Positions 1-64,000 of a stretch of DNA of 64,000 nucleotides are shown one piece after another. The DNA lies in sequence record NZ_CP090008.1; one strand, 5' to 3'. Each line of letters starts with the position of its first letter. Positions within the stretch are counted from its first letter, which is position 1. Under the pieces are notes generated by a model, which did no database searches, was not told the DNA's origin, and was given only the letters and a program-made list of their open reading frames with translations. The position numbers were made by a program, and so were the translations under genes. Origin of the DNA: a plasmid.

Positions 1-431
1 TTCCTCCGATTGAGATCCCGTTTGAATCTTCACTTTATTATGAAGTTGAGGAAATCAATCCTGGGTTATCGAAGTTAATAATTACCACAGAGCATGCAGA
101 AGCTTTTCAAGAGGCTGATATACACATGTTGGAAACTCGCTTAACTATGTTACAGCGAGCAAAAGAATGTGGAAATTTTACGACAAGTAATTTTCCGAGT
201 CGTTTTCCAAAGGTAGCAAGAGACGATTTAAGTCAGTTAGATCTTCTAGCTTGGGGAACAAAAGATATGCCAACATATCTTTTCTGTCTGATGGAATCAG
301 CATTAGACAGTTACAGGGGATTTTATTCTTTGAGAGACCTAATGGAGGATGCTAACGTTACCCTTCAGCAAGGTTATGAGAAAGCTGTTTACTGGTTCTA
401 TAGTGGAGTTAAAGGTCAATATGAATATTGA
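1..431 (+). CDS. hypothetical protein, 5' end outside window
   Basis: Frame of ORF 126..431 stays open back to nt 3 (PPIEIPFESSLYYEVEEINPGLSK...), so the gene starts upstream of the window; no recognisable domain. Confidence 0.5.
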   Translation, partial: PPIEIPFESSLYYEVEEINPGLSKLIITTEHAEAFQEADIHMLETRLTMLQRAKECGNFTTSNFPSRFPKVARDDLSQLDLLAWGTKDMPTYLFCLMESALDSYRGFYSLRDLMEDANVTLQQGYEKAVYWFYSGVKGQYEY

Positions 432-443
432 AGGAGAAAAACA

Positions 444-605
444 ATGACTAAACATCGTTATGTTGCGAAATTTAAACGTAAAGACGAAACAGTCTTTACG
501 AAAAGGTTTCTAGCTTCAGATTTGTTTCAAGCTGATGAGTATGCACTGCAGTATGCCACTAAGCGAGGTATTCTCTATCTCGACTTAGGGCCTGCAGAAG
601 AATAG
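444..605 (+). CDS. small hypothetical protein (53 aa, MTKHRYVAKFKRKDETVF...)
   Basis: AGGAG RBS 8 nt upstream of ATG; followed by hairpin terminator 612-645; a decayed copy (in-frame TGA) lies at ~3395-3480. Confidence 0.45.
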   Translation: MTKHRYVAKFKRKDETVFTKRFLASDLFQADEYALQYATKRGILYLDLGPAEE

Positions 606-611
606 AGAATT

Positions 612-645
612 AAGCTACGTATTTTATACGTGGCTTTTTCTTTTT
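612..645 (+). terminator. rho-independent terminator
   Basis: gctacgtat-ttt-atacgtggc hairpin followed by TTTTTCTTTTT. Confidence 0.5.
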
Positions 646-659
646 AAGGAGAAAACCAT

Positions 660-909
660 ATGCGTTATAATTTAAAAAGTGACAGAGATTTGGCTTTTGA
701 ACAGGCTCTTCTGAGATACAATATCCAAAAAAAGAGCTACTTAAGATTTCGAAAGAACAACTGTCATCGACACAAGAGACAACTCTAGAAGAGTTAGATG
801 AAATGTCCGAACTTGTTGAGCAACTTACAAAAGGGGAAGCAGTAGCAGATTTGGTTGCCTATGCTTTCCTAGATGATATAGCATTACATTGGGAATCTTT
901 ACAAAACTA
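660..909 (+). pseudogene. small ORF (MRYNLKSDRDLAFEQALLRY...) frameshifted at an A7 tract; A8 would give a clean ~83-aa ORF ending ...AYAFLDDIALHWESLQN
   Basis: As written, ATG at 660 with RBS AAGGAG reads 42 aa to TAG at 786-788. A +1 shift inside the poly-A run 731-737 continues without stops to TAA at 907-909. Second diverged/deleted copy at 3536-3700. Confidence 0.4.
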
Positions 910-941
910 AGCTAATGCTTACTGATAGTAGAAAACAGTAG

Positions 942-977
942 TGTAAAATAAGTTGTGTAAACACAAAATTATTGATA
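942..977. promoter_or_regulatory. inverted-repeat box (TGTAAAATAAgTTGTGTAAACACAAaaTTATTGATA) abutting a promoter-like TTGATA
   Basis: Perfect core palindrome TTGTGTAAACACAA inside longer imperfect IR; near-identical box recurs at 2024-2059; sits 60 bp upstream of CDS 1037. Confidence 0.5.
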
Positions 978-1036
978 GTATCCGATGATTTTAAGATATA
1001 GAGTAGTTAGAAATGAATTAAGGATGGTGGTTTAAA

Positions 1037-1993
1037 GTGGAAAAAGAAACGATTATATTTCAGCGTAATGAGTTTGATAATTATTATAGAAGTGTATTGA
1101 ATGGTGGTAAATATGTTGATCCTGATTGTAGAGAGGACATTGATACACCCTACTATAATTTTTTAACGGAATTTCTAAGAAAAAGAGAGAGTGAAAGTAA
1201 TTATAAAAATAAATATTCTTTTATTCCCCCTAAACTTGCTAAACTAACTAGTGACAGTGAGAAAAAGATAAAAGATAATGATAAATATAAAATTGTTGTG
1301 AAGCAAAATGACGAATTGCTGTTCAGACTTACTTCAGATCAATTTGGTTTTTCGGGAGGTGAATATGTATATCAGCAATCCGATGGTCATCTCAAGTATC
1401 CTTTAGCTAGAATTAATTATTTATCTAATAATGAATCTATTGATGAGAGAAAGAGGATTTTAAATAAACTAATTAATTATGTGAAAAATACAAGAACGCT
1501 TGGTGGATCTTTTATCTGGCCTACGCCTAAGAAAAGTGAAGGTTTTCGAAATAGCAAATATAATATGAGTCGTGGTGTAGGTTCTTATATAGAAGATCGA
1601 GTAGATTTAACTCTTTTAGAGATTAAACATGCACTAGATGGGGAATATCATAAATCTCAACATAAAGATGATATCCTATATACTCTTTATATTAAAAACA
1701 CAGATGGTATACGAACATGGTTGGACCATTTTGAGACATTTGAGAAATTTGTTGATTATTTTATGTTTAATAATTTTATTGAAAATGGAATGCCAATTAA
1801 CATATTGACAGGTAAGGCTATTTGTGAAGAAGAAGTAAAAAAATATAAAAATAAAACATGTCAGATCAAGAATCTCAAATTAAGTGAACTGTTAGAGATG
1901 ATTGAGAGATTAGAAAACATGATAATTAATAGAACATGTCTGATGGAAGAACATATAAAGGATTATATAGTAAAGAGATATAATATGGATTGA
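1037..1993 (+). CDS. hypothetical protein (318 aa), GTG start
   Basis: Long ORF, RBS AAGGATGGTGG; AT-rich; no domain recognised by eye. Confidence 0.55.
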   Translation: MEKETIIFQRNEFDNYYRSVLNGGKYVDPDCREDIDTPYYNFLTEFLRKRESESNYKNKYSFIPPKLAKLTSDSEKKIKDNDKYKIVVKQNDELLFRLTSDQFGFSGGEYVYQQSDGHLKYPLARINYLSNNESIDERKRILNKLINYVKNTRTLGGSFIWPTPKKSEGFRNSKYNMSRGVGSYIEDRVDLTLLEIKHALDGEYHKSQHKDDILYTLYIKNTDGIRTWLDHFETFEKFVDYFMFNNFIENGMPINILTGKAICEEEVKKYKNKTCQIKNLKLSELLEMIERLENMIINRTCLMEEHIKDYIVKRYNMD

Positions 1994-2023
1994 GCTCCCT
2001 TTATCTATAACAGAAATTGGTAG

Positions 2024-2059
2024 TGTCAATTAAGTTGTGTAAAGACAAAATAATTGACA
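2024..2059. promoter_or_regulatory. inverted-repeat box TGTCAATTAagttgtgtaaagacaaaaTAATTGACA (second copy of 942-977 motif)
   Basis: 9-bp perfect arms TGTCAATTA/TAATTGACA with 18-bp spacer containing TTGTGTAAAGACAA; immediately upstream of promoter 2068-2098. Confidence 0.5.
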
Positions 2060-2067
2060 GTATCTTG

Positions 2068-2098
2068 TTGGTTGAAAAGTCGTTACAAATGTGGTAAA
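2068..2098 (+). promoter_or_regulatory. sigma-A type promoter (TTGAAA-N17-TAAAAT with TG extension)
   Basis: ttgaaa agtcgttacaaatg tgg taaaat; drives Nudix-ASCH gene 2330. Confidence 0.45.
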
Positions 2099-2329
2099 AT
2101 TGCTACAGAACTGATAATAATGTATTCATGGGGATATATCACCATGATAATGGAACGTCGTGGAATATCAACATGACGTTTTAACGTAAGGGGGAAAACT
2201 CTTACGTTTTTTGTTTTGAAAGTCTGTTATAGTTAAATAGACAAAATGTCTTTAATAAAGAGTGCCCCTAACCCAAGATTAATGTGATGATATTTATGTG
2301 TTAAAAAATTAAGCTAGGAAGTTAAGAAT

Positions 2330-3259
2330 ATGGAAATCAAAAATCACTTTGGTGTATATGGTATTTGTTTTGAGAATGGGAAATTGCTATGCATTGAGAA
2401 AACGAGAGGACCTTATCAGCATCGTTTTGATTTACCGGGTGGTAGTCAAGAACTAGGTGAGGGACTGACAGAAACCCTCGAAAGAGAGGTTCTGGAAGAG
2501 ACGGGCTATACGCTTAGCCGTTATTCAAATCCTAGGATTTATGATGTAATGGTTCAAGAAGGTGGGCAAGACTTCGCAGTACATCACATCATGGCCTTTT
2601 ATGATATCGTACTCGATTTTGAGCGCTCTCAAAAATCCCTTCCTCAAGAGGTTCTTGACGGAAGCAATGATTCAGCAAATGCAATTTGGATTCCTTTCGA
2701 GCAGATTACCGAAGAGAATGCCTCACCCTTAGTATTGAAGGTGAAGGCAGAGTTAGTAGGAATTCCAGAATTACAAATGACAAGCTATAGAAATTGGAAG
2801 GTAAAAGAAGGAGAACAAATGAAACCTCAAGAAATGTGGAATGCCTACAAGCAAATTAACCCCTCGATCGGAGATGAAATCGATGCTTGGGCTTTTGGAG
2901 TAGAAGCCGATCTCTTGTCAGATTTGGTGTTAAAAGGTGAAAAGACGGCAACTGCATCAGCCTATGATCTTTATGCAGTTGATAACGACCCCCTGCCACA
3001 AGAAGGGACCTTTGATGTTATTTTAGACAGTCAAGATCAGGCTGTCTGCATTGTCGAAGTCACAAAGGTTTCTGTTCAGCCTTTCCATCAAGTGTCAGCC
3101 GACCATGCCTACAAGGAAGGTGAGGGTGATAAATCTCTGGCCTATTGGCGTCAGGTTCATGAGGAGGTTTTCACCGAGTGGATGAGCGATGCCGGACTGA
3201 CTTTTACACCTGACAGCAAGGTTGTTTTGGAAGAATTTCGCAAGGTTTATCCATTATAG
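2330..3259 (+). CDS. NUDIX hydrolase - ASCH domain fusion protein
   Basis: Nudix box GGSQELGEGLTETLEREVLEETGY in N-terminal half; C-terminal half resembles ASCH/YqfB-like fold (KQINPSIGDEIDAWAFG...LKGEKTATAS). Confidence 0.65.
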   Translation: MEIKNHFGVYGICFENGKLLCIEKTRGPYQHRFDLPGGSQELGEGLTETLEREVLEETGYTLSRYSNPRIYDVMVQEGGQDFAVHHIMAFYDIVLDFERSQKSLPQEVLDGSNDSANAIWIPFEQITEENASPLVLKVKAELVGIPELQMTSYRNWKVKEGEQMKPQEMWNAYKQINPSIGDEIDAWAFGVEADLLSDLVLKGEKTATASAYDLYAVDNDPLPQEGTFDVILDSQDQAVCIVEVTKVSVQPFHQVSADHAYKEGEGDKSLAYWRQVHEEVFTEWMSDAGLTFTPDSKVVLEEFRKVYPL

Positions 3260-3394
3260 AACACCCTCTCCTTCTTGGAGAGTTTTTTGATATGGATCTT
3301 ATTTTCCAAAAGGGTTAAAAAATGATGTAATGTAAGCGATATTATACAGAAGTACAGGAACAGTACGACCGCAAGGCTAAACAAAAAGGTCGGA

Positions 3395-3745
3395 AGTCTT
3401 GTTTGAAGTTGATGAACACGCCTGAGAGTATGATACTAAGCGAGATATTCTCTATCTCGTCTTAGGACCTGAAGTTCAGTAGAAAGTTAAGATACGTATT
3501 TAATACGTGGCTTTTTTAAAAGGGGATATACCAGATGCGTTTTAATTCTAAAAGTGACAGAGATTTGGCTTTTGAACATGCTCTTTTGAGGTACCATATC
3601 ATAAAAAAGAGCTACTTAAGTTTTCGAAATAACAGCTGTCATCGGCACAAGAGACAACTCTAGAAGAGTTGGATGATATAGCATTACATTGGGAATTTAT
3701 CCAAACCTAAGCGGATGTTTACTGATAGTAGAAAACAAATAGGCA
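3395..3745 (+). repeat. decayed direct repeat of 520-960 (small-ORF cassette copy 2, with internal deletion)
   Basis: Aligned by eye: ...aaaaggt..ttgtttgaag.tgatga...ctaagcgag.tattctctatctcg.cttagg.cctg...; ...acgtggcttttt...; atgcgtt.taat..aaaagtgacagagatttggcttttgaaca.gctctt...gatgatatagcattacattgggaat. Confidence 0.7.
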
Positions 3746-3778
3746 CTTAAAGTTTTTGAACTTTAAGTGCTTTTTTTG
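3743..3778 (+). terminator. rho-independent terminator
   Basis: gcacttaaagtt-tttga-aactttaagtgc perfect 12-bp stem + T7. Confidence 0.7.
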
Positions 3779-3835
3779 TTGCTTTTTGATATCTTTTACG
3801 AATAGATATATTGTAAAAAATAGGAGGTATATGAA

Positions 3836-4018
3836 ATGATGACTTATGATGAAGTAATGGAAGCGATAGAAAGAGGTTTTATCAAGGGCGATAAAATCAG
3901 TATTGTCCGACGAAATGGTAAAATCCATGATTATGTCTTGCCGGGAGAGAAATTAGAACCGGGAGAAATAGTGACGGAAGAGAATTTAGAAGCTGTCCTT
4001 GAAGAATTGAGTGAATAA
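3836..4018 (+). CDS. small hypothetical protein (60 aa)
   Basis: RBS AGGAGG 7 nt upstream; followed by very strong terminator. Confidence 0.55.
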   Translation: MMTYDEVMEAIERGFIKGDKISIVRRNGKIHDYVLPGEKLEPGEIVTEENLEAVLEELSE

Positions 4019-4083
4019 TATATGAGAATGTTTTATTTCGAAAATAGATTGTTTAATATTTAGTATAGTATGCTGTATTAATT

Positions 4084-4148
4084 GGTAAAACCTAAAGAGA
4101 GAATGGAATTATTTGGGCGCTGTATTCTCTTTAGGTTTTACCTTTTTG
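4084..4148 (+). terminator. rho-independent terminator (21-bp perfect stem)
   Basis: ggtaaaacctaaagagagaat...attctctttaggttttacc + TTTTT. Confidence 0.75.
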
Positions 4149-4608
4149 CTATAATTTTTATATAAAAAATAGGAGGTGTTGGTGAATGAAGTTAAATCTA
4201 GTAGTATGTTAAAAAAGAATGAAAATAGAACATGATATGACCTTTATTGATTATTTAAAATCATACTAACATCACTATTAAGTTTTTAGAAGGAACAGAG
4301 GAAGATTTATAAGGCCATAGTTAAGAGTGTAAGTGCTCTATCTACGGCGGTTTATATTTTGTGTACAATTGTGCTTAAATAGGCAGAAGTGTTATAATAA
4401 AGAAAATGTTTTAGTGAATTGAGGTTATAAGGATTTTTATACTTAGTCAGCATGTAATGTATTCTTTAAAGAGATTAAGTAATGAGACAATGCTTAGGTA
4501 GAAAGAAGATTATTACGCCAATACTAGAATGTTTTGTTTGAGCAATGGCTCAAAGGGGTAAACAGGAGCTGGAATCACTGTATTTTGATAGATTTAAGGA
4601 GTGATATT

Positions 4609-5991
4609 ATGGGGTGGACTAGTATTCCGAATTTTGGAGATAAATATGCCAAAGTTAGAGAAAGAACCCATTCATCTGGTGCAAAACTGATAGAAGTTTT
4701 ATACGGTGCTCGTGACAACAGGGGAAGACCCACATCTCCAGAAAGCAATTCTGATGGACACGGTCATTGGCTTGCCATAGAAATAGATGGAATATATCAG
4801 ATGTTATCATGGAGACATCCTATTCATGAAGGTGGTCAGCAAGAATATGGTCGTGGCCGAAGAAGCAATGCCCTCTCTGATTTGGAATCTGACATAATAG
4901 AAAAAGAAAAGATTTGTTCACAGGCTAAGAGTTTATCATTGTCAAATGATTGGAAAACCGCTGCACCTAAATTTAAGCAGTTATTTAATGAATGGAAAAA
5001 GGTTTACAATTGGGGAACGCCAAAAGAAAAACAACTATGGGAAGATTTTCAGGCCGCTAAAAAAACGTTCTATGAACGACGAGAGAGTAATCGTTCAAAA
5101 AATAAAGTTACCAAGCAAAGTATAATTTCGGAAGCTCGAACTTTATCAGCATCAACCGATTGGAAATCCACAGGGCAACAGTTTAAAAAACTTTTTGATA
5201 GATGGAAAGGCATAGGTTCTGCTGGAAAAGATGATGAAATTCTATGGATTGAGTTTAAATCTGCTCAACAAACATTTTATGATCGTCGTTCAAAATACTT
5301 CAGTGATTTAGATAAACAACGTGACAAAAACAGACAAATGAAACAAGCACTGATTTCAGAAGCAAGGAGCGTTTCTCAGTTTTCAACAGATTGGAAACGA
5401 ACTGGCGATAAACTCCATGAATTAATGGATAGGTGGAAAGAGATTGGAAGTGTTGGCAAGGAATATAATGATAGTCTTTGGAATGAATTTAATAGTATTC
5501 GACAGGATTTCTTCAATCGTAGACGTATTTATTATGAGGAACAAGACAGACTTTTCCAAGAAAATGCTAGCCGAAAAGGACAGATTGTACAAGAGGCTGC
5601 AAATATTGCCAGCAGCAGTGACTATTCTGTGCAGACTACAGAGCGCATGAAAGAACTTGATCGTGAATGGAGAAACATAGGCTCCGCTGGAAAGATAAAT
5701 GAGCACCAGCTTTGGAATCTATTTCAAAGTGCTAAAGATAGCTTTTGGTCCGGAAAACGCTTGTATAATGAGCGAAAACAACAGGAATGGCGAAGAAAAT
5801 TGTATGAAGCTATCAATCGTAAGAGAGATCAGATTTCAAATCTTGAACGGCAAATCAGTGAACTTCAATATAAAATGAGTAACATGAGAAATCAAGAGCA
5901 TATCAATAATATGTACCGGTGGATAGATGAAAAAAATTCCAAGATTAGAGAACTTGAAATAGCAATTCAAGACATGGAAAGCAAATTATAG
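4609..5991 (+). CDS. DUF349 repeat protein
   Basis: At least five ~70-aa repeats of DWK..x..F..L...WK.IG..G..E..LW..F..A...F..RR; probable start ATG 4609 (RBS GGAGTG) rather than 4534. Confidence 0.6.
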   Translation: MGWTSIPNFGDKYAKVRERTHSSGAKLIEVLYGARDNRGRPTSPESNSDGHGHWLAIEIDGIYQMLSWRHPIHEGGQQEYGRGRRSNALSDLESDIIEKEKICSQAKSLSLSNDWKTAAPKFKQLFNEWKKVYNWGTPKEKQLWEDFQAAKKTFYERRESNRSKNKVTKQSIISEARTLSASTDWKSTGQQFKKLFDRWKGIGSAGKDDEILWIEFKSAQQTFYDRRSKYFSDLDKQRDKNRQMKQALISEARSVSQFSTDWKRTGDKLHELMDRWKEIGSVGKEYNDSLWNEFNSIRQDFFNRRRIYYEEQDRLFQENASRKGQIVQEAANIASSSDYSVQTTERMKELDREWRNIGSAGKINEHQLWNLFQSAKDSFWSGKRLYNERKQQEWRRKLYEAINRKRDQISNLERQISELQYKMSNMRNQEHINNMYRWIDEKNSKIRELEIAIQDMESKL

Positions 5992-6738
5992 ATTGTGTTT
6001 CCAATATAATTGATGATTACCACGTCCTTGACCTGTTCGCGATTTTAACACATCCAGAATTTTTCATTCAACGAGAAGTTACAAATAGTCACTTTGATGA
6101 CGGTGTTTTAGGTATTTTCGAGTAATTTTTGGAACGTTATCCATTAGCTACGGAATGTTTTAATAAGATTTCTGATTATGTTCAAAAAACTATTAATGAT
6201 ACGATAGGAAAGTTTAGGATTGTTAAAACCCCATGGCATAATATAACTGTATATTGTCGACACGTATTGAGTGTATGAGTTTACTAGAAAAGATGAAACC
6301 GCAAGCTTAAAATAGAATCTGAGATGATCAATCAATTTTTCATCGGAGGCCACGAGGAATGCCAACAAAGAGATATGGTTTCTGAGGAACAATTGAACTT
6401 AGTAGGTTTAGTTCTAGCACTCTTAGTATTAACTGGGTTGTTAAGACAGAACTCTGACTTTATGATTGTTGTCGACTTATGCTTGTCGCAAACTCTTATT
6501 GAGATGTCTCGCAATAAAGCAGAAAAATTATTTGGTAGGCATTAATAGTAGTATAGACACCATTTTAGGATGGTGTTTTTTGTTTAGATTGTTTTTTATA
6601 AAGCAATTTGCTTTCCACTTAATCTGGTTGGCAGCATTTACGAAACCTGGTTGAAAAATATAAAAAAGTGAAATAAAGTGTCCTCTGAGCTTCGCATACA
6701 AGACCTGTTATGATATACTTATATCAAGGTTAAGGAAT

Positions 6739-6906
6739 GAGGTTTCTCCCCTCGACTTAACCCGACCATTGTTGTTGTAAGGTTAGACGAGATTTCTCCT
6801 CTCGCATCTAACATAATCTATTAAGTTCTATTAGTTATGAATCAGGGACCTCCCCCAAAGCATAACTATCCTTTCTGTTTTTAGTGTTATGAGGTTTCTC
6901 CCCTCG
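6739..6906. repeat. three copies of 16-bp motif GAG(G/A)TTTCTCC(C/T)CTCG in a 1.3-kb non-coding region
   Basis: Copies at 6739-6754, 6789-6804, 6891-6906; unequal spacing (50, 102 bp). Confidence 0.6.
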
Positions 6907-7166
6907 CTGTTCAACTAAAAATAGTCATTGTTTTTCTTCTCCAGAGAAATTTCTCTTGGGAAGAGAGGTAGTCCATTGAGGGCTGCCTCTTTTTTTGTTG
7001 TCAACGAAACTTATTTTGAATAGAAAAAACCATCGGAACAACAGGGGGTCCCAATGGTTACAACAACAATATTTTCAAAAAACAATGACGTTTCAAGAAA
7101 AAGAAGATATGGAGAAGAAGGAGAAAAGCAACCTCTCCATAAAATTCCCCGAAGGGAAAAACAATG

Positions 7167-7200
7167 ACTGTGTTTAGGAATACTCCTAAACACAGTTTTA
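7167..7200 (+). terminator. hairpin terminator
   Basis: actgtgtttagga-atac-tcctaaacacagt (13-bp perfect stem) + TTTT. Confidence 0.5.
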
Positions 7201-7274
7201 GTATAGCTTATTAAAGGGGTGATTTCAATGCTAGGAAACCAGATTAAGCTCAAAAGTCAACCTATGTCACTAGG

Positions 7275-8408
7275 TTGCGATACCTATATGATATAGCCTA
7301 TCATGGCTTCATGGTAGAATTTAAAGATTATGAAAATACACAAGGGCTCGAAGAGCTAGAAGGTTGGCGGTATTTTCCGATTAGAGCAGCAAATAGGATC
7401 AAGTCCTTCTGGGAGAGCAACAGCGTTCTCTCTTACTTGAGGCGACATCGGTTAAAACGAACGATGATCATTAGTTATGCATTACTGGGAACAATGGTAT
7501 GGACAGCTACATCTGCTTATTTCTCTCCAACCCGAGTTACTTACTTAGAGTCACAACTGCAGGCAACACAATCATTTGGTAATGGACTTGGAAGTATCAC
7601 CGCAACCTCTATGACTTACTCTTCGTCAAATGGCTTAGTCGTTATGGAATTGACAACATCAGATGCTACTAGTGCTATCAAAAAAGGGATTAATACTGAA
7701 AATCTTGATTGGCAGGTTTTCTTGCCAAGTAGTGTTAAGAATCCTGAAGCAGTGACCTTAGAAGTCATTCCGTTAACCGGAGATAAGGTGTATCTAGTCA
7801 TGCGTAATGTGCCTTCAGATTATACGCTCATGGTTATTCGTGCGACAAATAAGACACCGAACTCAAACAGTCTCAAGATTGACGTTCAAGAATACAATGA
7901 CTACTTATCATCAAGTTCTAATGACGCTTCGGTTTCTAAGCAGAATAAACAAAAAGATAAGGAAGGGAATAAGAACTACGTTGATTTCTTTGTAACTCCT
8001 CAAAATGAACTCTTCAAAAACAAATATGTCAAGAATTTATCTCGTGAGAAGTTTGCCCTCAATATTTTTGAAGAGGAGTTGAAATATCAAAAAGGTCAAC
8101 GAAAAGAACTCTTGGCTTCTGCAAAAACACTTGATGACAGTATTAAGGAAGATACTAAGACATTGGAGCAGTTGAAACGTGAGTCAGAATACTTGGTCGG
8201 TAACGAGTTAACCGGTAAGCAGAGTGATATGGAAGCTATCGAGAAAAGTATGGACTCTAAAGAGAAAGACGGAGCGAAAGCGCGTGAAAATGCTGCTTAT
8301 GTTCAGACAATCATTGAACAGATTGAAAAGAATATCAAAGCAGTTAAGAATGGTACCTACAAGTTTAATTCACCAGTACGATCAGTAAAACAAGATATTG
8401 GGAAATAA
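7275..8408 (+). CDS. conjugation-module membrane-anchored protein with C-terminal coiled coil
   Basis: TM segment (MIISYALLGTMVWTATSAYF) then extracellular domain and K/E-rich coiled coil; first gene of T4SS-like operon; true start may be internal. Confidence 0.45.
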   Translation: MRYLYDIAYHGFMVEFKDYENTQGLEELEGWRYFPIRAANRIKSFWESNSVLSYLRRHRLKRTMIISYALLGTMVWTATSAYFSPTRVTYLESQLQATQSFGNGLGSITATSMTYSSSNGLVVMELTTSDATSAIKKGINTENLDWQVFLPSSVKNPEAVTLEVIPLTGDKVYLVMRNVPSDYTLMVIRATNKTPNSNSLKIDVQEYNDYLSSSSNDASVSKQNKQKDKEGNKNYVDFFVTPQNELFKNKYVKNLSREKFALNIFEEELKYQKGQRKELLASAKTLDDSIKEDTKTLEQLKRESEYLVGNELTGKQSDMEAIEKSMDSKEKDGAKARENAAYVQTIIEQIEKNIKAVKNGTYKFNSPVRSVKQDIGK

Positions 8409-8443
8409 ATATAAAAAGGAAAGAAAGGACTTTATTAACGATT

Positions 8444-8842
8444 ATGACAATTGACGAACAACGCTATTTACTTAACCAGGACTGCCTATTGATGAAATAT
8501 CAACGAGGTAACGCTATGAATGAACCCCTTCAAATTTTTAGAGGGAAATGGGCAGACGGTTTAGAACGCCTACATCAAATCATTGATAAAGAAGTTGGTT
8601 GGAAGAACTTTCGTAGTTTTGTCTCAAGTAACGTACATCATGACTCTGAAACATCCATTGAGGTAGTTAAGACACACTTAAACCAATGCCGTATTGAATG
8701 TACGGACCTTTTGGATATTGATTTTGGAGAGAAAGGTTCTATTTGTATTCAGAGGGATCAAGTGGAGCTTTTGACTGAGAAATTCCGTTATTTCCTTTAT
8801 TTTGAAAGTAATATTCAACCAATGATGGATATTGACTTCTAG
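8444..8842 (+). CDS. hypothetical protein (132 aa), conjugation module
   Basis: Tightly packed in operon; overlaps next gene by 11 nt. Confidence 0.45.
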   Translation: MTIDEQRYLLNQDCLLMKYQRGNAMNEPLQIFRGKWADGLERLHQIIDKEVGWKNFRSFVSSNVHHDSETSIEVVKTHLNQCRIECTDLLDIDFGEKGSICIQRDQVELLTEKFRYFLYFESNIQPMMDIDF

Positions 8843-9254
8843 GAGGTACTGGATGAATCAAGAAGAAAATCAACAACAAGAGGGGAACTGGGGACTGCCT
8901 CGTGGTCTTTACACGCAGGTAAAGTACTACGGTGTTCCGGTAATGAAAGCCTTCATTATAGTAGGGAGTTTTGTTTTTCCACTACAATTCAGGGATATAT
9001 TTTTCCCTAGAGGGCAAGAGTTGAAGTTCCTAATCAATTTACTCTGTACAATGACTTTAACGATTTATTGGATGATCCCTTCTTCGTCTGGTGGAAATAA
9101 GTTCTGGGAATTTATTCATGCACACCGTCGGACAAAGAAACGTTATTATCCAATTGATAAGAACTGTTACCCAGAGTTGAGAGATGATGGCTCGAAAAAC
9201 CGTCGCTACTTAATGGATAAGGCTGCAGAACGTTTAGGAAGGAAGTATAAATAG
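8832..9254 (+). CDS. small membrane protein (140 aa), conjugation module
   Basis: Two hydrophobic helices; stop abuts start of ATPase gene. Confidence 0.45.
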   Translation: MTSRRYWMNQEENQQQEGNWGLPRGLYTQVKYYGVPVMKAFIIVGSFVFPLQFRDIFFPRGQELKFLINLLCTMTLTIYWMIPSSSGGNKFWEFIHAHRRTKKRYYPIDKNCYPELRDDGSKNRRYLMDKAAERLGRKYK

Positions 9255-11198
9255 ATGAAGGAGAGGACTAACCATAATCTTAGTAAGACTCCTTATATTG
9301 ACAAATACACAACAGACCTTACTGAGAAAATCAGACCCAAGCGTCAAGATTTTGTGGCTTGGGGTAGACAAGATGAAATCAGACAAGTCTTTATCTCACT
9401 GAATCGATTAGAAAAAAACTCTCCTGTACTAATTGGTGAAGCTGGTGTAGGTAAAACAGCTATTGTAGAAGGAATTTGTGCGGATATTCTTAACAAGAAA
9501 GCCCACGTCCCAACACGTTTCCAAGGTAAGCAGGTTAAGCAACTAGAATTATCTGCTATCCAAGGGAAAGAATTTGACCATACAGGTAAAGAGGTGAACA
9601 TCATTGCCAAAATGGACGGATTGATTAAAGAGTTTATGGCTCACAAAGATGAGTTTATCCTCTTTATTGATGAAGTGCATACCATTATGGGAACAGGTGT
9701 TGAGGGAAGTGCTCTTGACGTCGCTAATAGCTTGAAACCAGCCTTATCTCGTGGGGAAATCTATCTTATTTCAGCCACTACAGCTGATGAGTTTATGATT
9801 ATCGAACGAGACCCAGCGATGGAACGACGTCTGCAACCAGTTTACGTTGATGAACTGGACAAAGAGGCATCTATTTTGGTCTTGAAAAAACGTCGTCCCA
9901 AGTATAAACGAGAACTTGATATTGAGATTCCTACTGATGCCATTAAGGCAGCAGTAGAATTATCTATTCGTTATGTCACGGATAAAATGCTTCCGGATAA
10001 AGCTATTGATATTATTGATGAAGCTTCAGCGACTGCAAATATCGATGGGAAATCAGAGATTACCTTAAAAGATATTGCGAGTGTCATTCACCGTAAAAAA
10101 GGTATTCCTATGGAAAGTCTTCTACGCACGTCCTCAACACCAGTGGATTTTGCAGAAGGTATGCGTGCTGTTGTTAAGGGGCAAGACCATGTGATTCGAA
10201 CTATAGCACGCCTTATGTATAAAGGTATCCAGGGTGGGCAGAACAAGCGAAGACCTCTAGGAACTCTTCTTCTACTTGGAACAACAGGTACAGGTAAAAC
10301 TGAATTGGCGAAACAAGCAGCAAAACAACTGTTTGGTAGTGAAGAAGCGATGATTCGGCTGGATATGTCAGAATACATGACTGATAATGCTGTTGTTCGT
10401 CTTATAGGAAATGACGAGCGAAAAGGTGACTTAACGGAGAAAATTAAGAAGAATCCCTACTCGTTAGTACTATTGGACGAGTTAGAAAAGGCTCATCCAG
10501 ATGTATGGGCTTTATATTTGCAAATGCCTGATGACGGGCATTTGACTGATGGACGTGGACGAAAAATCAATTTTAAGAATACGTTTATCATTGCGACATC
10601 AAACGTGGGGCATAAGCGAATCAGAGATAAATATATCACCTCTGGTCAAACCTTTACAGAAATGAACAAGACTGACTATAAAGAGTTCATGAAGGATATG
10701 AGAGACGAGTTAATCAAAATCTTTAAGCGTCCTGAATTTATCAACCGTTGGAAAATTGAAGTGACTAATATCTTGACGAAACAAACCATTGATAAGATTG
10801 TCTATTCAAAAATGGCAGTACATGAGAGTACTTGGTTTAAAGAGCATCATATCCTTATTAATTATGAGGATGTTAAGGATGGTGACCAAATTATCGATGG
10901 CAAAAAATACTTCTATGAATATCTCAGTAGTGTCGGTGTTAGTCCAGAAGATGGAGCAAGGCCTTTAGAGAGAACTATTGATGAAGTGTTAACTGATGAA
11001 ATCTTTGAGCAATTGTATTTCCTTGGGCGAAAGCCAGAAGATTACTTTATGGTTGATGTGTCTTTATCTGGACATGCACCAGGAACGTTTGCGTATGGGA
11101 ACTCAGGTAGAAAGACAGTTCAAGATAGACGTCAGACACATATTACTGTCAAACGGATACCTCCAGAGGAGTATGGTAACTATTTGCTTACTTCTTAA
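9255..11198 (+). CDS. ClpA/ClpB-family double AAA+ ATPase lacking N-domain
   Basis: D1: RQDEIRQVFISLNRLEKNSPVLIGEAGVGKTAIVEGI (Clp D1 signature); D2: VKGQDHVIRTIARLMYKGIQGGQNKRRPLGTLLLLGTTGTGKTELAKQ...MIRLDMSEYM (Clp D2 signature); 647 aa, too short for N- and full M-domains. Confidence 0.75.
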   Translation: MKERTNHNLSKTPYIDKYTTDLTEKIRPKRQDFVAWGRQDEIRQVFISLNRLEKNSPVLIGEAGVGKTAIVEGICADILNKKAHVPTRFQGKQVKQLELSAIQGKEFDHTGKEVNIIAKMDGLIKEFMAHKDEFILFIDEVHTIMGTGVEGSALDVANSLKPALSRGEIYLISATTADEFMIIERDPAMERRLQPVYVDELDKEASILVLKKRRPKYKRELDIEIPTDAIKAAVELSIRYVTDKMLPDKAIDIIDEASATANIDGKSEITLKDIASVIHRKKGIPMESLLRTSSTPVDFAEGMRAVVKGQDHVIRTIARLMYKGIQGGQNKRRPLGTLLLLGTTGTGKTELAKQAAKQLFGSEEAMIRLDMSEYMTDNAVVRLIGNDERKGDLTEKIKKNPYSLVLLDELEKAHPDVWALYLQMPDDGHLTDGRGRKINFKNTFIIATSNVGHKRIRDKYITSGQTFTEMNKTDYKEFMKDMRDELIKIFKRPEFINRWKIEVTNILTKQTIDKIVYSKMAVHESTWFKEHHILINYEDVKDGDQIIDGKKYFYEYLSSVGVSPEDGARPLERTIDEVLTDEIFEQLYFLGRKPEDYFMVDVSLSGHAPGTFAYGNSGRKTVQDRRQTHITVKRIPPEEYGNYLLTS

Positions 11199-11200
11199 GG

Positions 11201-11240
11201 GGTGTCACTAGGTTGTGACTCGTAGATGGAATATTGTAGA
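11201..11240 (+). promoter_or_regulatory. promoter with conserved upstream element GGTGTCACTAGG abutting -35 (TTGTGA)
   Basis: One of four occurrences of GGTGTCACT(G/A)GGTT immediately 5' of a -35-like hexamer (see 16240, 49217, 53256). Confidence 0.45.
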
Positions 11241-11270
11241 CTACAGACATTAAAATTTAAGGAGGCTGTT

Positions 11271-11618
11271 TTGAAAGAAAACACATTTTTGAACAACGTG
11301 AAGACTAAGGCATCAACACTTGGAATGACTGCTTTGTTGACGTTAAACTCTGTATCACTTGCTTTTGCGGAGCAAACTGGAGGAAAAGCTGCTAACCCAG
11401 CTAATGAGGCAACAAATACGCTTAATGATGTTTCAGGTATGTTGCGACTTGTATTCCCGGGGATAGCAATAATATCTGGTTTAGTTGCATGTATCTTGAT
11501 GATGATGGGTGAAAAGAAACGAACGGAAGCCCTTGACCGACTCTTGTGGATTGCAATCGCACTAAGTGTTGGTTCGGCGCTTGTTTTGGTTGTTAATTAT
11601 CTTTGGCAACCCAAATAA
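11271..11618 (+). CDS. VirB2/PrgF-like small membrane (pilin-like) protein, TTG start
   Basis: RBS AAGGAGG 7 nt before TTG; signal peptide ...LTLNSVSLAFAEQ then two hydrophobic helices. Confidence 0.5.
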   Translation: MKENTFLNNVKTKASTLGMTALLTLNSVSLAFAEQTGGKAANPANEATNTLNDVSGMLRLVFPGIAIISGLVACILMMMGEKKRTEALDRLLWIAIALSVGSALVLVVNYLWQPK

Positions 11619-11638
11619 GTCTTTAAGAGGTATACTTT

Positions 11639-12853
11639 ATGGAAAAAGAATTACTTACCATAAAGGGGAATCGCAAGGTATTGTTTCCCGATGCCTTGTT
11701 TCTTTATATCGAGTGGAAAGGAAATGCAAATCCTAAAAAGAATGAAGAGTTAGCGGATATCATTGATGACTTAGATACTGAATATTTCCCTAGTAATAAA
11801 AAAGAAAGTATCGCTCAAAGTCTACCATTTCTAACTTTTAAACAAGCAGAATTACTTTTTCGAGAAATTAAAAAGCGTTATTCTGAATTTACCTTAAAAG
11901 GAATTGCCCTTGCTAGTCAACCGATGGAACAAAATGGTCGTGTGACACGACCAACTACGGGAGTCCCTAGTATTGAAGGACAACCTCAGATTACCCCTTT
12001 TGTTATTACGAAAGATTATAAGGAACTCGTTACCCCACTCATCGAAGAAGCACACCGTGATAAACGGTTTGAGAAAACAACATATGAAGGTATCTCCAAC
12101 TTTTTCAGTGGGCCTATGGGGTTACTTCCATGTTATGCTGAAAGTCTTGGATTGTCTCTAGTTGATATGCCACCCTATCCAAAACCTGGAACGATTGAAG
12201 GAGAACTTCCAAATCGTCTTATGTCGAATAAGGATAAGCATAAACAGTCAGTTGCTGGAGCCAAGAAACGGAAGGAGAAGACAGGCAGAGTGTATGAAGA
12301 TGAAGAAGTAGGACCACCAAGTAAGTTGTCATTGATTTTGGCTATTGGGTCTTGTACCTTGTCGGTGTTCTTATTGTTGATGCTAATGGTCTATAATAGT
12401 AATTTCACGCGCGTGAAGAAAGAACTTGTGGCCACAACAGATAAAGTTGAGCGTCTTACAATGATACAAGATCATGAACATGAGATTGATGTCATGGCTC
12501 GTTATTTCTTGTCATACTATTATTCAGGAGATAAGGATAAGCTTAAGGCTTACTTGGATAATAACGACGCTAAATTTACTAACCCAGAGGTAGCGACTGT
12601 TTCTAGCACAATGTTGGAGAAAGTTGAACTCGTTAAGAATGAGAAAGATACCTATGAGGTTACATACGTTGTTGGTACAACGGATGAGGCTCAAAAAACG
12701 ACAGTTCGTCGTGTTACTTTCAATGTTAAGAAAAAACCATCAGCTACTCAAGGTTGGGTAGTTACATCTGAACCGACAACAACAGCATTTGCAATTCCAA
12801 CATCTCCTTCTACTGAAACTTCAGCTGAAAACACTGAAAACAAGGAGGGATAA
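11639..12853 (+). CDS. VirB8/TcpC-like conjugation protein (single TM, NTF2-like C-terminal domain)
   Basis: Central TM LSLILAIGSCTLSVFLLLMLMVY; C-terminal region with pattern typical of TcpC/VirB8-like fold; position in operon. Confidence 0.45.
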   Translation: MEKELLTIKGNRKVLFPDALFLYIEWKGNANPKKNEELADIIDDLDTEYFPSNKKESIAQSLPFLTFKQAELLFREIKKRYSEFTLKGIALASQPMEQNGRVTRPTTGVPSIEGQPQITPFVITKDYKELVTPLIEEAHRDKRFEKTTYEGISNFFSGPMGLLPCYAESLGLSLVDMPPYPKPGTIEGELPNRLMSNKDKHKQSVAGAKKRKEKTGRVYEDEEVGPPSKLSLILAIGSCTLSVFLLLMLMVYNSNFTRVKKELVATTDKVERLTMIQDHEHEIDVMARYFLSYYYSGDKDKLKAYLDNNDAKFTNPEVATVSSTMLEKVELVKNEKDTYEVTYVVGTTDEAQKTTVRRVTFNVKKKPSATQGWVVTSEPTTTAFAIPTSPSTETSAENTENKEG

Positions 12854-12856
12854 CCT

Positions 12857-15100
12857 ATGGGTGCAGAAGCAACAATTGAGATTGAACAAGGGAAGGTCTG
12901 GCCATCCCTATCAGATATGATCTCTCAATCGAAAGATTGGCCTAATGAAGTTGGTTCTAAAGGTTGGGGAGGTGACAAAGATAAAGAGCTATTATTGGCA
13001 TCCTTTTATGCACAGTGGGACCAATACCTCCATCCAACAACTGGGGTATTTATAGCCTTTGGCTTTATTCCTGAGATGCTTTCAAAGGGTATCTATAGTT
13101 TTAGTTATGCGATTGAGAAGGTTTATCTCAACATGTTTAAGTTATTTGGGATGTTTGATTATATTAGTCAGTCGGATAGCTTTGTTGGTCAGGTTTATAA
13201 GTGGCTTCAAATCGTTGGGATTTCTTTATTTGTTTTGGTAACGCTCATTCGTCTTATAATGGCTATGGCAGGAGCACCTTTCAGGTACAGAGAATTCTTC
13301 AATCACATTATTTTGGTAACTTTTTCTGTAACTGCACTTCCGGTGTTCGCTTCAAAATTTGGTAGTGCTATAGCGAAGGATACCGTAGGACTAGCCTATT
13401 ATGACATAACTGGCAGTGGTCAGAGTGTTTCACTTTCTGTAACCCCATTTCGGGGTAATACGGTTGACCTCGAAATGCTGTATGCAATGGATTTTGATAC
13501 AGATAAGTTAGGCTATAATGAAGATACTCATTTTATAGCGGGGGATAAAAACTGGAATACCATTTCAGATGGTAATATTTGGTTCACCAATTTTACTGAA
13601 ACTTATGGCCCAACCAACAAAGCCATGTTGCAGTATTATTCTGGACGTGAAGGACGAGTATCCTCAATAACTAAGTTCGTAGGAGTGCGAGAAGACGGTT
13701 CGGTTGATTGGGGGCAACAAGTAAAAAATGGTATAGCCTTATCTAACCCAATAACTGCTCTTCTTCAAACTAGTAAAATATTTTTTACTGGTTGGAAAGA
13801 GGAATCTGAGTGGAAAGATAATCAGGCAAAATCACCTTACAATGGATTTTCTGATGTAATGAGATCTACGCTCAACACCATTCGTTATGCAGATGGCAAG
13901 ATTGCTTATGCACGAGTCACTACGTCAAAATCAGGTTATTTCCTTGGTTTTGATAATACTGCTTTCTTACCAACTTATGCTCGCTATAAAGTTGACTGGA
14001 TAGCACTGATAACTCAGCAAATCATTCTTTTACTCCTTCTCATCGGATTGCTAGTAACTACGGTACGAGTAATTTTCAAAACGCTTATAACAGTGATTAT
14101 CTCACCCCTAGTTTCTTACGCAGCAGTCGGAAATAGTATGAGAATCTTGGAGGTTTGGCAGGAAGTTATGACAGGAATTGCTGCCATCTGGTTCCAACTA
14201 CTATTCGTTAAAGTAGCTCAATGGTTCTTAATTACTTATAGTGAAGTGAAACTCAATCTAGGTTCTGGAGCACCTGATGTTGCTAAGAAAACTCTAGGTG
14301 GAAGTTTCTATGATGGACTAGATCCATTCCAACATGCGATTGCCACGATTGCCGTTTACCTAGGTGTTTACCTAGCGGTTTCCCAAGGCTCAAAAGTCTT
14401 GGAACGCTGGATAGGTATTGATACTAACCTTTCAAGTGGCACTAAGGCTGGAGTCGCTACAATGGCTGTTGGTGCTATGGCTGCTAGTAAAATGGGTGGT
14501 GGTGCTAGAAACTTCGCTGTTGGTAGGTATAATCCAAATACTGGCAGACGAAATCAAAGTGGATTTAACCGTCTCAGAAATAGTGTTAGTAGTGGAACCA
14601 AAGTTGGTGTAAAGGGACTTAAGACTGCTGGAAGTACAGTAGGTTCGACTGCTAACAATATCAGACGAGGAGCCTTAACTGCTGCTGGTGCTACTGCAGG
14701 TACTGTAGCTGGTACTTGGAATGCAATGGCTGATAGACGAGCTCATGGTCTTAAGTATAGAGAGATTGTTGGTCAGTCAATGAGTGCTGCTGGACGCAAT
14801 GTGTCTAAAGGAGTCAAAGAGACTGTTAAATCTGGTAAAGAAGTTGTTGGCAATGAATTCAAGAATGCTAGTCAAACAGTTAAGAGAGACTTCTCAAGTA
14901 GTTTCGGAGCAGGTTATACAAGTACTAGAGATAATGTTAGAGACAAAATCTTAAATAGTACTGGTGGAGCTGGAAGAATTACTCCAAAGGGAGATACTTC
15001 AAGCATTACTCCTCCGACTCAAAGTTTATCAAAGAAGAATAGGTTAGATAGCGACAGTCGATTACAGAAATTTGATGCTGGAGAAGATGGAGAATTGTAA
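12857..15100 (+). CDS. VirB6/TrbL-like polytopic conjugation channel protein (cf. Tn916 Orf15 / ConG / TcpH)
   Basis: 747 aa, multiple TM helices in first 550 aa, Gly/Ser/Thr-rich hydrophilic C-terminal tail. Confidence 0.6.
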   Translation: MGAEATIEIEQGKVWPSLSDMISQSKDWPNEVGSKGWGGDKDKELLLASFYAQWDQYLHPTTGVFIAFGFIPEMLSKGIYSFSYAIEKVYLNMFKLFGMFDYISQSDSFVGQVYKWLQIVGISLFVLVTLIRLIMAMAGAPFRYREFFNHIILVTFSVTALPVFASKFGSAIAKDTVGLAYYDITGSGQSVSLSVTPFRGNTVDLEMLYAMDFDTDKLGYNEDTHFIAGDKNWNTISDGNIWFTNFTETYGPTNKAMLQYYSGREGRVSSITKFVGVREDGSVDWGQQVKNGIALSNPITALLQTSKIFFTGWKEESEWKDNQAKSPYNGFSDVMRSTLNTIRYADGKIAYARVTTSKSGYFLGFDNTAFLPTYARYKVDWIALITQQIILLLLLIGLLVTTVRVIFKTLITVIISPLVSYAAVGNSMRILEVWQEVMTGIAAIWFQLLFVKVAQWFLITYSEVKLNLGSGAPDVAKKTLGGSFYDGLDPFQHAIATIAVYLGVYLAVSQGSKVLERWIGIDTNLSSGTKAGVATMAVGAMAASKMGGGARNFAVGRYNPNTGRRNQSGFNRLRNSVSSGTKVGVKGLKTAGSTVGSTANNIRRGALTAAGATAGTVAGTWNAMADRRAHGLKYREIVGQSMSAAGRNVSKGVKETVKSGKEVVGNEFKNASQTVKRDFSSSFGAGYTSTRDNVRDKILNSTGGAGRITPKGDTSSITPPTQSLSKKNRLDSDSRLQKFDAGEDGEL

Positions 15101-15249
15101 TAACGAGTTTACAAAGTTTCGCTACAGTCTTGTAAGTTAAGATTCTTAGTCTATGTTGAGTATTGTAATTGCTATCTTTGTTCGGAGTATCAGACGACTA
15201 CACTGTAAAGAAATGATAGAACGCCTATTCAGAACAGCCAAAAAATAAA

Positions 15250-15285
15250 AAGACAAACATCAAAAGAATGTTTGTCTTTACTTTA
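15250..15285. terminator. bidirectional hairpin terminator
   Basis: aagacaaacat-caaaagaa-atgtttgtctt, A-run upstream and T-rich downstream. Confidence 0.6.
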
Positions 15286-15453
15286 ATCCTGTATGAGAAA
15301 GGATGGCTTTGACTTATAAACACCAACAGGGATATATTACGTATGTTCGTATAGAATTAGTTTAAGAGGTAAGACAGTACTGAAAGGTAGTACAGTAACT
15401 CACACTTTAATCAGTATTCTGATAAATAATTCTTTTAACTTTCCTATTGATTC

Positions 15454-15642
15454 TTAGCCAATGTTTAATTCCTTTCGTTTGTTGGTGACATAAGTTTTTA
15501 AATCAATTACATCTTGAACAGTAGGCTCATAATTTTCAATCATTGAAGATCCGATAGCATACCAAACGGTATCAAAATCTGAATAATTATCAAAAGAAAT
15601 TCCTAAAATTGTTAATTCTTCTTCATTTACATCAAGAGTCAT
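15454..15642 (-). CDS. small acidic protein (62 aa)
   Basis: RBS AGAGAGGTG 5 nt upstream on minus strand; downstream of membrane protein 15742..16104(-). Confidence 0.45.
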   Translation of the reverse strand: MTLDVNEEELTILGISFDNYSDFDTVWYAIGSSMIENYEPTVQDVIDLKTYVTNKRKELNIG

Positions 15643-15741
15643 GGCACACCTCTCTTAGATTATAGACAAACTACTTTTTCAAAGGTGGTTTGTTTTTTAT
15701 TTTCTTAACATAATAGCATCGGCTGAATAGGTTTCCCCTCA

Positions 15742-16104
15742 TTATTTCTTTGCCATGAAGAATAAGAACAATGGATTGAAAAGGCTGATGATGAATAGAA
15801 TAATACCACAGATAATTAACAAACCAAATACTGGGAAAAAGAAACTAGAAACAGCACCTACTAGGATTCCTATTGAATGGATGATGCCATGGAGTGTCAT
15901 AAATAAACAAAATAGAGCAAATATTCCAGTTAGAGACAACGAAAATTTAAACCAAATTGTTTCAGCAGCCTCACTTATCGTAGAAAAAAGAAGTGTGAGA
16001 AAGAAACAAGCGATACCAATTAGTACTGAAAAAAGTAACCATTTTAACGAGGTCCAAGTGCTTATATAAAGTGAAAAATAAAAATCTTGTAAAAACTCTA
16101 GCAT
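15742..16104 (-). CDS. small polytopic membrane protein (120 aa)
   Basis: AGGAGG RBS 7 nt upstream on minus strand; 4 predicted TM helices; the overlapping plus-strand ORF 15755..16069 is low-complexity and rejected. Confidence 0.5.
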   Translation of the reverse strand: MLEFLQDFYFSLYISTWTSLKWLLFSVLIGIACFFLTLLFSTISEAAETIWFKFSLSLTGIFALFCLFMTLHGIIHSIGILVGAVSSFFFPVFGLLIICGIILFIISLFNPLFLFFMAKK

Positions 16105-16239
16105 CCTAAAACCTCCTAAAAAAAGATTATTGCGATTGTATTTATTTGATTGTAACAGTTTTTAAGTAGCTAGACAAGGACAGAGAGCACTAAATAGAAG
16201 TGATCAATCAAAATCATGGAGAAGTATGAGTAGCTAATA

Positions 16240-16281
16240 GGTGTCACTGGGTTACGAACGTCCCATACTGTTTTGTAGAAT
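16240..16281 (+). promoter_or_regulatory. promoter: GGTGTCACTGGG element + TTACGA -N18- TAGAAT
   Basis: Conserved element copy 2; ~35 bp upstream of CDS 16313. Confidence 0.5.
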
Positions 16282-16312
16282 AGGGAAGAATAATGTTTAT
16301 GGAGGAAATGAT

Positions 16313-17149
16313 ATGCCAGGTTTAATTGAAGAACCAGTATTGACAAAAAAAGAACTTAGAAAACGAAATAAAGAACTTAAGAAACAAAAAAAAGAAGAGG
16401 CACGTAAAAGTAAACAAGCTAAGAAGAAGGAAAAACAAACACAATATGAAAGTATCGACCTTGGTGAACGTGCCGGAGAGGAATTTGTGTATGTTCCACT
16501 TAATAAGAAGAAACGTAAAGATTTTTTAGACACTGTTGCGATAACTGATGTGAAGTCTATCCTATATGGCTATCCTAATCAACCGATACGATTAGCTAAT
16601 GGCTATTCAGGATATGTGCAGATTTTTGAGGTGTTTGGGCAAGATATTCAAGCGATGTCTAACGAAGAACAGGCAGCAATTAAAGTAGGATTCACTCTTT
16701 TTCTGTCTGGGACTGCCTTTGACATGATGATCCAGACAACAAAATTGCCAACAGATGTCTCAAGTCAATCTAACGAATTGCTACGTCTGCTAGATGAAGT
16801 CAAACAAGAACAGAACGCTCCAGAATTGATCATCAATGATGGTGATGACATTGATACCATTTCACGTAAAGAGAGACTTGTTTATCAACTTAGACAAAGA
16901 GAAGATATTTTGAAAACAAAATATCTCGTCCAACAAGTCATTGCGATCAATCAACAAAATATCGAGTTCTTTATTTGGGTGTTTGGAGATACTTTAGCTG
17001 AAATTGATTCCAATACCCGTACCACACTAACGATTGCCTCAAACCACGGATTTAGCCCAAAAGTTGTATCTGTCGAAAAGAAGGAAGAGCTATTGACTCA
17101 ATATTACAACTTTAATGATTCACTTAATGTTTCACTTAATCAGTACTAG
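16313..17149 (+). CDS. conjugation-module protein with Lys-rich N-terminus
   Basis: ATG at 16313 preceded by AGGAGG; the annotated 16241 start is just the translated promoter element; KKELRKRNKELKKQKKEEARKSKQAKKKEK. Confidence 0.5.
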   Translation: MPGLIEEPVLTKKELRKRNKELKKQKKEEARKSKQAKKKEKQTQYESIDLGERAGEEFVYVPLNKKKRKDFLDTVAITDVKSILYGYPNQPIRLANGYSGYVQIFEVFGQDIQAMSNEEQAAIKVGFTLFLSGTAFDMMIQTTKLPTDVSSQSNELLRLLDEVKQEQNAPELIINDGDDIDTISRKERLVYQLRQREDILKTKYLVQQVIAINQQNIEFFIWVFGDTLAEIDSNTRTTLTIASNHGFSPKVVSVEKKEELLTQYYNFNDSLNVSLNQY

Positions 17150-17160
17150 AAGGAGTTCAC

Positions 17161-19122
17161 ATGGATTTAAGTTCACGAAAAATCAAGAAATATATTCGAG
17201 AGGGTTATGACCTCAATCTTATTAGTAGGATTCAAAGTGATATTCCTGATTTCAAATATGATGATAGATATTGGAGACAAGCAAACGGTTATTATAAGAT
17301 TGCTCATGTTCCATATGACCGATACCCAGAACACGGTTTACCTGACTTCTGGATGAGTGATTTAATGCTCGTTGATAATGTTATCAGTTTTATGTCCTTA
17401 GAACATGCTGCAAATAGTGAAATGTCCGACCTAGCTTCAAAAGCTATTTCGAATATGTTAGCCACTCAAAATACAAAGGCTGCACAAGATGCCGATGATA
17501 AGATGCGTATCAGTTCTTTGTTAGACTATCGTGAAAAACTAGGTAACAACGTTCCTTCTAAAAAAATTCACACTCGCTTTTTATTAGCTGCAAACACATT
17601 GGAACAACTGGTAGAACGAGAAGCTGACCTCAAGCAACAGTTGAATCAGTATTCTATCTCTTCTTCAGATGGCATGCAAGACGTCGAATATCATACAGCC
17701 TTTATCCCAGCTTCTCGTTTGGAAGACACCCCACTACGTCGAAAAGGGCAAGCCGCATCCGTCTGGGATTTAGGTGCTGGCTATCCTTTTAATCATACGA
17801 ACTTAATGGATACCTATGGTGTTTACTTGGGAGAAACACGTACTGGTGGTGTGGTGAACTTTGACCTTTTGCATGAAGATAGGGAACGTAAAATTCCATC
17901 AATGCTGATTGCCGGAGCAGGAAACGGGAAGATGAAACTGTTAGGTAATTTGATTGATACCTATTTTGCTAAAGGCCATACCATTTTTAACATTGACCTT
18001 ACTGGTAACTTAAAAGAACTTACGGAACTTCAAGGTGGTCGATATGTTAAGATGTCTGGTACTAATAATCGAAATCATATTAACCTCATGCAAATTATTG
18101 CAACGGCTTCCTCTGCAGATGGAGAAACAACGGACCAGGTTCAATCTTTCTATGCCCACCGTAATAAATTACGTGCTTTAGCTCAAATTCTTGATTCAGG
18201 GTTAAAGAACTCTGACCTCAATAATTTGTCTTCTGCTTTAAACGACTTTTATGAAGACCGTAGTCTGTGGAACCGTAATGCAGAAGTCATGGACCAAGAA
18301 GACTTAACGATTACTAATGTTATTCCAGAAGATTATCCGATTCTATCTCATTGGGTAGAACGCTTAAACAAGCTTAAAGAGGACAAAATCGCAGAGGGAA
18401 ATAAAATTGATGCTGCAAGTTATGACCGTCTCTATAATGCTTTCTCTGGTCTCTTGGGGGATTATCGCTTCTTAAATGCGACCTCACAGTTTGAAGATTT
18501 CTCAAATGAACAAGTTGTGACCTTTGACCTCTCTGGGATTCAAGATACTAAACTTCTTAATATTCAGCTTTACCAAGTGTTATCTATCATTTCATCATAC
18601 GCTGTAGCAAATGGAAGAAGGGTCTCTGAGTATTTCCGTAGAGGGATTATCGGGGGAGATAAGAGCCAACGACCTCATAGCATTATTACCATTAACGGAG
18701 CACATAAGCTCTTCAATTATCGTTACTCAGAGTCTCTTAACTTTTTAAAGGATTTGATTGAGAATGTAAGTAGTAACTATTCCGCATTTATTATGGAAAT
18801 GAGTTCATTAGATAACATTCTCTTGAATGCAAACTCTACGGACGCAGTGGACTACGTTTTAGCGACACGCGCAATTTTCTCTATGATGACGTATCGTGTC
18901 TTTTCTCAATTAGGTGATTTGACTATCCCTCGTCTAGCAGATGCTTTACAAGGGGAAATGACCGAGAGTGAACTTTCGTCACTTAAATATTTAAGAGATG
19001 GTGATTTCTTCCTAAATATTGCTTCTGTCAAGAACTTAGTCTTCAACCATCAACTAGCGGATAATAGGTCTTATGGTAAGTATCCGTATGATGAACATGT
19101 TCGCTATGCATTCTTACCTTAG
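17161..19122 (+). CDS. VirB4/TrsE-like conjugative ATPase (divergent P-loop)
   Basis: 653 aa; P-loop-like IAGAGNGKMK, size and operon position of VirB4-family ATPase; Walker A ends in M not S/T. Confidence 0.4.
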   Translation: MDLSSRKIKKYIREGYDLNLISRIQSDIPDFKYDDRYWRQANGYYKIAHVPYDRYPEHGLPDFWMSDLMLVDNVISFMSLEHAANSEMSDLASKAISNMLATQNTKAAQDADDKMRISSLLDYREKLGNNVPSKKIHTRFLLAANTLEQLVEREADLKQQLNQYSISSSDGMQDVEYHTAFIPASRLEDTPLRRKGQAASVWDLGAGYPFNHTNLMDTYGVYLGETRTGGVVNFDLLHEDRERKIPSMLIAGAGNGKMKLLGNLIDTYFAKGHTIFNIDLTGNLKELTELQGGRYVKMSGTNNRNHINLMQIIATASSADGETTDQVQSFYAHRNKLRALAQILDSGLKNSDLNNLSSALNDFYEDRSLWNRNAEVMDQEDLTITNVIPEDYPILSHWVERLNKLKEDKIAEGNKIDAASYDRLYNAFSGLLGDYRFLNATSQFEDFSNEQVVTFDLSGIQDTKLLNIQLYQVLSIISSYAVANGRRVSEYFRRGIIGGDKSQRPHSIITINGAHKLFNYRYSESLNFLKDLIENVSSNYSAFIMEMSSLDNILLNANSTDAVDYVLATRAIFSMMTYRVFSQLGDLTIPRLADALQGEMTESELSSLKYLRDGDFFLNIASVKNLVFNHQLADNRSYGKYPYDEHVRYAFLP

Positions 19123-19145
19123 AAATGGTGAAAGGGGGAAATACA

Positions 19146-19451
19146 ATGAACCTACAGCAACCATATTCTGATGAGGCATTCCAACTACAAACTAAAATTC
19201 TGACAGAGGATAATCCGCATGATTTGGAAAGAATTGTAAATGATTACTTAGAGATCTTGGCTTACAAAAAGACCTGTCGTGTTGTTGATATTACTTATCA
19301 GATGCGAAAAACACATCTTTTAAGTAGTTTATGTGGCTTATTTGGAAGTCAGCAAGTGGATGAGTACTCAGCCATGATTATCTACCAAGAACCTGCTCGA
19401 TTTGAGTCGAGAATATTTGAATCGGAAGAAGAACCAGAGGAGGAAAATTAA
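19146..19451 (+). CDS. small hypothetical protein, conjugation module
   Basis: ATG 19146 with GGGGG RBS; acidic C-terminus. Confidence 0.4.
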   Translation: MNLQQPYSDEAFQLQTKILTEDNPHDLERIVNDYLEILAYKKTCRVVDITYQMRKTHLLSSLCGLFGSQQVDEYSAMIIYQEPARFESRIFESEEEPEEEN

Positions 19452-19454
19452 ATA

Positions 19455-20153
19455 ATGACCACACTAATGCAAATGTCACTATGGGTTAACAATATTGCTT
19501 ATGACATTAAGACACTACGTTTTTTTAGGATAGTCTCCTTTATTATCAGTTTAGTTCTTGGTTTGGTTGGTTTCTATAGCTATCTCATGCTCTATCAGAC
19601 ACTTTTATTCGCCTACGGTGTTCATTTTATGGCTATTGCCTATACACCATATGTGTTTTGTGCCTTGATTGTAGCCCTTTATCAGCTACTTACTGGTAAG
19701 AGACGTGAACGTATCAAGAAAGCAAAGCGTATCCTTATGTTTAGTCTTCTACCAATCTGTTTGATGAATACCTGGGGTTTTATCACACTAGTGACTTGGG
19801 GGCTTGCATGGGTTATGGTCAAACTAGAATATAACCATAGAAAACGAGCTGTTAAGATCGTATCATTTTTCTCAAAAGAATATTCACCTCTTTTTGAAAA
19901 GAGATTGGCTAATCGAAGTAACTATTATGCTTATCAATCTGCTTATCGTCTCCTAGACTTGATTCAGGTGTCAGCTTATGAAGAACTCTTTAAGGAAGAA
20001 GTGACAGAAAAAGATTATAAAGCCGGTCTCGTTGTTAAAGAGTTACACCGTACTTTCAGAATTAAAGGTGTACCTTTTTCTAAGGTAACTGTAACAGATA
20101 AACTCTATATTGCTCCACAAAAAATGCCAATTATTGGCTTAAGGAGGTTTTAA
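19455..20153 (+). CDS. membrane protein (232 aa), conjugation module
   Basis: 4 hydrophobic helices, operon-packed. Confidence 0.45.
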   Translation: MTTLMQMSLWVNNIAYDIKTLRFFRIVSFIISLVLGLVGFYSYLMLYQTLLFAYGVHFMAIAYTPYVFCALIVALYQLLTGKRRERIKKAKRILMFSLLPICLMNTWGFITLVTWGLAWVMVKLEYNHRKRAVKIVSFFSKEYSPLFEKRLANRSNYYAYQSAYRLLDLIQVSAYEELFKEEVTEKDYKAGLVVKELHRTFRIKGVPFSKVTVTDKLYIAPQKMPIIGLRRF

Positions 20154-20156
20154 TAT

Positions 20157-20579
20157 ATGGTATCTTATCGTTTTAAACGAGATGGTCAGTATATTCAACG
20201 TGAACTAGAACTAGATTCTCTTAATGGTTATCAAGACCAAGTCTATCCGGAAAGCCTCGAAGAGCAAGTAGATTATTCAGCGTTTTACGATACCTACTAT
20301 GACGGTTTTGGTGAGGACAGTATCTCACGTGAACAAGAGAAAAAACAAGGTCTCATTGCGCGTGGGAAAGAAAGGTTATCCAGTGTCAAGGAGGATGTGA
20401 CAGACTATTATAATTTGCAAGTGGAACGTCACAAAGACTATTACTCAGATGAAGATTCATTTTGGATGCGTAAGCAACAACAAAAACGAAATCGAAAATT
20501 CATTAAACAAAGTATCTTTCTTGCCCTAGGACTATTACTTGTATTTGGTTGGTACTGGCTAACCGCACTACTTCATTAA
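20157..20579 (+). CDS. hypothetical protein with C-terminal TM anchor
   Basis: Operon-packed; C-terminal IFLALGLLLVFGWYWLTALL. Confidence 0.4.
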   Translation: MVSYRFKRDGQYIQRELELDSLNGYQDQVYPESLEEQVDYSAFYDTYYDGFGEDSISREQEKKQGLIARGKERLSSVKEDVTDYYNLQVERHKDYYSDEDSFWMRKQQQKRNRKFIKQSIFLALGLLLVFGWYWLTALLH

Positions 20580-20596
20580 GGGGGTGACTAAGATAT

Positions 20597-22642
20597 TTGA
20601 AACGAATAGGTGATAAAGCTGCTCGTGTTCTTCTAACGATTTTTGGAGTGAAGACAACCATTATTATAGGAACTATTTTAACTTTTGCGGTTATCTTAAT
20701 TGCAATTATCACTGGTTTAATGGGGACGATTAGTACTTCCGGTGGGAAAGGTGGCAAGACTAACGCCCAATGTGTAACCTACCAAAAAGATGGCGATGAA
20801 GAAGACGATGATGGCTCTAAGCCTCAATCGACTTCTACTAAAACAGACTCAGCATCTGCAAGCGATTCTGATCCCTTTACGAAGGGGACAAAAGCCTATG
20901 AAAATGCCCACAAAGTCTTTATGGCCTTAGTGAATGCCGGACTGTCTGGGGAATCTGCTGCAGGTCCTGTTGGTTGGGCAAACTCTGAAGGGGGCTATGA
21001 CATCATTGGACGTGCCCAAGGACATTATGGTGGTGGTATCAATGACTCCATTTCTAAGGGAGCTGTTCCAACGACAGGTGGTACGTCTAACACACTTGGT
21101 GGTGGTGGAATCTTCCAGTTTGACCCCTTCACGAAATATGCACCTTTAAATAGTCCAGACTGGGAAGATGCTGATAAGATGGTTGCCTTTGTTATTGATG
21201 CAATCTCAAAAGGTGACTGGAACCCAGCCTATGACGAATCTGGCCATAACTGGTCATTCCAGGAGTTTGCTAAACAAACCAATATCGATGAAACTGCTAT
21301 GGCATGGAATGCCTACGAACGAGGTAATATGGCTTATGTCAGACCAGAGCAAAAGAAGGCGGATGCAAGGAAGTTTGCGGAAGTCTTCGAAGCAAGTAAA
21401 TATAAGTACGATGATGCCAAGTTCCAAAAGGCGTTTGGTGGTGGTGGAGCTTCTTCCAATAACTCCTCGTCAAGTAGTCAAAGTTCAGATGATGATAACG
21501 GTGACGACGATGAAGAAGATAGCGACAACGAAGACAATGATAACGATAGCAGTTCAAGTAGTTCATCAAGTGACTCTAGCAACAAGGATAGCAAAAAAGA
21601 CAGTGATAAAGACAAGAAGTCTATTGATACTGATAAGGCTATCAAGTGGTATAAGGATAAGCTAGGGAAGGTCAAGTATTCTCGTGATGCTCGTACTGGG
21701 CCAGATAGCTATGACCATTCATCTGCTCTATACTATGCCCTTGTTGACGGTGGTGCTAAAGAATCTGGTTCTCCAGTAGATACCGATTCAGAACACGATT
21801 GGTTGAAAGATAATGGTTATGAGTTAGTGTATGAGGGTGCCTGGTTGTCTAAAGATGATGTTCAAAACCGTGAAAAAGGAGATGTCATTATCTGGGGTAC
21901 GAAAGGTAGTAGCTCTGGAGATAAAGGACAGACCATGCTTGTTGAGGATAAGGAAAATATTATCCAATGTTCCCCATCGACAGACGGGATTGCTGAGAAC
22001 AATTATGGTCAATATCGAGACCGTATTACTATGGACTACGGAAAAGTCTATGTCTATCGTCCAAAAGAGTCAAAAGACAAGAAGGGTAAGGATGATGACA
22101 AGGAAGAAGTAGATGCAGATACGTGTGGTGATAGCGATAGTAGTAATCTCAATACTGATACAGGTCAGCCCCTTGATGTCCCTTATACCATTACCCAACT
22201 TTTCGGTGCATCAGCTAATGCTGGCGGTCCAAATGCAGGTTCAGGGCACACAGGAATGGACCTTGCAGCACCAGAAGGCTCTCCAATTTCTGCCGTAACA
22301 GACGGTGAAGTAGTAGAGGTCAATGAAGAGGCGATGAATATCGATGGTAACCACGTGATGCACACTCTTCCAGATGGCACTATTATATATTATGGACATA
22401 TGCGTGATGTTCCTCTTGTTAAGAAAGGTGATAAGGTCAAAAAAGGACAACTTATCGGGTATGTCGGACAAACGGGTGCAGCTACTGGACCACATATTCA
22501 CTTTGAACGTCGAAAAACGAAAGTCTTCCAGTATGGTGATTTCTTGAGTCCAGCATCAATTATTTTAGGAGATACCCAACCACAAGTTGGAATGGTGATT
22601 GATCCTAAGACACAAAAAGGTGGAGCACCATCTAAAGAATAA
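20597..22642 (+). CDS. membrane-anchored peptidoglycan hydrolase (CHAP/Amidase_5-like domain + Peptidase M23 domain), TTG start
   Basis: N-terminal TM; central KYSRDARTGPDSYDHSSALYYAL (Amidase_5/CHAP-like motif); C-terminal M23 motifs GHTGMDLAAPEG...HMRDV...GPHIHFE; Asp/Ser-rich linkers. Confidence 0.7.
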   Translation: MKRIGDKAARVLLTIFGVKTTIIIGTILTFAVILIAIITGLMGTISTSGGKGGKTNAQCVTYQKDGDEEDDDGSKPQSTSTKTDSASASDSDPFTKGTKAYENAHKVFMALVNAGLSGESAAGPVGWANSEGGYDIIGRAQGHYGGGINDSISKGAVPTTGGTSNTLGGGGIFQFDPFTKYAPLNSPDWEDADKMVAFVIDAISKGDWNPAYDESGHNWSFQEFAKQTNIDETAMAWNAYERGNMAYVRPEQKKADARKFAEVFEASKYKYDDAKFQKAFGGGGASSNNSSSSSQSSDDDNGDDDEEDSDNEDNDNDSSSSSSSSDSSNKDSKKDSDKDKKSIDTDKAIKWYKDKLGKVKYSRDARTGPDSYDHSSALYYALVDGGAKESGSPVDTDSEHDWLKDNGYELVYEGAWLSKDDVQNREKGDVIIWGTKGSSSGDKGQTMLVEDKENIIQCSPSTDGIAENNYGQYRDRITMDYGKVYVYRPKESKDKKGKDDDKEEVDADTCGDSDSSNLNTDTGQPLDVPYTITQLFGASANAGGPNAGSGHTGMDLAAPEGSPISAVTDGEVVEVNEEAMNIDGNHVMHTLPDGTIIYYGHMRDVPLVKKGDKVKKGQLIGYVGQTGAATGPHIHFERRKTKVFQYGDFLSPASIILGDTQPQVGMVIDPKTQKGGAPSKE

Positions 22643-22812
22643 ATCAAGAAGGAGAAAAAATGAAAACAAAAATCAATCAAAAAAGCATGTTTTTAACTTC
22701 CATCTATTTGGAATCAATGGTAGGTTTTCACCAAGCTATCTACCACTAATTGACCTAACTGTTAGTGAAAACAAGGCAAAATAATACATAAATATAATTA
22801 TGTATATACTAA

Positions 22813-22840
22813 AAAGGAGTCTGAATAGAGCTCCTTTTTA
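22813..22840 (+). terminator. hairpin terminator after hydrolase gene
   Basis: aaaaggag-tctgaatagag-ctcctttt. Confidence 0.45.
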
Positions 22841-22929
22841 GTCGCTTAATTTTTAACTTTCAAGTTATGAGTAGGTAGTTAAATTAAGTTATTATGAAAA
22901 GTTATAATAGGAGTAGAAAAAGTGCATAA

Positions 22930-23739
22930 TTGATTTCAATAAGGAGGGACTTAGATTTGCCTAATAATAGTTACGAAGATTTTTTATATGATGAGGATCA
23001 ACGGCTCCATAGTGTATATGAAGTTCAAAAAGAATATGAACAGAATAATGGTGATATTTCAAAGTATCGTGATAAAATGTTGTGTCCTGAATGTAAAAGA
23101 GCGAAATTACGTTTTACACATAAAACATCAGAAAGAAGAGCATTTTTATCAACTTTTCCAACCTCAAACCATGAAAAAGGTTGTTCATATAATTATGACC
23201 TAGCTTCAAATAGGGCGGTTAAGCAATTTGTAGCAACATTAACAGATGAACAAGTACATGATAGGCTTGAAGCAATGTTAAATACCTTGTTGCCTAGGTA
23301 TAGAAGAGACAATGAAAATGCAGTAAATGCTGAACAAGAGAATCCATTCGTAATAGATATAGGAGCAAGAAACCATCAGCTTAACCGAAGAGCAATATCA
23401 AGAAAGTCTATGAATCGTTGGTTTGATAAAGCGGATGAAAACAACATATTCCTATTTTATGGTAAGGTAAGGTTATCAGTTGAAGAGACAAAAACCAAGA
23501 AGGGGAAACGGTATAGATTAATTGTGAAGACCAAGAGAGGAGTGGAATGGATCCAAAAGACCAGAATTTTTAGAGGGATGGCTAAAGATGCTATCGATGA
23601 GAATACAACGTATGACCTTGCTGTTATGGGACACCTTGAATTTTATAATATCCTTCCACAAATTGTCACAGAATCATGGACTTCGATTTTGTATAGAGAG
23701 GCAAGGAGAAAAGAAGAAACAATAAAGTATATTCTTTAA
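22930..23739 (+). CDS. hypothetical protein with Cys/His zinc-finger-like motif (CPECK...H...C)
   Basis: 269 aa; LCPECKRAKLRFTHKTSERRAFLSTFPTSNHEKGC; precedes nuclease gene. Confidence 0.5.
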   Translation: MISIRRDLDLPNNSYEDFLYDEDQRLHSVYEVQKEYEQNNGDISKYRDKMLCPECKRAKLRFTHKTSERRAFLSTFPTSNHEKGCSYNYDLASNRAVKQFVATLTDEQVHDRLEAMLNTLLPRYRRDNENAVNAEQENPFVIDIGARNHQLNRRAISRKSMNRWFDKADENNIFLFYGKVRLSVEETKTKKGKRYRLIVKTKRGVEWIQKTRIFRGMAKDAIDENTTYDLAVMGHLEFYNILPQIVTESWTSILYREARRKEETIKYIL

Positions 23740-23861
23740 AAGGTGTACTTTATTTTAGGGGTGAATAATGTATATTTTAGTTCTATATTTATCTGCTTAA
23801 ATCATGTAAAAGCCGTGTTATAATTTAGAAAAGGAAAATTATACTTTTAGGAGGACAACAT

Positions 23862-25667
23862 ATGAGCAGTCGTGACAAATACACAGTAGAGTTAAAACCT
23901 TCAGCATTAGATATTAAACAAACTTACTCTGACTACCCTGAATTGAAGAATTTGCTAGAAAATTCTTCATATGATGATGGAGGTTTCTTCATTCTGAATA
24001 ACAATAAGATGTTTGATGATGATAAACGGCCTAGTATTTGTCAGCATAAAATTATTTTGGACGAAATACAAAATATTGAAATTAAAACAATAAAGGTATT
24101 GTTGTCTAAACGGTTTAATAAAAACAAAGATAATTTTGAAGCTTCCGAGACTCATAAGGATAAAAAAGGGAAGTATTTAGAGTGGACAACTAAACCTGAT
24201 AATGTCTATGGCAAACAACACATAAAAATTGATTGTTCAGTGTTTCCCAGTGAGGATATTTTTAATCGAGGACATCTAATAGCAGATTCAATTATTGATT
24301 ATTGTGACGAATTTGATTACCGTAAACGGGAAGACTTCGTTATGATCACTAATTGGTGTAATCGAGCCAATACTAATCACAAAACTAGAAAAGCTTGTGG
24401 TATGTTCTATTTTGAGAATGTTATACTTAATACATTAGAAAAAGGAATTGATGTTGAATATAGAGTTACGCCAATCTTTAAAAAGAATTCAGAAGGTGCA
24501 AAACAAGAATTTGAATACCTTCCTAGAGGCGTTATTTTAGAAGCTAAAACGCTAAATAAAGAAGCGTTTGAAGTAGAAGATGATTATGTTATCATGAATG
24601 AATTTAATGTCTTTATCCCAAATGCTCAAAATGGTTTAGACATCAATTATAAAACAGGTTCAATAAAAGCCACTTCATCTTTAACTGAAGCAAATGCAAG
24701 CCCTGCAGACCACATTAAAAAATTACCTGAACATATTATAAAGGACGCATTATCAACTATTGCAACATATCCTAAAGTAGCAGAACAAGCTAATCTATCA
24801 AGAATAGCAGCAGCTACAAGCGTGTTGAAAAATAAAGAAATTACACAACTTCTAAAGAAAATAGATAGTGTGATAGAACAATCAGGTTTGAAGCGGTTTT
24901 CAGAACAGAATAAGGAACTTTTCAAAAGTCTAAATAAAACGTCACAAATCATTAGCACGTTAGGCCAAAGTATTGCCACAGACTACCTCGTAGAATTAAG
25001 AAGACAGTTTTCAAATTTATCTGAGGTAGTAAAAGATGCTCTTACTCCATACACGGAAGAAGAGAGAAAGAGTATAATCGATAAAGTAGAAATTTTTGCT
25101 GATAAAGGCTGGGTTATCTTCTTCCAAAACAGAGCAGTCGTTAATCAGCTTTTGTTAGACGATACTGAAGACATTGAGGTGGAGTGGTTAGATAATCTTA
25201 AAGAGATTATTTCAGATACATCTAACATAGAGTATTTAGCGAGATCACAGTGTTTTTCTTATCATCTAATCCAGTCAATGGCAATGAGTTATTCAGAACA
25301 AAACTACTACGCAGCCTACACGCTTGCTTCATTAGCTATTGATGGTGCACTTAATAGATTAGCAGAGCCATTATCTAGTGAGGTGGATAAAGTGACAGCA
25401 GTTGGACACAAAGCGATAAGAAAAATTGATGAGCAAATAAGTCCTGGAGAAAAAACAGTTTTTGACTACGGCCTTTTGCATTGGTGTTATAACTTTTTTG
25501 CCGATACCCAACGATTTACTATTAATTATCCAAACAGACACATGATTGGACACGGACGTTGGGATGACGAGATTTCAGAAGAAGAGTTTTTAAAACTATT
25601 TAATGTGTTACTTTATCTTGAGGAGAATTTTGATTATTGGGCAGGAATTATTGATGAAAATTGTTAA
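23862..25667 (+). CDS. cytoplasmic protein with DNA/RNA non-specific (beta-beta-alpha-Me) endonuclease-like domain + 380-aa unknown C-terminal region
   Basis: FNRGHLIADS (DRGH-type catalytic motif) followed by ENVILNTLEKGIDVEYRVTPIF resembling the Serratia-nuclease ...RKLIDRADISSVYTVTGPLY segment; no signal peptide. Confidence 0.5.
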   Translation: MSSRDKYTVELKPSALDIKQTYSDYPELKNLLENSSYDDGGFFILNNNKMFDDDKRPSICQHKIILDEIQNIEIKTIKVLLSKRFNKNKDNFEASETHKDKKGKYLEWTTKPDNVYGKQHIKIDCSVFPSEDIFNRGHLIADSIIDYCDEFDYRKREDFVMITNWCNRANTNHKTRKACGMFYFENVILNTLEKGIDVEYRVTPIFKKNSEGAKQEFEYLPRGVILEAKTLNKEAFEVEDDYVIMNEFNVFIPNAQNGLDINYKTGSIKATSSLTEANASPADHIKKLPEHIIKDALSTIATYPKVAEQANLSRIAAATSVLKNKEITQLLKKIDSVIEQSGLKRFSEQNKELFKSLNKTSQIISTLGQSIATDYLVELRRQFSNLSEVVKDALTPYTEEERKSIIDKVEIFADKGWVIFFQNRAVVNQLLLDDTEDIEVEWLDNLKEIISDTSNIEYLARSQCFSYHLIQSMAMSYSEQNYYAAYTLASLAIDGALNRLAEPLSSEVDKVTAVGHKAIRKIDEQISPGEKTVFDYGLLHWCYNFFADTQRFTINYPNRHMIGHGRWDDEISEEEFLKLFNVLLYLEENFDYWAGIIDENC

Positions 25668-25796
25668 CTTTTAGCAAATACCATTTTGAAGAGCTGACCT
25701 CAGTTTAACGAGACTGTAAAAGCACTACACATGATTTAATGCTAAGTAAATAGAAGCCATTATAAGAAAGGTTACATATGACTACAGAACAACACA

Positions 25797-26063
25797 ATGG
25801 GGAATGGTCAAGATTGGGTGCGAACAGCGGCAAGCCTCGGTGGAGAAACAGGGTCAACCCCAAAAGCAGGTGCTATTATCTCTTTTGTGGGTGGTGGTCA
25901 TGGCTCAGATGTAGGATGCGAACATGTGAGTTTTGTCGAAAAAGTTTATCCAGATGGGTCATTCCTTATTTCAGAAACGAATGTCAATGACAATCCCAAT
26001 TACACTTTCCGTAAATTATCAGGACCAGATAGTACCATGAGTTTTGCCTATACGAGGAAATAA
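25797..26063 (+). pseudogene. 3' fragment of a CHAP-domain gene
   Basis: GAIISFVGGGHGSDVGCEHVSFVEKVYPDGSFLISETNVNDNPNYTFRKL is a CHAP C-terminal half (His region) with no N-terminal Cys part; last 130 bp duplicated at 27098-27228. Confidence 0.6.
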
Positions 26064-26099
26064 TTTGAGCTAGTTTTTATATCTCAATTGACGTAAAAG

Positions 26100-26128
26100 T
26101 TGACAAAGTCAAGGAAAGTTTATATAAT
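26100..26128 (+). promoter_or_regulatory. consensus sigma-A promoter TTGACA-N17-TATAAT
   Basis: ttgaca aagtcaaggaaagttta tataat. Confidence 0.7.
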
Positions 26129-26134
26129 GAATAT

Positions 26135-26332
26135 GTAAATAAGAGATTACTAACTTGTGGGCTAGTGGATATGGTCTGCACCCGCCTGTGGGCTCCGCAA
26201 GCAGCGTAGACTGTTTGTTGAGAAAAAGAATAGCAGGACTGCCTACCCTTGAGGAATAGATAGGGCATATCTAGCGTGAGGTGAAACTCAATACGTGGAA
26301 GAGAAGGAAGCACGTGCTTCCTTCTCTTTTTT
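26135..26332 (+). ncRNA. candidate ~200-nt structured RNA / cis-regulatory leader of gene 26347
   Basis: Consensus promoter; GC-rich (relative to surroundings) body with repeated CYTGTGGGCT; ends in perfect terminator GGAAGAGAAGGAAGCACGTGCTTCCTTCTCTTTTTT whose 3' side overlaps the RBS of the next gene. Confidence 0.4.
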
Positions 26333-26346
26333 AGGAGAAAATTCAA

Positions 26347-26982
26347 ATGACATATACTTTGGAATGGCTAAAGACATTTGATGGTGAGATTGATATTTTA
26401 AACATTGAGATGTCTTGTTTAGCCAATACGATTGAGAAATATGTTTCTCAGTACAAGTACGTTTATCAGACAAATATGGAGGCCTATCCAGAAATAATTC
26501 TTTCTGTCCCAAATTCCTCTATCCCACATTTATTAGGGCTATCGAGGGAACATCATGTCAATTTACCGACAAATAACGCTGGAAGCATTTTTGAAGGCTT
26601 GAAAGATGACTGGACATTGGAACGTCTCAATGGAGCGGACAATGGTTGGTTTAATGAAAATAAATTTAAAATAGTTGGAACCCTATTGCTCTATCAAATG
26701 TTACATGGAATAGAATGTAAATTCTATACGACGGAAGGTATTTTGAATAGACAGTCAGGAAAACGTTTTAGAAGAGATAATATTTACTTTGTAGTTTTTA
26801 AATTGAGTAATGGAATTCATTATACGGTTGAATTATCACATGAGCGAGGAAATCAATATTTCCCACGAAGTCTAAAAATTAATGATTCATCTATTACAAA
26901 TTGTAGAGAGATTGAACTAACACTGATTGATAAGAAACGTATTAAGAGCTCTAAAGTCCGAAAAGTTAGTTGGTTCTCTTAG
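26347..26982 (+). CDS. hypothetical protein (211 aa)
   Basis: RBS AGGAG embedded in terminator tail; no domain recognised. Confidence 0.55.
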   Translation: MTYTLEWLKTFDGEIDILNIEMSCLANTIEKYVSQYKYVYQTNMEAYPEIILSVPNSSIPHLLGLSREHHVNLPTNNAGSIFEGLKDDWTLERLNGADNGWFNENKFKIVGTLLLYQMLHGIECKFYTTEGILNRQSGKRFRRDNIYFVVFKLSNGIHYTVELSHERGNQYFPRSLKINDSSITNCREIELTLIDKKRIKSSKVRKVSWFS

Positions 26983-27097
26983 AGGAAAAATATGATTGTA
27001 AGATACTGTGCTTACGATACACTATGACAGTCATCCACTAATTGGTGGGTAGCTTTTTCTTTGTCCTTCTTTGATGTGATACCAAGATTAAGCTGTC

Positions 27098-27228
27098 TTT
27101 GTGGAAAAAGTTTATTCAGATGGGTCATTCCTTATTTCAGAAACGAATGTCAATGGCAATCCCAACTATACTTTTAGTAAGCTATCAGGACCAGACAGTA
27201 TCATGAGTTTTGCCTATACGATAAAATA
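27098..27228 (+). repeat. second copy (~90% identical) of CHAP 3' end 25935-26063
   Basis: gt(c/g)gaaaaagtttat(c/t)cagatgggtcattccttatttcagaaacgaatgtcaatg...tttgcctatacg. Confidence 0.7.
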
Positions 27229-27311
27229 AAAAGAATAAGCTAACAAAATGTATCATTGTTAACTTATTCTTTTTATTATTCCTTTACATGGTAGAAGATG
27301 TTGAATGAGCG

Positions 27312-27707
27312 TTAGCATTTGTTTGAAAAGTCTAAGGTACTTACTAAACTAATAATTTCATCAAGGATTTCTGAGAAGGAGATACCTGTTGTATAATTAT
27401 ATTTCTTTGAATAATTTTCCCATTGTTGCTGCTGAGTAATGTCAGACTTGAATGTTCTTAGAAGTTGGATGATGTTGTTAAAATTGAGTTCAGTTTCACG
27501 ATAGGAGAAGGTTCTTTCACAAGCTATCTTTAATTGTTCAAAATCAATGTCATCTTTCTTTAACTTGGAGAGGATATAGACACCGTAAAAATCCTTGTTG
27601 CGACTATTCAAGAAAATTCTTGAGTAAATGGTTTGTAATTTTTCAGCTAAAGATGAAAATACGCTTCCTAAAGTTGTAGAAGGGATGAAGAGGTAGAGGG
27701 AACTCAT
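27312..27707 (-). CDS. hypothetical protein, last gene of GntR-ABC operon
   Basis: 4-nt overlap with upstream permease gene. Confidence 0.45.
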   Translation of the reverse strand: MSSLYLFIPSTTLGSVFSSLAEKLQTIYSRIFLNSRNKDFYGVYILSKLKKDDIDFEQLKIACERTFSYRETELNFNNIIQLLRTFKSDITQQQQWENYSKKYNYTTGISFSEILDEIISLVSTLDFSNKC

Positions 27708-28174
27708 TTTTTTAGGAGCTGCCCAAAGTTGCTCGTAATCAGTAGGAAATCTTTTAAGTCTACGTTAAATGCGGCTATAATAGCAATCGAAGTCAGTACT
27801 ACGAGACTAGAAATCGTATTTAAAATAAAGGCTACAAAAAGTTTCGATAAGATTATTTGGTGGGCAGAACCTGGGAGTGTATTGGTTAGATAACCTTCTC
27901 TCCCAAAGACAGTCTTTGCAAAGCGTCTAATAATAAGGACTATTGTCGCTATATAAATGGCTCCCCATACAATAATAGTGGCAAAACACATCAGTGTGAA
28001 GAAAGCAAAAAAGAGTAGACTAGGTTCTTCGTTACTGTGTTCAAAGGTGAACATTAATTTGTGAAGCATTAAGCCCAAGGGAATAGAGAGTAGGATGGCA
28101 ATACCATAGATGCCAAAATACCACTTGCGGACTGATTGTAATTCAGACTTAACTAAATTCCAAAACATGCTCAT
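27704..28174 (-). CDS. ABC transporter permease-like membrane protein
   Basis: 4 TM helices; follows ABC ATPase. Confidence 0.5.
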   Translation of the reverse strand: MSMFWNLVKSELQSVRKWYFGIYGIAILLSIPLGLMLHKLMFTFEHSNEEPSLLFFAFFTLMCFATIIVWGAIYIATIVLIIRRFAKTVFGREGYLTNTLPGSAHQIILSKLFVAFILNTISSLVVLTSIAIIAAFNVDLKDFLLITSNFGQLLKK

Positions 28175-28275
28175 ACCTCCTAATTGTGGAACATCTCTCT
28201 GAAGAGCTTGTCAATAGACTTGCCATGGGCTTGACGGATATTATCGGCATCTCCTTGAAGTTCAATCTGACCGTA

Positions 28276-28878
28276 TTATAAGAAGACAACTTCATCTAGG
28301 ACAGATTCAATATCTGCAATCAAATGAGTTGAAATAATAACAGAAGCATCTTCAGAGTATTGGTTGATGATAGTTTTAAGGATATAGTCACGTGATGCAG
28401 GATCGACCCCGCCAATAGGTTCATCAAGGAGATAGAGTTTAGCCTCACGACTCATAACCAAAATCAACTGAACTTTTTCTTTGTTACCTTTTGAAAGGTC
28501 TTTAAGGCGCAAATCAGGCTGGAGCTTTAGATCCTCCAAGAGATGTAAGGCAAGAGGATAGCGGAAGTCAGCGTAAAAATCTTGGAAGAAATCCAAGTAG
28601 TACTGGATTGTCTTACTTTCATCTAAATAGGTTGTGTCAGGCAAATAAGCCACTTGCGCCTTAGTGATAGGTGATGGCTGAAATCCATTAATGGTCACTA
28701 AGCCAGAAGTCGGTTGAAGGAGACCGTTCAAAATTTTGATTAGAGTTGTTTTCCCACTACCGTTTGGACCTAAAAGGCCAACAATTTTTCCTGACGGGAT
28801 GGACATGGTCACATCTCTAAGGGCTGGAACACCATTATAAGTTTTGGTGAGATTTGTTAAAGTTACAATATCAGTCAT
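28276..28878 (-). CDS. ABC transporter ATP-binding protein
   Basis: Walker A GPNGSGKTT, signature/Walker B LLDEP; start taken at MTDIVTL (28878). Confidence 0.75.
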   Translation of the reverse strand: MTDIVTLTNLTKTYNGVPALRDVTMSIPSGKIVGLLGPNGSGKTTLIKILNGLLQPTSGLVTINGFQPSPITKAQVAYLPDTTYLDESKTIQYYLDFFQDFYADFRYPLALHLLEDLKLQPDLRLKDLSKGNKEKVQLILVMSREAKLYLLDEPIGGVDPASRDYILKTIINQYSEDASVIISTHLIADIESVLDEVVFL

Positions 28879-28882
28879 CAGT

Positions 28883-29287
28883 CTATAACTCCTTTCCTGT
28901 TTGTTCAATGTAGTCGGTGATAATGGTTTTAATTTTAGGTGAACTAAAGCCAATAGTCATCATTTCAGTGACAAAGTTTTTTATAAGGTTTTGAGCAATT
29001 TCGTGTCGTTTTTGATCAATGAGTTTCTCATCTTCAGTAACGAAGCGACCAGACGTACGAGCAGAATAGACCAAACCCTCTTTTTCAAGTTCTTGGAAGG
29101 CTCTTTGCACAGTGTTTGGATTGACACCGGCTTCCTGAGCGAGTTCCCGAACGGGTAAGAGTTGTTGCCCTATGCTTAATTCTTTGGAAGCAATTTTAAG
29201 TTTGACACGATAGGCGATTTGAAGATAAATGGGTGATTTTTCATCAAATGTCCAAGCCATAAGAGACTCCTTTCTAGGAAATATCAT
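28883..29287 (-). CDS. GntR-family transcriptional regulator (YtrA-like)
   Basis: HTH: LPVRELAQEAGVNPNTVQRAFQELEKEGLV. Confidence 0.75.
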   Translation of the reverse strand: MIFPRKESLMAWTFDEKSPIYLQIAYRVKLKIASKELSIGQQLLPVRELAQEAGVNPNTVQRAFQELEKEGLVYSARTSGRFVTEDEKLIDQKRHEIAQNLIKNFVTEMMTIGFSSPKIKTIITDYIEQTGKEL

Positions 29288-29500
29288 TACATTATTTTTG
29301 TACTATAGTAATGACACAAATAAAAAATATAATTTGCAAGTAAAAATCTATATTTTCTTTAATTTCTTTGGCTTTTCCCTAACTTATATTCTTATTTTTG
29401 GTACAATAGGGGCAAGTATATTCGACCTGAAGGGGGATTATTTTGAATATTTTAGCAACAGAAATCGGAATAAGGAAATTGATACAATAGTATACAAAGA

Positions 29501-29534
29501 AAGCCTTGGAAACAGCTGTTTCCAAGGCTTTTTA
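29501..29534. terminator. hairpin aagccttggaaa-cagctg-tttccaaggctt + TTTT
   Basis: Perfect 12-bp stem; a related hairpin (cccttggaaacttttgttccaagg) recurs at 32314-32336. Confidence 0.5.
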
Positions 29535-29869
29535 GCTGTCATTAGCTACACGGACAAGGTCGTTGGTGATGATGCGTTTTTATGGAGATACCCTTGATTT
29601 GTAAATCGTTAAATTGTATGTTATCAATGGTAATTCCTATAAATATAATTAAGTAATAATGGATGAAATCACTTAGAGTCATTGATTTCAATCGTATTAA
29701 GAGGCTGTACATATAAAAATGCAGCTACTTTCATAAAGTTTCACATAGACCTTATAGGTAAAATGAAACAATTATATATCGATTAAGTTTAGAATGGTTA
29801 TCCAGTTATTCTCCTATTTGACAACTAATCTAAAAAATGTCATAATTGGTTTTATATTAGGAGGTATAA

Positions 29870-30337
29870 ATGGCAGAAAATATAAAAAACTGGGTTAATG
29901 TGTGTGTAGTAAAAAACAATAAAATTCTTTTACTTAATAGACAACATGATGATTTTCCTGGATGGATTCCTCCAGGTGGGAAAGTAGAGTTTCCTGAAAG
30001 TTTCTTTGAAGCTGCTATTCGAGAATTAAAAGAGGAGACTGGTCTAACTGCTTTAAATTTAAAATTAAAAGGTATTTCTGGATTTACCAATACTATTGGT
30101 AACGAAAGGTTCGTATACTACGATTTTTTGTGTACAAATTTTTCTGGAGATATTCGTGCTTCTAGAGAAGGAGAACCTAAATGGTGGAATTTAGAAGATA
30201 TTGAAGAAATATCTATGCAAGAAGAAATTAAAAATAGGTTGCCCCTTTACTTACGTGAAGGAAGTTTTGAAAGTATTAATTACTGGGATGAGTCAAAAAA
30301 ATGTATTAGCCATAATAAAACAATTTTGTTTGATTAA
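29870..30337 (+). CDS. NUDIX hydrolase (MutT-like)
   Basis: Nudix box GGKVEFPESFFEAAIRELKEETGL. Confidence 0.75.
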   Translation: MAENIKNWVNVCVVKNNKILLLNRQHDDFPGWIPPGGKVEFPESFFEAAIRELKEETGLTALNLKLKGISGFTNTIGNERFVYYDFLCTNFSGDIRASREGEPKWWNLEDIEEISMQEEIKNRLPLYLREGSFESINYWDESKKCISHNKTILFD

Positions 30338-30463
30338 ACTTTTTTGATTTGTATAAATAAATATTCTACATCTAGCTATTCAGCTAGGGGTTATTAGCAC
30401 GAATTGAATAAACTATTCGCTACTATATCTCCTATCTTAAATTCATTTATTACTTAAAATTTT

Positions 30464-30995
30464 GGCTCTATAATTTCTGTAGTAGGTAAAACCACTGTAG
30501 GAATTATGGAGTCTATGTTTTTGTAGAAAAAAAGCCCCATAAGACCTATAATGAAAAAGTGGCCAAACCCTCATTAGAAAGAATCTTATGGAACAATTAA
30601 ATTTTATCACAAACATACTTGGAATTAATGACAAAAATATTTTTATCTTAGATTATCTTGATGCTGGAACGCATAAAGAAGTCATTGCTAAGCTCGATTA
30701 TCCTGCCTCTAAATGTCTCAACTGTCAAGGACAAATGGCTAAATATGACTTTCAAAAAGAATCCAAAATCCCCTACCTCGAATGTGCTGGCTACAAGACT
30801 CTCATTCGATTGAGAAAACGCCGTTTCCGCTGTAAAGACTGTGGAAAACATACTAAGATTAGTAGTGAAGAAATCTCCGATGGGAGAGAGTACTCACTAC
30901 TTTTTCTTTATGTTAAAGTAGTGGTGTCTTGTAAAGTCGTAGGGCTCTATGGCGCTAGACGTCGCTTGACAAACTGGCAAGACACCTTGTTTTAG
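30464..30995 (+). mobile_element. ISL3-family IS left end + truncated transposase (N-terminal 90 aa only)
   Basis: GGCTCTATAATTTCTGTAGTAGGTAAAAC terminal repeat; ORF 30588 N-terminus MEQLNFITNILGI...CLNCQGQMAKYDFQKESKIPYLECAGYKTLIRLRKRRFRCKDCGK is the ISL3 zinc-finger N-domain, then frame decays. Confidence 0.7.
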
Positions 30996-31091
30996 GTGGA
31001 GTTTGATCAAAGTATGTGGGACGCTAAACGTCGCGTATTGAAAATATAATCACTAAAACATGGAATTATTCAAGACAAAAGAGGTAATGTC

Positions 31092-32015
31092 ATGCGTGCA
31101 GTATTTGGAATTGATGTAAGTAAAACAAGCTCTGAGGTGGCCATTTTAGTCAACAGTAAGAAGATTAATGGCTACACCATACTCAATGATGCCATTGGGT
31201 TCAATCGCCTGTTGGGCGACTTGAAAACTGTTCATAAACCAACTTACGTGCAGGAAGAAGTTTATCAACACCTGCGTGATTTAAGCCGTTTCTATCAAAA
31301 TATGACAGAAGATCTTGTTCAAACTAAAAACTGTCTGCACAAGGTCCTACAAGTCACCTTTCCTGAATTGGAAAATCTATTATCCACCCCTACTGGAGAG
31401 CAATATTGGAACTTAGTGATGGCTTTTCCATGCAAAGAGTTTATATTAAGCTTATCTCAAAGTAACTTGTGTGAGATTATCCGTCAATCTACCTCCAAAC
31501 GCATCTCTGAAAAGCGTATTGCTTACCTGACTGATAAACTTATAAAACTTGCTAAACAATCTCTTTGTGCGGTCAAGAAAACCTCTCCAATGCTTGAAGA
31601 GGTTCGTTACTATGCTCAAGAATTGCTTCGTCTTTCTGAACGCAGACAAGTTGTCTTAAACGACATGGTAGCTCTAGCTCAGCCTTTACCAGAATATGAC
31701 ATCTTACGGTCAATTCCTGACATCGCAGAAATCACAGCGACATCTATCATTGGCGAATTGGAAGATATTCGTCGCTTTCAGTCTACCAATCAAATCAACG
31801 CTTTTATTGGCATTGACCTGAGACACTATGAATCTGGGAACTTTCTCGCCAAGGAACACATCACTAAACGAGGTAATCCCTATGTCAGAAAAATCTTGTT
31901 CAAGTGCATTCACAACATCGCTTCAGCTAGTCATACCAATCCTTGTCATATCCCAGATTTCTATGAGAAATGTATTACCTCATTACGCATAACAAACTTT
32001 ACGATTACTCTTTGA
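31092..32015 (+). mobile_element. IS110-family transposase (possibly C-terminally truncated, 307 aa)
   Basis: MRAVFGIDVSK N-terminus and DEDD-type N-domain typical of IS110; shorter than usual ~400 aa. Confidence 0.65.
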
Positions 32016-32253
32016 CCCAAAATCGATAAGGTTGTCTATGCCGTATTATTGTAGCACCTTGTTTCAAACAAATACCAGATGAGGTGTTTTTTAGCATGCC
32101 CTTTTATGGATCAAAAAGTGTTAAAAATAAGACAGTAACCTCAGAATAGCTACTGTCTTATCTCTTTTTTTACTTAAAGCCTTGATAGACTTGACAAATG
32201 GTAGAAAAGAGTCGTTTTTCTTTGTGAAACATAGGGAACACCTCACAACTCTT

Positions 32254-32289
32254 CTTATCTCTATTCTTATCTCTATTCTTATCTCTATT
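32254..32289. repeat. 12-bp tandem repeat x3 (CTTATCTCTATT)
   Basis: Direct reading. Confidence 0.8.
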
Positions 32290-32542
32290 ATACGACTTTA
32301 CACAAAGAAAAGCCCTTGGAAACTTTTGTTCCAAGGACTTTGTCTTCAATCTGAGGCCTTGATGATCAATGCTTTTTATATTGCTCAAAAGTCATTCAAC
32401 TTTTATAAGCAAATAATATACTCCACTTATTGTGAGAGTGTGCATGAATATTTAAAGGATTAGAATGTGACATATGTGGGACTTGTTTTGAAATTAATAA
32501 AATATGATAATTAATACAAGATAACTGAAGGAAGAAAAAATA

Positions 32543-32773
32543 ATGAATGGGATAGGTTATATACTTAGGAGGTTACGGAAAGAAAAAGGGATTACACAGA
32601 GAGTTATCTATACAAATCTTTGTAGTCGAAAGCAACTTTCTAGGATAGAAAATAATACATCTTTCCCATCAGTATATCTTTTATATCATATTTGCCAAAG
32701 ATTAGAAGTGACAATAGATGAAGTTATCAAATTAACATTAGAAGGAGAAAGTAATGGCAATCAGCACAAGTGA
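32543..32773 (+). CDS. short XRE/Rgg-like HTH transcriptional regulator (76 aa)
   Basis: ILRRLRKEKGITQRVIYTNLCSRKQLSRIENNTSFPSVYLLYHICQRLEV; overlaps start of QueA-like gene. Confidence 0.6.
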   Translation: MNGIGYILRRLRKEKGITQRVIYTNLCSRKQLSRIENNTSFPSVYLLYHICQRLEVTIDEVIKLTLEGESNGNQHK

Positions 32774-33800
32774 ATTAAAGTATGAATTACCGGTCGAATT
32801 AGCTGCTCGACAACCTATAGAACTGACATCGAGTAGAAGGGATGGAACTAGATTAATAGTAGGTTTTAAAAACTCTCAAAAAATCATTGATGATGTTTTT
32901 ACAAATTTTACTAACTATATAAATTCAGGAGACTTACTTATTTTAAATAATAGTAAAACAATTTCACCAATTTTTTATGCATATTCCGATAAATATGGAG
33001 AGGTGAAATTTCATATTAAGACTAAGACTGATTTAGGATATGTATCATATATCAGAATTAGAGAAGATTTAAAAGATAAAATTATTGGTGAGAACTTTAT
33101 TGTAACTGATGAAATAGAAGTATCTGTAAATAAACGAACTGAAGGCGATGAATTTTTGTGTAGTTTTAATTGTTCTGAAGAGGATTTGTATAACTATTTA
33201 TTAATTAATGGTGAGGCAGTGAAATCAATTTATACAAAGAAAAAATGGTCAATTGATTATTATCAAAATGAAGTTGCAAATAAATTAGGATCTTTTGAAA
33301 ACCCAGCAGCGAGTCGGCACTTTACTAATAAAATGTTAAATATTTTACGTGAAAAAGGGGTAAGAATCGCGTATATTACTTTAAATTGTGCTTCGGTTGA
33401 TACAAAAATTTTTGAGGATATTATAGAGAAACATGTTGTTTTTAAGGAATACTATGAGATCCCCGAAGAAACAGTAAGATTAATTCAAGAAACAAAATTA
33501 AACGGTAATAAGGTGTTTGCGGTTGGAACTACAGTTATTAGGACTTTAGAAAGCTGTAATTATGATAATTTCAGAATTACTTCCCCTTTAAAAAATTATA
33601 CTGATTTATATATTCATCCTGGACATAATTTTAAAGTAACAGATGCTTTAATTACAAATTTTCATGGATCAATGACTAGTAGACTTGCTCTTTCTGCAGC
33701 TGCAATTGGTGTGGATAATATTATGAATTTATACAAACATGCAATCGAAGAAAAATATTTATTTTATGAGTTTGGGGATGCGAATTTATTATTCATGTAG
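32754..33800 (+). CDS. QueA-like S-adenosylmethionine:ribosyltransferase-isomerase paralog
   Basis: Collinear with QueA: YELPVELAARQP..., GDLLILNNSKTI, VGTTVIRTLES (QueA VGTTSTRTLE), ITNFHGSMTSRLALSAA, YKHAIEEKYLFYEFGDANLLF (QueA YxHAxEExYRFFSFGDAMLI). Confidence 0.75.
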   Translation: MAISTSELKYELPVELAARQPIELTSSRRDGTRLIVGFKNSQKIIDDVFTNFTNYINSGDLLILNNSKTISPIFYAYSDKYGEVKFHIKTKTDLGYVSYIRIREDLKDKIIGENFIVTDEIEVSVNKRTEGDEFLCSFNCSEEDLYNYLLINGEAVKSIYTKKKWSIDYYQNEVANKLGSFENPAASRHFTNKMLNILREKGVRIAYITLNCASVDTKIFEDIIEKHVVFKEYYEIPEETVRLIQETKLNGNKVFAVGTTVIRTLESCNYDNFRITSPLKNYTDLYIHPGHNFKVTDALITNFHGSMTSRLALSAAAIGVDNIMNLYKHAIEEKYLFYEFGDANLLFM

Positions 33801-33831
33801 TTTAGTAAATAACTAGAAAGGGGGTGATGAT

Positions 33832-33906
33832 ATGAAGAAGTTGACATTGAAAGAACTGGTTGATAAAAATAATGATTTGCTCTCACGTTGCACAATCAAT
33901 AAATAA
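33832..33906 (+). CDS. candidate 24-aa precursor peptide MKKLTLKELVDKNNDLLSRCTINK
   Basis: Strong RBS AAAGGGGGTG 6 nt upstream; located between QueA-like and PqqD-like genes. Confidence 0.4.
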   Translation: MKKLTLKELVDKNNDLLSRCTINK

Positions 33907-33972
33907 TTAACCACGGAAAAATCCAATGAAGAATGATATTATTTCTTCATTGGAGTTTATTTTGGAGGGCTT

Positions 33973-34239
33973 ATGCTTTATAAAGTTAATCGAGACGTAG
34001 AAATAACAGAAGAAAATGGATATCAAGTTATTCATAGATATTCAGATGATTCGTATTTTTCCTTAGAAAATGATACTTTGTTTATTTTATTGAGTTATAA
34101 TGGTTTAAATAAATTGCAAGATATTGCAAAAAGCTTTGCAAAATATAAAGGAATTTCTAATAACAAAGCTTTAGAATACGTAGAACAAATCCAAAAATAT
34201 TTAGTTTCAGAAGGAATAATTGTCATAGATGAGAACTAA
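33973..34239 (+). CDS. PqqD-like (RiPP recognition element) protein
   Basis: 88 aa; ...FSLENDTLFILLSYNGLNKLQDIAKSFAKYKGISNNKALEYVEQIQKYLVSEGIIV matches PqqD pattern. Confidence 0.55.
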   Translation: MLYKVNRDVEITEENGYQVIHRYSDDSYFSLENDTLFILLSYNGLNKLQDIAKSFAKYKGISNNKALEYVEQIQKYLVSEGIIVIDEN

Positions 34240-35095
34240 ATCTAAGTTATTTAATAATATAGCAGAAGATAATATAGACTCCCTTTATGTACAATTGTGT
34301 AATTTAATATATAAAAATGGTAAAGTTGTAATTTCGAGAGGCATGGAGGTAAAAGAATTAATTGGGGTTAACTTAATTTTAACTAATCCCAAAAGACGCT
34401 TTTTAGAAAATGCCAACAGAAAATTAAAACTATACTACGCTATTGGAGAATTCATATGGTATATGAGGGGGAGTAATAGTTTAGAGGAAATTCAGTATTA
34501 TGCCCCTAGCATGTCACAGTTTTCTGATGATGGTTCTATTCTTCAAGGAGCTTATGGACCTAAGATTGTAACTCAAATCGATAAATTGATTACACTGCTA
34601 AGACATGACAAGGGGACTCGTAGGGCAGTTTTACCTATTTATTCTGCGAGTGAATTAGGTAAAGATAGTAAAGATATCCCATGCACACTCACATTAGAGT
34701 TTTTGATTCGAGCTAATAAGCTTCATCTCATTGTCAATATGAGATCAAACGACATATTTTTGGGGCTTCCGTATGATATTTTTTCTTTCACAATGATTCA
34801 GGAATACATTGCAAATAAGATAGGTCTAAATTTAGGATATTATTATCATAATATCGGAAGCTTACATGTCTATAAGAAACATTTTGATAGAATAAAAGAA
34901 ATATCAACTATGAATATACATAAAACATCAGAATTCAATAACTCAAATTTAATCTTTAAAAATTTAAGTGATTTGTTAAACATTGAAAAATCAATTAGAA
35001 ACGGAAGTCCATACAATATGAGCAAGGAATTACTTAATAATTCGGATTTCAATAGAATAAAGATTGAACTAGAGAAATATAAGGATAGTAGGTGA
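34229..35095 (+). CDS. thymidylate synthase-fold pyrimidine-nucleotide hydroxymethylase/methylase-like enzyme
   Basis: LKLYYAIGEFIWYMRGS (ThyA WKGVLEELLWFLKGS), RRAVLPIYSASELGKDSKDIPCTLTLEFLIRANKLHLIVNMRSNDIFLGLPYDIFSFTMIQEYIA (ThyA RRIIMSAWNP...PPCHALCQFYV...[25 protein letters not shown]); catalytic Cys retained. Confidence 0.7.
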   Translation: MRTKSKLFNNIAEDNIDSLYVQLCNLIYKNGKVVISRGMEVKELIGVNLILTNPKRRFLENANRKLKLYYAIGEFIWYMRGSNSLEEIQYYAPSMSQFSDDGSILQGAYGPKIVTQIDKLITLLRHDKGTRRAVLPIYSASELGKDSKDIPCTLTLEFLIRANKLHLIVNMRSNDIFLGLPYDIFSFTMIQEYIANKIGLNLGYYYHNIGSLHVYKKHFDRIKEISTMNIHKTSEFNNSNLIFKNLSDLLNIEKSIRNGSPYNMSKELLNNSDFNRIKIELEKYKDSR

Positions 35096-35098
35096 GAA

Positions 35099-35683
35099 AT
35101 GTCTATCGGAAAACTAATCTATATATGTGGAATTGATGGTTCTGGGAAAACAACATTAGCCAAGAATCTTTCTAATCATTTTGGTGATAAATCAATATTT
35201 TTGCCATTAAATAATTCAAAAAGATTCATTAATGAAATTGATAGTTTCTGTAAAGAGTATAATACAGACAGGTGGAGTATATTTTCAGAATATTTTAGGG
35301 GAAATATTTGGGCGTTAGAGCTAGTTTATTTTTGTGAAAATATTTTAAAACCCGCTCTAAAAAAGTACGAATATGTATTCATCGATAGATATTATATATG
35401 TAATGCTATATATTCTAATTTATTAGTCACTAATAAGTTGGTTAATAGACTGCATGAATTACTGATTAAACCAGACATGGTTTTTTATATCAATATTAAT
35501 CCAGAGATCGCTTTTGAAAGAATTTTAAAAAGGAATGAGCAAAAAACGCCGAAAGAAAGTTTGGACAATTTAAAATTAGCTTCTGATTTATATTCAAGAT
35601 ATCTTGAAGATAAAAGTTATTATGAATTAGACGGAGAGAAGTCAGAGAATCAAATTTTAAAGTCTGTATTACAAATTATTTAG
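35099..35683 (+). CDS. dTMP-kinase-like P-loop nucleotide kinase
   Basis: LIYICGIDGSGKTTLAKNL (Tmk Walker A GIDGxGKTT); 194 aa. Confidence 0.65.
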   Translation: MSIGKLIYICGIDGSGKTTLAKNLSNHFGDKSIFLPLNNSKRFINEIDSFCKEYNTDRWSIFSEYFRGNIWALELVYFCENILKPALKKYEYVFIDRYYICNAIYSNLLVTNKLVNRLHELLIKPDMVFYININPEIAFERILKRNEQKTPKESLDNLKLASDLYSRYLEDKSYYELDGEKSENQILKSVLQII

Positions 35684-35699
35684 AATTTAGGATTAAGAT

Positions 35700-36689
35700 A
35701 TGAAATTTGAAACAGTACTAGATTTTTATATATACTATTTGGAAATCCTTCTGAAAAGGGAAAAAAATCATACTAAAGTTGTCCCATTTTCGGAGATAGC
35801 TAATAAAGTCGAGGTTTTCAACAATAGTATTGAGATTGTTCAAGGAACTCATAGTAATATGCTATTTAGTAGATCTGAATTTAATTATAATGTAGTGCAT
35901 ATGCTATATTCTTTGAGTGGGAGAACAGATTCATATATATTAAAAAAATATAAAAGTTCATATTGGCGATATTCGAATGAGGGATTTTATGTCAATACAA
36001 TTGGGGAGCGGTTATATACTTTATATGGTAATCAAATTAAACGTTGTGTAAATTTTTTAAAAGAAAATATTTATACGTCAGATGCCGTTTGTTTTATGAA
36101 ATCTTTTGAAAATGAAAATATTGAATGTACTCTAAATCTTCATTTTTATTATAGAGATAATCGATTAAATTTGGAGTTATCATATAAAGGTTCTAGTTTA
36201 TTAGAGTATACTAACTCCGATCTATTTATTTATTCTTCTTTACTTTCATTAATGAGCCATTGGTTAGATGTGGAACCTGGAAGTTTATTTTTAAAATGTC
36301 ACTCGATTTTTATTTCAGAAAATGATCTAGAAAGAGCTAAGAAACTATTAGAAATTGGTAAATCGTTGAGAAATATTGGTATTTCAATGAATCATAGGTT
36401 TTCATCCAGTATTGAAACTTATCGTTCAGAATTTTCTGAAGCTATCAATAGAATAATTGCTTGGGATACTGTTGATATTACTCAGAGAGTTTCTGAGGAA
36501 TTAGAGTATATAAAAAAGTATTTTACTCCATATATTCAAGACTTGTTACTTATTCTTTTAGCGGATAGATTTCATCAAACTGATAGTGATTATAAAATAG
36601 TATTGAGTCAGCTCTCAGATAGGTCAATTGGGAAATTTAAGGAAACAATTGATAAAATACAATTTAATAAATTATTAGAGGTAATTTAA
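35700..36689 (+). CDS. second thymidylate synthase-fold paralog
   Basis: SDAVCFMKSFENENIECTLNLHFYYRDNRLNLELSYKGSSLLEYTNSDLFIYSSLLSLMSHWLDVEPGSLFLKCHSIFI aligns to ThyA C-terminal half incl. catalytic Cys position. Confidence 0.55.
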   Translation: MKFETVLDFYIYYLEILLKREKNHTKVVPFSEIANKVEVFNNSIEIVQGTHSNMLFSRSEFNYNVVHMLYSLSGRTDSYILKKYKSSYWRYSNEGFYVNTIGERLYTLYGNQIKRCVNFLKENIYTSDAVCFMKSFENENIECTLNLHFYYRDNRLNLELSYKGSSLLEYTNSDLFIYSSLLSLMSHWLDVEPGSLFLKCHSIFISENDLERAKKLLEIGKSLRNIGISMNHRFSSSIETYRSEFSEAINRIIAWDTVDITQRVSEELEYIKKYFTPYIQDLLLILLADRFHQTDSDYKIVLSQLSDRSIGKFKETIDKIQFNKLLEVI

Positions 36690-36691
36690 AT

Positions 36692-36952
36692 TTGATAATT
36701 AAAAAGAGTCTTGCTGCTATACAACGTTCAGTATCAGGAAATGAATTTTTGTTAAATTTACTTACTGATAGGACTTTTCTCCTTAATGAAGTTTCTCTCT
36801 ATATTTGGAGTAATCTTGGAGAATGTAGTACTGAGGAAATAGCTGCAAATTTATCTAAAATGTATAATGAAAAAACCGAGATAATTCAAAATGATGTAGA
36901 TGAAGTTATTAATATTTTACAGGAAGAAGGGTTAATTGAAATTCTGAATTAA
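36692..36952 (+). CDS. PqqD-family RiPP recognition element protein (TTG start)
   Basis: LLNEVSLYIWSNLGECSTEEIAANLSKMYNEKTEIIQNDVDEVINILQEEGLIE = classic PqqD pattern. Confidence 0.65.
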   Translation: MIIKKSLAAIQRSVSGNEFLLNLLTDRTFLLNEVSLYIWSNLGECSTEEIAANLSKMYNEKTEIIQNDVDEVINILQEEGLIEILN

Positions 36953-36970
36953 GAGAGGTGGAGGATATTA

Positions 36971-37657
36971 ATGGCTGAAATTATTTATAGTATGATTGCT
37001 AATGAGATTTCAGAGCAATTGTCAGAGGATAATATTGTAATTTGGAAATCTGAGATGGATGGACTGGGGACCTCATTATCTGATATCGATGCATATTGTA
37101 TCTGCAAGGAAGAAAAAGTAATAAAAAGCTTTGTATATGAAGGGACACCGGTTGATATTGAATATGTGACTTCGGAAAGGCTAAAAGCTAAAATTAATAA
37201 AATTTATCAATACACTAATCATGGTGATATTTATAAAGGATTAGATGAAGATTTGAAATTATTTTACAGATTACAAAGAGGAGAGAAATCAGCTAAATTT
37301 TCATTGATTGGAGTTGAAGTTCCCACACTTGAGGAAATTTCTAAGATTGCAGCACAATATTATTATGAATTATTTTTAGGTCTGTATGAAGATGCTTATA
37401 AAATGTACCATGGGAAAAATAAATTAGATTCTTTTGTCCTTTCCCTAGAGACATTACAAATGTCTATTGCAACTTATTTAGCTAGGGTAGGGAAACCACA
37501 ATTTAAGAAAAAATGGCTATTTAAATATTTTAATATAGTAGCTAACAATTCCCTATATAAAGATTTAATTACACAATTAGAATCAACACAGGAATATGAT
37601 TTAATGGAATTCACAGAGAGTATACTAGTCAATTCAAAAAAGCTTCTAGAAATTTAG
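36971..37657 (+). CDS. Pol-beta superfamily nucleotidyltransferase
   Basis: MDGLGTSLSDIDAYCI (G[SG]x9-13Dx[DE] motif). Confidence 0.55.
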   Translation: MAEIIYSMIANEISEQLSEDNIVIWKSEMDGLGTSLSDIDAYCICKEEKVIKSFVYEGTPVDIEYVTSERLKAKINKIYQYTNHGDIYKGLDEDLKLFYRLQRGEKSAKFSLIGVEVPTLEEISKIAAQYYYELFLGLYEDAYKMYHGKNKLDSFVLSLETLQMSIATYLARVGKPQFKKKWLFKYFNIVANNSLYKDLITQLESTQEYDLMEFTESILVNSKKLLEI

Positions 37658-37857
37658 TATATTGAAAGGAGGTGAGATTATGGTCTATAAAAAACCTATT
37701 GTTGAAGATATTAAATTAAGTGCCTCTGCATTACTTGTATAATATCTTAGTATAAGTCGGAGAGTTGAACAGAATAATTATGTAGTTAATATGACTAACA
37801 GGAAGTATTACTACAAAAAATTCTGTTCAACTTTCCATTTTTTATAGAGTAATAAAA

Positions 37858-38664
37858 ATGAGCAAAATTAGGTATATCATAATAAAGATACTATTACATC
37901 AATTTTACGGAATCAAAAATATAAAATTAATAAATTGTGTTAAAAATATGAATAAAGTTTATATTTTTGAAGATATCAACAAAAAGGTCAAAATGGTTTT
38001 AAAAGTAGAATCTGAAAGAAGAATTAATTCGATCAAGTACCAACATATATTTTCCAATTATGGGATATCGCCAAAAATAATTAAAACTAGAACAGGAAGA
38101 CAGTATATAAAGATTTATAGATTGGTAATATTTGTACAAGAGTATGTAACATCTAGTAAAAGAAAGGTCACTTCAACAGAGATTGTGGGATTTTTAAAAT
38201 ATTTTTACGGAAAAATGGATGAAATAAGAGAATATTTACCCGAAGTTTTGACTACTTATCCATTATATAAGCAAGGCGCATTAAGTAAATGGTTTTATGT
38301 AGTCCATGGTGATTTACGTCCACAAAATATTATCATTACCAGGGATAGTTTTAGCGTGATTGATTTTGAGTATTTAAGTCTAGGAATTCGAGAAACTGAA
38401 ATTCTCAAGTTAATTATAATAATTTGTAAATATCAAAGTAATTTGATTGAATCGCTATATTCTAAATTCTTAGAATCAGACGTAATAGAAATGCATATAG
38501 AGGAGGCGATAAGGGTTCTTTTGTATGATCTTCTTAAATCAAATTTTCCTGAAAAGGTCAAGAATAATATTCCAAAGAATTATTTTTTAGAAATAACTTC
38601 TGAAAGGGAGGCATTAATAAACTTTTGCCATACATATTTAAAAAGAAAGGAATCCCAAAAATGA
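37858..38664 (+). CDS. APH/choline-kinase-like phosphotransferase
   Basis: FYVVHGDLRPQNIIITRDSFSVIDFEY (HGDxxxxN ... IDFE catalytic/Mg motifs). Confidence 0.6.
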   Translation: MSKIRYIIIKILLHQFYGIKNIKLINCVKNMNKVYIFEDINKKVKMVLKVESERRINSIKYQHIFSNYGISPKIIKTRTGRQYIKIYRLVIFVQEYVTSSKRKVTSTEIVGFLKYFYGKMDEIREYLPEVLTTYPLYKQGALSKWFYVVHGDLRPQNIIITRDSFSVIDFEYLSLGIRETEILKLIIIICKYQSNLIESLYSKFLESDVIEMHIEEAIRVLLYDLLKSNFPEKVKNNIPKNYFLEITSEREALINFCHTYLKRKESQK

Positions 38665-39710
38665 TTTCAACTGAGATTGAGAAAAAATATCTACTTACAA
38701 AAGAAGAATTTCTATCCTTTAGTAGAGATTTTTTTAAAAGTGCAAAAATTCAAGAACAAACTAATTATTATTTTGATAGTTTAGATTTTTCACTATTAAA
38801 GAGAGGAATGACTCTTAGAATTCGAGAAAAATATGATAAATATATTTTAACATTAAAGAAAAAGAAATCAGTCAAAATAATTGTAGAATCGGAAGAAATT
38901 AATTTCGTAATTACACCGCAAGACTTTCAAGAGGCAATCTTAACTGGAGAATTTCCCCAAAATGTAAAGAAAGAACTAGACTCATTAATTCCCGAAAAGA
39001 AAATTTTTTATCTAGGTTTTCTAAAAACTAAAAGATATGTAATCGAAAAAAATTCTTTGATATATTGTTTAGATAAAAATAATTATTTTGGAAAGGAGGA
39101 TTTTGAATTAGAAATTGAAGGAACAGAGAAAGGACTAAAAGAAATTGAAATTGATATTTCCAAGAGCAAATCTAATAATGTTGGAAAATATGCTAGATTT
39201 ATTGATGAATTATTGAAAGGAAACGGTAATTATCTGATTAAAACTCAAGTGTCTGCAATTATTCTTAATAAAAGTAGCGATAAAGTTTGTCTTATTAAGA
39301 AGGATATTCCAACCTCAAGTATACATAATATGTGGCTTCCACCCGGTGGACATATCGATTTTGGAGAAAATTTAATAGATGCTGTCAAAAGAGAGGTCTA
39401 TGAAGAGACAGGGTTAGAAGTTACGGTTTCAAAATTATCTAGCATTGTATCGTTTCATCAAAAAAAGGCAGAGCAAGCTATTTGTTTCTTTTATGTCGCA
39501 GAATCCCAAAATATTAATGAAATAAATGTCACTGAGCCAGGCATTGAATGCAGGTGGTTTAATTTAAAAGATATACTAAGTGGAGATGATATAAATATGA
39601 CATCCTATCATAAGCTTATAATATCCGACTTGCAAGATAACAGGATTTTATATTTGAATTTAAAAAAATCTGATAATCAATATAATATTGAAAATATAGT
39701 TCATATTTAA
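38661..39710 (+). CDS. CYTH (triphosphate tunnel) - NUDIX fusion protein
   Basis: N-terminus MISTEIEKKYLL (CYTH EIE[RK]KFL start); C-terminal Nudix box GGHIDFGENLIDAVKREVYEETGL; ATGA overlap with kinase gene. Confidence 0.6.
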   Translation: MISTEIEKKYLLTKEEFLSFSRDFFKSAKIQEQTNYYFDSLDFSLLKRGMTLRIREKYDKYILTLKKKKSVKIIVESEEINFVITPQDFQEAILTGEFPQNVKKELDSLIPEKKIFYLGFLKTKRYVIEKNSLIYCLDKNNYFGKEDFELEIEGTEKGLKEIEIDISKSKSNNVGKYARFIDELLKGNGNYLIKTQVSAIILNKSSDKVCLIKKDIPTSSIHNMWLPPGGHIDFGENLIDAVKREVYEETGLEVTVSKLSSIVSFHQKKAEQAICFFYVAESQNINEINVTEPGIECRWFNLKDILSGDDINMTSYHKLIISDLQDNRILYLNLKKSDNQYNIENIVHI

Positions 39711-39894
39711 AAGATTAAAACTAGTTATATATAAAATCTAGGTATAACTGTTCCACTGAATTCCATAGATATAATTAGCTTCTTAAATGTAGGGCTATTT
39801 TATAGCTTGAATATACAATATAAGTGCACAATAAAAACTCATAAGATTTTCTAGTAAAATAGAATTGAACGAACTAGTTACGAAAGGAAATCTT

Positions 39895-40881
39895 ATGAGC
39901 TACCATCATTTTACTATAGATGAACGTGAAAGCATTCTCGTTTACCGTACGCATGACCTAAATTTTTCTCAAATTGCTAAATCACTTCATCGTCATTAGT
40001 CTAGCAGTAGTGGTGAGTGGCAACGACATCTTAAAGAAGGAAGCTATTCTCCAAGTCATGCATAGGAATCTTATCATATGGCTAAATCACACTGTGGGCG
40101 GAAACGTATGCTTGAAATAGATCACAATTTAAGCAATACCGTCAAACATCTATTTCTCGATTACCAATGGTCTCCCGAAGAAATAGAAGGTCGGTTGCGA
40201 TTAGAGTATGGAAAAACTGTTATTAGTTATCAAACAATCTATAGAGCCATTTACAGAGGGCATTTTGATGATAACTCACTATCTCATGGTGCTCGTGGTG
40301 TCATTCGAAAGCTCCGTCATCGTGGTAAAACACGTCATACAAAAGGTTATGTCGAAAATAGAGGGAAAATCTCTATATCTCATACAATTCACGAAAGACT
40401 AGAAGATGCTAATAACCGAACTAGAATAGGAGATTGGGAAGCCGATACTGTTGCAGGTAAAACTAGAAAAGCTTGTTTAGTGACTCTAACTGACCGTTAT
40501 TCTCGTTTTCTAAAAATCCAGAAGGTAGCTGTCAAGAAAAGCAAGTTGGTAATAGAAGCTATGGTAAAAATGTTAGAGCCCTTGACGAAGCATACAATAA
40601 CTCCTGATAGAGGGAAAGAATTCACGTATCATCAGAAATTGAGCGATCAATTGAACATTGAAGTCTATTTTCCTGACCCTCATGCTCCATGGCAACGAGG
40701 AACCAATGAGAACACGAAAGGATTACTTTGAGAGTATTTTCCAAAGGGTAGTGATCTAACATTGGTTGATGATCAGACTATTCAGCTGTGGGAGAACAAA
40801 CTTAATAATAGGCCACGAAAATGTCTTAACTGGAAAACACCTTATGAAGTATTCTATGGGGAAAGTATGCACTTAATTTGA
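39895..40881 (+). pseudogene. IS30-family transposase, disrupted by stop codons/frameshift
   Basis: MSYHHFTIDERESILVYR...(stop)...RIGDWEADTVAGK...TPDRGKEF...HAPWQRGTNENTKGLL(stop)EYFPKG; reading frame broken at least twice. Confidence 0.7.
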
Positions 40882-40953
40882 CAATTCAAGAGTAAAATAA
40901 ATTTAGAAGACATATTTTTATTTGATTTAAGTTATTTGATTTAAGGAGGCGAA

Positions 40954-41745
40954 ATGCTACTAGCTGTAATAAGAAGAAACTGGCAGATGTATAAAAGATA
41001 TTTTCCAGTAACATTGTTTTTTAATAGGGGTTTGGATGCTGGTTTTACTCTATTAGGTTTGTGGTTAATAGCGAATTTTTTATTCGCAAATAACATTAAA
41101 GTTGGTAATGCTATAGAGTACTCAGATTACTTCAGTTATGCTGCAGTAGGATTGGTTTATTATAATGCATCAATTGCTATTCTGATGAATGTAGGGAGAG
41201 CATTAATAACAGAAGTTAGAGAAGGCACTCTTGAAAGTACATTAGTATCTCCTTTTAACATTGTCTATTATTACTTAGGAATCTTTTTAGAGCAGTTTGT
41301 AAGGACCTTTTTGGAATTTCTATTTTCTTATATAATTGCTATTTTGCTCGGTGCAGATTTACAACAAATTACATTACTGATTTTATTGCTTGGCTTCTTA
41401 TATGTTTCGATTTGCTCTTTTTCGATGGGGGTATTCCTATCAAATATAATGTTGTGGTTTAGGGATACATTCATTAGTCAAAATACAATTTTTCTGATAA
41501 TCTTCTTGGTCTCAGGCATTACCTTTCCAATAGAATTATTGCCAAAATTTTTAAGGGTGATTAGTAATTTTATACCGTTAACATATTCTATTAAGGCAAT
41601 AAGAACCTTATATTTGGAAACCCAGACGAGTATGATCAATCTTAGCTTTATACAAGGTTTACTACTTTCAATATTATACTTCTTGATAGGGATTCTGGTA
41701 TATAATAAGGTTGAGAAAAAAATTGTAAGTGATGTTTCATATTAA
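40954..41745 (+). CDS. ABC-2 type exporter permease
   Basis: 263 aa, 6 TM helices. Confidence 0.6.
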   Translation: MLLAVIRRNWQMYKRYFPVTLFFNRGLDAGFTLLGLWLIANFLFANNIKVGNAIEYSDYFSYAAVGLVYYNASIAILMNVGRALITEVREGTLESTLVSPFNIVYYYLGIFLEQFVRTFLEFLFSYIIAILLGADLQQITLLILLLGFLYVSICSFSMGVFLSNIMLWFRDTFISQNTIFLIIFLVSGITFPIELLPKFLRVISNFIPLTYSIKAIRTLYLETQTSMINLSFIQGLLLSILYFLIGILVYNKVEKKIVSDVSY

Positions 41746-41763
41746 GTGAAGGAGAGAAATAAA

Positions 41764-42744
41764 ATGTATGAAGTATTCAATATTTCAAAAGATTATGTAA
41801 CAAAAAAGAGAATAGGATTGTTTAAACATAAAAAAGAAGTTAAAAAAGCTATACAAGATGTAAATTTATCAGTCCCTAGAGGTAAAATTATTGGTGTTTT
41901 AGGAGAAAATGGTGCAGGGAAAACAACTTTAATAAAGATGATGACAACACTTCTATCAAGTGATACTGGAAAAATTTTGATAGATGGAGTTGACATTAAT
42001 CAAAATGTAAAAAATACTCGAAAAAGGATCAACATCATTAGTGGAGGAGAAAAAAATCTCTATTGGAGATTGACTGCAGTTGAAAATTTACTCTATTTTG
42101 CTTCTCTGTACGGTCTTCCAAAGAAAGAGGCATTACCTAAGATAGATAATTTATTGAATGAATTAGGGCTTTGGGAAAGTAAGGATACTCCTGTAGAAAA
42201 ATTTTCAAAGGGAATGAAGCAACGCTTACAAATTGCTAAAGGACTAATCAATGATCCAGAATATTTATTTCTTGATGAACCTACACTAGGTCTAGATGTC
42301 AGTATTGCTTACGAGTTGAGAAAAAAATTAAAAGAGATAGCGGCTAAGCGGAATACAGGAATTTTGTTAACAACTCACTACATGGCTGAAGCAGATGAAT
42401 TATGTGATTATATTTATTTTTTAAAACATGGTAAAGTAATTGTGTCAGGTACCAAAACACAGGTTTTTGAACAATTACAGATGACACCAGAGCTTCATGT
42501 CATCCTTTCAGATAGGGATGATGAAAATTCTTCAAAGCTGGCTCAAGTTAGTCGTTTATTTCCATGTATAATTTTGGAAAAATTTGGTAGTAGTATATTG
42601 TTGAAATTCTCTCTTTCAGAATATAATGTGCAGGATATAATAAAAAGCCTATATAATAATCAAATTGAAATTAAGGAAATAAGATATAATGAGCCTACTC
42701 TTGAAAATGTTATTCTAAATTTAGGAGGAAAGAGCTTAAAATGA
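41764..42744 (+). CDS. ABC transporter ATP-binding protein
   Basis: Walker A GENGAGKTT, LSGG-like KFSKGMKQRL, Walker B LFLDEP. Confidence 0.75.
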   Translation: MYEVFNISKDYVTKKRIGLFKHKKEVKKAIQDVNLSVPRGKIIGVLGENGAGKTTLIKMMTTLLSSDTGKILIDGVDINQNVKNTRKRINIISGGEKNLYWRLTAVENLLYFASLYGLPKKEALPKIDNLLNELGLWESKDTPVEKFSKGMKQRLQIAKGLINDPEYLFLDEPTLGLDVSIAYELRKKLKEIAAKRNTGILLTTHYMAEADELCDYIYFLKHGKVIVSGTKTQVFEQLQMTPELHVILSDRDDENSSKLAQVSRLFPCIILEKFGSSILLKFSLSEYNVQDIIKSLYNNQIEIKEIRYNEPTLENVILNLGGKSLK

Positions 42745-43535
42745 ATTCGATAATAGTTAGTACTTTTAAGAGTGAATTTAGAAGAACATTTTTAAATGAC
42801 AGTATTAATAAATTTTATTTTTTTTCAATGATACTTTGGCCAATTATTTCTCTAATTCAAATTTTTTACAATATGCAAGCCTTTCCAATTACGGATATAC
42901 AAATAGCATCTCTAAGATATGAAGACCAATTAATTTATTTTATATTTATTGGTTATTGTGTTTACATCATTTTTTCAAATGCTGTTCAGAGTGCATGGAG
43001 GCTTGGTGGAGAACGATATCAAGGAACTCTTAGTCAAATTTTTATTGCTCCAATTAAAAAAAATCTATGGCTTTATGCACGTACCTTATCACTTATTTTA
43101 AGTAATTCATGGTTTTTTATCACTATTTTTATTATTGGAAATTTTGTCTATTCTGATGCTTATGAATATATTCTTGCGTCCACTTTTATTTTAGTTGTTG
43201 CATCCTGGATTTGGGCAAGTTTCTTAGGTAGTATTTGTATCAGTTTGAGAGATGCAACGGTAGTTTATGTATTATTGGAGAGCTCTCAAAATACTTTTAG
43301 TGGTGCTAAAGTTCCATTATCAAAATCACCTCGATTAATAAAAGTTATAGGGAGTTTATTTCCCATTAGCTACACAATTATTTATCTAAGAGATATACTT
43401 CTTTATAAAGAGATTATAAGTATAAGTGCTATTTGGTGCTTATGCATAAATATCTTTGTTATTTTATTAACGAAGATAGTGTTAGAAGTTGGAGAAAGAC
43501 ACATGAAAAAAGTGGGCAGTTTTGATTTATTTTGA
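42741..43535 (+). CDS. ABC-2 type exporter permease (second)
   Basis: 264 aa, 6 TM helices, ATGA overlap with ATPase gene. Confidence 0.6.
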   Translation: MNSIIVSTFKSEFRRTFLNDSINKFYFFSMILWPIISLIQIFYNMQAFPITDIQIASLRYEDQLIYFIFIGYCVYIIFSNAVQSAWRLGGERYQGTLSQIFIAPIKKNLWLYARTLSLILSNSWFFITIFIIGNFVYSDAYEYILASTFILVVASWIWASFLGSICISLRDATVVYVLLESSQNTFSGAKVPLSKSPRLIKVIGSLFPISYTIIYLRDILLYKEIISISAIWCLCINIFVILLTKIVLEVGERHMKKVGSFDLF

Positions 43536-43789
43536 ATCGTGCTTAACTAGCTATTTAAATTTAGAGTAATTATTTCATTTAATTTATATTTTATCAATAA
43601 TAAAGGGGTAGTACTAAGGAAAAATTATATAGAGAGTTAGCTGAATCCTCTTCGAAACTCAGTGAAAAATAGTTCAATTATTGTTTCGTCAGATCAACAC
43701 GATTTAATCATTTGATACAATGCTCATATCTTTCAATACTCAATTGTTTTTACAACTTTTGGATGTTTAATTTATACAGTCTACGATTT

Positions 43790-43988
43790 CTACCATATTT
43801 TCAACCTTGCAATCAAGTGCAATACATATTTTCAATAAAATATCAGTAGTGATATTTTCCCCTTTTCCTAATTTTGCTAGAGAAGAGGAGCTAATCCCTA
43901 CTTCTTGCCGGAGCTTTGTTTTGATTCAACCTTTATCAATGAGAAGTTTCCATAATTTATTATAACTAAACTTCATCTGAGTTTTTTC
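43790..43988 (-). pseudogene. XRE-family HTH protein with in-frame TGA
   Basis: rc reads MKFSYNKLWKLLIDKG(stop)IKTKLRQEVGISSSSLAKLGKGENITTDILLKICIALDCKVENMVEIVD. Confidence 0.55.
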
Positions 43989-44588
43989 CTTTGTTCCATG
44001 AAATACCGTAGAGTTCATTTCCGTTACTAGAGAGTCTCAGTACAGTATTTTCTGACAAGAGATGATTAGCTTCTGGATAATACGAGATAGCTTTATCAAA
44101 GGATAAAAAGACTTGTTTGTTCAATGATTTTGATTGGTCATATAGCTTCAACAGGGCTTCGGTTGCTTGGTAACTAATATTACTTAAGAGTAATGAATCA
44201 TGGGCAAGTGCTGGAAGATTAGTTAGATAGAGTATTGCTAAATCGTACAATATCATTCCTTTGAACTTAGTTCCTGTACCGTCGTCGTCAGGGGTATAGA
44301 AGGAATAGCTATTATAGGTTCTGAGGATAATTTGAGGAGCTTTGCGAATATCTGGATAAAGGAAATCATTGAATTCTCGCATTTTAGCATTGATTTTTCC
44401 TTCTAGCTCTATTAGAATGTGATCCAACGCTACTGTATTTTCAAAACTAATATATTCTGTTGGGTTTTCAATCCCATAAACAGATTGCAGTAGGTCTAGC
44501 CAAAAAGACTGGCTCTCTTGTCTTTCTCTACCACGGTTTTCCCAACGCTTAATAAAAGCCTTGGCTTGTTTTTTTCTGTTCTCTAGTG
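43966..44588 (-). pseudogene. N-terminal fragment of an MmeI-like (Type IIL/IIG) restriction enzyme or related PD-(D/E)xK protein; frameshift in A7 tract
   Basis: rc: ATG AAC ACT AGA GAA CAG AAAAAAA then, in the +1 frame, QAKAFIKRWENRGRERQESQSFWLDLLQSVYGIENP... (cf. MmeI N-terminus ...KRWEDASDENSQAKPFLIDFFEVFGI as I recall it); ORF stops after ~207 aa. Confidence 0.35.
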
Positions 44589-44706
44589 TTCATTACTACT
44601 AATTCTTTCTAAATAGACTCGGTGTCATTGTACCATATATTTCTACTGTATTTTAGTAGGTATTATCTACATTAACTAACTGTCAAGTGACTAGATATAA
44701 CTTGGG

Positions 44707-44745
44707 GGGTGTCACACCCCCTAAGTCTCTTTTTTAAAACATAGA
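44707..44745. terminator. GC-rich palindrome GGGGGGTGTCACACCCCC + T-run
   Basis: Perfect palindrome followed by taagtctctttttt. Confidence 0.55.
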
Positions 44746-44764
44746 AAGGTGCTATACTAAGTCC

Positions 44765-45355
44765 ATGAAAAAAGATTCTAAGTACATTATTACTTTGGTG
44801 GTCATTTTCCTCGCTCTTGGAGTCATGTTTTTGGTCTCTGCCTTAATGAAGAAAAATGAACCGAAGAAAAAAATAACACCCCCTAGCACCGAACAGGTGA
44901 TTGAAGATTCATCCTCGGAAGACATTCTAAAAGAAGATAAGTATGAGAGATGGCGTAAAGAGGCACTTGCGACCTTAGAAACACAAACACCTGCAGATGA
45001 TGCTGACACGCAAACTGTAAAGAATGCTTTGAAAGAAATGTGTTCTTATGTTGAGACTGTTCAGAACGTAACCGATGTTAAGCCAGATTATCAAAATCAC
45101 TTAACTATTACTAGCACTAAGATGCAGTATGAGCTTGTAGCGAAATTCATGCTAGGTTATAAGTACTCTGATGCTAAAACGCAAGTATTTAAAGCTAAAG
45201 CGGACAATGTTCGTCAGTTTGTCCTTGAGGTTGCTAACCCAGATGGTGCAAAACTCTATTTCTGTGGGAATTACGTTATGGGAACAACTCAAATAGAAGT
45301 AACATCAGTTCATGGAGTAGCTGAAGCTGATCATGCTGAACATGGACATGATTAA
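44765..45355 (+). CDS. membrane-anchored hypothetical protein
   Basis: N-terminal TM; His-rich C-terminus HAEHGHD. Confidence 0.5.
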   Translation: MKKDSKYIITLVVIFLALGVMFLVSALMKKNEPKKKITPPSTEQVIEDSSSEDILKEDKYERWRKEALATLETQTPADDADTQTVKNALKEMCSYVETVQNVTDVKPDYQNHLTITSTKMQYELVAKFMLGYKYSDAKTQVFKAKADNVRQFVLEVANPDGAKLYFCGNYVMGTTQIEVTSVHGVAEADHAEHGHD

Positions 45356-45559
45356 ACGTAGTCAATCCGTCTTACATATCTTGTTTAGCTTCATCAAGAG
45401 ATGGAGCTTTTCTTTATCTATTCAACTCTAATAGGAATTTTTGTCCCTGTGTAAGTGCATATCTTCTTAATCCTTGATATAATAGTGCCATAGCACAGGG
45501 ATTAAAGAATTGGTGATAATAAGAGAATAGGATTAAAGAACGATTGGAGATGAGGAGTC

Positions 45560-46132
45560 ATGGAAAAAGAAACAAAGCGTCTTTTAAGGAAGTTGGTCAG
45601 ATTATTTGACGGACAGACTAAGGAATATCTTTTAAAATATACTGATGATGTTGCTGAGTTAAATATTGAAGAACAAAATAAACTAGCTCAAGAGTTACCG
45701 GCTAGACACTTAAGTGCTGAAATTTTAAGTGATATTCAACGAATTAAAAACGGTGAAGAACCACGTTTCTTTACTAAGGATGGACAATATAAGGGACTAT
45801 GTGTTGAAGAATACAACCAGCGTGACTTTATGACTCGTCAGCAACGTTACGTTCTAAGTTGGGCGTTTGGAATGCTACTCTTTTTGGCAGTCTTTACAAT
45901 TGTATCTTGGAACTTTGTTCCCAACGTTATCCAAAAAATGGAAACTAGTACATCACTATTGAACTATACTGAGAACTATGGCACTCGTCCTGAACAGGTC
46001 TTTGCAATGGTTGTATGTGGTGTTTTATTGATATTACTTTCGGTAGTTGTTTCACTAGTATGTTTGAAGAGGTATCGTAAAAATACTGAAGAACCTATCA
46101 ATGTTGTATTAACCGATGATTTGAGATTATAA
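45560..46132 (+). CDS. hypothetical protein with two TM helices
   Basis: Followed by palindromic terminator aagcttaagctt. Confidence 0.5.
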   Translation: MEKETKRLLRKLVRLFDGQTKEYLLKYTDDVAELNIEEQNKLAQELPARHLSAEILSDIQRIKNGEEPRFFTKDGQYKGLCVEEYNQRDFMTRQQRYVLSWAFGMLLFLAVFTIVSWNFVPNVIQKMETSTSLLNYTENYGTRPEQVFAMVVCGVLLILLSVVVSLVCLKRYRKNTEEPINVVLTDDLRL

Positions 46133-46566
46133 AAGCTGAAGCTTAAGCTTTGGCTTTTTTGGTGTTTTTAAACTTGATCGCTACATGTTACTGGGAAAAT
46201 GTAGAGTGTCATAATGGGACTTTACGGTACTTGATATTTCCTAATTAAATAAATATATAGCCAGATCATTTTCAATGTTACATAATAAAAAGATAAAAGT
46301 ACATGTAACTCGCACTTTATTATTAATTTGTTTGTACATGATTGAATACAGGAACAGGTGCATTGTTAATGCGCTTGTTTTATATATCTATATTGATAAA
46401 ATATAATCATGAGATAAATAAAAAACTAAGGGAACAGAATTCAGTATCATTTTGATTTAATAGTCTTTCTGTTTTATCTAGTAAAATAGATATTTGGTTT
46501 AGCTAGATAAAGTAATCAAGGACTTTTAGTATAATGTGACGAATTCGGAAATGAAAGGAAAAAGTA

Positions 46567-46791
46567 ATGTTTGATAAGTTAGATTATAGTATGAAGATGA
46601 TGGCTCGAGAAATTGAAGGCCTAGAATTTGTTGAAGGAAAATACCTTCTGGATCCTAATGACCCTAAAGCTTTCAATTCGATGGAGGAAATTGAGCTTTA
46701 TAAGGAATTGGCGAAGAAGTCAGCTATTGAGTTTCTTAAGGAAGAACCAGAATATTCTTCAAATCCATTTGAAGAGCTTATGAAAGATTGA
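46567..46791 (+). CDS. small acidic hypothetical protein
   Basis: RBS AAAGGAAAAAG; 74 aa. Confidence 0.4.
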   Translation: MFDKLDYSMKMMAREIEGLEFVEGKYLLDPNDPKAFNSMEEIELYKELAKKSAIEFLKEEPEYSSNPFEELMKD

Positions 46792-46903
46792 GGAGAAGTA
46801 GCATAGCCTATGGTTCCGTTACTAGAACTTCAATACAATTTATTGATAACAAATGGCAATTCACCATAGTTAATTATAGTTGTTAGTACTTGGGAGGTAA
46901 AAA

Positions 46904-47662
46904 ATGACTTCAGTAACAAACCTAATAAAGGTAGTGAAACAGCCTAGAGGTGGTTACATACCATTGAAGCAGTTTTCAGCGATTACCTTAGATGACGGAA
47001 AAACCTTGAATTCAGATGAGTCTGTATCGCCTGGACTTGTTGGTCTGGCTGTAGACTATCTAACACGTTTGATGAATGGTGCTCAGCCCAAAGAAGCGTT
47101 TAAGATTTCTTTAAATGGAGCGTATCTGGTTGGTGAATTTGATAAGGCTATTTCACTATTAGACCAAATTGTTGGACTAGATAATCAATCAATTGCTGCT
47201 GCATGTATTCTGGTGGGTTATGATGTTGCTTTTAGAGCAGGGCCTGCTCGTTTTATGACAGTTGATACTATTCACGCTGATGAAGCCACGATTGAAAATA
47301 TTCGTATCATGGTACAGCGAAGTCTACACTTCTTTGAAATCTATGGGCCAATCACTTTAGATGGATTTACATTCGACTCTGCATATACGGACACAATCAC
47401 ATCAGGTGATGGAGATTACTTAACCAAGGATACTCTCTGGGATTTCAAGGTCATAAAATCAAAACCAAATAAGGACTATACGCTGCAGGTTCTTATATAC
47501 TATTTAATGGGGATTCGTTCCAATCAACCAGAGTTCTTGAGTATATCAAAGCTGGGTTTCTTTAATCCACGACAAAATGTAGTTTATCAGACAGCCATAG
47601 CTGATATTCCTAAGGAAGTTATTGAGATTGTTGAAAAAAATGTTATTGGCTATCCAGACTAG
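46904..47662 (+). CDS. PD-(D/E)xK nuclease-like hypothetical protein
   Basis: GDGDYLTKDTLWDFKVIK (D...D-x-K arrangement); RBS GGGAGG. Confidence 0.4.
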   Translation: MTSVTNLIKVVKQPRGGYIPLKQFSAITLDDGKTLNSDESVSPGLVGLAVDYLTRLMNGAQPKEAFKISLNGAYLVGEFDKAISLLDQIVGLDNQSIAAACILVGYDVAFRAGPARFMTVDTIHADEATIENIRIMVQRSLHFFEIYGPITLDGFTFDSAYTDTITSGDGDYLTKDTLWDFKVIKSKPNKDYTLQVLIYYLMGIRSNQPEFLSISKLGFFNPRQNVVYQTAIADIPKEVIEIVEKNVIGYPD

Positions 47663-47687
47663 ATAGTCTGGATTTTGGAGGTTCAAC

Positions 47688-47804
47688 ATGGAAATAGATC
47701 GTTACTGTAATAGTTGTCTAGGATACTATTCGTATGATATTGATGAAACAGATAATTACGAAAAGTGTCGTTGGTGTGGCTCAGAAGATACTGAAGAAGC
47801 CTGA
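47688..47804 (+). CDS. 38-aa zinc-ribbon peptide (CNSC...CRWC)
   Basis: MEIDRYCNSCLGYYSYDIDETDNYEKCRWCGSEDTEEA; RBS GGAGG 7 nt upstream. Confidence 0.4.
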   Translation: MEIDRYCNSCLGYYSYDIDETDNYEKCRWCGSEDTEEA

Positions 47805-47907
47805 GGTTAAAGGTATCCCAATGCTATTTTCTCTCTTTGTTTTCATACACTCTTGATGCTTATTTGGAAGAGAGAGCTTTCAACACTAAATTTATCGCTT
47901 CATAGTA

Positions 47908-47965
47908 GGCTCTATAATTTCTGTAGTAGGTAAAACTACTGTAGAGATTATGGAGCTATTTTCTA
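47908..47965. mobile_element. solo ISL3-family terminal repeat remnant
   Basis: GGCTCTATAATTTCTGTAGTAGGTAAAACTACTGTAGAGATTATGGAG nearly identical to 30464-30515. Confidence 0.6.
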
Positions 47966-48616
47966 TTTTTGGGGAACAAATTACCAAAAAGCAGTTATCG
48001 AAAGAACATTAACTATATCTTTCCCTGAATACCAGTAGGAACAGACTACAAATATTACTTAAGTAGGAGATGGAAGGTTTACAACGACAGGACGAGACCT
48101 TACCCCGTAATTGGAAATTTATATTAAAGGATAGTGCAAGCGTACTTGATGGAGTGTTAGAAGAGAATGAGGCGAGGAAGCTTATTAATTTGCAAACTAA
48201 AAGCACTGTCACTTCGTACTTAGTGCCAGCAGAATAATTATTAAATAAACACCTCGCCCCAAGAATAGTGCCTAACTTCAAGTGATGAGAACTGCTGGTC
48301 AGGGGTCTGGACGAGATATAGCTTATCACTATCGTGAAACAAATCAAAGAAGCTGTGTACTGCAACAACTAGAGGAGCAGGTACAACACCGCCCTGTATC
48401 TTTAACTTTTGAATCACTGAGGGCTTTATTAAAGACAAGAAAAAGGAATTTATCAAGTAAACCTTGAAGTTGATAAAGCAACGTCTAAAAAATAGTTCAT
48501 TTTAAATGACTTTTGAAAATTTAGGGCTCTCTGCGCTTGCTCTTATAATTTCCTCTGTGCTACACTAATCTTAGTTTAAGAAAAGACGATTCAAATATCT
48601 ATGAAAGGAGAAAAAT

Positions 48617-49147
48617 ATGAACACACCTCGTATTAACCGATTTTTAGGTGAATGGTTGGACAGACAGACTAGCCCAGACTTTTTTAAAAAAGGTTTGATT
48701 CTTCTGAATGCATATGACTTTCTCGACAGTAAGGCGGATGCCATTCCTGGTCTCATCGCTCATAAAAAAAGCCCTCTACGTCGGCAATTAGATGAAGCTC
48801 TCGCTAGTCGTGGGTACTGTTATCTTAAGCCTATTAAAGTCAATGCTCAAAACTCCATTGAAGTAGAGAAGTACTATCGATTTGAAGCTACACCTAAAGG
48901 TTCCAATGAACCTATTACTTACTATGGTCTAGGTGCGTACTTTATTTACCGTGCTATATTCAATAATGAATTCGACATTGATTCTGGCTTTCAATATGAT
49001 GACGAAGAACTCTTTTATGAAGACATTGGATTTGATGCTCTATTCCATAATAAACCTGTTTTTCTATTAGGAAATACGCCCTCTGATGATATAGAGGTAT
49101 CTTGGCAGGATGTTGGGATCTCAATCCGTAGACGGGCCTTTAATTAG
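48617..49147 (+). CDS. hypothetical protein (176 aa)
   Basis: RBS AAAGGAG; terminator agagca-gt-atgctct + T7 at 49186. Confidence 0.5.
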   Translation: MNTPRINRFLGEWLDRQTSPDFFKKGLILLNAYDFLDSKADAIPGLIAHKKSPLRRQLDEALASRGYCYLKPIKVNAQNSIEVEKYYRFEATPKGSNEPITYYGLGAYFIYRAIFNNEFDIDSGFQYDDEELFYEDIGFDALFHNKPVFLLGNTPSDDIEVSWQDVGISIRRRAFN

Positions 49148-49216
49148 TTAGACATCGAATACAATCCACGAATAGATTACATAAGAGCAGTATGCTCTTT
49201 TTTTGTGTTTTCATAG

Positions 49217-49257
49217 GGTGTCACTGGGTTTGAGTCAGGGATGACTTTTGCTATTAT
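49217..49257 (+). promoter_or_regulatory. promoter: GGTGTCACTGGG element + TTTGAG -N17- TATTAT
   Basis: Conserved element copy 3. Confidence 0.5.
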
Positions 49258-49294
49258 CTGATTGTAATTTTTTTAGAAAGGAAATTGCTTATTT

Positions 49295-50605
49295 ATGGAT
49301 AAAAACAAACGTTCAATGATCCTAAAATCTGGAGCTTTTTTAACAGCCCTTGTAGCAACAGGTTTGGTTAATAATGGGGTATCAGCAGACGAAACTGCCG
49401 CACCAACTGGACCAACAGATAATGCTACTGTTGCGACTGGACACTCCGATACACTTCTTCCTCCCGCTTCATCAACACCAGCGACACCCGGTACCAATAC
49501 TACAGATGTCCCAACTGCTGAAGCACCTAAAGTTGACACTCCAAAAAATGAAGGTGTAACAACTGAGACACCTAAAGTAACTGACGGTTCTACTGGTACA
49601 GGTGTAGCTACACCTACGACTTCTGAAAATGCAAATACAACTGCTGAAACGTCTACAGTTACCTCTGAAGGAAGTGAAGGAAACTCTACTTCTGATACAA
49701 CTTCAACTGCATCAGAAACACCTACCCCTTCAGAGCACACAGTAACTGAAACTCCTACTAAGCCTAACGCTACGGATACTGCTAATACTAACCATAATAG
49801 TGAAAATAACACTAGCAGTAGCAGTGAAAGTTCAACAAATCCTGTTAATGATAAAGGGTCAACTGTTGCCACACCAACTCCAGCACCAACTGAAGGGAAT
49901 AACGCTTCAAGTTCTGAAGCACCTAGTGGCTCATCAACTTCAGCTGAATCTTCTTCAACAAGTTCAGAAACACCAAAAGTATCTGATGGAACATCTGGAA
50001 CAGGTGTAAGTTTGCCAAGTAGCGAAGGAACAACATCTTCTGAGAAATCATCAACCTCTCCAGAACTATCTGAAACTGCTATAAATACACCTCATATTCT
50101 TGACGGAACTAATGGAACTGGTGTCTCTACGCCATCTGAACATAAATCAGACAATCGTACAGAAGTAGCTTCAACTTCAGCAGCATCTTCAAACAAAGTA
50201 GTTGAGTCTCCTAAAACTGAAGAAACTCCTAAAGTTAGCGACACGAATGTTCAAGAAGCACCTAAACCAGGGGACGTTTCTCCTTCAACAAAACAAGTTG
50301 TACTTAATGTGACTCCTAGTCAACCAGTCGTCACAAATACTGGTTATAAAGTTGTCTCAACAAACAATAGTGATCTTATCGTACAAAACTTCGATGGTTC
50401 TGTAGCCTCAGTTCCAGCTTCACAGGCAGGAGGAGCAGTGAATGAGGATGGAACTGTCTCTGTTAAGACCGAGGCAGGAGAAATGGTAACACTTCCTGAA
50501 ACAGGGGAAGCTGGAACAAAACTCGTTACCTTTGGATTCTTGATTTTGGCAGCACTTGGTCTTCAACGTACAGCTGTAAAACAAGATAAATGGTACTCAA
50601 ACTAA
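49295..50605 (+). CDS. Ser/Thr-rich LPXTG cell-wall-anchored surface protein (PrgC-like)
   Basis: Signal peptide; low-complexity T/S/E repeats; LPETGEAGTKL + hydrophobic anchor + basic tail. Confidence 0.7.
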   Translation: MDKNKRSMILKSGAFLTALVATGLVNNGVSADETAAPTGPTDNATVATGHSDTLLPPASSTPATPGTNTTDVPTAEAPKVDTPKNEGVTTETPKVTDGSTGTGVATPTTSENANTTAETSTVTSEGSEGNSTSDTTSTASETPTPSEHTVTETPTKPNATDTANTNHNSENNTSSSSESSTNPVNDKGSTVATPTPAPTEGNNASSSEAPSGSSTSAESSSTSSETPKVSDGTSGTGVSLPSSEGTTSSEKSSTSPELSETAINTPHILDGTNGTGVSTPSEHKSDNRTEVASTSAASSNKVVESPKTEETPKVSDTNVQEAPKPGDVSPSTKQVVLNVTPSQPVVTNTGYKVVSTNNSDLIVQNFDGSVASVPASQAGGAVNEDGTVSVKTEAGEMVTLPETGEAGTKLVTFGFLILAALGLQRTAVKQDKWYSN

Positions 50606-50623
50606 GAAAGGTGATTATTTTAA

Positions 50624-53164
50624 ATGTTTAAAGACTCAAATAACACGAAAGGACATGGCTCTATTCGTAAGAATAAGGTCTATGGAGCAGTAGGTGTACT
50701 TGCACTCGGTGCTGCAGCAATCGTTGGAGGAACTTCTCAAGCATCCGCAGATGAAGTAACTGAAGCTCCTGTAAATTCAGAACCAGTTGCGACCTCACAA
50801 GCAAACGCAGACAGCCTTATGTCACAAGCTACAGCTGTTGCGACTTCAGATGTCTCTACTCCAACAACCATAGCGACTGCAACAAACACTACTGATTCAC
50901 AACCTACTGAAACAGTAGCAGAAGTAGCTACTACACAACCAGTAAGTACTAATGATAATAATGCTTACGCTGAAAAGGCTAATACATCTACTGAAGCTGA
51001 AAAGGTAACTATCGACAACACAGCTGTCACAGATGCAGTTGCTACTGCAAAAGACAGTGGGGTTAAAGTAACACAAGATGCTACGCAAGACAAAGGGACA
51101 CCAACCACAAGTGAAGACCTCGCAACAAAGCAAGCTGAAATCAAGGCCGACCAAAATGAACAAGTAGCTACAATCAAACAAGCTACCCAGGACGCATCTG
51201 GACGCCAATCAGCCTATGATGCAGCTGACAAAGCTCACGACACACTTGAAACTCAAGTAGACAAAGCGGTTAAAGATAGTAATGGACTTATTAAAGCTGA
51301 AGCTACTGAAATCTCAAGTGGGGATGGTAAAAATGTAGGTGATTACAACACCTATACTGAACAGGTTAACAAGCAGATTGCTTCGAACAAAGAAACCATC
51401 GACAAATTTAACAAAGATTATGCTGCTATGAAGGATAATGCTAACGTTAATGTTGATGGACGTGTGACAACACAAAATGTTGATCAATTGACTTACGGGA
51501 ACTCTGTTCAAAATGGTAGTGTTAATCCAGACGGCACCTTCTCATTCACGCACGATATGAATGACTCAGCTAATGATAGCTTGGGTGTTTTGGGTACAGG
51601 TACCCTTAATGGTAAGGTTAATTTCACGTCTGCTGCTAACGGAGACGGTTCGACAACCGTAACACTTAATAGTCTCGATTTGTGGAACTATGCTTATACA
51701 AGTAACCGTCTGAATACTGGTGTTAACCAAAATCTTAACTACCACGTTTACACAGACGGAGAAGAAATCTACTCAGTAAACCATGATGGTAACTCAAGCT
51801 TTGCGGAAGATATCAATCGTAGTATTGCACTTAACAAGTCCTATGTCTTGAAACCAGGCGAAACTACTGGTATTATCCCAATTCTTAACATCGATGATAA
51901 TTGGATTATCAATACTCATGGTCAGTTAAGTCTCGATTTCACTAATCCAAACACTGTACCATCAGCTACAGTTAAAAAGGTTAATGAACCTGTTAAACCA
52001 GAAATTCCATCAGCAAGTTATCATGACTACAGTATGAATTATCAACCAACTGTAACTAAGACTGTCCTCAACAGCGACGGTGAAAATGTTAATGGTAAGA
52101 TGATTCCTAAAAATGATGAACATACCTATGTTTTGAATAACGGAAACATCTTTGCCAATGCAAAGGTTGGCGATACTGTGACAACTCGTGATCCACTTGA
52201 ATTCGGAGAAGTTCCAAATATCGAAGCCAACAAGACTGAAAATGAGGCTAAAGGTTGGAACGTTGATTATGATGAGGCTTCTAAGACTTACACATTTACA
52301 GCCAAATATGATGGGAAAACTCTTGAAGCACCTACAATCAAGTTCGTAGCAACGGACGATAACGGTTTCTACGATAATACTTATAAAGCTGGTCGTAACG
52401 GTTACGAAACCTTCTCTGATACTGTCACTAACAAGACGCCAACAGCTCCTAAGCCACATAAGTCTGTTACAGACTCAAAAGGAAATGACATCGATGGCCA
52501 AACGACATCTGATGATAAAGTCAACTTCCATTTGACAACTGACTATAGTCCATATAAAGACATGGCCGCTTCTAAGAAAGCTCTCGAATTTGCACTTCTC
52601 GATGACGTGCAAGATGGTGCCTTCACTGTAGATGAAGATGCTATTACTATTCGCGATAGCAATAACAAAGATGTCAAAGAACTCTTTGATATGTATCACG
52701 TACTTTCGGATGAAGGACGTACTGATGCCATCAACAAGATCCTAGAAAAATCTGGTCTTAATCCAACTGGTGAGTTCTATCTCTGGGTAGCCAAAAATCC
52801 AGTTGATTATTACCAAAACTACATTCTTAAGAACAATAATGTAACAGTTAATCTCCCTGCTACATTGAAAGTCCCTGCAGGTACTACTGTAGAAAATGAT
52901 TTCTATCAGATTGATTTTGGTAATGCCTATAAATCAAATCTTGTTTCATTCGATACACCACCAGCAGCACCAGTAGGAGAGTCTGGCGGACCTACTTCTA
53001 CCCCAGTAACTCCAGTAGAAGAAGTGCCTGTCCAACAACAAGCTATTAAGGTTCTTCCTAATACTGGTGAAAAATCAACTTCAGCGTTTGCTGCAGTAGG
53101 AGCAGTTATTCTAGCTACTACACTAGGTATGCTTGGTTTCTCAAAACGTAGTAAAGAATGCTAA
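50624..53164 (+). CDS. antigen I/II-family (PrgB/aggregation-substance-like) LPXTG adhesin
   Basis: Signal peptide; C-terminal region LFDMYHVLSDEGRTDAINKILEKSGLNPTGEFYLWVAKNPVDYYQNYI...DFYQIDFGNAYKSN matches AgI/II C-terminal domain (LEMRHVLS...SPVGEFYMWVAKDP...YQIDFGNGYY); LPNTGE anchor. Confidence 0.65.
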   Translation: MFKDSNNTKGHGSIRKNKVYGAVGVLALGAAAIVGGTSQASADEVTEAPVNSEPVATSQANADSLMSQATAVATSDVSTPTTIATATNTTDSQPTETVAEVATTQPVSTNDNNAYAEKANTSTEAEKVTIDNTAVTDAVATAKDSGVKVTQDATQDKGTPTTSEDLATKQAEIKADQNEQVATIKQATQDASGRQSAYDAADKAHDTLETQVDKAVKDSNGLIKAEATEISSGDGKNVGDYNTYTEQVNKQIASNKETIDKFNKDYAAMKDNANVNVDGRVTTQNVDQLTYGNSVQNGSVNPDGTFSFTHDMNDSANDSLGVLGTGTLNGKVNFTSAANGDGSTTVTLNSLDLWNYAYTSNRLNTGVNQNLNYHVYTDGEEIYSVNHDGNSSFAEDINRSIALNKSYVLKPGETTGIIPILNIDDNWIINTHGQLSLDFTNPNTVPSATVKKVNEPVKPEIPSASYHDYSMNYQPTVTKTVLNSDGENVNGKMIPKNDEHTYVLNNGNIFANAKVGDTVTTRDPLEFGEVPNIEANKTENEAKGWNVDYDEASKTYTFTAKYDGKTLEAPTIKFVATDDNGFYDNTYKAGRNGYETFSDTVTNKTPTAPKPHKSVTDSKGNDIDGQTTSDDKVNFHLTTDYSPYKDMAASKKALEFALLDDVQDGAFTVDEDAITIRDSNNKDVKELFDMYHVLSDEGRTDAINKILEKSGLNPTGEFYLWVAKNPVDYYQNYILKNNNVTVNLPATLKVPAGTTVENDFYQIDFGNAYKSNLVSFDTPPAAPVGESGGPTSTPVTPVEEVPVQQQAIKVLPNTGEKSTSAFAAVGAVILATTLGMLGFSKRSKEC

Positions 53165-53255
53165 GATACCACCCACTTCTTAAAAAATCCTTTTCCCTAT
53201 TCTAAATTCATAATTCCCTAAAAGCACAGCTCACAAGAGTTGTGCTTTTTTAAGA

Positions 53256-53296
53256 GGTGTCACTGGGTTACAAATAGATATTTGTTTTCCTATAAT
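53256..53296 (+). promoter_or_regulatory. promoter: GGTGTCACTGGG element + TTACAA -N17- TATAAT
   Basis: Conserved element copy 4, directly after terminator 53222-53252. Confidence 0.55.
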
Positions 53297-53412
53297 AAAG
53301 AAGTACTTTAAAACAAACTAGGAAGGAAGTTATTGCTTATATGAGAACTGATAATTTATATAATTATGAACTTATGAAATCAAGACCATATAGGTAGAAA
53401 GAAGGTATCTAT

Positions 53413-54066
53413 TTGAAAAATAATAAATTAATGTTCATGTTGCTGATGAAATGGTTTGCTGAAAGTATTTATTTCCTTGAAATCATATTTATAATAGCCA
53501 CTTCAGTTCTGTTATTAGCAAACAATATTTTCAATGTTTCAACAAAGACGATTCATATTGTCGCCCTGGTGTTACTAGTGTTTTATGTATGTATTGGTTT
53601 GTTATTAGCTAACCGAAAAAATAAATTTACGATGTCAGTTAATTACTTTAAATTGATAGGAGCACTAGCTTATATCGTCCTGATCACCACTCTAAAAGGT
53701 ATTGTGTTTGATATTTTGACACATCCACTGGTTACCTTAGAGATTGCACTTCCATATTTTTTAGCTATTGGCTTACGAAATTTCAGTAAGAGCCAGATAA
53801 CAAAAATCATTTTTGATGACCGTCATAACGCAAATATCAGAGGACGATTTGATTCTGTAGAAAATATAAAGGATTCTATGCGTACATCTATAGCTAGTAG
53901 CATTACTCCTGAATTTAATGGACTTATGGAAATCAGAGATGAAAAATTTAGGCAAGACACAAAGGGTAATGTAGCTGGAATGTTCAAGGTCTTGCTAAAA
54001 TCCGGATTTCTTGGGTTTAAACATATCCCATTGACTAAAGTAACACTGACATTTAACTTAGAATAA
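53413..54066 (+). CDS. polytopic membrane protein
   Basis: 217 aa, 4-5 TM helices. Confidence 0.45.
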   Translation: MKNNKLMFMLLMKWFAESIYFLEIIFIIATSVLLLANNIFNVSTKTIHIVALVLLVFYVCIGLLLANRKNKFTMSVNYFKLIGALAYIVLITTLKGIVFDILTHPLVTLEIALPYFLAIGLRNFSKSQITKIIFDDRHNANIRGRFDSVENIKDSMRTSIASSITPEFNGLMEIRDEKFRQDTKGNVAGMFKVLLKSGFLGFKHIPLTKVTLTFNLE

Positions 54067-54078
54067 GAGGTAATCACG

Positions 54079-54648
54079 ATGAAGAAAAATATTTTAACAA
54101 CGGAACAAGCAAGTTTTTTGAAGCAGTACAATTTCTCTCTATACCAGGAACGTTTTGAGGTACTATGTAAAGCTCAAAAAGCTGAAAAGGATGGGCATCT
54201 AAATTTTGCCTCGGACGATGAATATAAAACATTTATTGATGCTGTAATGACTGGAGAATGGTCTGAAGAACTCTTTATGATCAACCTATCAAATCCTATT
54301 GGATGTGAACATTTCCTTGCAGCACGAGAAGATGACAATGGCGGAATAATTTGGGATGTCGTCGATTATAGTGAGGGAGACCGCTTCACTAAAGAACAAA
54401 TCCAGACGATTGTTCCAGAGGCATATCGATATAGTGCCTTTATGGTCTCTGAGATTGCTGCAGACAAAGACTGGGGTCCAGAAGCTCAACACCAACGACT
54501 TGAACAAGCTAAAAAGCAAGCCCAAGAACATGAAAAGCCTATCGAGAACTTTCCAAAACCTCGTGTAATCACAGAAGAAGAAAGACATGATGACTATACA
54601 CAAAGTTCTATCAGAACAGTAGCAGCAACCTTGAGACCTGCACAATAA
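54079..54648 (+). CDS. hypothetical protein (189 aa)
   Basis: RBS AGAGGT; two hairpin terminators at 54703-54760. Confidence 0.5.
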   Translation: MKKNILTTEQASFLKQYNFSLYQERFEVLCKAQKAEKDGHLNFASDDEYKTFIDAVMTGEWSEELFMINLSNPIGCEHFLAAREDDNGGIIWDVVDYSEGDRFTKEQIQTIVPEAYRYSAFMVSEIAADKDWGPEAQHQRLEQAKKQAQEHEKPIENFPKPRVITEEERHDDYTQSSIRTVAATLRPAQ

Positions 54649-55257
54649 TCATAGGACTAGCTAAGGATAGCATATAGTGATGCTAAGTGTGAATATAAAA
54701 AAAGACCAACATCATTTTTGATGTTGGTCTTCATTCTGAGCTGGACTGAGGTCCGGCTTTTTTTGATGAGTTTAAGTATTTTGTGTGAATATTATGAGCT
54801 TCTTTTCTAAAAGTTTGGAGTTACTTTATAAAATGATATTGAGTTTGTGTGTCGTATTTATGTATTGTGAAATAAATTGTGTTGATAATTTCTTTTATGG
54901 AGAGTATTTTTCAATTTTTAGGGAAAATTATACCGTTATTTAAAAAAATTTTAAAGAGTAGAATTATTTGGATGCTTTTAAGAAAAATTAAATTAGAAAT
55001 CATGATGAATATGTGAAGGTTTAGCTTTCTGCGTCCTCAAAAAATTAAAGGAAAATAAAACGAGCATATATTGGCATTTTCACTGCAATTGTAATGATTT
55101 TACGCTTTTTTAAATTGTGTAAAAACAGTTGTTTTTTAATTATCAATCTAATCTTAATAATAATTAAATGATAATAATAGTTCTAAAATATATTGAAAAA
55201 CCTTATTTTAAAAGAATTTATTAACTCGAAATAATGATTTAAATTTTCAAAAAATAC

Positions 55258-55286
55258 TTGACACCCTTAAATTTCGGGAGTAAAAT
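55258..55286 (+). promoter_or_regulatory. promoter TTGACA-N17-TAAAAT
   Basis: ttgaca cccttaaatttcgggag taaaat. Confidence 0.6.
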
Positions 55287-55325
55287 TCTAATAGTTGTAA
55301 ATAATTATTCATCCAGGGTTAATTT

Positions 55326-55373
55326 CGCGCCAGCCTACGCGGGCGCGAATACGGGGTTAAACCCCGGAACCCC
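55326..55373 (+). promoter_or_regulatory. two GC-rich hairpins in 5'UTR of prgA-like gene
   Basis: cgcgcc-agcctacgcg-ggcgcg and cggggtt-a-aaccccg in otherwise ~20% GC DNA. Confidence 0.45.
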
Positions 55374-55417
55374 TTATTATTTTTGAAAACAAATTATTTT
55401 ATTGAGGGATAACACTT

Positions 55418-58192
55418 ATGAAAGAAACAAACAACAAAATGAAATTTATCGCTGGTACTGCTGCAATTGTAGCTGCGGCTTGTGCAACAGGTGTTGTAAA
55501 TGCTGATGAAGTAACAGTAACTACACCAGACACAAATGCTGTATCTGAAACACAAGCTCAATCAACCGTTACTGAACAACAAGTATCAGATGCAAAACAA
55601 AATATGGAAAAAGCTGAAACAGCCGCTGTTATTCAAGAATCAGCAACTGGTTTGGCTCAAAATCAAGTAAATGACGCTCAAAATCAAGTGAATGCTGCTC
55701 AAAGTCAAGTGACTGACGCACAAGCAACAGCAGCACAAGCGACACCTGAAGCCATCGCTCAAGCTACTAATGCGATCACAACAGCTGACAGTCACGTACC
55801 TGTTGCAGAAAAGGCAGTAACTGAAGCACAAGCTACCGCTACAAACGCTCAAACGGCTGTGACAAACCAAAAAGCTGTTGTATCAGACGCTCAAGCGGCT
55901 GCAGATAAGTCACAAGCTAAAAGTGACGCTGCTCAAGCAAAAGTAGATGCTCTTGCAAAAGAATCGACAGATGTATCAACAGCTCAAGATAATGTAACAG
56001 TGGCAGAAGCAACTGTAGTACGAGCTAAATCAGATGTGAAAACAGCTGAAACAAACCTTGAAACAGCTAAAAAGGCAGATTCAAAACTTGACCAAGCAAT
56101 TTCAGATGCAAACGGTTCCGTATCAACAGCTGAACAAGGTGTTAAAGATGCAAAACAAACTGTAACAGCCAAAGAAACTGTCGTAAGTCAAGCACAAGCA
56201 GCCTTTGACCAAGCAAAAGCGGCTGCAGATACTGTCAAACCATTAGCGACATGGGAATCAAAAGTTAATATTCCAGAAGAATACTTGAATGCATTGAAGA
56301 AATGGGTGAATGCTAAAGGTGCTGACCGCACGCAAGCAGCTAAAGACGCTCTTGCAATTTATAACGCGCTTCCAATCACAACAGATTCCAACATCATTAA
56401 CCAATATACTAAAATCGTACATGTTTATGATGGTGATATCCATTACGACGCAAACGATAATGGGATTTGTAATTACTTTTATCCAGACACAATTAAAGTA
56501 TATGATGATACTAAATATGATGTCGAAAATCTCCCAGAAAACGTGAACAATATTGTAAACCAATATTTTATAGATCAAGTTAATGCCTTTCGTCATGCAC
56601 TAGGTCTACCCGATGCAACACTTAACACTTTAATGATGGATGTTGCAAAAGCACGCGCAGTGAAATACAACGCATTACGTGATAACACTAATGACTTTGG
56701 TCCTGACCTCTCATTTTGGCTTTCAACACAAGCAGAAGTCAATCCCGAATTGAAGAACTTGCTTGTTATAGAAAACTTAACAAATCAACCTCACTTCAAA
56801 CCGTTCTCAGGTGATTTGGCATACAAACGATCTCATTATGCAACATTAAGCGAAATTCTAGAGGGTGTTCGTGAAGCTGTATTTTTATTCACAGTGGATG
56901 ATGGGACAAATTATTATGGTCATACAGCTAGTTTGACGGACTACGACCAACAAGGTATTTCAATGTACCTACAAGACAACAGTAATTCGTTTATTGAAGT
57001 TCCAGCAGAATTCAATGTTGTAAACGCAATGTCAAGATTGAGTGACGCTCAATTTAACCAAGACTTTGCAGGTGGTCATGTATATGATGTATTGTTAGCA
57101 GGTCGAGCAAACTTTGAGCCAAGTGTAGATGCATACAATAAAGTAGTATTGAAACAAACAACTGCAGGTGTTGCGTTGAAAGCTGCTCAAGAAGATGTTA
57201 CCGTAGCTAAAACAGCAGTCACAACGGCTCAAAAGGCTGTCGATGACGCAAAAGCAAAAGTAGCAGAGCTTGAATCACGTGAACGTCAAACACCAAAAGC
57301 AGAAGCTGAATTGAGTGCTGCTCAAGCTAAGTTGACAGAAGCTGAAGGTAAACTTGCAGTGGCTAAAGTTGTGCTTGCATCCGTAACAGCTGAAGAAGCA
57401 ACTAAAGCCCAAGCGCTTGCACAAGCAAAAGCAGATGCTAAAGTTGCAAAAGAAAAATCTGATGATGCAATGGTTGCACTTGCAACTGAACAAGCTAAAT
57501 TGGCAGAACTTAAATCAGTAGCTGAAAAAGCAAATAACGATGTTGTTAATGCTCAAAAAGCTCTTGACGACGCAAAATTGGCTGTAGAAGCTGCAAAAGC
57601 TCATAAAACTGAATTAGAAAATGCGCAAGCTAACCTTGCAGCCGCTCAAGTTAACCTTGCAGCCGCTCAAGTTAAACTTGTCAACGCTCAAGCTAAACTT
57701 GCCGCTGAACAAGCTAAACTTACAGACGCTCGTAGCAAATATGCATCAGCTAAATCAGAATATGAAACCGTGTTGACTAAATATGAAGTTCAAAAAGCGT
57801 TAGATGATGCTAAAAAAGGTAATATTGTGACACCTGATACTAAACCTGAAACTGGTAAAACTGACAATTCTAAGCCAGAAAATAAAGAAGTTGAGCCAGA
57901 AACTGACGTTGTAAAACCAAATCAAGGTGCAAAAGCTAAATATGACGATGTTGTGGCACCGAAAGTGGTAAGCAGTCAAGGCGAAGCAGCACCAGTATCA
58001 GTATCTAAATTCAACAAGACACAAGAACAAACAGTCAACACTGTAGCAGAAGCTACCGCAGTAGCTGTTAAAGCCGGACATCGTCACACACTTCCAGAAA
58101 CAGGTGATAATGATGGTGTTATTGCAAGTGTTGCAGGTATTGGTCTTCTTGGCCTTCTTGGATTTGTTGGTCGCAAACGTAAGGAAAACTAA
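55418..58192 (+). CDS. PrgA/Sec10-like surface exclusion protein (LPXTG, Ala-rich coiled coil)
   Basis: Signal peptide; long AQAKL... heptad repeats flanking a globular domain; LPETGDNDG + anchor + RKRKEN. Confidence 0.65.
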   Translation: MKETNNKMKFIAGTAAIVAAACATGVVNADEVTVTTPDTNAVSETQAQSTVTEQQVSDAKQNMEKAETAAVIQESATGLAQNQVNDAQNQVNAAQSQVTDAQATAAQATPEAIAQATNAITTADSHVPVAEKAVTEAQATATNAQTAVTNQKAVVSDAQAAADKSQAKSDAAQAKVDALAKESTDVSTAQDNVTVAEATVVRAKSDVKTAETNLETAKKADSKLDQAISDANGSVSTAEQGVKDAKQTVTAKETVVSQAQAAFDQAKAAADTVKPLATWESKVNIPEEYLNALKKWVNAKGADRTQAAKDALAIYNALPITTDSNIINQYTKIVHVYDGDIHYDANDNGICNYFYPDTIKVYDDTKYDVENLPENVNNIVNQYFIDQVNAFRHALGLPDATLNTLMMDVAKARAVKYNALRDNTNDFGPDLSFWLSTQAEVNPELKNLLVIENLTNQPHFKPFSGDLAYKRSHYATLSEILEGVREAVFLFTVDDGTNYYGHTASLTDYDQQGISMYLQDNSNSFIEVPAEFNVVNAMSRLSDAQFNQDFAGGHVYDVLLAGRANFEPSVDAYNKVVLKQTTAGVALKAAQEDVTVAKTAVTTAQKAVDDAKAKVAELESRERQTPKAEAELSAAQAKLTEAEGKLAVAKVVLASVTAEEATKAQALAQAKADAKVAKEKSDDAMVALATEQAKLAELKSVAEKANNDVVNAQKALDDAKLAVEAAKAHKTELENAQANLAAAQVNLAAAQVKLVNAQAKLAAEQAKLTDARSKYASAKSEYETVLTKYEVQKALDDAKKGNIVTPDTKPETGKTDNSKPENKEVEPETDVVKPNQGAKAKYDDVVAPKVVSSQGEAAPVSVSKFNKTQEQTVNTVAEATAVAVKAGHRHTLPETGDNDGVIASVAGIGLLGLLGFVGRKRKEN

Positions 58193-58672
58193 TCAATTGA
58201 TTAGGGGCAAAGCATAAGGGTTGTAGAACGACGAGATTATAAACTTTCTTGAGCAAGCGAGTGATGGTTCGATAGCCGTAAATAAAGTGATTTTCCATAC
58301 AGAGTTGTTCGATTTTATCTGCTATTTCATCTCTTTTCTGAGAATTCTTATACTCCTGTTTCCAGCGGTAAAAGGTTGAGCGTTTGACACCGAAACACTC
58401 TAAAATGATTGATACAGGACACGTTTTCTTATACTCTTCCACTAGCTTGATAAGACTTACTTTGTAGATTCTCTTACCAAGCTCTGATACTTTTTTAGTA
58501 ATTCTACCTGCAAACGTAACTGTTCTACTTCGGATAACTGTTTCATCCCTTTACCATAGGTATATTGTTTCCCCACAGGTTGGTGGAAACGGTACAATTC
58601 ATCATTCTGAGGATAGCATATAGTGATGCTATCCTTTTTGTATTGAATCATATACCACGCGCAACACTTCAC
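58119..58672 (-). mobile_element. IS3-family remnant (OrfA + 5' part of OrfB)
   Basis: 58457..58672(-) has OrfA leucine-zipper end LSEVEQLRLQVELLKK; 58119..58442(-) resembles OrfB N-terminus; overlaps 3' end of prgA-like gene, so truncated. Confidence 0.55.
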
Positions 58673-58818
58673 TTCACAACTCTAGTAATTTTCTTGAATA
58701 ATAATCAAAAGACTACTTTAAAATATGAGAATGTTTAAGTATAATAAAAACAGAATACTTAATAGGAAGTCCCCGTTAGCTATTTGGGGTAATGAACACT
58801 TGGTTTTTGGAGATTAAA

Positions 58819-59997
58819 ATGAAATCTGATTTTATGAAAAGAATTAATACAAGGAAAAGTGCCATAATTTCTCTTATCGCACTATTTTGTTTCGGTATAG
58901 GGTACTATGTACTTGCAATTTCACCACATCAAAGAGCGGTACAGTCATTTAATGAAGTAACAGCCAAAATTCAAAAAGAAAACCGTAGCTTAGAGGAAAC
59001 AATCAAAGTATCTAAGAAACTACTTAGTTGTAAAGATAAACCCTTAGACGAAAAGCTGACGGTTGAGTTAAAAAACGAAGTCTCAACTGCTGAAAAGAAG
59101 AAACAAGTAATTCCTAAAATTAAAAAGAAAACAAGCGACATCAATAAACAAGTTAAATCACTAAAAAAACCAATTAACTACACAACAGAGATAAAAGAAC
59201 TTCAAGATAAAAACCAGAAGTATTCAACAAGTGTTAAGCAGTTAAAACAAATTACAAATCCTTCCAATACATTTGTGGAAAGTCGTCTTAAGGAAATTGA
59301 TACGATTTCAGATGTTCAGTCAGCCACAGAAGATAATGATCCAAACCAAGGCTTAAACAAACAAGGAAGTTATACGGCAGCAGTTTATTTCTCTGACAAT
59401 GAAGTGACTAATCCAGTTGCTGGTGCTGATTTAGTAGCAAAAGGTACGGATGCAGGGGGATGCGTAGAGGTTTATAAAACGGTAGAAGATGCCAAAAAAC
59501 GAAATGACTATTTAAGTGCTTTCGATGGCCTTCCAACTGTCATTAACCCTGGTTCACACTATGTTTATGGAACGGTTGTTATTCGTGTCGCAGCATCATT
59601 AACGGCATCACAACAAAATGCTTTGACGCAAAAGATATATGAGAAGTTAATTGAGATTAAAGATGATAGCACAAGCAAAAACTCCTCAAAAACGGAAATC
59701 CCATCCTCTACGAAACCATCATCATCTAGTTCAAGCTCTACTCAAGCAACTGTTAGTGAATCAGCTCAGAGTAACACCAAAACGGTAGCTGGAAGTGCCC
59801 CAACAACACCTGCACAACAACAAGATCCTGGAGTTACCGAATCATCAAAAGAAACGATGTTGAATCCTGAATATCATAGCCATATTGATGAAAATGGTTA
59901 TAATTCACTCTTGGGTGCCTATGTCCTAGATAATAACAATGGGGGAAACAACTCTAATACTACTACCGAGTCGTCAGCAACAGAAAGTTCTGAATAA
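58819..59997 (+). CDS. membrane-anchored Ser/Gln-rich extracellular protein
   Basis: N-terminal TM AIISLIALFCFGIGYYVLAI; C-terminal S/T-rich low complexity. Confidence 0.5.
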   Translation: MKSDFMKRINTRKSAIISLIALFCFGIGYYVLAISPHQRAVQSFNEVTAKIQKENRSLEETIKVSKKLLSCKDKPLDEKLTVELKNEVSTAEKKKQVIPKIKKKTSDINKQVKSLKKPINYTTEIKELQDKNQKYSTSVKQLKQITNPSNTFVESRLKEIDTISDVQSATEDNDPNQGLNKQGSYTAAVYFSDNEVTNPVAGADLVAKGTDAGGCVEVYKTVEDAKKRNDYLSAFDGLPTVINPGSHYVYGTVVIRVAASLTASQQNALTQKIYEKLIEIKDDSTSKNSSKTEIPSSTKPSSSSSSSTQATVSESAQSNTKTVAGSAPTTPAQQQDPGVTESSKETMLNPEYHSHIDENGYNSLLGAYVLDNNNGGNNSNTTTESSATESSE

Positions 59998-60173
59998 GTT
60001 GCTTATAACTCTATACTCTATTTTAAAAAGAATTAGAAGACTACTGAAAACGCCAATTGCAGCTATTGGTGTTTTTTTACTATCAAAGCTATTGGCAACA
60101 CTGTATCACTTGAAAACCTCACCAAAATAGTCTATACTTTTGTTAGCTTATAAACTAACAAAAGAGGTGGCAC

Positions 60174-61589
60174 ATGGGATATTTTGATTATTCAAGAGAG
60201 CCAAGAAGCGATATCGCTTTTATCGATATGAAGTCTTTTTATGCTAGCGTCGAATGTGTTGAGAGAGGACTACATCCTTTAAAGACTTCTTTATGTGTTA
60301 TGAGTAGAGCTGATAACTCTGCAGGTCTTATCCTTGCTTCTTCACCGATATTTAAGAAAGTGTTTGGAAAATCAAATGTTGGAAGAGCATACGACCTCCC
60401 TTTTGATGTTCAAACAAGAAGGTTCTCGTATTACAATGCCAAGAGACAAGGACTGAGAACAGATCCAGAATACGTGCGATTCATTGAAGATTGGGCAAAA
60501 GTGACTTTCATCGTTCCTCCCAGAATGGACGAATATATCTCAGTTAATATGGAAATTCAAGGCATTTTTCAAAACTATGGTAGTCCTAACGATATTTACC
60601 CTTATTCTATAGACGAGGGTTTTATTGACCTGTCTAGTTCTCTTAATTACTTCGTGCCAGAAAAACAGTTGTCACGAAAACAAAAACTCGACCTTATTTC
60701 TGCGAGGATCCAGAGAGACATCTGGAGACAAACTGGCATCTATTCAACCGTTGGTATGTCCAACGCTAACCCCTTACTTGCTAAACTTGCCCTTGATAAT
60801 GAAGCAAAGAAAACACCAACCATGAGAGCTAATTGGTCTTATGAGGACGTGGAGCAGAAGGTATGGTCTATTCCAAACATGACAGATTTCTGGGGTATCG
60901 GTAAAAGAATGGAGAAACGCTTCAACACGTTAGGTATCTACTCAATCAAAGACTTGGCAAATGCTAACCCAGATATCTTGAAGAAAGAATTAGGAGTAAC
61001 TGGTCTTCGATTATGGTTTCATGCTAATGGTATTGATGAAAGTAACGTTCATAAACCCTATAAACCAAAATCAAAAGGTCTAGGCAACTCCCAGGTTCTT
61101 CCTAGAGACTATTTTAGACAACGAGATATTGAAATTGTCCTTAGAGAGATGGCCGAGCAAGTTGCTATCCGACTGAGAAAGATAGGCAAGAAAGCGACTG
61201 TTGTTTCAATACACCTTGGCTACTCTAAGCATGAGAACAAGCGTTCTATCAATACCCAAATGAAAATTGAACCAACGAATAACACCGACATGCTGACAAA
61301 CTATGTGTTGAAGTTATTCCATAATAAATACACTTCAGGAGCAATCCGAAGTGTAGCGGTTAATTATTCTGGGTTTGTAGATGAATCTTTTGGATTAATC
61401 TCACTATTCGATGATGTCGAACAAATTGAAAAAGAAGAAAGGCTTCAGACAGCAATAGATTCTATCAGAGACCAATTTGGCTTTACCTCTCTACTAAAAG
61501 CTAATGCACTGGATAGTGCATCGAGGAGTATTGCCAGAAGTAGGCTCATCGGAGGACATTCTGCTGGAGGATTGGATGGTTTAAAATGA
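60174..61589 (+). CDS. Y-family DNA polymerase (UmuC/UvrX-like)
   Basis: IAFIDMKSFYASVE N-terminus (UmuC: ...D.N.FYAS.E), SIDE catalytic region, 471 aa. Confidence 0.75.
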   Translation: MGYFDYSREPRSDIAFIDMKSFYASVECVERGLHPLKTSLCVMSRADNSAGLILASSPIFKKVFGKSNVGRAYDLPFDVQTRRFSYYNAKRQGLRTDPEYVRFIEDWAKVTFIVPPRMDEYISVNMEIQGIFQNYGSPNDIYPYSIDEGFIDLSSSLNYFVPEKQLSRKQKLDLISARIQRDIWRQTGIYSTVGMSNANPLLAKLALDNEAKKTPTMRANWSYEDVEQKVWSIPNMTDFWGIGKRMEKRFNTLGIYSIKDLANANPDILKKELGVTGLRLWFHANGIDESNVHKPYKPKSKGLGNSQVLPRDYFRQRDIEIVLREMAEQVAIRLRKIGKKATVVSIHLGYSKHENKRSINTQMKIEPTNNTDMLTNYVLKLFHNKYTSGAIRSVAVNYSGFVDESFGLISLFDDVEQIEKEERLQTAIDSIRDQFGFTSLLKANALDSASRSIARSRLIGGHSAGGLDGLK

Positions 61590-61945
61590 TTGATCGTTCT
61601 TATTTACCATTTCAAGCAGCAAGAGAATATCAGGACCCTGGGATGCAGAAGTGGATGGGGTTCTTTCTGTCCGAGCATACCTCATCATTACATGCTGCTA
61701 AAAATCGTGTTGACTTCTCAACAGACCTAAGTAAGCCTCAGAAACTCTTATTACTTTCTCAACTCTATGCCAACCAACTTAAAGGGCAGTTCACTATCAA
61801 ACATAGAGATAGAAAAGTTACTTTATTCGGCGAAGTGAGAGAACTGTCTCATAAGGAAATATCAATAAAGACTAGTGAAGGGTATAGATTAGTCCAACTC
61901 GACAATATTCTTCAAATTCAGCTTTTGGAAAATCACATATACTAA
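61586..61945 (+). CDS. YolD-like protein (UmuD functional analogue)
   Basis: 119 aa, ATGA overlap with polymerase gene, typical YolD size and position; terminator 61949-61979. Confidence 0.6.
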   Translation: MIDRSYLPFQAAREYQDPGMQKWMGFFLSEHTSSLHAAKNRVDFSTDLSKPQKLLLLSQLYANQLKGQFTIKHRDRKVTLFGEVRELSHKEISIKTSEGYRLVQLDNILQIQLLENHIY

Positions 61946-62010
61946 AAAAGCAACAACCTATATTTGTGGTTGTTGCTTTTAACCATGAACAATAATTTAT
62001 TCATTTTTCT

Positions 62011-62172
62011 CCATTTCGGCTAATGCGGATAAGACACCATCCTCATAGCCTTCTTCACGACCTTCTTTAAAGCCTTCATCATGGCCTTTAATACATCCAG
62101 CATTATATCCTTCTTCGTAACCTTCTTCATAGCCTTGAGTATAGCCTTCTAAGTATTTGTTATTTTCTGGCA
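62011..62172 (-). CDS. small EGY-repeat protein (53 aa)
   Basis: rc: MPENNKYLEGYTQGYEEGYEEGYNAGCIKGHDEGFKEGREEGYEDGVLSALAEMEKNE; below ORF-track cutoff. Confidence 0.35.
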
Positions 62173-62264
62173 TTGTTCTTTTTTCCTTTGTTTTTGTATA
62201 CAGAATTGTATTTTATCTGTACACTATTAGTTTATACCATTTGGCTCTCTAAAAAGGAGCATTA

Positions 62265-62654
62265 TTACATTGATATTGTTTCGTTTCTAATAGGTTGACT
62301 AAAATCAACCGTAATGATGTTATCATCTTTATCAAGAATAACATCAGGATCTTTATCTGCCTCATTCAATAGGTTTTCAGCATATTCCTTTGCTTTAGTT
62401 TGCTTGGTGGCTTCAAATTCCTTATTACTTTTAAATTTATTCCATAAAACTTTAGCTAATGTTTTTGTAACATAGGCACCACTACAAATGATTGCACACA
62501 TTTTCACGGCATCTTTACGACCATCATCGTAACCATCATCGTAAATTTTCTCAATTAATTTTTCTGGACCACCATGAATACTTGCTATCTTAGCTAATGC
62601 TCCATAATCCCATTCCTCATCAATTTCTTTGAACTCTTTTTTAATTTCATTCAT
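62265..62654 (-). CDS. hypothetical protein (129 aa)
   Basis: Shares DDGYDDG motif with the small EGY protein. Confidence 0.45.
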   Translation of the reverse strand: MNEIKKEFKEIDEEWDYGALAKIASIHGGPEKLIEKIYDDGYDDGRKDAVKMCAIICSGAYVTKTLAKVLWNKFKSNKEFEATKQTKAKEYAENLLNEADKDPDVILDKDDNIITVDFSQPIRNETISM

Positions 62655-62714
62655 TGTTTATTTCTCCTTTATCTTTGTTAAGTATAGTATAAAGGAAATT
62701 ATTTATGTTGTCGT

Positions 62715-63593
62715 TCACAGTTTGTGAACTTTTTTTACAGTTTCTAGGAAGTGTATAGCATATGGGTTATTAATCCTAGCCAAGTCATAAATTAATTTAT
62801 AACCAATCAATTGATTAGTTGCAAAGTCCTCATCATTATCGACTAAGTCACAAATATACCTTAAAACAAAAAAGTAATCAGCAACCTTACTGTATTTTTG
62901 AGTTTCCTTTAGTAATTCAATATTAGGTAAAAAAAACTCATTAATTGCTTTCTTAAATAGAGGTGTTTTTATCTCATTATCATTGATGTTGGGTAAAACA
63001 ACATCCGTAATCAGAGCTTTTATATCCTTTTTATTTTTATTTTTGTTCGATTTAAAATCTTTCATTTGGTTACTAAATTTATCACTAAAAGTAGTAGAAT
63101 AACGAAGAAGCTTGAGGCTCAAGACATTTACTAGAATAACTAAAAATGTATCACTATTTTCTTTATATTCAGTTAATGCCTTACCGTAAGTATCTGCAAT
63201 AAAATCAATATCAACTGTTTCTTTTTCTTCAAGAGAACCAAAAAGTAATTTTTCATGTTCCTTATAAGCTTTAAGATATTCTGGACAGTAGGTGTCATCT
63301 AATTCATATACAGGGAAAATTTTTATCATTTCCTGCAAAATTCTATCTGGATTGTTTATAAATGCAACTAAATCAGGAGAAGTATTAGAAAAATCTACTG
63401 ACAATAAAGAATCTACTGTAACCCCATAGCGCTTAGCAATACTCTTGAGTATCTCATCATCATTTGGTTTTCGAGTACCACTCTCATACTGAGAAATTGT
63501 ACTGTTTCCCACGTGTAATGCTTCTGCCAAACTTTCCTGTGTTTCTCCGAAAGACGATCTTAATAATTTTAAATTACTTGCAAAATAGTCCAT
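62715..63593 (-). CDS. XRE-family HTH regulator with large C-terminal domain (ICE/prophage repressor-like)
   Basis: LAEALHVGNSTISQYESGTRKPNDDEILKSIAKRYGV. Confidence 0.65.
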   Translation of the reverse strand: MDYFASNLKLLRSSFGETQESLAEALHVGNSTISQYESGTRKPNDDEILKSIAKRYGVTVDSLLSVDFSNTSPDLVAFINNPDRILQEMIKIFPVYELDDTYCPEYLKAYKEHEKLLFGSLEEKETVDIDFIADTYGKALTEYKENSDTFLVILVNVLSLKLLRYSTTFSDKFSNQMKDFKSNKNKNKKDIKALITDVVLPNINDNEIKTPLFKKAINEFFLPNIELLKETQKYSKVADYFFVLRYICDLVDNDEDFATNQLIGYKLIYDLARINNPYAIHFLETVKKVHKL

Positions 63594-63689
63594 AATCTAA
63601 ATCTCCATTTTCTTCCTATTAGAATTGCTACAATATGATATGTACATTACAATATGCATCGTGTATAGCAATATTGAAGTGACAATCAA

Positions 63690-64000
63690 TTACAAGTCAC
63701 TTAGTGCTTCCTTAGTTGTCTCTGCAGCTACGTGTGCATATACCTCTACCATTGCAGTCCCCTTGTGTCCCAATTGTTGAGAGACTAGGAGGCTGTCTTT
63801 TGTTTGCTCATATAGACGTGTCGCAAGTGTGTGTCGCAGTTTGTGAGGAGTAGTGGGTTTACCATAGGCGGTAGATAGCTTCTTCACCAAAAGCTCGACA
63901 GAACGTGTTCCAAGCCTTGCAGGCACTTTATTTTGAGTCGTTAAGAAGAATGCTTTATCTGAATCACTTGCTGAGTAACGTCCCTTCCTAATTTCTAAAT
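63690..64000 (-). CDS. tyrosine site-specific integrase/recombinase, C-terminal part (N-terminus beyond window)
   Basis: HKLRHTLAT ... LGHKGTAMVEVYAHV (R-H-R-Y catalytic residues). Confidence 0.7.
   Translation of the reverse strand, partial: LEIRKGRYSASDSDKAFFLTTQNKVPARLGTRSVELLVKKLSTAYGKPTTPHKLRHTLATRLYEQTKDSLLVSQQLGHKGTAMVEVYAHVAAETTKEALSDL

Follow-up and report, generated by a model that had tools for sequence, protein, structure and literature searches.

We found that positions 26090-27097 of the window (the whole 64-kb stretch of DNA that we analysed) form a self-contained unit of RNA plus protein, a two-gene module of ~1 kb whose carriers are conjugative elements and plasmids of lactic-acid bacteria. 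The segment from its promoter to its terminator is a genuine structured RNA, and the ORF behind that RNA encodes a predicted RNase of 211 aa. The two are most likely an RNA antitoxin and a protein toxin in a new type of pairing. We put the chances at about even that the module acts in the manner of type III toxin-antitoxin or abortive-infection systems, for which we infer the RNase activity, the toxicity, the RNA-protein binding and the trigger.

The module begins on the plus strand with its left edge and a sigma-70 promoter (26090-26128). As a preliminary description of this DNA had claimed, TTGACA (-35, 26100-26105) and TATAAT (-10, 26123-26128) are separated by 17 nt and match the consensus at 12 of 12 positions; this is the sole perfect site in the region, and RNA transcription probably starts at ~26135. 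Both boxes keep their positions in all loci, and the sequence farther upstream is unrelated between contexts. The GC-enriched transcript of ~200 nt that had been described is also there: it is a structured, non-coding RNA of ~198 nt with its terminator (26135-26332, plus strand), with a G+C content of 51% and a conserved, covarying fold. It ends in an intrinsic terminator followed by a U-tract (26299-26332, plus strand; inverted repeat I13, 100% complementary), with arms of 15 nt each (26299-26313 and 26314-26328) and a T-run that ends at 26332. The terminator is strong and, as first described, perfectly paired, with a stem of 15 bp as a palindrome (effectively ~13 bp and a 4-nt loop) and not 14 bp; the ribosome binding site, which had been placed inside the 3' arm, lies just 3' of the U-tract. 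Hairpin and T-run stand at the same place in 28 of 28 aligned loci, and their sequence is lineage-specific.

The Shine-Dalgarno (SD) sequence AGGAG (26333-26337) and the 211-aa ORF (26347-26982, start codon ATG at 26347) occupy 26333-26982 on the plus strand, and the ORF is intact, in agreement with the initial claim. Since the SD sequence starts 1 nt past the T-run, no space is left for a separate promoter of the ORF. The order promoter, RNA, terminator, SD sequence and ORF is common to all 28 diverse loci, in which the gap from T-run to SD sequence is 0-26 nt (mostly 0-14 nt). The 3' flank of the module (26983-27097, plus strand) holds a second terminator-like hairpin at 27033-27050.

The RNA folds into five helices and a loop-to-junction pseudoknot, all on the plus strand. 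Our covariance model of it, R1, matches the core at 26154-26301 with 152 bits (E 7e-38), its sole match in the window. In the alignment, the P1 hairpin pairs 26156-26164 with 26172-26180 around a 7-nt loop (GUGGAUA, 26165-26171); eight pairs are 98% paired and five are changed on both sides. P1 has many G-U pairs; hence, the fold exists on the plus strand alone. A first hand pairing of P1 (GUGGG with CCCGC) was dropped, as all types support a register of 8-9 bp. P2 is a long-range helix (26185-26189, CCUGU, with 26233-26237, GCAGG) that encloses P3; it is 98.7% paired, with all five pairs changed on both sides (CUCAG/CUGAG, CCUAC/GUAGG, UCUGU/GCAGA). P3 (26193-26204 with 26211-26222) varies from 4 to ~12 bp with the lineage, and its closing pairs covary. 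P4 (26246-26249, CCCU, with 26262-26265, AGGG) carries the conserved 12-nt loop UGAGGAAUAGAU and is 99% paired, with three of four pairs changed on both sides; in a group of RNAs without a protein gene (S1), C-G is replaced by A-U. P5 (26274-26280 with 26287-26296) has an internal loop and the loop GUGAAA, and covaries in types B and C; a near-invariant stretch of 36 nt around it shows 0-2 substitutions in 35 loci (L001-L004 and 31 genome loci), with an exact copy in the window. The pseudoknot joins the P1 loop (26167-26171, GGAUA) to the P4-P5 junction (26268-26272, UAUCU) and takes the form GGAUAU/AUAUCU in type A, ACUAAC/GUUAGU in type B and GCUGAC/GUCAGC in one locus (L054). It is 87-100% paired and two of its pairs are changed on both sides, even though the model was not fitted to it.

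Over the whole alignment, 94.9% of cells are paired, compared with 81% after shuffling and 29-43% with the partners slid. Both sides are changed in 23 of 35 pairs, the observed score was reached by 0 of 500 shuffles, and the result holds in a sample selected through the RNA as well. Conservation and covariation in homologous loci, the absence of which had been named beforehand as speaking against the RNA, were thus both found. The minimum-free-energy fold of the single sequence (z -2.7) recovers P1, P3 and the terminator and misses P2, P4 and the pseudoknot.

This RNA is a previously uncatalogued class, with no match to any family in Rfam 15, RAGATH and other Lactobacillales motifs included. 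A cmscan of 25600-27400 with E up to 10 gave noise only (the best hit had 24.7 bits, where the gathering score is 84), and a gathering-threshold scan of seven loci returned nothing at the position of the RNA, the abiF family (RF03085) included. Its sequence string did not occur in the literature that we searched. No tandem repeats were detected by TRF at a minimum score of 30 on 26090-26350, and no families of direct repeats lie wholly inside the RNA. By inspection, there was no convincing resemblance to a tRNA or to the anticodon loops that are substrates of colicins D and E5, and complementarity for an antisense or SD-masking role of the RNA or of a terminator arm was trivial.

We found the RNA upstream of every intact ORF homologue examined (Streptococcus, Lactococcus, Lactobacillus, Granulicatella, Gemella and metagenomes), so the question raised earlier, whether homologues are always preceded by a similar RNA, has a positive answer for this set. 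The 13 PLSDB plasmids with the protein are the same 13 that have the RNA. In the 31 genome loci and in every divergent homologue fetched (38-58% identity) there is exactly one R1 match, just upstream and on the same strand, and the 534 kb of those loci hold no further match. Divergence of RNA and protein is correlated (Spearman 0.95; Mantel 0 of 999), with the RNA the better conserved of the two: in Lactococcus plasmids whose protein gene is missed by blastn, the RNA still has 81-90% identity. In loci that lack the RNA, the ORF has decayed through stops and frameshifts, one of them in the IPHLLGLS motif (L039 and L040), or has lost its 5' end to a deletion (L035). The dependence of protein on RNA is one-way, with no intact protein gene without the RNA. 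Assembly errors may account for some of the frameshifts seen in metagenome contigs.

The RNA does occur by itself. Sixty loci found through a 22-mer of the RNA comprise 37 with an intact ORF, 12 with a broken one and 11 with none; in these 11 orphans the RNA is full-length (118-146 bits) and has a promoter and a terminator of its own. Ten of them have no co-oriented ORF of at least 80 aa close downstream, and the other (L113) has an ssb-like ORF. One orphan group lies between rnj and a CBS/DRTGG gene in the chromosome of Enterococcus cecorum. In group S1, the RNA is followed by a convergent gene of opposite direction, the RNA core is 91% identical compared with 69% for promoter and leader, and P1 has compensatory changes. 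The orphan RNAs are functional genes under selection.

The 211-aa protein itself matched nothing in Pfam, PADLOC, NCBIfam, PHROGs or a PDB sequence search, and a PDB search with the family profile also returned nothing. PF18813 (PBECR4, Pfam) matches 15 of 22 aligned relatives (39-87% identical to the window protein; best E 3e-9) and does not match the window protein at E <=0.1; database sources name the relatives 'PBECR4 domain-containing protein'. The PBECR4 family is predicted to consist of colicin-D-like RNases, with a proposed active site made of a His in an N-terminal helix together with a C-terminal Ser/Thr (Iyer et al. 2017, PMC5512222). We found H61, H69, H70, R143, D144, E162, S175, N179, D180 and R198 invariant; P60-H61 is so even in the distant tier, and S175 is invariant in A2, within the motif S175-L-K-I-N-D. 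In an AlphaFold2 model (pLDDT 93), H61 lies in a helix (58-62) and S175 in a strand (170-178), and these two are the putative active-site residues. The 211-aa protein is thus predicted to be an RNase of a rare PBECR4 clade, which numbers 61 clusters among 1.84 billion representatives. Viral contigs gave one match to the protein and none to the RNA 22-mer or in the distant tier; this is not a phage module.

The layout is the one by which type III loci are defined, with promoter, RNA, terminator and a toxin ORF reached by read-through (reviewed in PMC5086642). The type III systems ToxIN, AbiQ/antiQ, CptIN and TenpIN likewise have one promoter, an RNA, a Rho-independent terminator and a read-through ORF; they also share a pseudoknot in the RNA, a toxin that is an endoribonuclease (predicted from sequence for our protein) and a home on plasmids and mobile elements, Lactococcus plasmids included. 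Their RNAs, however, are arrays of 34-50-nt tandem repeats, whereas here there is a single multi-helix fold of ~150 nt; the toxin need not process the RNA here, and there is no sign that it does, orphan RNA genes exist, and the 211-aa protein has no match to ToxN/AbiQ, with which CptN and TenpN share an endoRNase fold. The earlier remark that the geometry is like type III, with no tandem repeats evident, is borne out on both counts.

Among antitoxins that are RNA motifs unlike ToxI, the closest functional precedent is AbiF-RCd22 of Clostridioides difficile, in which a structured RNA with its own SigA promoter and terminator lies directly upstream of a toxic protein gene; RCd22 lowers the toxin dose by termination and, by binding the protein directly, neutralises it in cis and in trans (PMC12373285). 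Both systems place a structured RNA and a terminator directly upstream of the protein gene. RCd22 has two repeated hairpin motifs, whereas the present RNA has no repeats, and its protein is Abi_2/HEPN-like, whereas ours is of the PBECR4 type; the Rfam abiF family does not match here. PBECR domains of the polyvalent proteins of phages and conjugative elements have been proposed to be injected effectors that act on host or CRISPR RNAs, with no RNA partner described, and solo versions were noted on elements with T4SS-like transfer systems (PMC5512222). Through the 15 of 22 relatives that match PF18813, our protein is placed in the family of these domains, and their proposed His and Ser/Thr are matched by H61 and S175, but it is a solo protein of ~211 aa, behind a terminator and obligately coupled to a structured RNA. 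We found no paper that ties a PBECR protein to an RNA in a literature search outside the large catalogues of unnamed microbiome RNA candidates (e.g. PMC8040213). A further parallel comes from colicins D and E5, BECR-fold tRNases that have protein immunity factors: a BECR-type RNase toxin is held inactive by an inhibitor that is tightly linked and co-expressed, as we propose here.

In the mechanism that we propose, one strong constitutive promoter would yield an abundant RNA of ~200 nt, with five helices and a pseudoknot, that ends at the strong terminator, and transcripts that read through the terminator would alone be the message for the PBECR4-type RNase. Since only read-through transcripts would encode the protein, the RNA would always be in large excess over it. 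The RNA would bind and neutralise its cognate RNase; when the supply of RNA drops, by loss of the element or by transcription shut-off during phage infection, the longer-lived RNase would be freed and would cut cellular RNA. Chromosomal orphan copies of the RNA could then be immunity against such RNases. The one-way dependence and the order promoter, RNA, terminator and ORF make the module fit a type III-like toxin-antitoxin or abortive-infection system, and an independent small RNA or antitoxin, one of the options listed at the outset, is the reading that we favour. Neutralisation of a toxic protein by the RNA has indirect support from this dependence, from the orphan RNAs and from the correlated divergence.

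Several observations count against this reading. The RNA is non-repetitive and much more intricate than the RNA antitoxins known so far, a hint of a further or different role. Loss of the sole promoter would equally account for ORF decay in loci that lack the RNA, and broken ORFs and orphan RNAs are also expected if the function of the RNA is unrelated to the protein.

The RNA could instead be a non-coding RNA that has its own function (as a regulatory small RNA, an RNA scaffold, or even a ligand-binding or catalytic RNA), with PBECR4 as its dedicated partner, for example a processing or maturation RNase or an RNP subunit, and not a restrained toxin. Stand-alone RNA genes kept under selection in chromosomes without the protein, an ornate fold with long invariant junctions and loops beyond the needs of protein sequestration, the joint divergence of RNA and protein, and a protein that is never intact without the RNA, as expected of an RNA-dependent protein, all agree with this. 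We nevertheless regard it as possible but doubtful: the protein gene lies behind a strong terminator without its own promoter, which minimises its dose relative to the RNA; the gene is broken with the RNA intact in 12 of the 60 loci; the module travels with Abi, toxin-antitoxin and restriction cargo on ICEs and plasmids; and BECR-fold proteins in conflict systems are typically toxins. In a more speculative reading, improbable in our judgement, the RNA may do more than inhibit: it could represent a new class of functional RNA with a complex fold, a sensor or gate (whether for a phage product, for a small molecule or for the state of cellular RNA) that controls release of the BECR RNase. The orphans in E. 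cecorum and S1 could then be domesticated immunity RNAs, or an ancestral cellular RNA that was captured by mobile elements.

A riboswitch or attenuator for the 211-aa gene had also been suggested. As such a cis-acting leader, which in the case of an attenuator might respond to a protein or a tRNA, the RNA would control transcription of the gene through the terminator, and it does lie in the 5' leader of the gene, with the terminator directly before the SD sequence and a conserved complex fold typical of riboswitch aptamers. However, the RNA stands without a PBECR4 gene, with its own promoter and terminator, in 11 of 60 RNA-selected loci; the terminator arms vary freely and are wholly different between lineages while the core is invariant; no conserved antiterminator pairing was seen by inspection in the aligned loci; and the RNA is tied to one protein family and never to a metabolic regulon. 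The one-way dependence and the stand-alone RNA genes argue against a riboswitch or leader, and we consider this reading very unlikely.

The module is flanked by remnants of a CHAP-domain gene. The left one (25797-26063, plus strand), an 88-aa ORF, is the C-terminal part only (Pfam CHAP positions 24-81 of 81) and corresponds in alignment to residues 844-933 in the hydrolase (933 aa) of a related element (L005). The right one (27098-27229, plus strand) is a second copy of the 3' end, the last 43 codons and the stop (residues 890-933 of the same hydrolase), followed by a hairpin terminator (27225-27277, inverted repeat I1). The repeat of ~130 bp and ~90% identity that had been reported is real: 25932-26063 and 27098-27229 are 90% identical over 132 nt, from codon ~45 of the 88-aa fragment to exactly the stop codon (26063 and 27229), with unrelated flanks, and this similarity is far beyond chance. 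Alignment to other module copies (L006, L007, L009, L013 and L039) breaks between TCTTT and GTGG at ~27097. Hence, the insert boundary is real.

These repeats had suggested that the 1-kb segment is a site-specifically integrating cassette, with the repeats as attL and attR that regenerate the CHAP 3' end. They do abut the insert at both ends, copy 2 begins exactly where homology to other module copies stops, and L005 provides a second case, a 270-bp duplication of a CHAP 3' end around a 336-aa ORF. We abandoned the suggestion, which we now hold to be extremely improbable. There is no recombinase within 26064-27097. Both CHAP copies are fragments, so the gene is not regenerated; its 5' part is absent from the window, and the hydrolase of the window ICE is a different, CHAP-less protein. 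Junctions are unlike among the window, L005, L007-L012, L035 and L039: the left breakpoints of the remnants vary by up to ~20 nt, left spacers differ, the right-side remnants measure 132, 72 and 270 bp, and in L039/L040 the 72-bp remnant follows a module flank that is ~80 nt longer. In L007, L009 and L012 the module follows an intact CHAP 3' end, after a different spacer of ~95 nt, and no second copy is there. The module also occurs without CHAP repeats at unrelated sites on plasmids and other elements and at other ICE sites. At the window junction, microhomology is just 4-5 nt (CTTT/TTTT), as expected for illegitimate or homology-facilitated recombination. The 132-nt repeats are seams that recombination left in a hotspot for cargo, downstream of the peptidoglycan-hydrolase gene of this ICE family, and they play no part in the mechanism of the module.

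Abi, toxin-antitoxin or restriction cargo neighbours the module copies on ICEs and plasmids. In the window, the right neighbour is a C-terminal fragment of AbiEii (27312-27707, minus strand; Pfam AbiEii positions 140-237 of 238; PADLOC AbiEii 2.5e-53), which belongs to the same mosaic cargo region and lies outside the module. The order CHAP, terminator and AbiE is also present in L005 and L039.

An uncatalogued class of structured RNA, with a core of ~150 nt and near-invariant junctions and seen in at least five genera, is added to the short list of toxin-partner RNAs, and its strong covariation makes it a ready target for structure determination. Solo PBECR4 predicted RNases gain a first concrete partner and a testable function. 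If the RNA is an antitoxin, control of the type III-like kind extends beyond repeat arrays and ToxN-like toxins, and the orphan chromosomal copies would exemplify RNA-based immunity against toxins of mobile elements. If the sensor or gate reading, or that of the orphans, is true, this would be the first RNA-protein conflict system that combines a BECR-fold RNase with a single-copy RNA of riboswitch size. The ICEs and plasmids that carry the module belong to streptococci, to lactococci, which serve as dairy starters, and to lactobacilli, and there plasmid stability and phage resistance are of practical importance. A weak match in a Paenibacillus plasmid suggests that the module may reach beyond Lactobacillales.

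The module lies between two copies of a CHAP-gene 3' end, and all the features listed in the preliminary description (repeats, promoter, G+C-enriched segment, terminator, Shine-Dalgarno sequence and ORF) were found in the window. Between the repeat copies, we found the promoter TTGACA-17-TATAAT (26100-26128, + strand), which matches the consensus at 12 of 12 positions, an RNA segment of 51% G+C, and, on the + strand, a terminator whose two 15-nt arms (26299-26313 and 26314-26328) pair without a mismatch and precede a T-run. The Shine-Dalgarno sequence AGGAG is immediately 3' of the T-run (+) and ahead of the intact 211-aa ORF (26347-26982, +) obtained by ORF search; hence, the ribosome-binding site is 3' of the U-tract rather than inside the terminator stem, where it had been placed. 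The -35 and -10 boxes, the RNA, and the hairpin with its T-run are kept in all 28 aligned loci, among which the hairpin sequence is lineage-specific and the distance from T-run to Shine-Dalgarno sequence is 0-26 nt (0-14 nt in most).

Searches of Pfam, PADLOC, NCBIfam, PHROGs and PDB sequences with the 211-aa ORF of the window gave no match. A sequence search found 83 homologues and a profile search 99, with hosts in Streptococcus, Lactococcus, Lactiplantibacillus, Leuconostoc, Apilactobacillus and Enterococcus. For several of them, a PF18813 hit is precomputed or the database name is 'PBECR4 domain-containing protein', and individual scans gave a PBECR4 match in 15 of 22 aligned relatives (best E 3e-9). 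Iyer et al. (PMC5512222), who defined PBECR domains, described them in polyvalent proteins from phages and conjugative elements; solo versions also occur, on elements that have T4SS-like transfer systems (PMC5512222). The invariant residues here are P60-H61, H69, H70, R143, D144, E162, S175, N179, D180 and R198, and the PH pair is retained even in the distant tier of relatives. From the Pfam profile and the conserved residues, rather than from fold evidence, the 211-aa protein is a predicted RNase. Its clade is rare (61 clusters at E <=1e-3 among 1.84 billion representatives), and almost all members are solo proteins of ~200 aa.

The structure of the RNA, derived by hand from homologous sequences, has five helices: P1, of 9 bp, closes a 7-nt loop, P2 is long-range, P3 varies in length, P4 carries a conserved 12-nt loop, and the loop of P5 is GUGAAA; most pairs hold already on a plain MAFFT alignment. 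A pseudoknot joins the P1 loop to the P4/P5 junction, with the pairing GGAUAU/AUAUCU in type A (the form present in the window), ACUAAC/GUUAGU in type B (GUCGGCCU...AGGUUGAC in P1) and GCUGAC/GUCAGC in comparison locus L054; in type C, the P1 loop has an extra hairpin inserted. In the alignment from the search with covariance model R1 (144 positions, 30 bp), to which the pseudoknot was added, 94.9% of cells are paired (81% after shuffling, 29-43% when the partner is slid), both sides change in 23 of 35 pairs, and the covariation score is 0.467 vs 0.215 for shuffles, with the observed value reached by 0 of 500, all within the limit that R1 fits the nested helices and not the pseudoknot. Hence, the structured RNA is conserved and covaries in homologous loci. 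Since many pairs are G-U, the fold is specific to the + strand. No family for this RNA was found in Rfam 15.

RNA and protein are linked across loci. With blastn against plasmids, unannotated DNA in 11 Lactococcus plasmids matched the 3' half of the promoter-to-terminator segment at 81-90% identity, and it is within ~10-40 nt of the protein match in all 11; in the two inspected (L001 and L002), this DNA is directly upstream of a ~212-aa hypothetical protein. The protein in the Lactococcus plasmids is only ~48% identical to that of the window. The plasmids carrying the protein and those carrying the RNA are the same 13. Of the 36 genome loci retrieved with the protein, 31 have a 36-nt RNA core with 0-2 substitutions, and divergent homologues (38-58% identity) have much-changed yet recognisably homologous RNAs, sorted into the three types A, B and C. 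Each intact-ORF locus has exactly one R1 match (E 1e-21 to 1e-40), in every case immediately ahead of the ORF and in its orientation, and nothing beyond these was found in 534 kb, the rest of the window included; the idea that homologues of the 211-aa protein are always preceded by a similar RNA thus held. RNA and protein distances are closely correlated (Spearman 0.95; Mantel 0/999), and the RNA is the slower-evolving partner. In Paenibacillus crassostreae plasmid pPC02 (L132, 2200-2460), a distant PBECR4 gene, 23% identical to P0149, a distant relative of the window's protein, and probably annotated with too early a start codon, is preceded by promoter-like TTGAAT-17-TATACT, a hairpin with a T-rich tail, a Shine-Dalgarno sequence and a weak R1 match (12.6 bits, E 0.009, filters off). 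From this locus, the RNA-PBECR4 association may extend to Bacillales.

A metagenome scan with an RNA 22-mer gave 73 loci picked without reference to the protein, and all 73 have the full-length RNA (118-155 bits). In the 60 with enough downstream sequence, the protein gene is intact in 37, frameshifted or stop-containing in 12 and absent from 11. The protein-less loci are not debris. Four (L062, L082, L083 and L125) are from the Enterococcus cecorum chromosome, with the RNA between rnj and a CBS/DRTGG gene and a plausible promoter, TCGACA-17-TATGAT. Six others, plus L107 (too little downstream sequence to classify), form group S1 (L072, L076, L087, L104, L107, L118 and L120), in which the RNA has a consensus promoter and its own terminator and adjoins a convergent TlpA-like lipoprotein gene, read in the opposite direction. 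Identity within S1 is 91% in the RNA core vs 69% in promoter plus leader, and P1 has compensatory changes. These stand-alone copies, in E. cecorum and S1, are under selection. In the RNA-less loci L039 and L040, the ORF has several stops and frameshifts, one within the IPHLLGLS motif, and in RNA-less L035 its first 41 codons are gone. Group II intron fragments are near the orphan RNA of L076. In metagenome contig BNJU01004320.1 (L065, 9932-10500), an orphan RNA (10246-10370) is ~200 nt downstream of a RAGATH-18 RNA (Rfam RF03064, 64 bits), and a promoter-like ~25-mer, TTTATGATAAACTATATTTAGTCGA, is repeated before and after it, which points to a mobile element carrying small-RNA genes in an array.

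We put at about an even chance that the RNA of the module is an antitoxin and its PBECR4 RNase the toxin, with toxicity, RNase activity and binding all putative. We reasoned so since an intact protein gene always comes with the RNA, the RNA also occurs as orphan copies, breaks in the protein gene are frequent, and the surroundings include Abi, TA and restriction cargo: AbiEii (window and L004), PemK/MazF (L003), an Abi gene (L001), and Mrr and HNH genes (L044 and L058). Type III TA loci have this layout, and so does AbiF-RCd22, a pair characterised by experiment, whose structured RNA binds the toxin in cis and in trans as well as limiting read-through. However, two defining features of type III, repeat arrays (no tandem repeats were found in the RNA) and a ToxN-fold toxin, are missing, so we describe the module as type III-like in its working rather than as belonging to type III. 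The main rival reading, in which the RNA functions in its own right and the protein is partner rather than captive, draws on the ornate fold and the orphan copies under selection, and we consider it rather unlikely. A riboswitch or attenuator for the 211-aa gene, suggested earlier, is unlikely, as the stand-alone RNA genes and the terminator sequence drifting freely beside an invariant core argue against it. A literature search, whose coverage stopped short of unnamed candidates in large microbiome RNA catalogues, found no paper linking a PBECR protein to an RNA; the RNA class and the putative toxin family are new here, and type III-like RNA-protein control is already known. The 10-kb plasmid of Lactobacillus sp. 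CBA3605 (L003) has together a Bacillus-plasmid RNA (6127-6187; Rfam RF01691, 70 bits), the RNA-PBECR4 module and a PemK/MazF pair.

The direct repeat is 132 nt (25932-26063 vs 27098-27229, 90% identity), and its copies extend exactly to both stop codons, with unrelated flanks. When the module is compared with its counterparts at other loci, homology begins ~10 nt upstream of the -35 box and stops in the window at ~27097, where the second repeat copy starts, confirming an insert boundary. A related element encodes a 933-aa hydrolase of which both repeat copies are remnants, the first matching residues 844-933 and the second 890-933; the hydrolase of the window ICE itself (20597-22642) has Phage_lysozyme2, Amidase_5 and M23 domains and no CHAP domain. 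The junctions vary: in L007, L009 and L012 a CHAP 3' end precedes the module across a different spacer of ~95 nt and a second copy is lacking, in L039 and L040 a 72-bp CHAP remnant is joined to a longer module flank, and in L005 an unrelated 336-aa ORF is flanked by a 270-bp CHAP duplication. The left breakpoints of the remnants are up to ~20 nt apart, microhomology at the window junction is limited to 4-5 nt, and the window module has no recombinase. These results speak against the proposed site-specific cassette regenerating the CHAP 3' end, and we rejected the repeats as att sites; they are best read as seams left where related ICEs recombined repeatedly, by an illegitimate or homology-facilitated route, at a cargo hotspot downstream of the hydrolase gene. 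Independent remnants (window 25791-25800, L005 ~5985-6001 and L035 ~5640) start within ~20 nt of one point, just before ATGGGnAATGGnCAAGATTGGGT, and leave an in-frame ATG (MGNGQDW...); recombination may favour this point, or selection may keep a C-terminal fragment that can be expressed.

Downstream of a 336- or 307-aa ORF, L005 (5850-5990) and L039 (5870-5970) have a second small RNA candidate, with a TTGACG-17-TAT(C/T)AT promoter, a GC-rich hairpin region of ~60 nt (GGGGCGTGCTA.TCACGTCTGGGAGG.TCTGATGCGTCAGTCCTCC) and a T-run; it takes the place of the PBECR4-associated RNA ahead of the decayed ORF in L039 and L040. In the window, the stretch from the ICE peptidoglycan-hydrolase gene to the first CHAP remnant has a two-gene cargo (22930-25667). 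One gene encodes a protein of 269 aa, which has a weak zinc-ribbon match; the product of the other, 601 aa long, has a DNA/RNA non-specific endonuclease domain at its N terminus, and its C-terminal part matches phrog_15273 (E 2e-67). PADLOC gave no match to this cargo, which is possibly another defence module. On the other side, an AbiEii toxin reduced to its C-terminal ~130 aa (27312-27707, - strand; PADLOC 2.5e-53) abuts a 156-aa membrane-protein ORF (27704-28174, -) of a GntR/ABC-transporter operon (28276-29287), and this junction is another seam of the mosaic.

Follow-up and report, generated by a model that had tools for sequence, protein, structure and literature searches.

A mobile gene cluster of Streptococcus salivarius that may specify a new class of RiPP conjugated to a modified deoxycytidine

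Microcin C pathways use the adenylating enzyme MccB, and for ThyA-fold enzymes a residue code has been described that reports on the type of substrate (PMC5175136). In Streptococcus salivarius we analysed a window (the whole stretch of 64,000 nucleotides of plasmid record NZ_CP090008.1) in which positions 32543-43535 form an AT-rich gene cluster, located on a single strand and bracketed by IS elements. Every gene named in an initial annotation of this locus was found where it had been placed, on the + strand. In contrast to the microcin C pathways, the cluster contains no gene for MccB, as the annotation had noted, and we found no paper, characterised pathway, NCBIfam model or PADLOC model that matches the system, in keeping with the earlier view that it is not a described one. 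From homology and gene neighbourhood, we favour (with a probability of roughly 0.55) the idea that the cluster specifies a new class of RiPP, the product of which would be a peptide-(hydroxymethyl-dC) conjugate. If so, copies of QueA and thymidylate synthase would have been repurposed to decorate a Cys-containing peptide of 24 residues, the decoration probably being a modified deoxycytidine nucleotide.

We read the locus as a biosynthetic gene cluster that moves by horizontal transfer. Its GC content is 27-29% over 33-40 kb and 41-44 kb, as compared to roughly 36-40% in the flanks, consistent with the drop to the high 20s reported initially. The IS flanks that had been described (an ISL3 fragment, IS110, and an ISL3 repeat remnant at 47.9 kb) were also recovered. 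In particular, a 48-nt ISL3-type terminal sequence (30464-30511), beside which lie an ISL3 Zn-ribbon fragment (30588-30995) and IS110 (31092-32015), is present again in the same orientation at 47908-47955 with 94% identity, and these two ends (direct repeat D1) enclose 17.4 kb. (Note that AbiEii-like genes are found near the island.) A gene for a stand-alone NUDIX hydrolase of 155 aa (29870-30337, + strand; Pfam NUDIX, 1.1e-16) shows 81% identity to a gene that directly adjoins the cluster in S. mitis (L015, 7520-7990), and it is possible that this gene is an accessory member of the cluster from which it has been parted by IS elements. An IS30 insertion (39738-40937, + strand), with a transposase remnant at 40078-40731 (Pfam rve), sits between the biosynthetic genes and the exporter, and might exert a polar effect on expression of the latter. 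Other S. salivarius contigs carry an intact transposase of 328-338 aa at this site, and IS30 is missing from the S. mitis cluster, where the genes on either side are contiguous. Thus, the decayed IS30 of the initial annotation is present but does not belong to the system, and is a lineage-specific insertion.

The segments 32543-39737 and 40938-43547 are colinear, gene by gene, with the cluster of S. mitis OMI892. Moreover, the gene set and its order are kept in S. mitis, Streptococcus sp., Gemella, the conjugative Geobacillus plasmid pGeo12a, Brevibacillus and B. cereus, as well as at locus L011 and, in compact form, at L152 (metagenome contigs are among the carriers). This cross-genus synteny is conserved at protein identities of 26-76%, and in 8 S. 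salivarius contigs, independent of one another, the biosynthetic ORFs are all intact and identical in length. The conserved synteny in Streptococcus, Gemella, Geobacillus, Brevibacillus and Bacillus contradicts the notion, considered in the initial annotation, that the QueA-, ThyA- and Tmk-like genes are scattered housekeeping paralogs. IS elements within and around the cluster, together with substitutions at catalytic positions of one streptococcal enzyme (Thy2, below), might suggest that housekeeping paralogs came together by chance, or persist as a decaying remnant, and do not function jointly. We find this hardly credible, since the synteny, the intact ORFs and the apparent purifying selection on the precursor leader already contradict it.

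The gene at 32543-32773 (+ strand) encodes a 76-aa HTH regulator of the XRE family (Pfam HTH_19, 7.8e-9). It had been described as XRE/Rgg-type; matches were to HTH_19 and HTH_3 only, so that the XRE part of the description stands and the Rgg part does not. The gene shares 20 bp with the start of the QueA paralog, and in both L011 and S. mitis the QueA paralog is directly preceded by an ortholog of the regulator (45% and 73% identity, respectively). The 24-aa peptide ORF reported initially is present at 33832-33906 (+ strand; MKKLTLKELVDKNNDLLSRCTINK) and is preceded by the ribosome-binding site GAAAGGGGGTGA (33816-33827, + strand). Its S. mitis ortholog is MKKLTLKELVNKASDLLACCNATK; within codons 1-10, the two genes are distinguished by 5 synonymous changes and by 0 non-synonymous ones, a purifying-selection signature in the leader, and the core varies around an invariant Cys20. 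Related Cys-core peptides are found in L009, L011, L067, L068-70, L152 and L153, and every cluster family has them; the B. cereus and L151 sequence examined yielded no precursor. Downstream of the precursor gene, and ahead of the first RRE gene, lies a stem-loop (33922-33954, + strand) with a 12-bp stem followed by a T-rich tract, and a fold of -19.8 kcal/mol (z -3.9). Hairpins of unrelated sequence are found at the corresponding place in L015 (z -5.4), L009 (-2.8) and L011 (-4.3), four loci with the window included, and the stem-loop is likely an attenuator or mRNA stabiliser. The leader, the invariant Cys and the hairpin suggest that the 24-aa ORF behaves as a true RiPP precursor, and the RiPP reading of the initial annotation is strengthened by this invariant-Cys precursor family, by the presence of two RREs, and by the hairpin after the precursor gene. 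Against it count the lack of a YxxPxL motif (found in leaders of Bacillales, family-2 and Acidimicrobiia peptides) in the S. salivarius leader MKKLTLKELV, and the fact that Pfam searches found neither a leader peptidase gene in the window nor a C39 peptidase domain in the exporter.

The precursors also bear on an alternative that we regard as possible, though doubtful: that the peptide serves only as a carrier for the assembly of a small molecule, in the form of a modified nucleoside, a Cys-attached cyclopentyl unit or both, which is afterwards cleaved off, much as in scaffold-peptide (pearlin-type) pathways. What is secreted would then be small, either a modified nucleoside or a peptidyl fragment of very few residues, and not a peptide-sized RiPP. 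The Geobacillus and Brevibacillus precursors contain three tandem 5-residue cores, F[SNA]KCR, suggestive of very small released units; proteases are found with relatives (CPBP in pGeo12a, TldD/PmbA in family 2); and a secreted nucleoside had already been raised as an alternative initially. However, no protease gene was found in the S. salivarius cluster, and an ABC-2 exporter and leader/core architecture suit ordinary RiPPs equally.

Central to the RiPP reading that we favour is a paralog of the SAM ribosyltransferase-isomerase QueA (32754-33800, + strand; 348 aa; Pfam Queuosine_synth, 1.4e-73), which scores 225 bits on the NCBIfam QueA equivalog model (cut-off, 324 bits), whereas true QueA proteins score 445-510. 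The paralogs form a clade of their own with derived residues in common, and the basic residues R73, K105, R134, K220 and R336, all of which are invariant in true QueA, are lost. To judge from its sequence, this QueA-derived enzyme is no longer a tRNA enzyme. The paralog always adjoins a PqqD-type RRE and a Cys peptide, and its pairing with PqqD is seen in at least four cluster architectures. Because some of these are sister clusters that contain no nucleotide genes, we assign it to the peptide side and not, as initially thought, to the nucleotide side, and propose that it is the class-defining, RRE-guided peptide-modifying enzyme. Its probable partner is PqqD-a (33973-34239, + strand; 88 aa; UniRef name "PqqD family protein"). 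Although PqqD-a itself gave no match in a Pfam search, it is orthologous to the Pfam-positive PqqD proteins of L009 and L067, and it resembles the lone PqqD of the sister family without nucleotide genes, of which it is the ortholog, more closely than PqqD-b does. PqqD-b (36692-36952, + strand; 86 aa; Pfam PqqD, 2.4e-11) is always encoded immediately upstream of the nucleotidyltransferase, an order kept in L009, L011, L067, L152 and S. mitis. Both RREs of the initial annotation are therefore accounted for, one by Pfam and the other by orthology and UniRef name.

Two ThyA-fold proteins had also been annotated, and both assignments held. The nearest PDB relative of Thy1 (34229-35095, + strand; Pfam, 1e-29) is the CMP 5-hydroxymethylase MilA (3.9e-37, as compared to 1e-19 for true ThyA). 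Six of six orthologs have the Glu, the Cys nucleophile, the His, the Tyr, the Arg/Ser of the deoxy type and the Asp of the cytosine type; this code sharpens the earlier pyrimidine-hydroxymethylase reading and predicts that Thy1 is a dCMP C5-hydroxymethylase (or methylase). For Thy2 (35700-36689, + strand; 329 aa), a divergent protein, the borderline Pfam match (2e-5) is backed by PHROGs and a family alignment. Only about 12 clusters (50% identity) were retrieved with Thy2 at E<1e-10 among 1.84 billion representatives, and it occurs only in this cluster family, always near an RRE and a peptide. All 14 sequences compared retain the nucleophile Cys and the cytosine-type Asp, while their phosphate and sugar ligands vary. 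Because the catalytic Glu68 is replaced by His (E68H) in streptococcal Thy2, and R175 and A176 by Lys and Gly (R175K, A176G), this protein may be impaired or have a different activity.

The neighbouring genes encode further candidate nucleotide enzymes. A Tmk-like P-loop nucleoside-monophosphate kinase (35099-35683, + strand; 194 aa; Pfam Thymidylate_kin, 2.4e-22) contains the P-loop GIDGSGKTT and a DRY motif and scores 81 bits on TIGR00041, slightly below the cut-off of 83. P228 (36971-37657, + strand; 228 aa), with an NTase domain and a helical domain, gave no match in a Pfam search; its AF2 model (pLDDT 88.7) matches kanamycin/lincosamide nucleotidyltransferases, and this predicted structure confirmed the earlier nucleotidyltransferase call, with a kanamycin-nucleotidyltransferase-like (ANT/KNTase) fold. 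P228 is found only in this cluster family, always downstream of PqqD-b. An APH/choline-kinase-like small-molecule kinase (37858-38664, + strand; 268 aa, or 238 aa if the start is at 37948; Pfam APH, 1.3e-5) has the motifs HGDLRPQN and DFE. A CYTH-NUDIX fusion (38661-39710, + strand; 349 aa from the ATG at 38661, in an ORF that opens at TTG 38625; Pfam CYTH, 3.1e-21, and NUDIX, 1.9e-15) has an ExExK motif (EIEKK) and an intact Nudix box, and corresponds to two separate genes in L009, L011 and L067. The ABC-2 exporter (40954-43535, + strand; Pfam ABC2_membrane, ABC_tran and ABC2_membrane_3) comprises a permease (40954-41745), an ATPase (41746-42744) and a second permease (42741-43535); it contains no C39 peptidase domain and has orthologs in S. 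mitis, L009 and L011.

A MazG-APH-Thy1-Tmk module stands alone in Clostridia MAGs, the APH-like kinase orthologs accompanying Thy1 and Tmk even there; the nucleotide genes thus constitute a cassette, and because this cassette also exists without any peptide, its link to a peptide is not obligatory. Conversely, in families 2 and 3 the QueA paralog, PqqD and the peptide occur as a trio without the cassette and with an AlkZ-like DNA glycosylase instead (such glycosylases are a self-resistance family). We entertained the idea that the island carries two separate modules, namely a QueA-paralog/RRE RiPP and an autonomous deoxycytidine-modifying cassette whose target is the nucleotide pool or DNA, for example in producer self-protection, with no covalent peptide-nucleotide product. 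Autonomous occurrence of both parts fits this idea, which we nevertheless consider improbable: Thy2 and P228 are restricted to this cluster family, each locked beside an RRE; if the nucleotide never meets the peptide, it would be hard to see why there should be two RREs, or why a ThyA-fold enzyme should have a remodelled sugar-phosphate pocket; and no DNA-acting transferase or polymerase is encoded. We favour, instead, the view that peptide and nucleotide would be joined in one molecule.

An anti-phage defence or DNA-hypermodification island, operating through nucleotide depletion or modification, would fit the AT-rich composition, the IS flanks and the nearby AbiEii-like genes. Moreover, the best PHROG of Thy1 is a phage ThyA-like family (2e-55), PADLOC returned generic matches for the kinase and the NUDIX domain, and the fold of P228 weakly resembles the Hailong HalB nucleotidyltransferase (TM 0.30-0.37). 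Such a function is very unlikely, however, as PADLOC has no match for the QueA paralog, Thy1, Thy2, either PqqD, P228 or APH, in known defence systems there is no function for the conserved precursor peptide, the pair of RREs or the exporter, and no nuclease or other effector is encoded.

For the peptide-nucleotide conjugate, we envisage that PqqD-a would present the precursor to the QueA paralog, which would move the epoxy-dihydroxycyclopentyl unit derived from the ribose of SAM onto a core nucleophile, either the thiol of the invariant Cys or the amine of a nearby Lys. The modified deoxycytidine nucleotide could then be joined to the peptide by Thy2, whose remodelled phosphate/sugar pocket would be expected if its substrate bears a bulky group, or by PqqD-b-guided P228 acting on a hydroxyl group. 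(Note that the S. salivarius core offers a single Cys, which can serve the QueA paralog or Thy2 but not both.) The ABC-2 transporter would provide export of the product or immunity. In parallel, the NUDIX/CYTH protein would convert dCTP to dCMP, Thy1 would use methylene-tetrahydrofolate to convert dCMP to 5-hydroxymethyl-dCMP, and the Tmk-like and APH-like kinases would phosphorylate the latter to yield an activated nucleotide. These proposed steps parallel the dCTPase/gp42/gp1 logic of phage T4, and, when compared to microcin C, the kanamycin-nucleotidyltransferase-like enzyme with its RRE is a plausible alternative coupling enzyme in place of MccB.

The island at 32543-43535 carries all of its genes on one strand and has a GC content of 27-29%, compared with ~36-40% in the rest of the window, so that the drop from the high 30s to the high 20s percent described in the initial annotation was borne out by measurement. 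Domain scans also recovered the full-length QueA paralog assigned there (32754-33800), two ThyA-fold proteins (Thy1, 1e-29, and the divergent Thy2, 2e-5), a Tmk-like kinase, an APH-like kinase, a CYTH-NUDIX fusion, an IS30 remnant and an ABC-2 exporter composed of permease, ATPase and permease. The regulator, thought to be of XRE or Rgg type, is a 76-aa protein with an XRE-type HTH; the Rgg assignment did not hold. One of the two proposed PqqD proteins (PqqD-b, 36692-36952) was matched by Pfam (2.4e-11), whereas the 88-aa one (PqqD-a or P88, 33973-34239) had no Pfam match and was recognized because it is orthologous to Pfam-positive PqqD proteins and is named a PqqD family protein in UniRef; it is one of two such calls that Pfam missed and that other means supported. 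Note that public gene calls differ among contigs as to the start sites of the APH-like kinase, at 37858 (268 aa) or 37948 (238 aa), of the CYTH-NUDIX fusion, at 38625 (361 aa) or 38661 (349 aa, favored by the ExExK motif), and of the ABC ATPase, at 41746 (332 aa) or 41764 (326 aa), and that these starts are ambiguous in the window.

By tblastx, window positions 32543-39737 and 40938-43547 are colinear with a single unbroken block of S. mitis OMI892. This colinearity argues that 32543-43535, the limits originally drawn, are the true limits of the cluster, that the IS30 is a lineage-specific insertion, and that the genes at 43.5-47.9 kb lie outside. (A DUF2326 fragment at 43966-44427 on the minus strand and several small ORFs without Pfam matches at 44765-47662 are found 3' of the exporter and have no conserved counterparts in the S. 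mitis locus.) The insertion-sequence context was also as described, with an ISL3 fragment and an IS110 on the left and a 48-nt ISL3-type terminal sequence present in two copies (30464-30511 and 47908-47955) that are in the same orientation and 94% identical. The 17.4 kb between these ends comprise the cluster and ~4.4 kb of non-conserved genes, and may constitute a composite mobile unit. At 29870-30337 lies a stand-alone NUDIX hydrolase gene that shares 81% identity with a gene abutting the S. mitis cluster, a conservation exceeding that of most cluster genes; the ISL3 and IS110 elements stand between it and the cluster, its orientation is opposite to that in S. mitis, and it is perhaps an accessory gene that IS activity has moved away from its partners.

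The 24-aa ORF with a strong RBS that the first reading singled out lies at 33832-33906, encodes MKKLTLKELVDKNNDLLSRCTINK and is preceded by the RBS GAAAGGGGGTGA; the S. mitis-type peptide is MKKLTLKELVNKASDLLACCNATK. In the first ten codons the S. salivarius and S. mitis genes differ at five synonymous and no non-synonymous positions, leaving the ten leader residues identical, whereas in the last fourteen codons most residues are changed and D15, L16, L17, Cys20 and K24 are kept. Comparison of the sequences thus indicates that the 24-aa peptide is a genuine precursor, with the short gene, conserved leader and variable core of a RiPP. Related peptides occur in eight further loci; those of Geobacillus and Brevibacillus end ...EGVFSKCRSDMAFAKCRADLAFSKCRG and ...FSTFNKCRTDFNKCRTDLTFSKCRA, respectively, and those of the metagenome contigs L011 and L152 end ...GLVFSSCGSK and ...NDCNVILCV. 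They share a core element near the C-terminus that consists of a hydrophobic residue, Ser/Ala/Asn, any residue, and Cys, and the Bacillales precursors carry three tandem cores of this kind. The Bacillales leaders (VYTTPKLLIVG, QYECPELLLVG) also contain the YxxPxLxxxG motif by which lasso-peptide leaders are recognized by PqqD-like RREs, and match a lasso-leader model weakly (E ~0.06-0.075); the window's own leader lacks the motif. Moreover, a stable hairpin follows the precursor stop codon in four loci (z -2.8 to -5.4) with unrelated sequences, and such attenuator hairpins are common after RiPP structural genes. No precursor was found in the examined sequence of the B. cereus loci L012 and L013 or of L151, a further locus with a QueA paralog.

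RREs (PqqD-b by Pfam, P88 by orthology) are encoded beside the tailoring enzymes, as expected for a RiPP, and the cluster as a whole follows RiPP logic, with leader peptide, RRE, tailoring enzymes and exporter. The window ORFs yielded no protease domain, and the ABC ATPase of the exporter is without a C39 domain; relatives encode a CPBP protease or TldD/PmbA. To our knowledge, none of the enzyme families of the cluster has been reported in RiPP maturation. Two other roles for the peptide were considered and rejected. Lanthipeptide-like dehydration and cyclization of a Ser-x-Cys unit by way of the APH-like kinase is at odds with the replacement of the Ser by Ala or Asn in S. mitis, in Geobacillus repeat 2 and in Brevibacillus, and with the presence of APH alongside the nucleotide cassette even in peptide-free loci. 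A quorum-sensing peptide of the SHP/Rgg kind is at odds with the 76-aa XRE regulator, which has no peptide-binding domain, and with the reach of the peptide family, together with RREs, into Geobacillus and Acidimicrobiia.

The QueA paralog resembles QueA, the tRNA preQ1(34) SAM ribosyltransferase-isomerase of queuosine biosynthesis, in having a full-length Queuosine_synth fold (Pfam 1.4e-73; residues 6-346 on model positions 2-322 of 322) and in keeping part of the QueA-invariant columns. It differs from QueA in its score, which is 225.5 bits against a cut-off of 324 for the NCBIfam equivalog model NF001140 and 215 against 267 for TIGR00113; on the former, all cluster-associated paralogs score 225-310 bits and true QueA proteins 445-510. 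In a residue comparison with 12 true QueA sequences, the paralogs kept 41-53 of 95 invariant columns (41 in the window-type family), and every one of them had replaced five basic residues that are invariant in true QueA (R73, K105, R134, K220 and R336). Derived residues common to the paralogs are V69T, T172N, A182E, L305G, L310R and S339E. We infer that the five basic positions are tRNA-binding ones, and the pattern of substitutions suggests that the paralog has lost tRNA binding and retained the catalytic core. The columns that are kept, together with the full-length fold, make SAM-ribosyl chemistry plausible. QueA and the paralog also differ in their genomic partners, which for the paralog are a PqqD RRE and a short peptide rather than tgt or other que genes.

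The QueA paralog is present in clusters without nucleotide genes as well, and there it always adjoins a PqqD gene. In particular, three sister clusters (L068 8739-18267, L069 8635-18487 and L070 7959-18743) encode TldD/PmbA, a QueA paralog, PqqD, a GT4 glycosyltransferase, a PIG-L deacetylase, a radical SAM protein, an AlkZ-like DNA glycosylase and an ABC-2 exporter, and their peptides, which end ...GLALACCHKTVE, ...GLALSCCHKTV and ...GLALSCCSKKVTTN, share GLAL[AS]CC. (One copy of this family is on a conjugative element.) L151 displays a third architecture, in which AlkZ-like, FAD oxidase and MFS genes accompany the QueA paralog and PqqD, and on the Acidimicrobiia MAG contig JBOGFO010000632.1 (L153, 1278-2765) the genes for a QueA paralog and PqqD are followed by an ORF whose product ends ...SYRRPTVKRVEIKSSISGLAMACCKSSGGPH. 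This product matches the sister-family peptides of Bacillota in its leader and core motifs, and its host is a high-GC actinobacterium. The single PqqD of the sister clusters is nearer to the PqqD-a class of the window than to PqqD-b, and this likeness, together with the existence of nucleotide-free clusters, argues that the conserved trio is QueA paralog, PqqD-a and Cys peptide. As judged from these comparisons, the QueA paralog belongs to the peptide side and the nucleotide genes are a family-specific add-on to the trio. AlkZ-like genes form a self-resistance family for DNA-alkylating genotoxins, and the AlkZ-like glycosylase of the sister clusters is thus a hint of an epoxide warhead.

On the nucleotide side, Thy1 is closest to the CMP 5-hydroxymethylase MilA (3.9e-37, compared with 1e-19 for true ThyA). 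A residue code for MilA, T4 dCMP hydroxymethylase and ThyA covers catalytic, sugar- and base-selectivity positions, with Arg/Ser specifying deoxyribose and Lys/Ala ribose (PMC5175136). Thy1 and its five orthologues all have the nucleophile Cys, Glu68, His216, Tyr218 and the cytosine-type Asp186, and all have the Arg/Ser pair (Arg131 and Ser173 in Thy1) of the deoxyribose (T4) type. These residues predict a dCMP C5-hydroxymethylase or methylase activity for Thy1. The position of the uracil-specific Asn (E. coli N177) is Asp in both Thy1 and Thy2, and ThyA-type NCBIfam scores of at most 82 bits fall below the cut-offs (108-576) that define a dTMP synthase. An intact Nudix box, the CYTH ExExK, the P-loop and DRY motifs of Tmk and the catalytic motifs of APH can be read in the sequence.

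A MazG-APH-Thy1-Tmk(-X228b) cassette stands alone in uncultured Clostridia (L016-L022 and L073-L075; for example L017 8726-12178), with no peptide, QueA paralog or RRE in its neighborhood, which argues that the APH-like kinase is tied to the nucleotide and not to the peptide. A rival explanation that bears on this cassette and on the nucleotide-free clusters is that the peptide and nucleotide genes are two independent modules on a shared island. X228b, a protein of 228-235 aa encoded in Bacillales clusters (L009 15500-16186 in Geobacillus, L012 7553-8239 in B. cereus and L067 15484-16191 in Brevibacillus) and in the Clostridia cassette, is missing from the window and the streptococcal cluster; its similarity to the UDG superfamily is sub-threshold only (E 9e-4 to 3e-2). 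Homologs of Thy1 and Tmk are also found with PP-binding carrier proteins, NTP_transf_5, ATP-grasp, acyl-CoA dehydrogenase and Orn/DAP decarboxylase in B. cereus, Paenibacillus and human-gut contigs (L012 2456-9729, L028, L029, L031, L076-L079 and L108), where a hydroxymethyl-dC cassette seems to serve other natural-product pathways as well. Honeybee-associated plasmids of Apilactobacillus kunkeei (L155; for example OX335326.1 21029-26192) encode a DNPH1-like nucleotide N-hydrolase beside a ThyA-like protein and an ATP-grasp ligase, a MilA/MilB-like arrangement that is unrelated to the present cluster and by analogy suggests a hydroxymethyl-pyrimidine nucleoside product.

Thy2 and the 228-aa protein P228 (36971-37657) are the candidates for joining the two sides. 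Of the residues in the code, the nucleophile Cys and the cytosine-type Asp alone are invariant in 14 Thy2 sequences; the positions that contact phosphate and sugar differ, with Ala predominating at position 176. In Bacillales, Thy2 is located immediately 3' of the precursor and PqqD-a genes. Thy2 probably acts on a cytosine nucleotide with a bulky sugar-phosphate substituent, or joins the 5-methylene carbon to a nucleophile of the peptide, with the caveat that streptococcal copies have the changes E68H, R175K and A176G. P228 gave nothing significant against Pfam and PDB sequences, and two of five orthologues match Polbeta weakly (E 0.012). Its AlphaFold model from a single sequence had a pLDDT of 37; a usable model, with a KNTase-like nucleotidyltransferase fold, was obtained only with a 5-sequence alignment. 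Since P228 is genomically coupled to an RRE, it presumably acts on a peptide-borne hydroxyl.

The nearest relatives of the QueA paralog (39-45% identity) belong to equivalent gene sets, which we found on the conjugative Geobacillus thermodenitrificans plasmid pGeo12a, in Brevibacillus panacihumi and B. cereus, and on metagenome contigs L011 and L152; every biosynthetic protein of the window has orthologues among them. These shared gene sets run counter to the possibility, raised in the initial annotation, that the QueA-, ThyA- and Tmk-like ORFs are scattered housekeeping paralogs, and a decayed assembly of paralogs is contradicted by synteny and intact ORFs in eight independent contigs. In Brevibacillus the locus (L067, extras at 17240-17353 and 19936-21038) contains in addition a second Tmk-like gene, an Orn/DAP decarboxylase, a second pol-beta-type nucleotidyltransferase (275 aa) adjoining a third PqqD, and small ORFs with KPxL-type leaders (MKEYKKPKLILV... 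and MIKMYKAPKLKSV...). Mobile elements carry the cluster in Streptococcus salivarius, S. mitis, S. intermedius (copies >90% identical to that of the window) and Gemella, and individual cluster proteins are on roughly 600-900 metagenome contigs. In a Thy1 scan with one genome per species, S. mitis, an uncultured Streptococcus and a Gemella MAG were the only ones to have the complete cluster, and two metagenome scans, one of them with Thy1 as query, added only two clusters, of streptococcal type. Thy2 has ~12 relatives (50%-identity clusters, E<1e-10) among 1.84 billion representatives, and P228 has only five homolog clusters among 5.8 billion proteins, a profile query included; a Bacillales-only Thy2 alignment used as a metagenome query returned pattern matches, none confirmed as a relative, and Megablast of 32543-39710 against plasmids returned no match. 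The few, scattered relatives of Thy2 and P228, together with the shared gene sets, indicate a family that is real, rare, patchy and borne on mobile elements. In line with the initial annotation, in which the gene combination was not recognized as a described system, no description of it was found in the literature searched, which leaves most subscription-journal papers outside its coverage, and the precursors, P88, P228 and the QueA paralog are without an NCBIfam model.

We infer the pathway as a whole as follows. dCTP would be converted to dCMP, then to 5-hydroxymethyl-dCMP, and then to phosphorylated, activated forms. PqqD-a would hold the precursor while the QueA paralog adds a SAM-derived epoxy-dihydroxycyclopentyl unit to the invariant Cys or a nearby Lys. 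The nucleotide would be attached by Thy2 and/or the ANT-like P228, guided by PqqD-b, and the ABC-2 transporter would export the product. Aminoglycoside-type nucleotidyltransferases and kinases act on cyclitol hydroxyl groups, and we speculate by analogy that a cyclopentanediol acceptor would fit this habit. A retained epoxide could be a DNA-alkylating warhead; the sister families have the AlkZ-like DNA glycosylase in place of the nucleotide genes. A rival explanation is that the peptide serves as a scaffold in a route to a small product. A more far-reaching and tentative reading, to which we give a probability of roughly 0.3, is that the cluster founds a RiPP superfamily in which a QueA-type enzyme transfers the SAM ribosyl skeleton, as epoxy-dihydroxycyclopentyl, onto a peptide, and in which 5-hydroxymethyl-deoxycytidylate is joined by a ThyA-fold enzyme switched to a peptide substrate and/or by an RRE-guided, aminoglycoside-nucleotidyltransferase-like enzyme.

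If this reading is correct, two highly conserved folds of nucleic-acid metabolism have gained peptide-directed functions; we know of a single reaction for QueA, on tRNA, and of no substrates for the thymidylate synthase fold other than free nucleotides. The product would represent a new RiPP class with unprecedented chemistry, namely a SAM-derived carbocyclic epoxide and an MccB-free conjugate of peptide and hydroxymethyl-dC. The producer is a commensal that is abundant in the human mouth and gut, and the product could influence competition among the bacteria of these habitats or relations with the host. Because the Geobacillus paralog is called housekeeping QueA in RefSeq, where the precursor is left unannotated, genome mining tools will miss the family.

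Among known systems, the phage T4 pathway proceeds through dCTPase (gp56), gp42 and the dNMP kinase gp1, a logic that Thy1, NUDIX/CYTH and the Tmk-like kinase would by analogy reproduce; the Arg/Ser pair of Thy1 is likewise that of gp42. Unlike T4, the cluster has no DNA polymerase or glucosyltransferase, and scans with Pfam or PHROGs found no phage-type DNA hypermodification enzymes (5-hydroxymethyl-pyrimidine DNA kinase, glycosyl- or amino-acid transferases, dedicated polymerase), so that the nucleotide-pool steps alone of pyrimidine hypermodification are represented. A defense system, which together with DNA modification formed another rival reading, was rejected after a PADLOC scan, which gave only generic P-loop, NUDIX and ABC matches and none for the QueA paralog, Thy1, Thy2, either PqqD, P228 or APH. 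With MilA/BcmA of mildiomycin and bacimethrin biosynthesis the cluster shares a Thy1 that is nearest to MilA and has the cytosine-type Asp, and no MilB/BcmB-type N-glycosidase was found in the window. It differs from both these systems and T4 in that the genes are inside a RiPP-like operon and include a second, divergent ThyA-fold enzyme. P228 is not a resistance gene, unlike the O-nucleotidyltransferases ANT(4')/KNTase, LinB and AAD(9), to which its sequence identity is only 10-14%.

Lasso peptide clusters, in which B1 is PqqD-like, resemble the present family in their stand-alone PqqD RREs and, in Bacillales relatives, in YxxPxLxxxG-type leaders; those for paeninodin and pseudomycoidin also encode tailoring kinases and nucleotidyltransferases, and the B. 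cereus relative has an NTP_transf_5 gene. They differ in that Pfam and NCBIfam revealed here no Asn-synthetase-like cyclase and no B2 transglutaminase-like protease, and the window leader is without the motif. Microcin C (MccA/MccB, including the carboxymethyl-cytidine variant of Bacillus amyloliquefaciens) is similar in joining a ribosomal peptide to a (modified) nucleotide, which is here a prediction, and in having tailoring enzymes of tRNA-modification type and a dedicated exporter. However, Pfam and NCBIfam scans of the cluster proteins found no ThiF/E1-like match, in agreement with the earlier remark that an MccB/E1-like enzyme is absent, and the window precursor ends in Lys (...CTINK), whereas the microcin C type requires a C-terminal Asn that becomes an isoAsp-nucleotide. 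The peptide-nucleotide linkage would not be the C-terminal phosphoramidate of microcin C, and the cluster instead uses RREs, a QueA paralog, ThyA-fold enzymes and an ANT-like nucleotidyltransferase.

Follow-up and report, generated by a model that had tools for sequence, protein, structure and literature searches.

A plasmid-borne QueA paralog as the probable tailoring enzyme of an undescribed RiPP cluster family

A QueA-like gene on a Streptococcus salivarius megaplasmid probably encodes a neofunctionalised QueA, the common tailoring enzyme of an undescribed family of RiPP clusters, which would install a SAM-derived ring on a peptide cysteine. To our knowledge, QueA is the only enzyme known to use SAM as a ribosyl donor. 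We analysed a 64-kb stretch of this megaplasmid (64,000 nucleotides, referred to below as the window), in which the gene belongs to a cluster spanning 32543-43535. Since a predicted precursor ORF and recognition genes lie beside the diverged QueA copy and the arrangement is conserved across phyla, it is most likely that the enzyme modifies a ribosomal peptide antibiotic and not tRNA. An earlier, sequence-only reading of the window had proposed a QueA paralog with a non-tRNA substrate, possibly a peptide. The comparative evidence described here, namely family cut-offs, switched residues, clade, isoelectric point, plasmid location and the adjoining PqqD gene with a Cys-containing mini-ORF, supports that proposal.

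Conserved fold and divergence of the QueA-like protein

The window protein indeed represents a full-length QueA-type enzyme, as had been noticed from its motifs. It matched the Queuosine_synth family (PF02547, Pfam) with E 1.4e-73, residues 6-346 aligning to positions 2-322 of the 322-position profile. Its phmmer alignments with the solved QueA structures 1vky and 1yy3 run over the full length (E 3e-51 and E 7e-45, respectively), and it shares the two-domain fold of these structures. The AF2 model has a pLDDT of 93.7, and its Foldseek matches were QueA structures only (E 1e-27 to 7e-25). The VGTT..RTLE motif (VGTTVIRTLE, residues 257-266) and the FGDA motif (FGDAN, residues 340-344) are both present, and the clade to which the protein belongs keeps the core of QueA (LNxS, Y160, Y170, GS..P.A..HF, H227, E232, VGTT..R..E, TNFH and FGD). 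In total, 38 core positions are invariant both in 98 canonical QueA sequences and in 32 paralogs, so that SAM-dependent ribose transfer with isomerisation would be the default chemistry. The public annotation of the protein is SAM:tRNA ribosyltransferase-isomerase.

Comparison with canonical QueA establishes the protein as a paralog. It scored below the NCBIfam QueA equivalog cut-offs (NF001140, 225.5 bits vs 324; TIGR00113, 215.4 bits vs 267.45). Because no substrate-bound QueA structure exists (2023 review), a conservation contrast took the place of a comparison of residues contacting preQ1-tRNA; its canonical set of 98 QueA sequences takes in those of T. maritima (Tm), B. subtilis and E. 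coli. This contrast revealed 33 positions that are conserved in at least 90% of the canonical set and kept by at most 10% of the 32 paralogs, among them the basic residues Tm R79, K84 and R336. In the paralog clade, PLPPY is changed to V/I-x-S-x-Y and GTFxP to SS(I/V), along with the single-residue changes A183 to E, L189 to R, L305 to G, L310 to R and S339 to E. A 10-residue signature of canonical QueA (V75, P159, A183, T186, L189, T217, L305, L310, M312 and S339 in Tm numbering) reads VPATLTLLMS or near in 120 diverse canonical representatives and T S E A R D G R A E in the window protein, which carries the paralog signature as T69, S158, E182, A185, R188, G305, R310, A312 and E339. In the best 150 of 4532 strong hits from an exhaustive search, this signature parted 15 paralog-type sequences from the 120 canonical ones.

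The paralogs form a rare clade that was split from canonical QueA in 200 of 200 neighbour-joining (NJ) bootstraps; when 'mixed-signature' relatives are counted in, its support is 48/100. Only this split and clade A are well-supported groupings in the NJ tree, and the clades 'B' and 'C' of a first tree each proved not monophyletic after more sequences had been added. The window protein is 35-37% identical to canonical QueAs vs 39-45% to paralogs with the same synteny from distant genera. It is itself acidic, and the median pI is 5.8 for the paralogs vs 8.6, hence basic, for canonical QueA (p 2.6e-6). With N211 and S187, the streptococcal paralogs depart from the H and G that are shared by the other clade-A paralogs and all five canonical reference QueAs, and catalysis could thus be altered or lost in the streptococcal enzymes.

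The genetic setting is also unlike that of a queuosine gene. The cluster occupies the variable bacteriocin cargo slot of the megaplasmid, where sister plasmids have lantibiotic loci. The sequence-only reading had described an accessory cluster devoid of tgt and queC-F, and none of these genes turned up in those stretches of the 64-kb window that were annotated (Pfam and NCBIfam over 23.8-47.7 kb). The megaplasmid backbone on both flanks gave unrelated annotations only, again with no tgt or queC-F, and Rfam detected no preQ1 riboswitch, its sole match being the sRNA Srn266. As for a second, housekeeping queA, which that reading had suggested looking for, streptococci as a genus always encode QueA and TGT chromosomally. 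The reading had also allowed that this might be the only queA, with fully conserved substrate-binding residues; neither applies, given the chromosomal copy in the genus and the 33 switched positions. The gene had further been taken as the first of the cluster, which is not strictly so: a gene for a 76-aa XRE-type HTH regulator lies in front of it, with an overlap of 20 nt at the start of the QueA-like gene, and such a gene also precedes the QueA-like gene in loci L005 and L001.

The streptococcal version is widespread: the exact window protein is present on 599 contigs of S. salivarius, and S. mitis, S. intermedius and Gemella have close relatives of it. When the cluster was compared with the PLSDB plasmids by megablast, only IS elements matched, and the cluster is on no deposited megaplasmid of that collection. 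A promoter scan of 32000-44500 gave 79 promoter-like sites vs 74 expected, and terminator-like sites in the same interval were found upstream only, at 32123-32341.

A candidate precursor peptide and its PqqD partners across phyla

Directly 3' of the QueA-like gene lies a 24-codon ORF, which was absent from the sequence-only reading, as was the RiPP context. Its ATG is preceded by a strong RBS, AAAGGGGGTGATGAT, and the ORF has the character of a short RiPP precursor gene that lies beside modifying enzymes and whose predicted product has a leader and a core of conserved type. Short ORFs equivalent in position, homologous or analogous to it, were found in 14 loci. Their products share a hydrophobic-[A/S]-(x)-Cys motif placed 0-7 residues from the C-terminus and have leaders of the YxxPxL type or similar, and most are preceded by an RBS-like sequence. 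The Cys is invariant in the cores. Many cores also have a Lys 1-4 residues from the Cys; it is missing from the cores SCATIT (L009), ACGSSCC (L016) and ACACGPLGTGQ (Glycomyces).

Two genes of the window cluster encode RiPP recognition elements (RREs) of the PqqD fold. The one that follows the mini-ORF, PqqD 1, gave no hit in a Pfam search, and its assignment comes from an end-to-end match to an HMM of Pfam-confirmed PqqD genes from related loci; its positional equivalents in loci L002 and L006 are Pfam PqqD proteins. PqqD 2 weakly matched lasso-peptide PqqD chaperone models (NCBIfam). Across cluster types, the QueA-adjacent PqqDs are more alike than each is to the second PqqD of its own cluster, and PqqD 1 is the presumed partner of the QueA-like enzyme.

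The linkage of paralog and PqqD is recurrent. A PqqD-type gene adjoins the paralog in 17 of 18 distinct loci from Firmicutes, Actinobacteria and Proteobacteria, those of the streptococcal, Gemella and L023 loci being recognised only by similarity to the window PqqD 1 or by position; in the remaining locus, on a 4.7-kb contig (P0199), the paralog is present and a PqqD was not seen. These loci come from Streptococcus, Gemella, Geobacillus, Brevibacillus, Bacillus, Clostridia, Actinobacteria and one Acetobacteraceae genome, they represent at least five cluster architectures, and in none of those examined does the paralog adjoin tgt. Every type-A locus has two TS-fold genes, a dNMP kinase and a NUDIX domain around the paralog. 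Type B, type C and L024 clusters have the paralog, PqqD and peptide without TS-fold or nucleotide genes; type B clusters carry a GT4 glycosyltransferase and a PIG-L deacetylase, often together with AlkZ-like DNA-glycosylase genes. Some related clusters contain TldD/PmbA or CPBP proteases, and loci L002, L006 and L007 have a PLP decarboxylase gene. Only the QueA-like enzyme, PqqD and the peptide are common to all architectures, and the peptide is therefore the likely common substrate.

The window cluster and related biosynthetic systems

The families of the neighbouring genes could be assigned by profile and motif comparison (Table 1). TS-fold enzyme 1 has the CMP 5-hydroxymethylase MilA as its best solved relative (5b6d, E 3.9e-37) and, in the alignment with MilA, keeps the catalytic Cys (IPCTL), the phosphate-binding RSxD motif (RSND) and the cytosine-specificity Asp (PYD) at the Asn177-equivalent position. 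It scored below all NCBIfam thymidylate-synthase equivalog cut-offs and is thus not a housekeeping ThyA. TS-fold protein 2 retains the Cys (ECTL), has KGSS in place of the phosphate-binding RSxD and is kept in all type-A loci. The P-loop kinase (GIDGSGKT) reached 81.3 bits with TIGR00041, just below the cut-off of 83.25. True orthologs of the nucleotidyltransferase in L002, L006 and L007 are the 251-257-aa genes after PqqD 2; proteins of about 228 aa in the same three loci were considered and rejected, being 14-18% identical and having a different motif, GINPATP. The APH-like kinase has the catalytic motifs HGDLRPQN and DFE, and its nearest solved sequence, corramycin phosphotransferase, was not a significant match (E 0.08). 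The CYTH-NUDIX protein has an ExExK motif (EIEKK) and a complete NUDIX box, and its likelier start is the ATG at 38661, which gives 349 aa in agreement with the gene call in L005. The catalytic motifs of the tailoring enzymes are intact, and their families act on the hydroxyls of sugars, cyclitols or nucleotides (APH and nucleotidyltransferase in the window; GT4 and PIG-L in type B). The three ABC genes correspond to RiPP export or immunity genes and have a predicted role in export or self-immunity; they are syntenic and 68-71% identical in the S. mitis loci L011-L013 and occur in L002 as well. Between the CYTH-NUDIX and ABC genes, the gap is 53 bp in S. mitis and Gemella vs 1243 bp in the window plasmid, where the IS30 remnant lies between the biosynthetic genes and those for the transporter, so that the operon may be impaired.

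Table 1 Features of the cluster at 32543-43535 of the window
Feature	Position	Strand	Support
XRE-family HTH regulator, 76 aa	32543-32773	+	Pfam HTH_19 E 7.8e-9, HTH_3 E 1.1e-7
QueA-like SAM enzyme, proposed peptide-modifying ribosyl-transferase/isomerase, 348 aa	32754-33800	+	ATG start; PF02547 match
Predicted precursor peptide MKKLTLKELVDKNNDLLSRCTINK, 24 aa	33832-33906	+	RBS; equivalents in 14 loci
PqqD 1, PqqD-like RiPP recognition element, 88 aa	33973-34239	+	custom PqqD HMM E 1.4e-7
TS-fold enzyme 1, MilA-like (d)CMP C5-hydroxymethylase	34229-35095	+	PF00303 E 1.1e-29
dTMP/dNMP-kinase-like P-loop kinase, 194 aa	35099-35683	+	PF02223 E 2.4e-22
TS-fold protein 2, highly diverged, 329 aa	35700-36689	+	PF00303 24.3 bits, exactly at cut-off
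PqqD 2, PqqD RiPP recognition element, 86 aa	36692-36952	+	PF05402 E 2.4e-11
Pol-beta-superfamily nucleotidyltransferase, helical (HEPN-like) C-terminal half, 228 aa	36971-37657	+	
APH/protein-kinase-fold phosphotransferase, 268 aa	37858-38664	+	PF01636 APH E 1.3e-5
CYTH-NUDIX fusion	38625-39710	+	CYTH E 3.1e-21, NUDIX E 1.9e-15
IS30-family transposase remnant, not a functional part	40078-40731	+	NCBIfam transpos_IS30 E 1.7e-57, profile 31-236 of 267
ABC transporter, three genes: ABC-2 permease (40954-41745), ABC ATPase (41746-42744), ABC-2 permease (42741-43535)	40954-43535	+	Pfam ABC2_membrane, ABC_tran, ABC2_membrane_3

The cluster resembles several known systems in part. Like the PqqD/RRE pathways for lasso peptides, sactipeptides and PQQ, it combines a stand-alone PqqD-fold protein encoded beside the enzyme thought to modify the peptide, a short precursor whose leader (of YxxPxL-like form in several loci) is followed by a C-terminal core, and ABC export, with TldD/PmbA or CPBP proteases in some related loci. 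In contrast to the described RiPP classes, in none of which such an enzyme was found, the class-defining enzyme here is a QueA homolog; no lasso cyclase, radical-SAM or YcaO enzyme was found in the window cluster. TS-fold enzyme 1 is closest to MilA, which acts in the C5-hydroxymethylation of the mildiomycin/bacimethrin type in peptidyl-nucleoside antibiotics, and the two have the catalytic Cys and the cytosine-marking Asp in common. Unlike MilA-type systems, the window has a ribosomal-peptide cluster with two PqqD genes and a second, degenerate TS-fold paralog, and a MilB/BlsM-type N-glycosidase gene was not found in it. To judge by gene content, the product may resemble microcin C: it is presumably a ribosomal peptide that bears a (modified cytosine) nucleotide, with a SAM-derived non-methyl decoration as with MccD and, in L002, L006 and L007, a PLP decarboxylase as in MccE. 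However, nucleotide attachment here would involve a Pol-beta nucleotidyltransferase with an RRE, and the conserved residue is an internal Cys instead of a C-terminal Asn. Since no ThiF-like domain, and hence no MccB-like adenylyltransferase, was detected in any cluster protein (Pfam, NCBIfam), we do not count the cluster among the microcin C-like systems. Phage thymidine/cytosine hypermodification modules likewise pair a TS-fold hydroxymethylase with P-loop or other kinases able to activate 5-hydroxymethyl groups, whereas the window cluster is non-phage, has no DNA-level transferases and occurs together with genes for a peptide precursor and an exporter.

Proposed pathway, alternatives and significance

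The pathway set out here is inferred as regards the accepting atom, the group transferred, the sequence of steps and the role as an antibiotic. The leader of the 24-aa precursor would be bound by the adjacent PqqD 1 and presented to the QueA-like enzyme. SAM would be used as in epoxyqueuosine synthesis, with loss of adenine, addition of the nucleophile to a vinyl-sulfonium intermediate, ring closure and displacement of methionine. The acceptor would be the invariant Cys near the peptide C-terminus, in place of preQ1-tRNA. Its sulfur would come to bear an epoxy-dihydroxycyclopentyl (carbasugar) group, for which a mass shift of +114.03 Da is predicted. In the type A cluster of streptococci, the MilA-like hydroxymethylase and the dNMP kinase could supply a 5-modified cytosine nucleotide, and PqqD 2 with the nucleotidyltransferase, together with the APH-like kinase, may decorate the modified peptide with nucleotide-derived groups. 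The CYTH-NUDIX protein might hydrolyse nucleotide by-products or protect the producer, and the ABC transporter would export the presumably antimicrobial product. A thiol acceptor is unprecedented for QueA chemistry; the amine alternatives are Lys or an N-terminus freed by leader cleavage.

We consider it rather unlikely that the enzyme has the same RiPP role but modifies an amine (Lys or a new N-terminus), or catalyses another transfer from SAM, such as aminocarboxypropyl transfer or a partial reaction without the epoxide. An amine is the acceptor for canonical QueA, many cores have a Lys near the Cys, the streptococcal enzymes differ at H211 and G187, and the proteases of some clusters could free an N-terminal Cys. 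However, several cores have no Lys whereas the Cys is invariant, the 38 core residues of QueA are kept, and RRE-dependent RiPP enzymes normally act before the leader is removed. It is unlikely that the enzyme acts on a small molecule, a nucleotide or nucleoside that the gene neighbours would supply, with the peptide modified by other enzymes only or serving as a scaffold. A 5-aminomethyl- or 5-hydroxymethyl-pyrimidine, for example, would be a mimic of the preQ1 aminomethyl group; the pair of TS-fold genes (one of them MilA-like), dNMP kinase and NUDIX domain of every type-A locus could serve a separate small molecule; and the natural nucleophile of QueA is a primary amine on a heterocycle-CH2 (2023 review). 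In types B, C and L024, however, the paralog and peptide occur without TS-fold or nucleotide genes, and the neighbour of the paralog is PqqD and not a nucleotide enzyme.

It is highly improbable that the cluster serves in anti-phage defence or in DNA hypermodification, with the QueA-like enzyme modifying DNA or depleting nucleotides, even though its TS-fold hydroxymethylase, dNMP kinase and pyrophosphatase recall phage modules for hypermodified pyrimidines and a mobile element carries it. PADLOC gave weak matches of the kinase and NUDIX domain to candidate-system models and none for the other seven proteins (QueA-like, TS-like, PqqD, nucleotidyltransferase and APH); the search for a TGT/DpdA-type transglycosylase or a DNA-binding component in the annotated cluster genes gave none; and two PqqD genes, a leader-core mini-ORF and an ABC-2 exporter in a bacteriocin slot are hallmarks and setting of a RiPP cluster. 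That a mobile island has captured the housekeeping queA, or a recent and still tRNA-specific duplicate, is extremely improbable. The full-length fold, the named motifs and the public annotation would fit such a gene, but the equivalog scores, the 33 changed near-invariant positions, the greater identity to distant paralogs and the plasmid location without tgt or preQ1 riboswitch, in a genus that always has chromosomal QueA, do not. Judged by these cut-offs, residues and setting, together with the tree and the pI, the QueA-like protein is not the housekeeping enzyme.

Taken together, we favour the peptide cysteine as the substrate, and we tentatively propose, as a possibility that falls somewhat short of even, that QueA-like enzymes with PqqD are a new class-defining RiPP enzyme family which places a SAM-ribose-derived epoxy-dihydroxycyclopentyl group on a Cys thiol, elaborated differently in each cluster, the streptococcal product being a peptide-carbocycle-nucleotide antibiotic. 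In type B, the GT4 and PIG-L enzymes would then build mycothiol-like pseudo-disaccharides on the carbasugar handle, and the AlkZ-like genes often found there suggest self-resistance to a DNA-alkylating epoxide.

No published description linking QueA to RiPPs or PqqD was found in the literature outside most subscription journals, and a 2023 review gives QueA as the sole ribosyl-transfer use of SAM described. If the proposal is true, SAM would serve as a ribosyl donor in a second known case, and for the first time with a protein as substrate. Such a peptide-directed QueA branch would broaden known SAM chemistry, and its products would make up a new class of RiPPs, one whose modification is carbocyclic and contains an epoxide. 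The mechanism of QueA is still inferred because there is no substrate-bound structure, and the peptide would offer a small, tractable substrate with which to dissect it. The label 'SAM:tRNA ribosyltransferase-isomerase' on such paralogs would mislead surveys of the queuosine pathway. The streptococcal cluster would use a kinase, a nucleotidyltransferase and hydroxymethyl-cytosine nucleotides, with common human oral commensals as producers, and since it lies in the bacteriocin slot of megaplasmids of probiotic-type oral commensals, its product could matter for oral competition and as an antibiotic lead.

Identity of the QueA-like gene

The product of the QueA-like ORF matched Pfam PF02547 (Queuosine_synth) across the entire profile (E 1.4e-73), could be aligned over its whole length with 1vky (E 3e-51) and 1yy3 (E 7e-45), both solved QueA structures, and carries VGTTVIRTLE and FGDAN motifs. 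Its AlphaFold2 model (pLDDT 93.7) matched only QueA structures in the PDB. The sequence-only reading of a full-length QueA with these motifs is thus borne out. It also held that the gene lacks a queuosine context, and indeed no tgt, queC-F or preQ1 riboswitch was found in the window by Pfam/NCBIfam annotation, backbone comparison and Rfam. As for its placing the gene first in an accessory cluster, the accessory cluster stands, whereas the first position is taken by a small XRE-type regulator gene.

Although the paralog is proposed here to work like the tRNA enzyme QueA, it differs from it in three tested defining features, namely the equivalog score, the near-invariant residues and the genomic context. 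Its NCBIfam QueA scores were 225 bits against a cut-off of 324 and 215 against a cut-off of 267. We compared 98 canonical QueA sequences (T. maritima, B. subtilis and E. coli included) with 32 paralogs and found 33 columns in which the canonical residue is at least 90% conserved yet retained in at most 10% of the paralogs, together with 38 columns invariant in both groups. The switched columns include three canonical basic residues (R79, K84 and R336 in T. maritima numbering) and the clade-specific gains E182, R188, G305, R310 and E339. The paralogs are acidic (median pI 5.8, net charge -6) and canonical QueA basic (pI 8.6, net +3; p 2.6e-6), a difference that would fit a loss of RNA binding, with composition and phylogeny as confounders. 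The streptococcal QueA-like proteins carry S187 and N211, where other clade-A paralogs and five canonical reference QueAs have the G and H of the motifs AAG[R/L]HF and TLH; the substitutions may reflect a change in catalysis particular to this lineage, or else partial decay.

Searching 1.84 billion representatives exhaustively with the paralog profile (HMMER) returned 4532 strong QueA-family matches. Among the best 150, a 10-residue signature marked 15 as paralog-type, 120 as canonical and 15 as intermediate, so the paralog family is rare. Neighbour-joining separated 43 signature-bearing from 45 diverse canonical sequences in 200/200 bootstrap replicates; the subclade holding the window protein was recovered in 182/200, and the wider clade including the intermediate groups in only 48/100. 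In a survey of 1,599 complete Streptococcus genomes, QueA orthologs were always present, so the plasmid gene would be an extra copy, and de novo queuosine synthesis was recorded in all S. salivarius strains. The gene had initially been allowed to be a captured housekeeping copy, were it the only queA and its substrate-binding residues fully conserved. This explanation is poorly supported in view of the 33 switched columns, the scores below the NCBIfam cut-offs and the constant chromosomal QueA of the survey. Taken together, these sequence comparisons indicate that the window gene is a real, non-housekeeping QueA paralog.

The gene cluster and its plasmid setting

Database deposits of the exact QueA-like protein (on 599 contigs) and its neighbours come from Streptococcus salivarius, and S. 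intermedius contributes a near-identical cluster member. Window positions 1-23.7 kb and 44.4-64 kb match S. salivarius megaplasmid backbone (92-96% identity) and flank a variable stretch, in the neighbourhood of which sister plasmids carry lantibiotic genes. The G+C content of the cluster is 27-30%, compared with 34-41% in its surroundings. In S. mitis and Gemella the genes from the QueA-like gene through the ABC transporter form an uninterrupted run, and the gap between CYTH-NUDIX and ABC genes is 53 bp in S. mitis but 1243 bp in the window. We thus delimited the window cluster as 32543-43535 and regard the IS30 piece as an insertion, which may uncouple export or immunity from biosynthesis on this plasmid.

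The first TS-fold enzyme most resembles MilA, the enzyme that 5-hydroxymethylates CMP in mildiomycin biosynthesis, and retains the catalytic Cys, RSND and the Asp marking cytosine-specific members. Orthologs of the nucleotidyltransferase-motif protein, which has no Pfam match in the window, always follow the second PqqD; the one in L023, a related locus, is recognised by Pfam NTP_transf_2 and by the window-family HMM (1.9e-19). In S. mitis B_009152_10 the APH-like kinase gene is split in two ORFs, probably as a pseudogene, and is intact in the window and in two further loci, L012 and L013.

In the remaining variable cargo (23862-32015), decayed genes of mobile-element and defence types form a mosaic: a 601-aa protein bearing a non-specific endonuclease domain, CHAP and AbiEii toxin fragments, a GntR regulator accompanied by an ABC ATPase, a stand-alone NUDIX gene, the IS110 transposase and an ISL3 zinc-ribbon remnant. 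Rfam matched the window only once, to the streptococcal sRNA Srn266 (93.8 bits, gathering score 63), which lies upstream of the cluster between the NUDIX gene and the ISL3 remnant. In locus L010, a type-B QueA-like cluster directly adjoins a LanM (class II lanthipeptide synthetase) gene, and with the LanM gene go a LytTR-type response regulator upstream of it and a histidine-kinase gene. QueA-like loci appear to gather in bacteriocin islands.

Features of the window and of related paralog loci (L numbers)
Locus	Coordinates	Feature	Remarks
Window	29870-30337	Stand-alone NUDIX gene	
Window	30464-30575 (-)	sRNA Srn266	
Window	31092-32015	IS110 transposase gene	Brackets cluster
Window	32543-32773	XRE-type regulator gene	5' of QueA-like ORF, overlapping it
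Window	32754-33800 (+)	QueA-like ORF	Intact, 348 codons
Window	33832-33906	24-codon ORF	3' of QueA-like ORF; strong ribosome-binding site
Window	33973-34239	PqqD-type ORF	88 aa
Window	34229-35095	TS-fold enzyme 1	MilA, E 3.9e-37
Window	35099-35683	dTMP-kinase-like P-loop kinase	
Window	35700-36689	TS-fold protein 2	Much diverged; Cys retained, phosphate-binding Arg motif lost
Window	36692-36952	PqqD 2	Clear PqqD
Window	36971-37657	Pol-beta nucleotidyltransferase-motif protein	GLGTSLSDIDAY...VDIEY
Window	37858-38664	APH/protein-kinase-fold phosphotransferase	HxDxxxxN and DFE motifs intact
Window	38625-39710	CYTH-NUDIX fusion	ExExK and NUDIX-box motifs intact
Window	40078-40731	IS30-family transposase remnant (ORF)	Within 39711-40953; interrupts cluster between CYTH-NUDIX and ABC transporter genes
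Window	40954-43535	ABC-2 transporter	
L011	11136-11956	Split APH-like kinase gene	S. mitis B_009152_10
L010	3444-6359	LanM gene	
L002; L006	11059-11214; 11057-11206	Tandem-core precursor	Geobacillus and Brevibacillus
L008; L009; L010	17230-18267; 10490-11617; 15420-16487	AlkZ-like gene	PF06224
L015; L016; L021	~19588-20655; 10325-11362; 17659-18840	AlkZ-like gene	PF06224
L001; L002; L023	16294-16803; 17406-18122; 13384-14070	CPBP/Rce1-like protease gene	
L002; L006; L007	15500-16186; 15484-16191; 7553-8239 (-)	~228-aa protein	GINPATP motif
L024	1654-6368	Other non-canonical QueA-like group	

Linked PqqD and candidate precursor genes across related loci

We compared the gene neighbourhoods of 18 distinct paralog-encoding loci. 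A PqqD-type gene, encoding a recognition element of ribosomally synthesised, post-translationally modified peptides (RiPPs), directly adjoins the QueA-like gene in 17 of them, the streptococcal, Gemella and L023 neighbours being assigned by similarity to the window ORF or by position; the sole exception is a 4.7-kb contig fragment. Several of these neighbours, the window's included, have no Pfam PqqD match, and the window ORF matched an HMM of confirmed PqqD neighbours end to end (E 1.4e-7). In 14 loci a short ORF beside the pair encodes a leader, often with a Y-x-x-P-x-L like that of other PqqD-dependent RiPPs, followed by a C-terminal core whose invariant Cys has a small residue and a hydrophobic one ahead of it. 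The cores read ...DLLSRC-TINK in the window, ...DLLACC-NATK in S. mitis, ...VFSSC-GSK in L001, ...GLAL[AS]C[CG]... in Clostridia, ...GLAMAC[AC]... in Actinobacteria and ...LTLSC-KLM in Acetobacteraceae. Those of Geobacillus and Brevibacillus hold three tandem F[SAN]KCR units, F[S/A/N]KCR(x)D, which points to more than one modification site per precursor or to its release as several small products. These comparisons show a distinct QueA clade that retains the QueA core and that, across almost all of the loci compared, occurs together with a recognition element and a candidate precursor bearing a Cys.

The remaining genes differ among cluster architectures. Type A, that of the window, has two TS-fold proteins, kinases, a nucleotidyltransferase, CYTH and NUDIX; type B has TldD/PmbA, a GT4 glycosyltransferase, a PIG-L deacetylase, a radical-SAM enzyme and an AlkZ-like glycosylase; type C has unknown proteins, an AlkZ-like glycosylase, a DAO-family oxidase and an MFS transporter. 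Other non-canonical QueA-like groups (L024 and a JGI contig with sequence P0199) have contexts of their own, one with SnoaL, a weak PqqD match, rSAM-SPASM and B12-rSAM enzymes, another with a sulfotransferase, a luciferase-like oxidoreductase and an ATP-grasp enzyme. No component other than the QueA-like enzyme, PqqD and the peptide is shared by all architectures, making the peptide the most parsimonious substrate. Between types A (Geobacillus, Brevibacillus), B and C, the PqqDs beside the QueA-like gene match one another at 40-60 bits but the second PqqD of their own cluster at only 24-42 bits, which argues that the enzyme and its PqqD are inherited as a module.

AlkZ-like DNA-glycosylase genes recur in QueA-like clusters without TS-fold genes. 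AlkZ-type enzymes provide self-resistance against DNA-crosslinking natural products, and their presence hints that these clusters make DNA alkylators, possibly through a QueA-type epoxide. Several type-A clusters carry CPBP/Rce1-like protease genes, and their precursors have a conserved Cys 2-5 residues from the C-terminus, resembling CaaX processing, in which the tail is removed after Cys S-alkylation; the window cluster has no such gene. An extra ~228-aa protein of three loci, without a Pfam match and absent from streptococcal clusters, bears a motif recalling the GINPG of MUG/UDG and could be a pyrimidine N-glycosidase or base-handling enzyme.

Proposed pathway and its alternatives

According to a 2023 review of non-methyl SAM chemistry, C5' deprotonation in the QueA reaction leads to loss of adenine, the resulting vinyl sulfonium is attacked by a nucleophile, and the ylide attacks C1', giving ring closure and the epoxide with loss of methionine; ribose transfer from SAM is described there for QueA only, and a substrate-bound QueA structure does not exist. 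We propose that the PqqD protein would hand the leader-bearing peptide to the QueA-like enzyme, which would perform QueA chemistry on SAM, with the cysteine thiolate replacing the preQ1 amine to yield S-(epoxy-dihydroxycyclopentyl)cysteine (+114.03 Da). The tailoring enzymes around the gene have intact catalytic motifs and, in all architectures, belong to families acting on sugar or cyclitol hydroxyls (APH and nucleotidyltransferase in the window; in type B GT4 and PIG-L, a pair known from mycothiol and bacillithiol assembly), which would fit a carbasugar handle. Within the window cluster, a 5-hydroxymethyl-cytosine nucleotide would come from the MilA-like enzyme and the kinase and be joined to the modified peptide by the PqqD 2/nucleotidyltransferase pair. 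CYTH-NUDIX would remove by-products of the nucleotide steps or shield the producer, and export of the product would fall to the ABC system. The earlier suggestion of a non-tRNA substrate, for example a peptide, gains from the distinct clade, the switched residues and the linkage to PqqD and a Cys-bearing precursor, and the QueA-like protein is likely a peptide-directed RiPP enzyme rather than a tRNA enzyme. The specific Cys-carbasugar chemistry is possible rather than probable.

A free nucleotide as acceptor is made attractive by the TS-fold neighbours, but it loses weight since clusters devoid of nucleotide genes retain the enzyme, PqqD and peptide. The acceptor may instead be an amine, which a cleaved N-terminal Cys would provide, even though Lys is not conserved among the cores; or a different SAM-derived group may be transferred, for which the N211 and S187 substitutions of the streptococcal enzymes would speak. 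A defence or DNA-modification module is poorly supported.

The window cluster has the testable hallmarks of a RiPP cluster, namely a candidate precursor, a recognition element and an exporter. Its outcome would resemble that of microcin C (peptide plus nucleotide), but the defining MccB enzyme of that system is missing here. We found no described RiPP class to which the shared enzyme belongs, and no link of QueA to RiPPs, PqqD or precursor peptides in full texts drawn mainly from outside the subscription journals. This is a conserved, apparently undescribed RiPP-type cluster, and what is new would be a RiPP pathway with a QueA paralog as its class-defining enzyme. Recruitment of the QueA-like family into secondary metabolism seems to have happened more than once.
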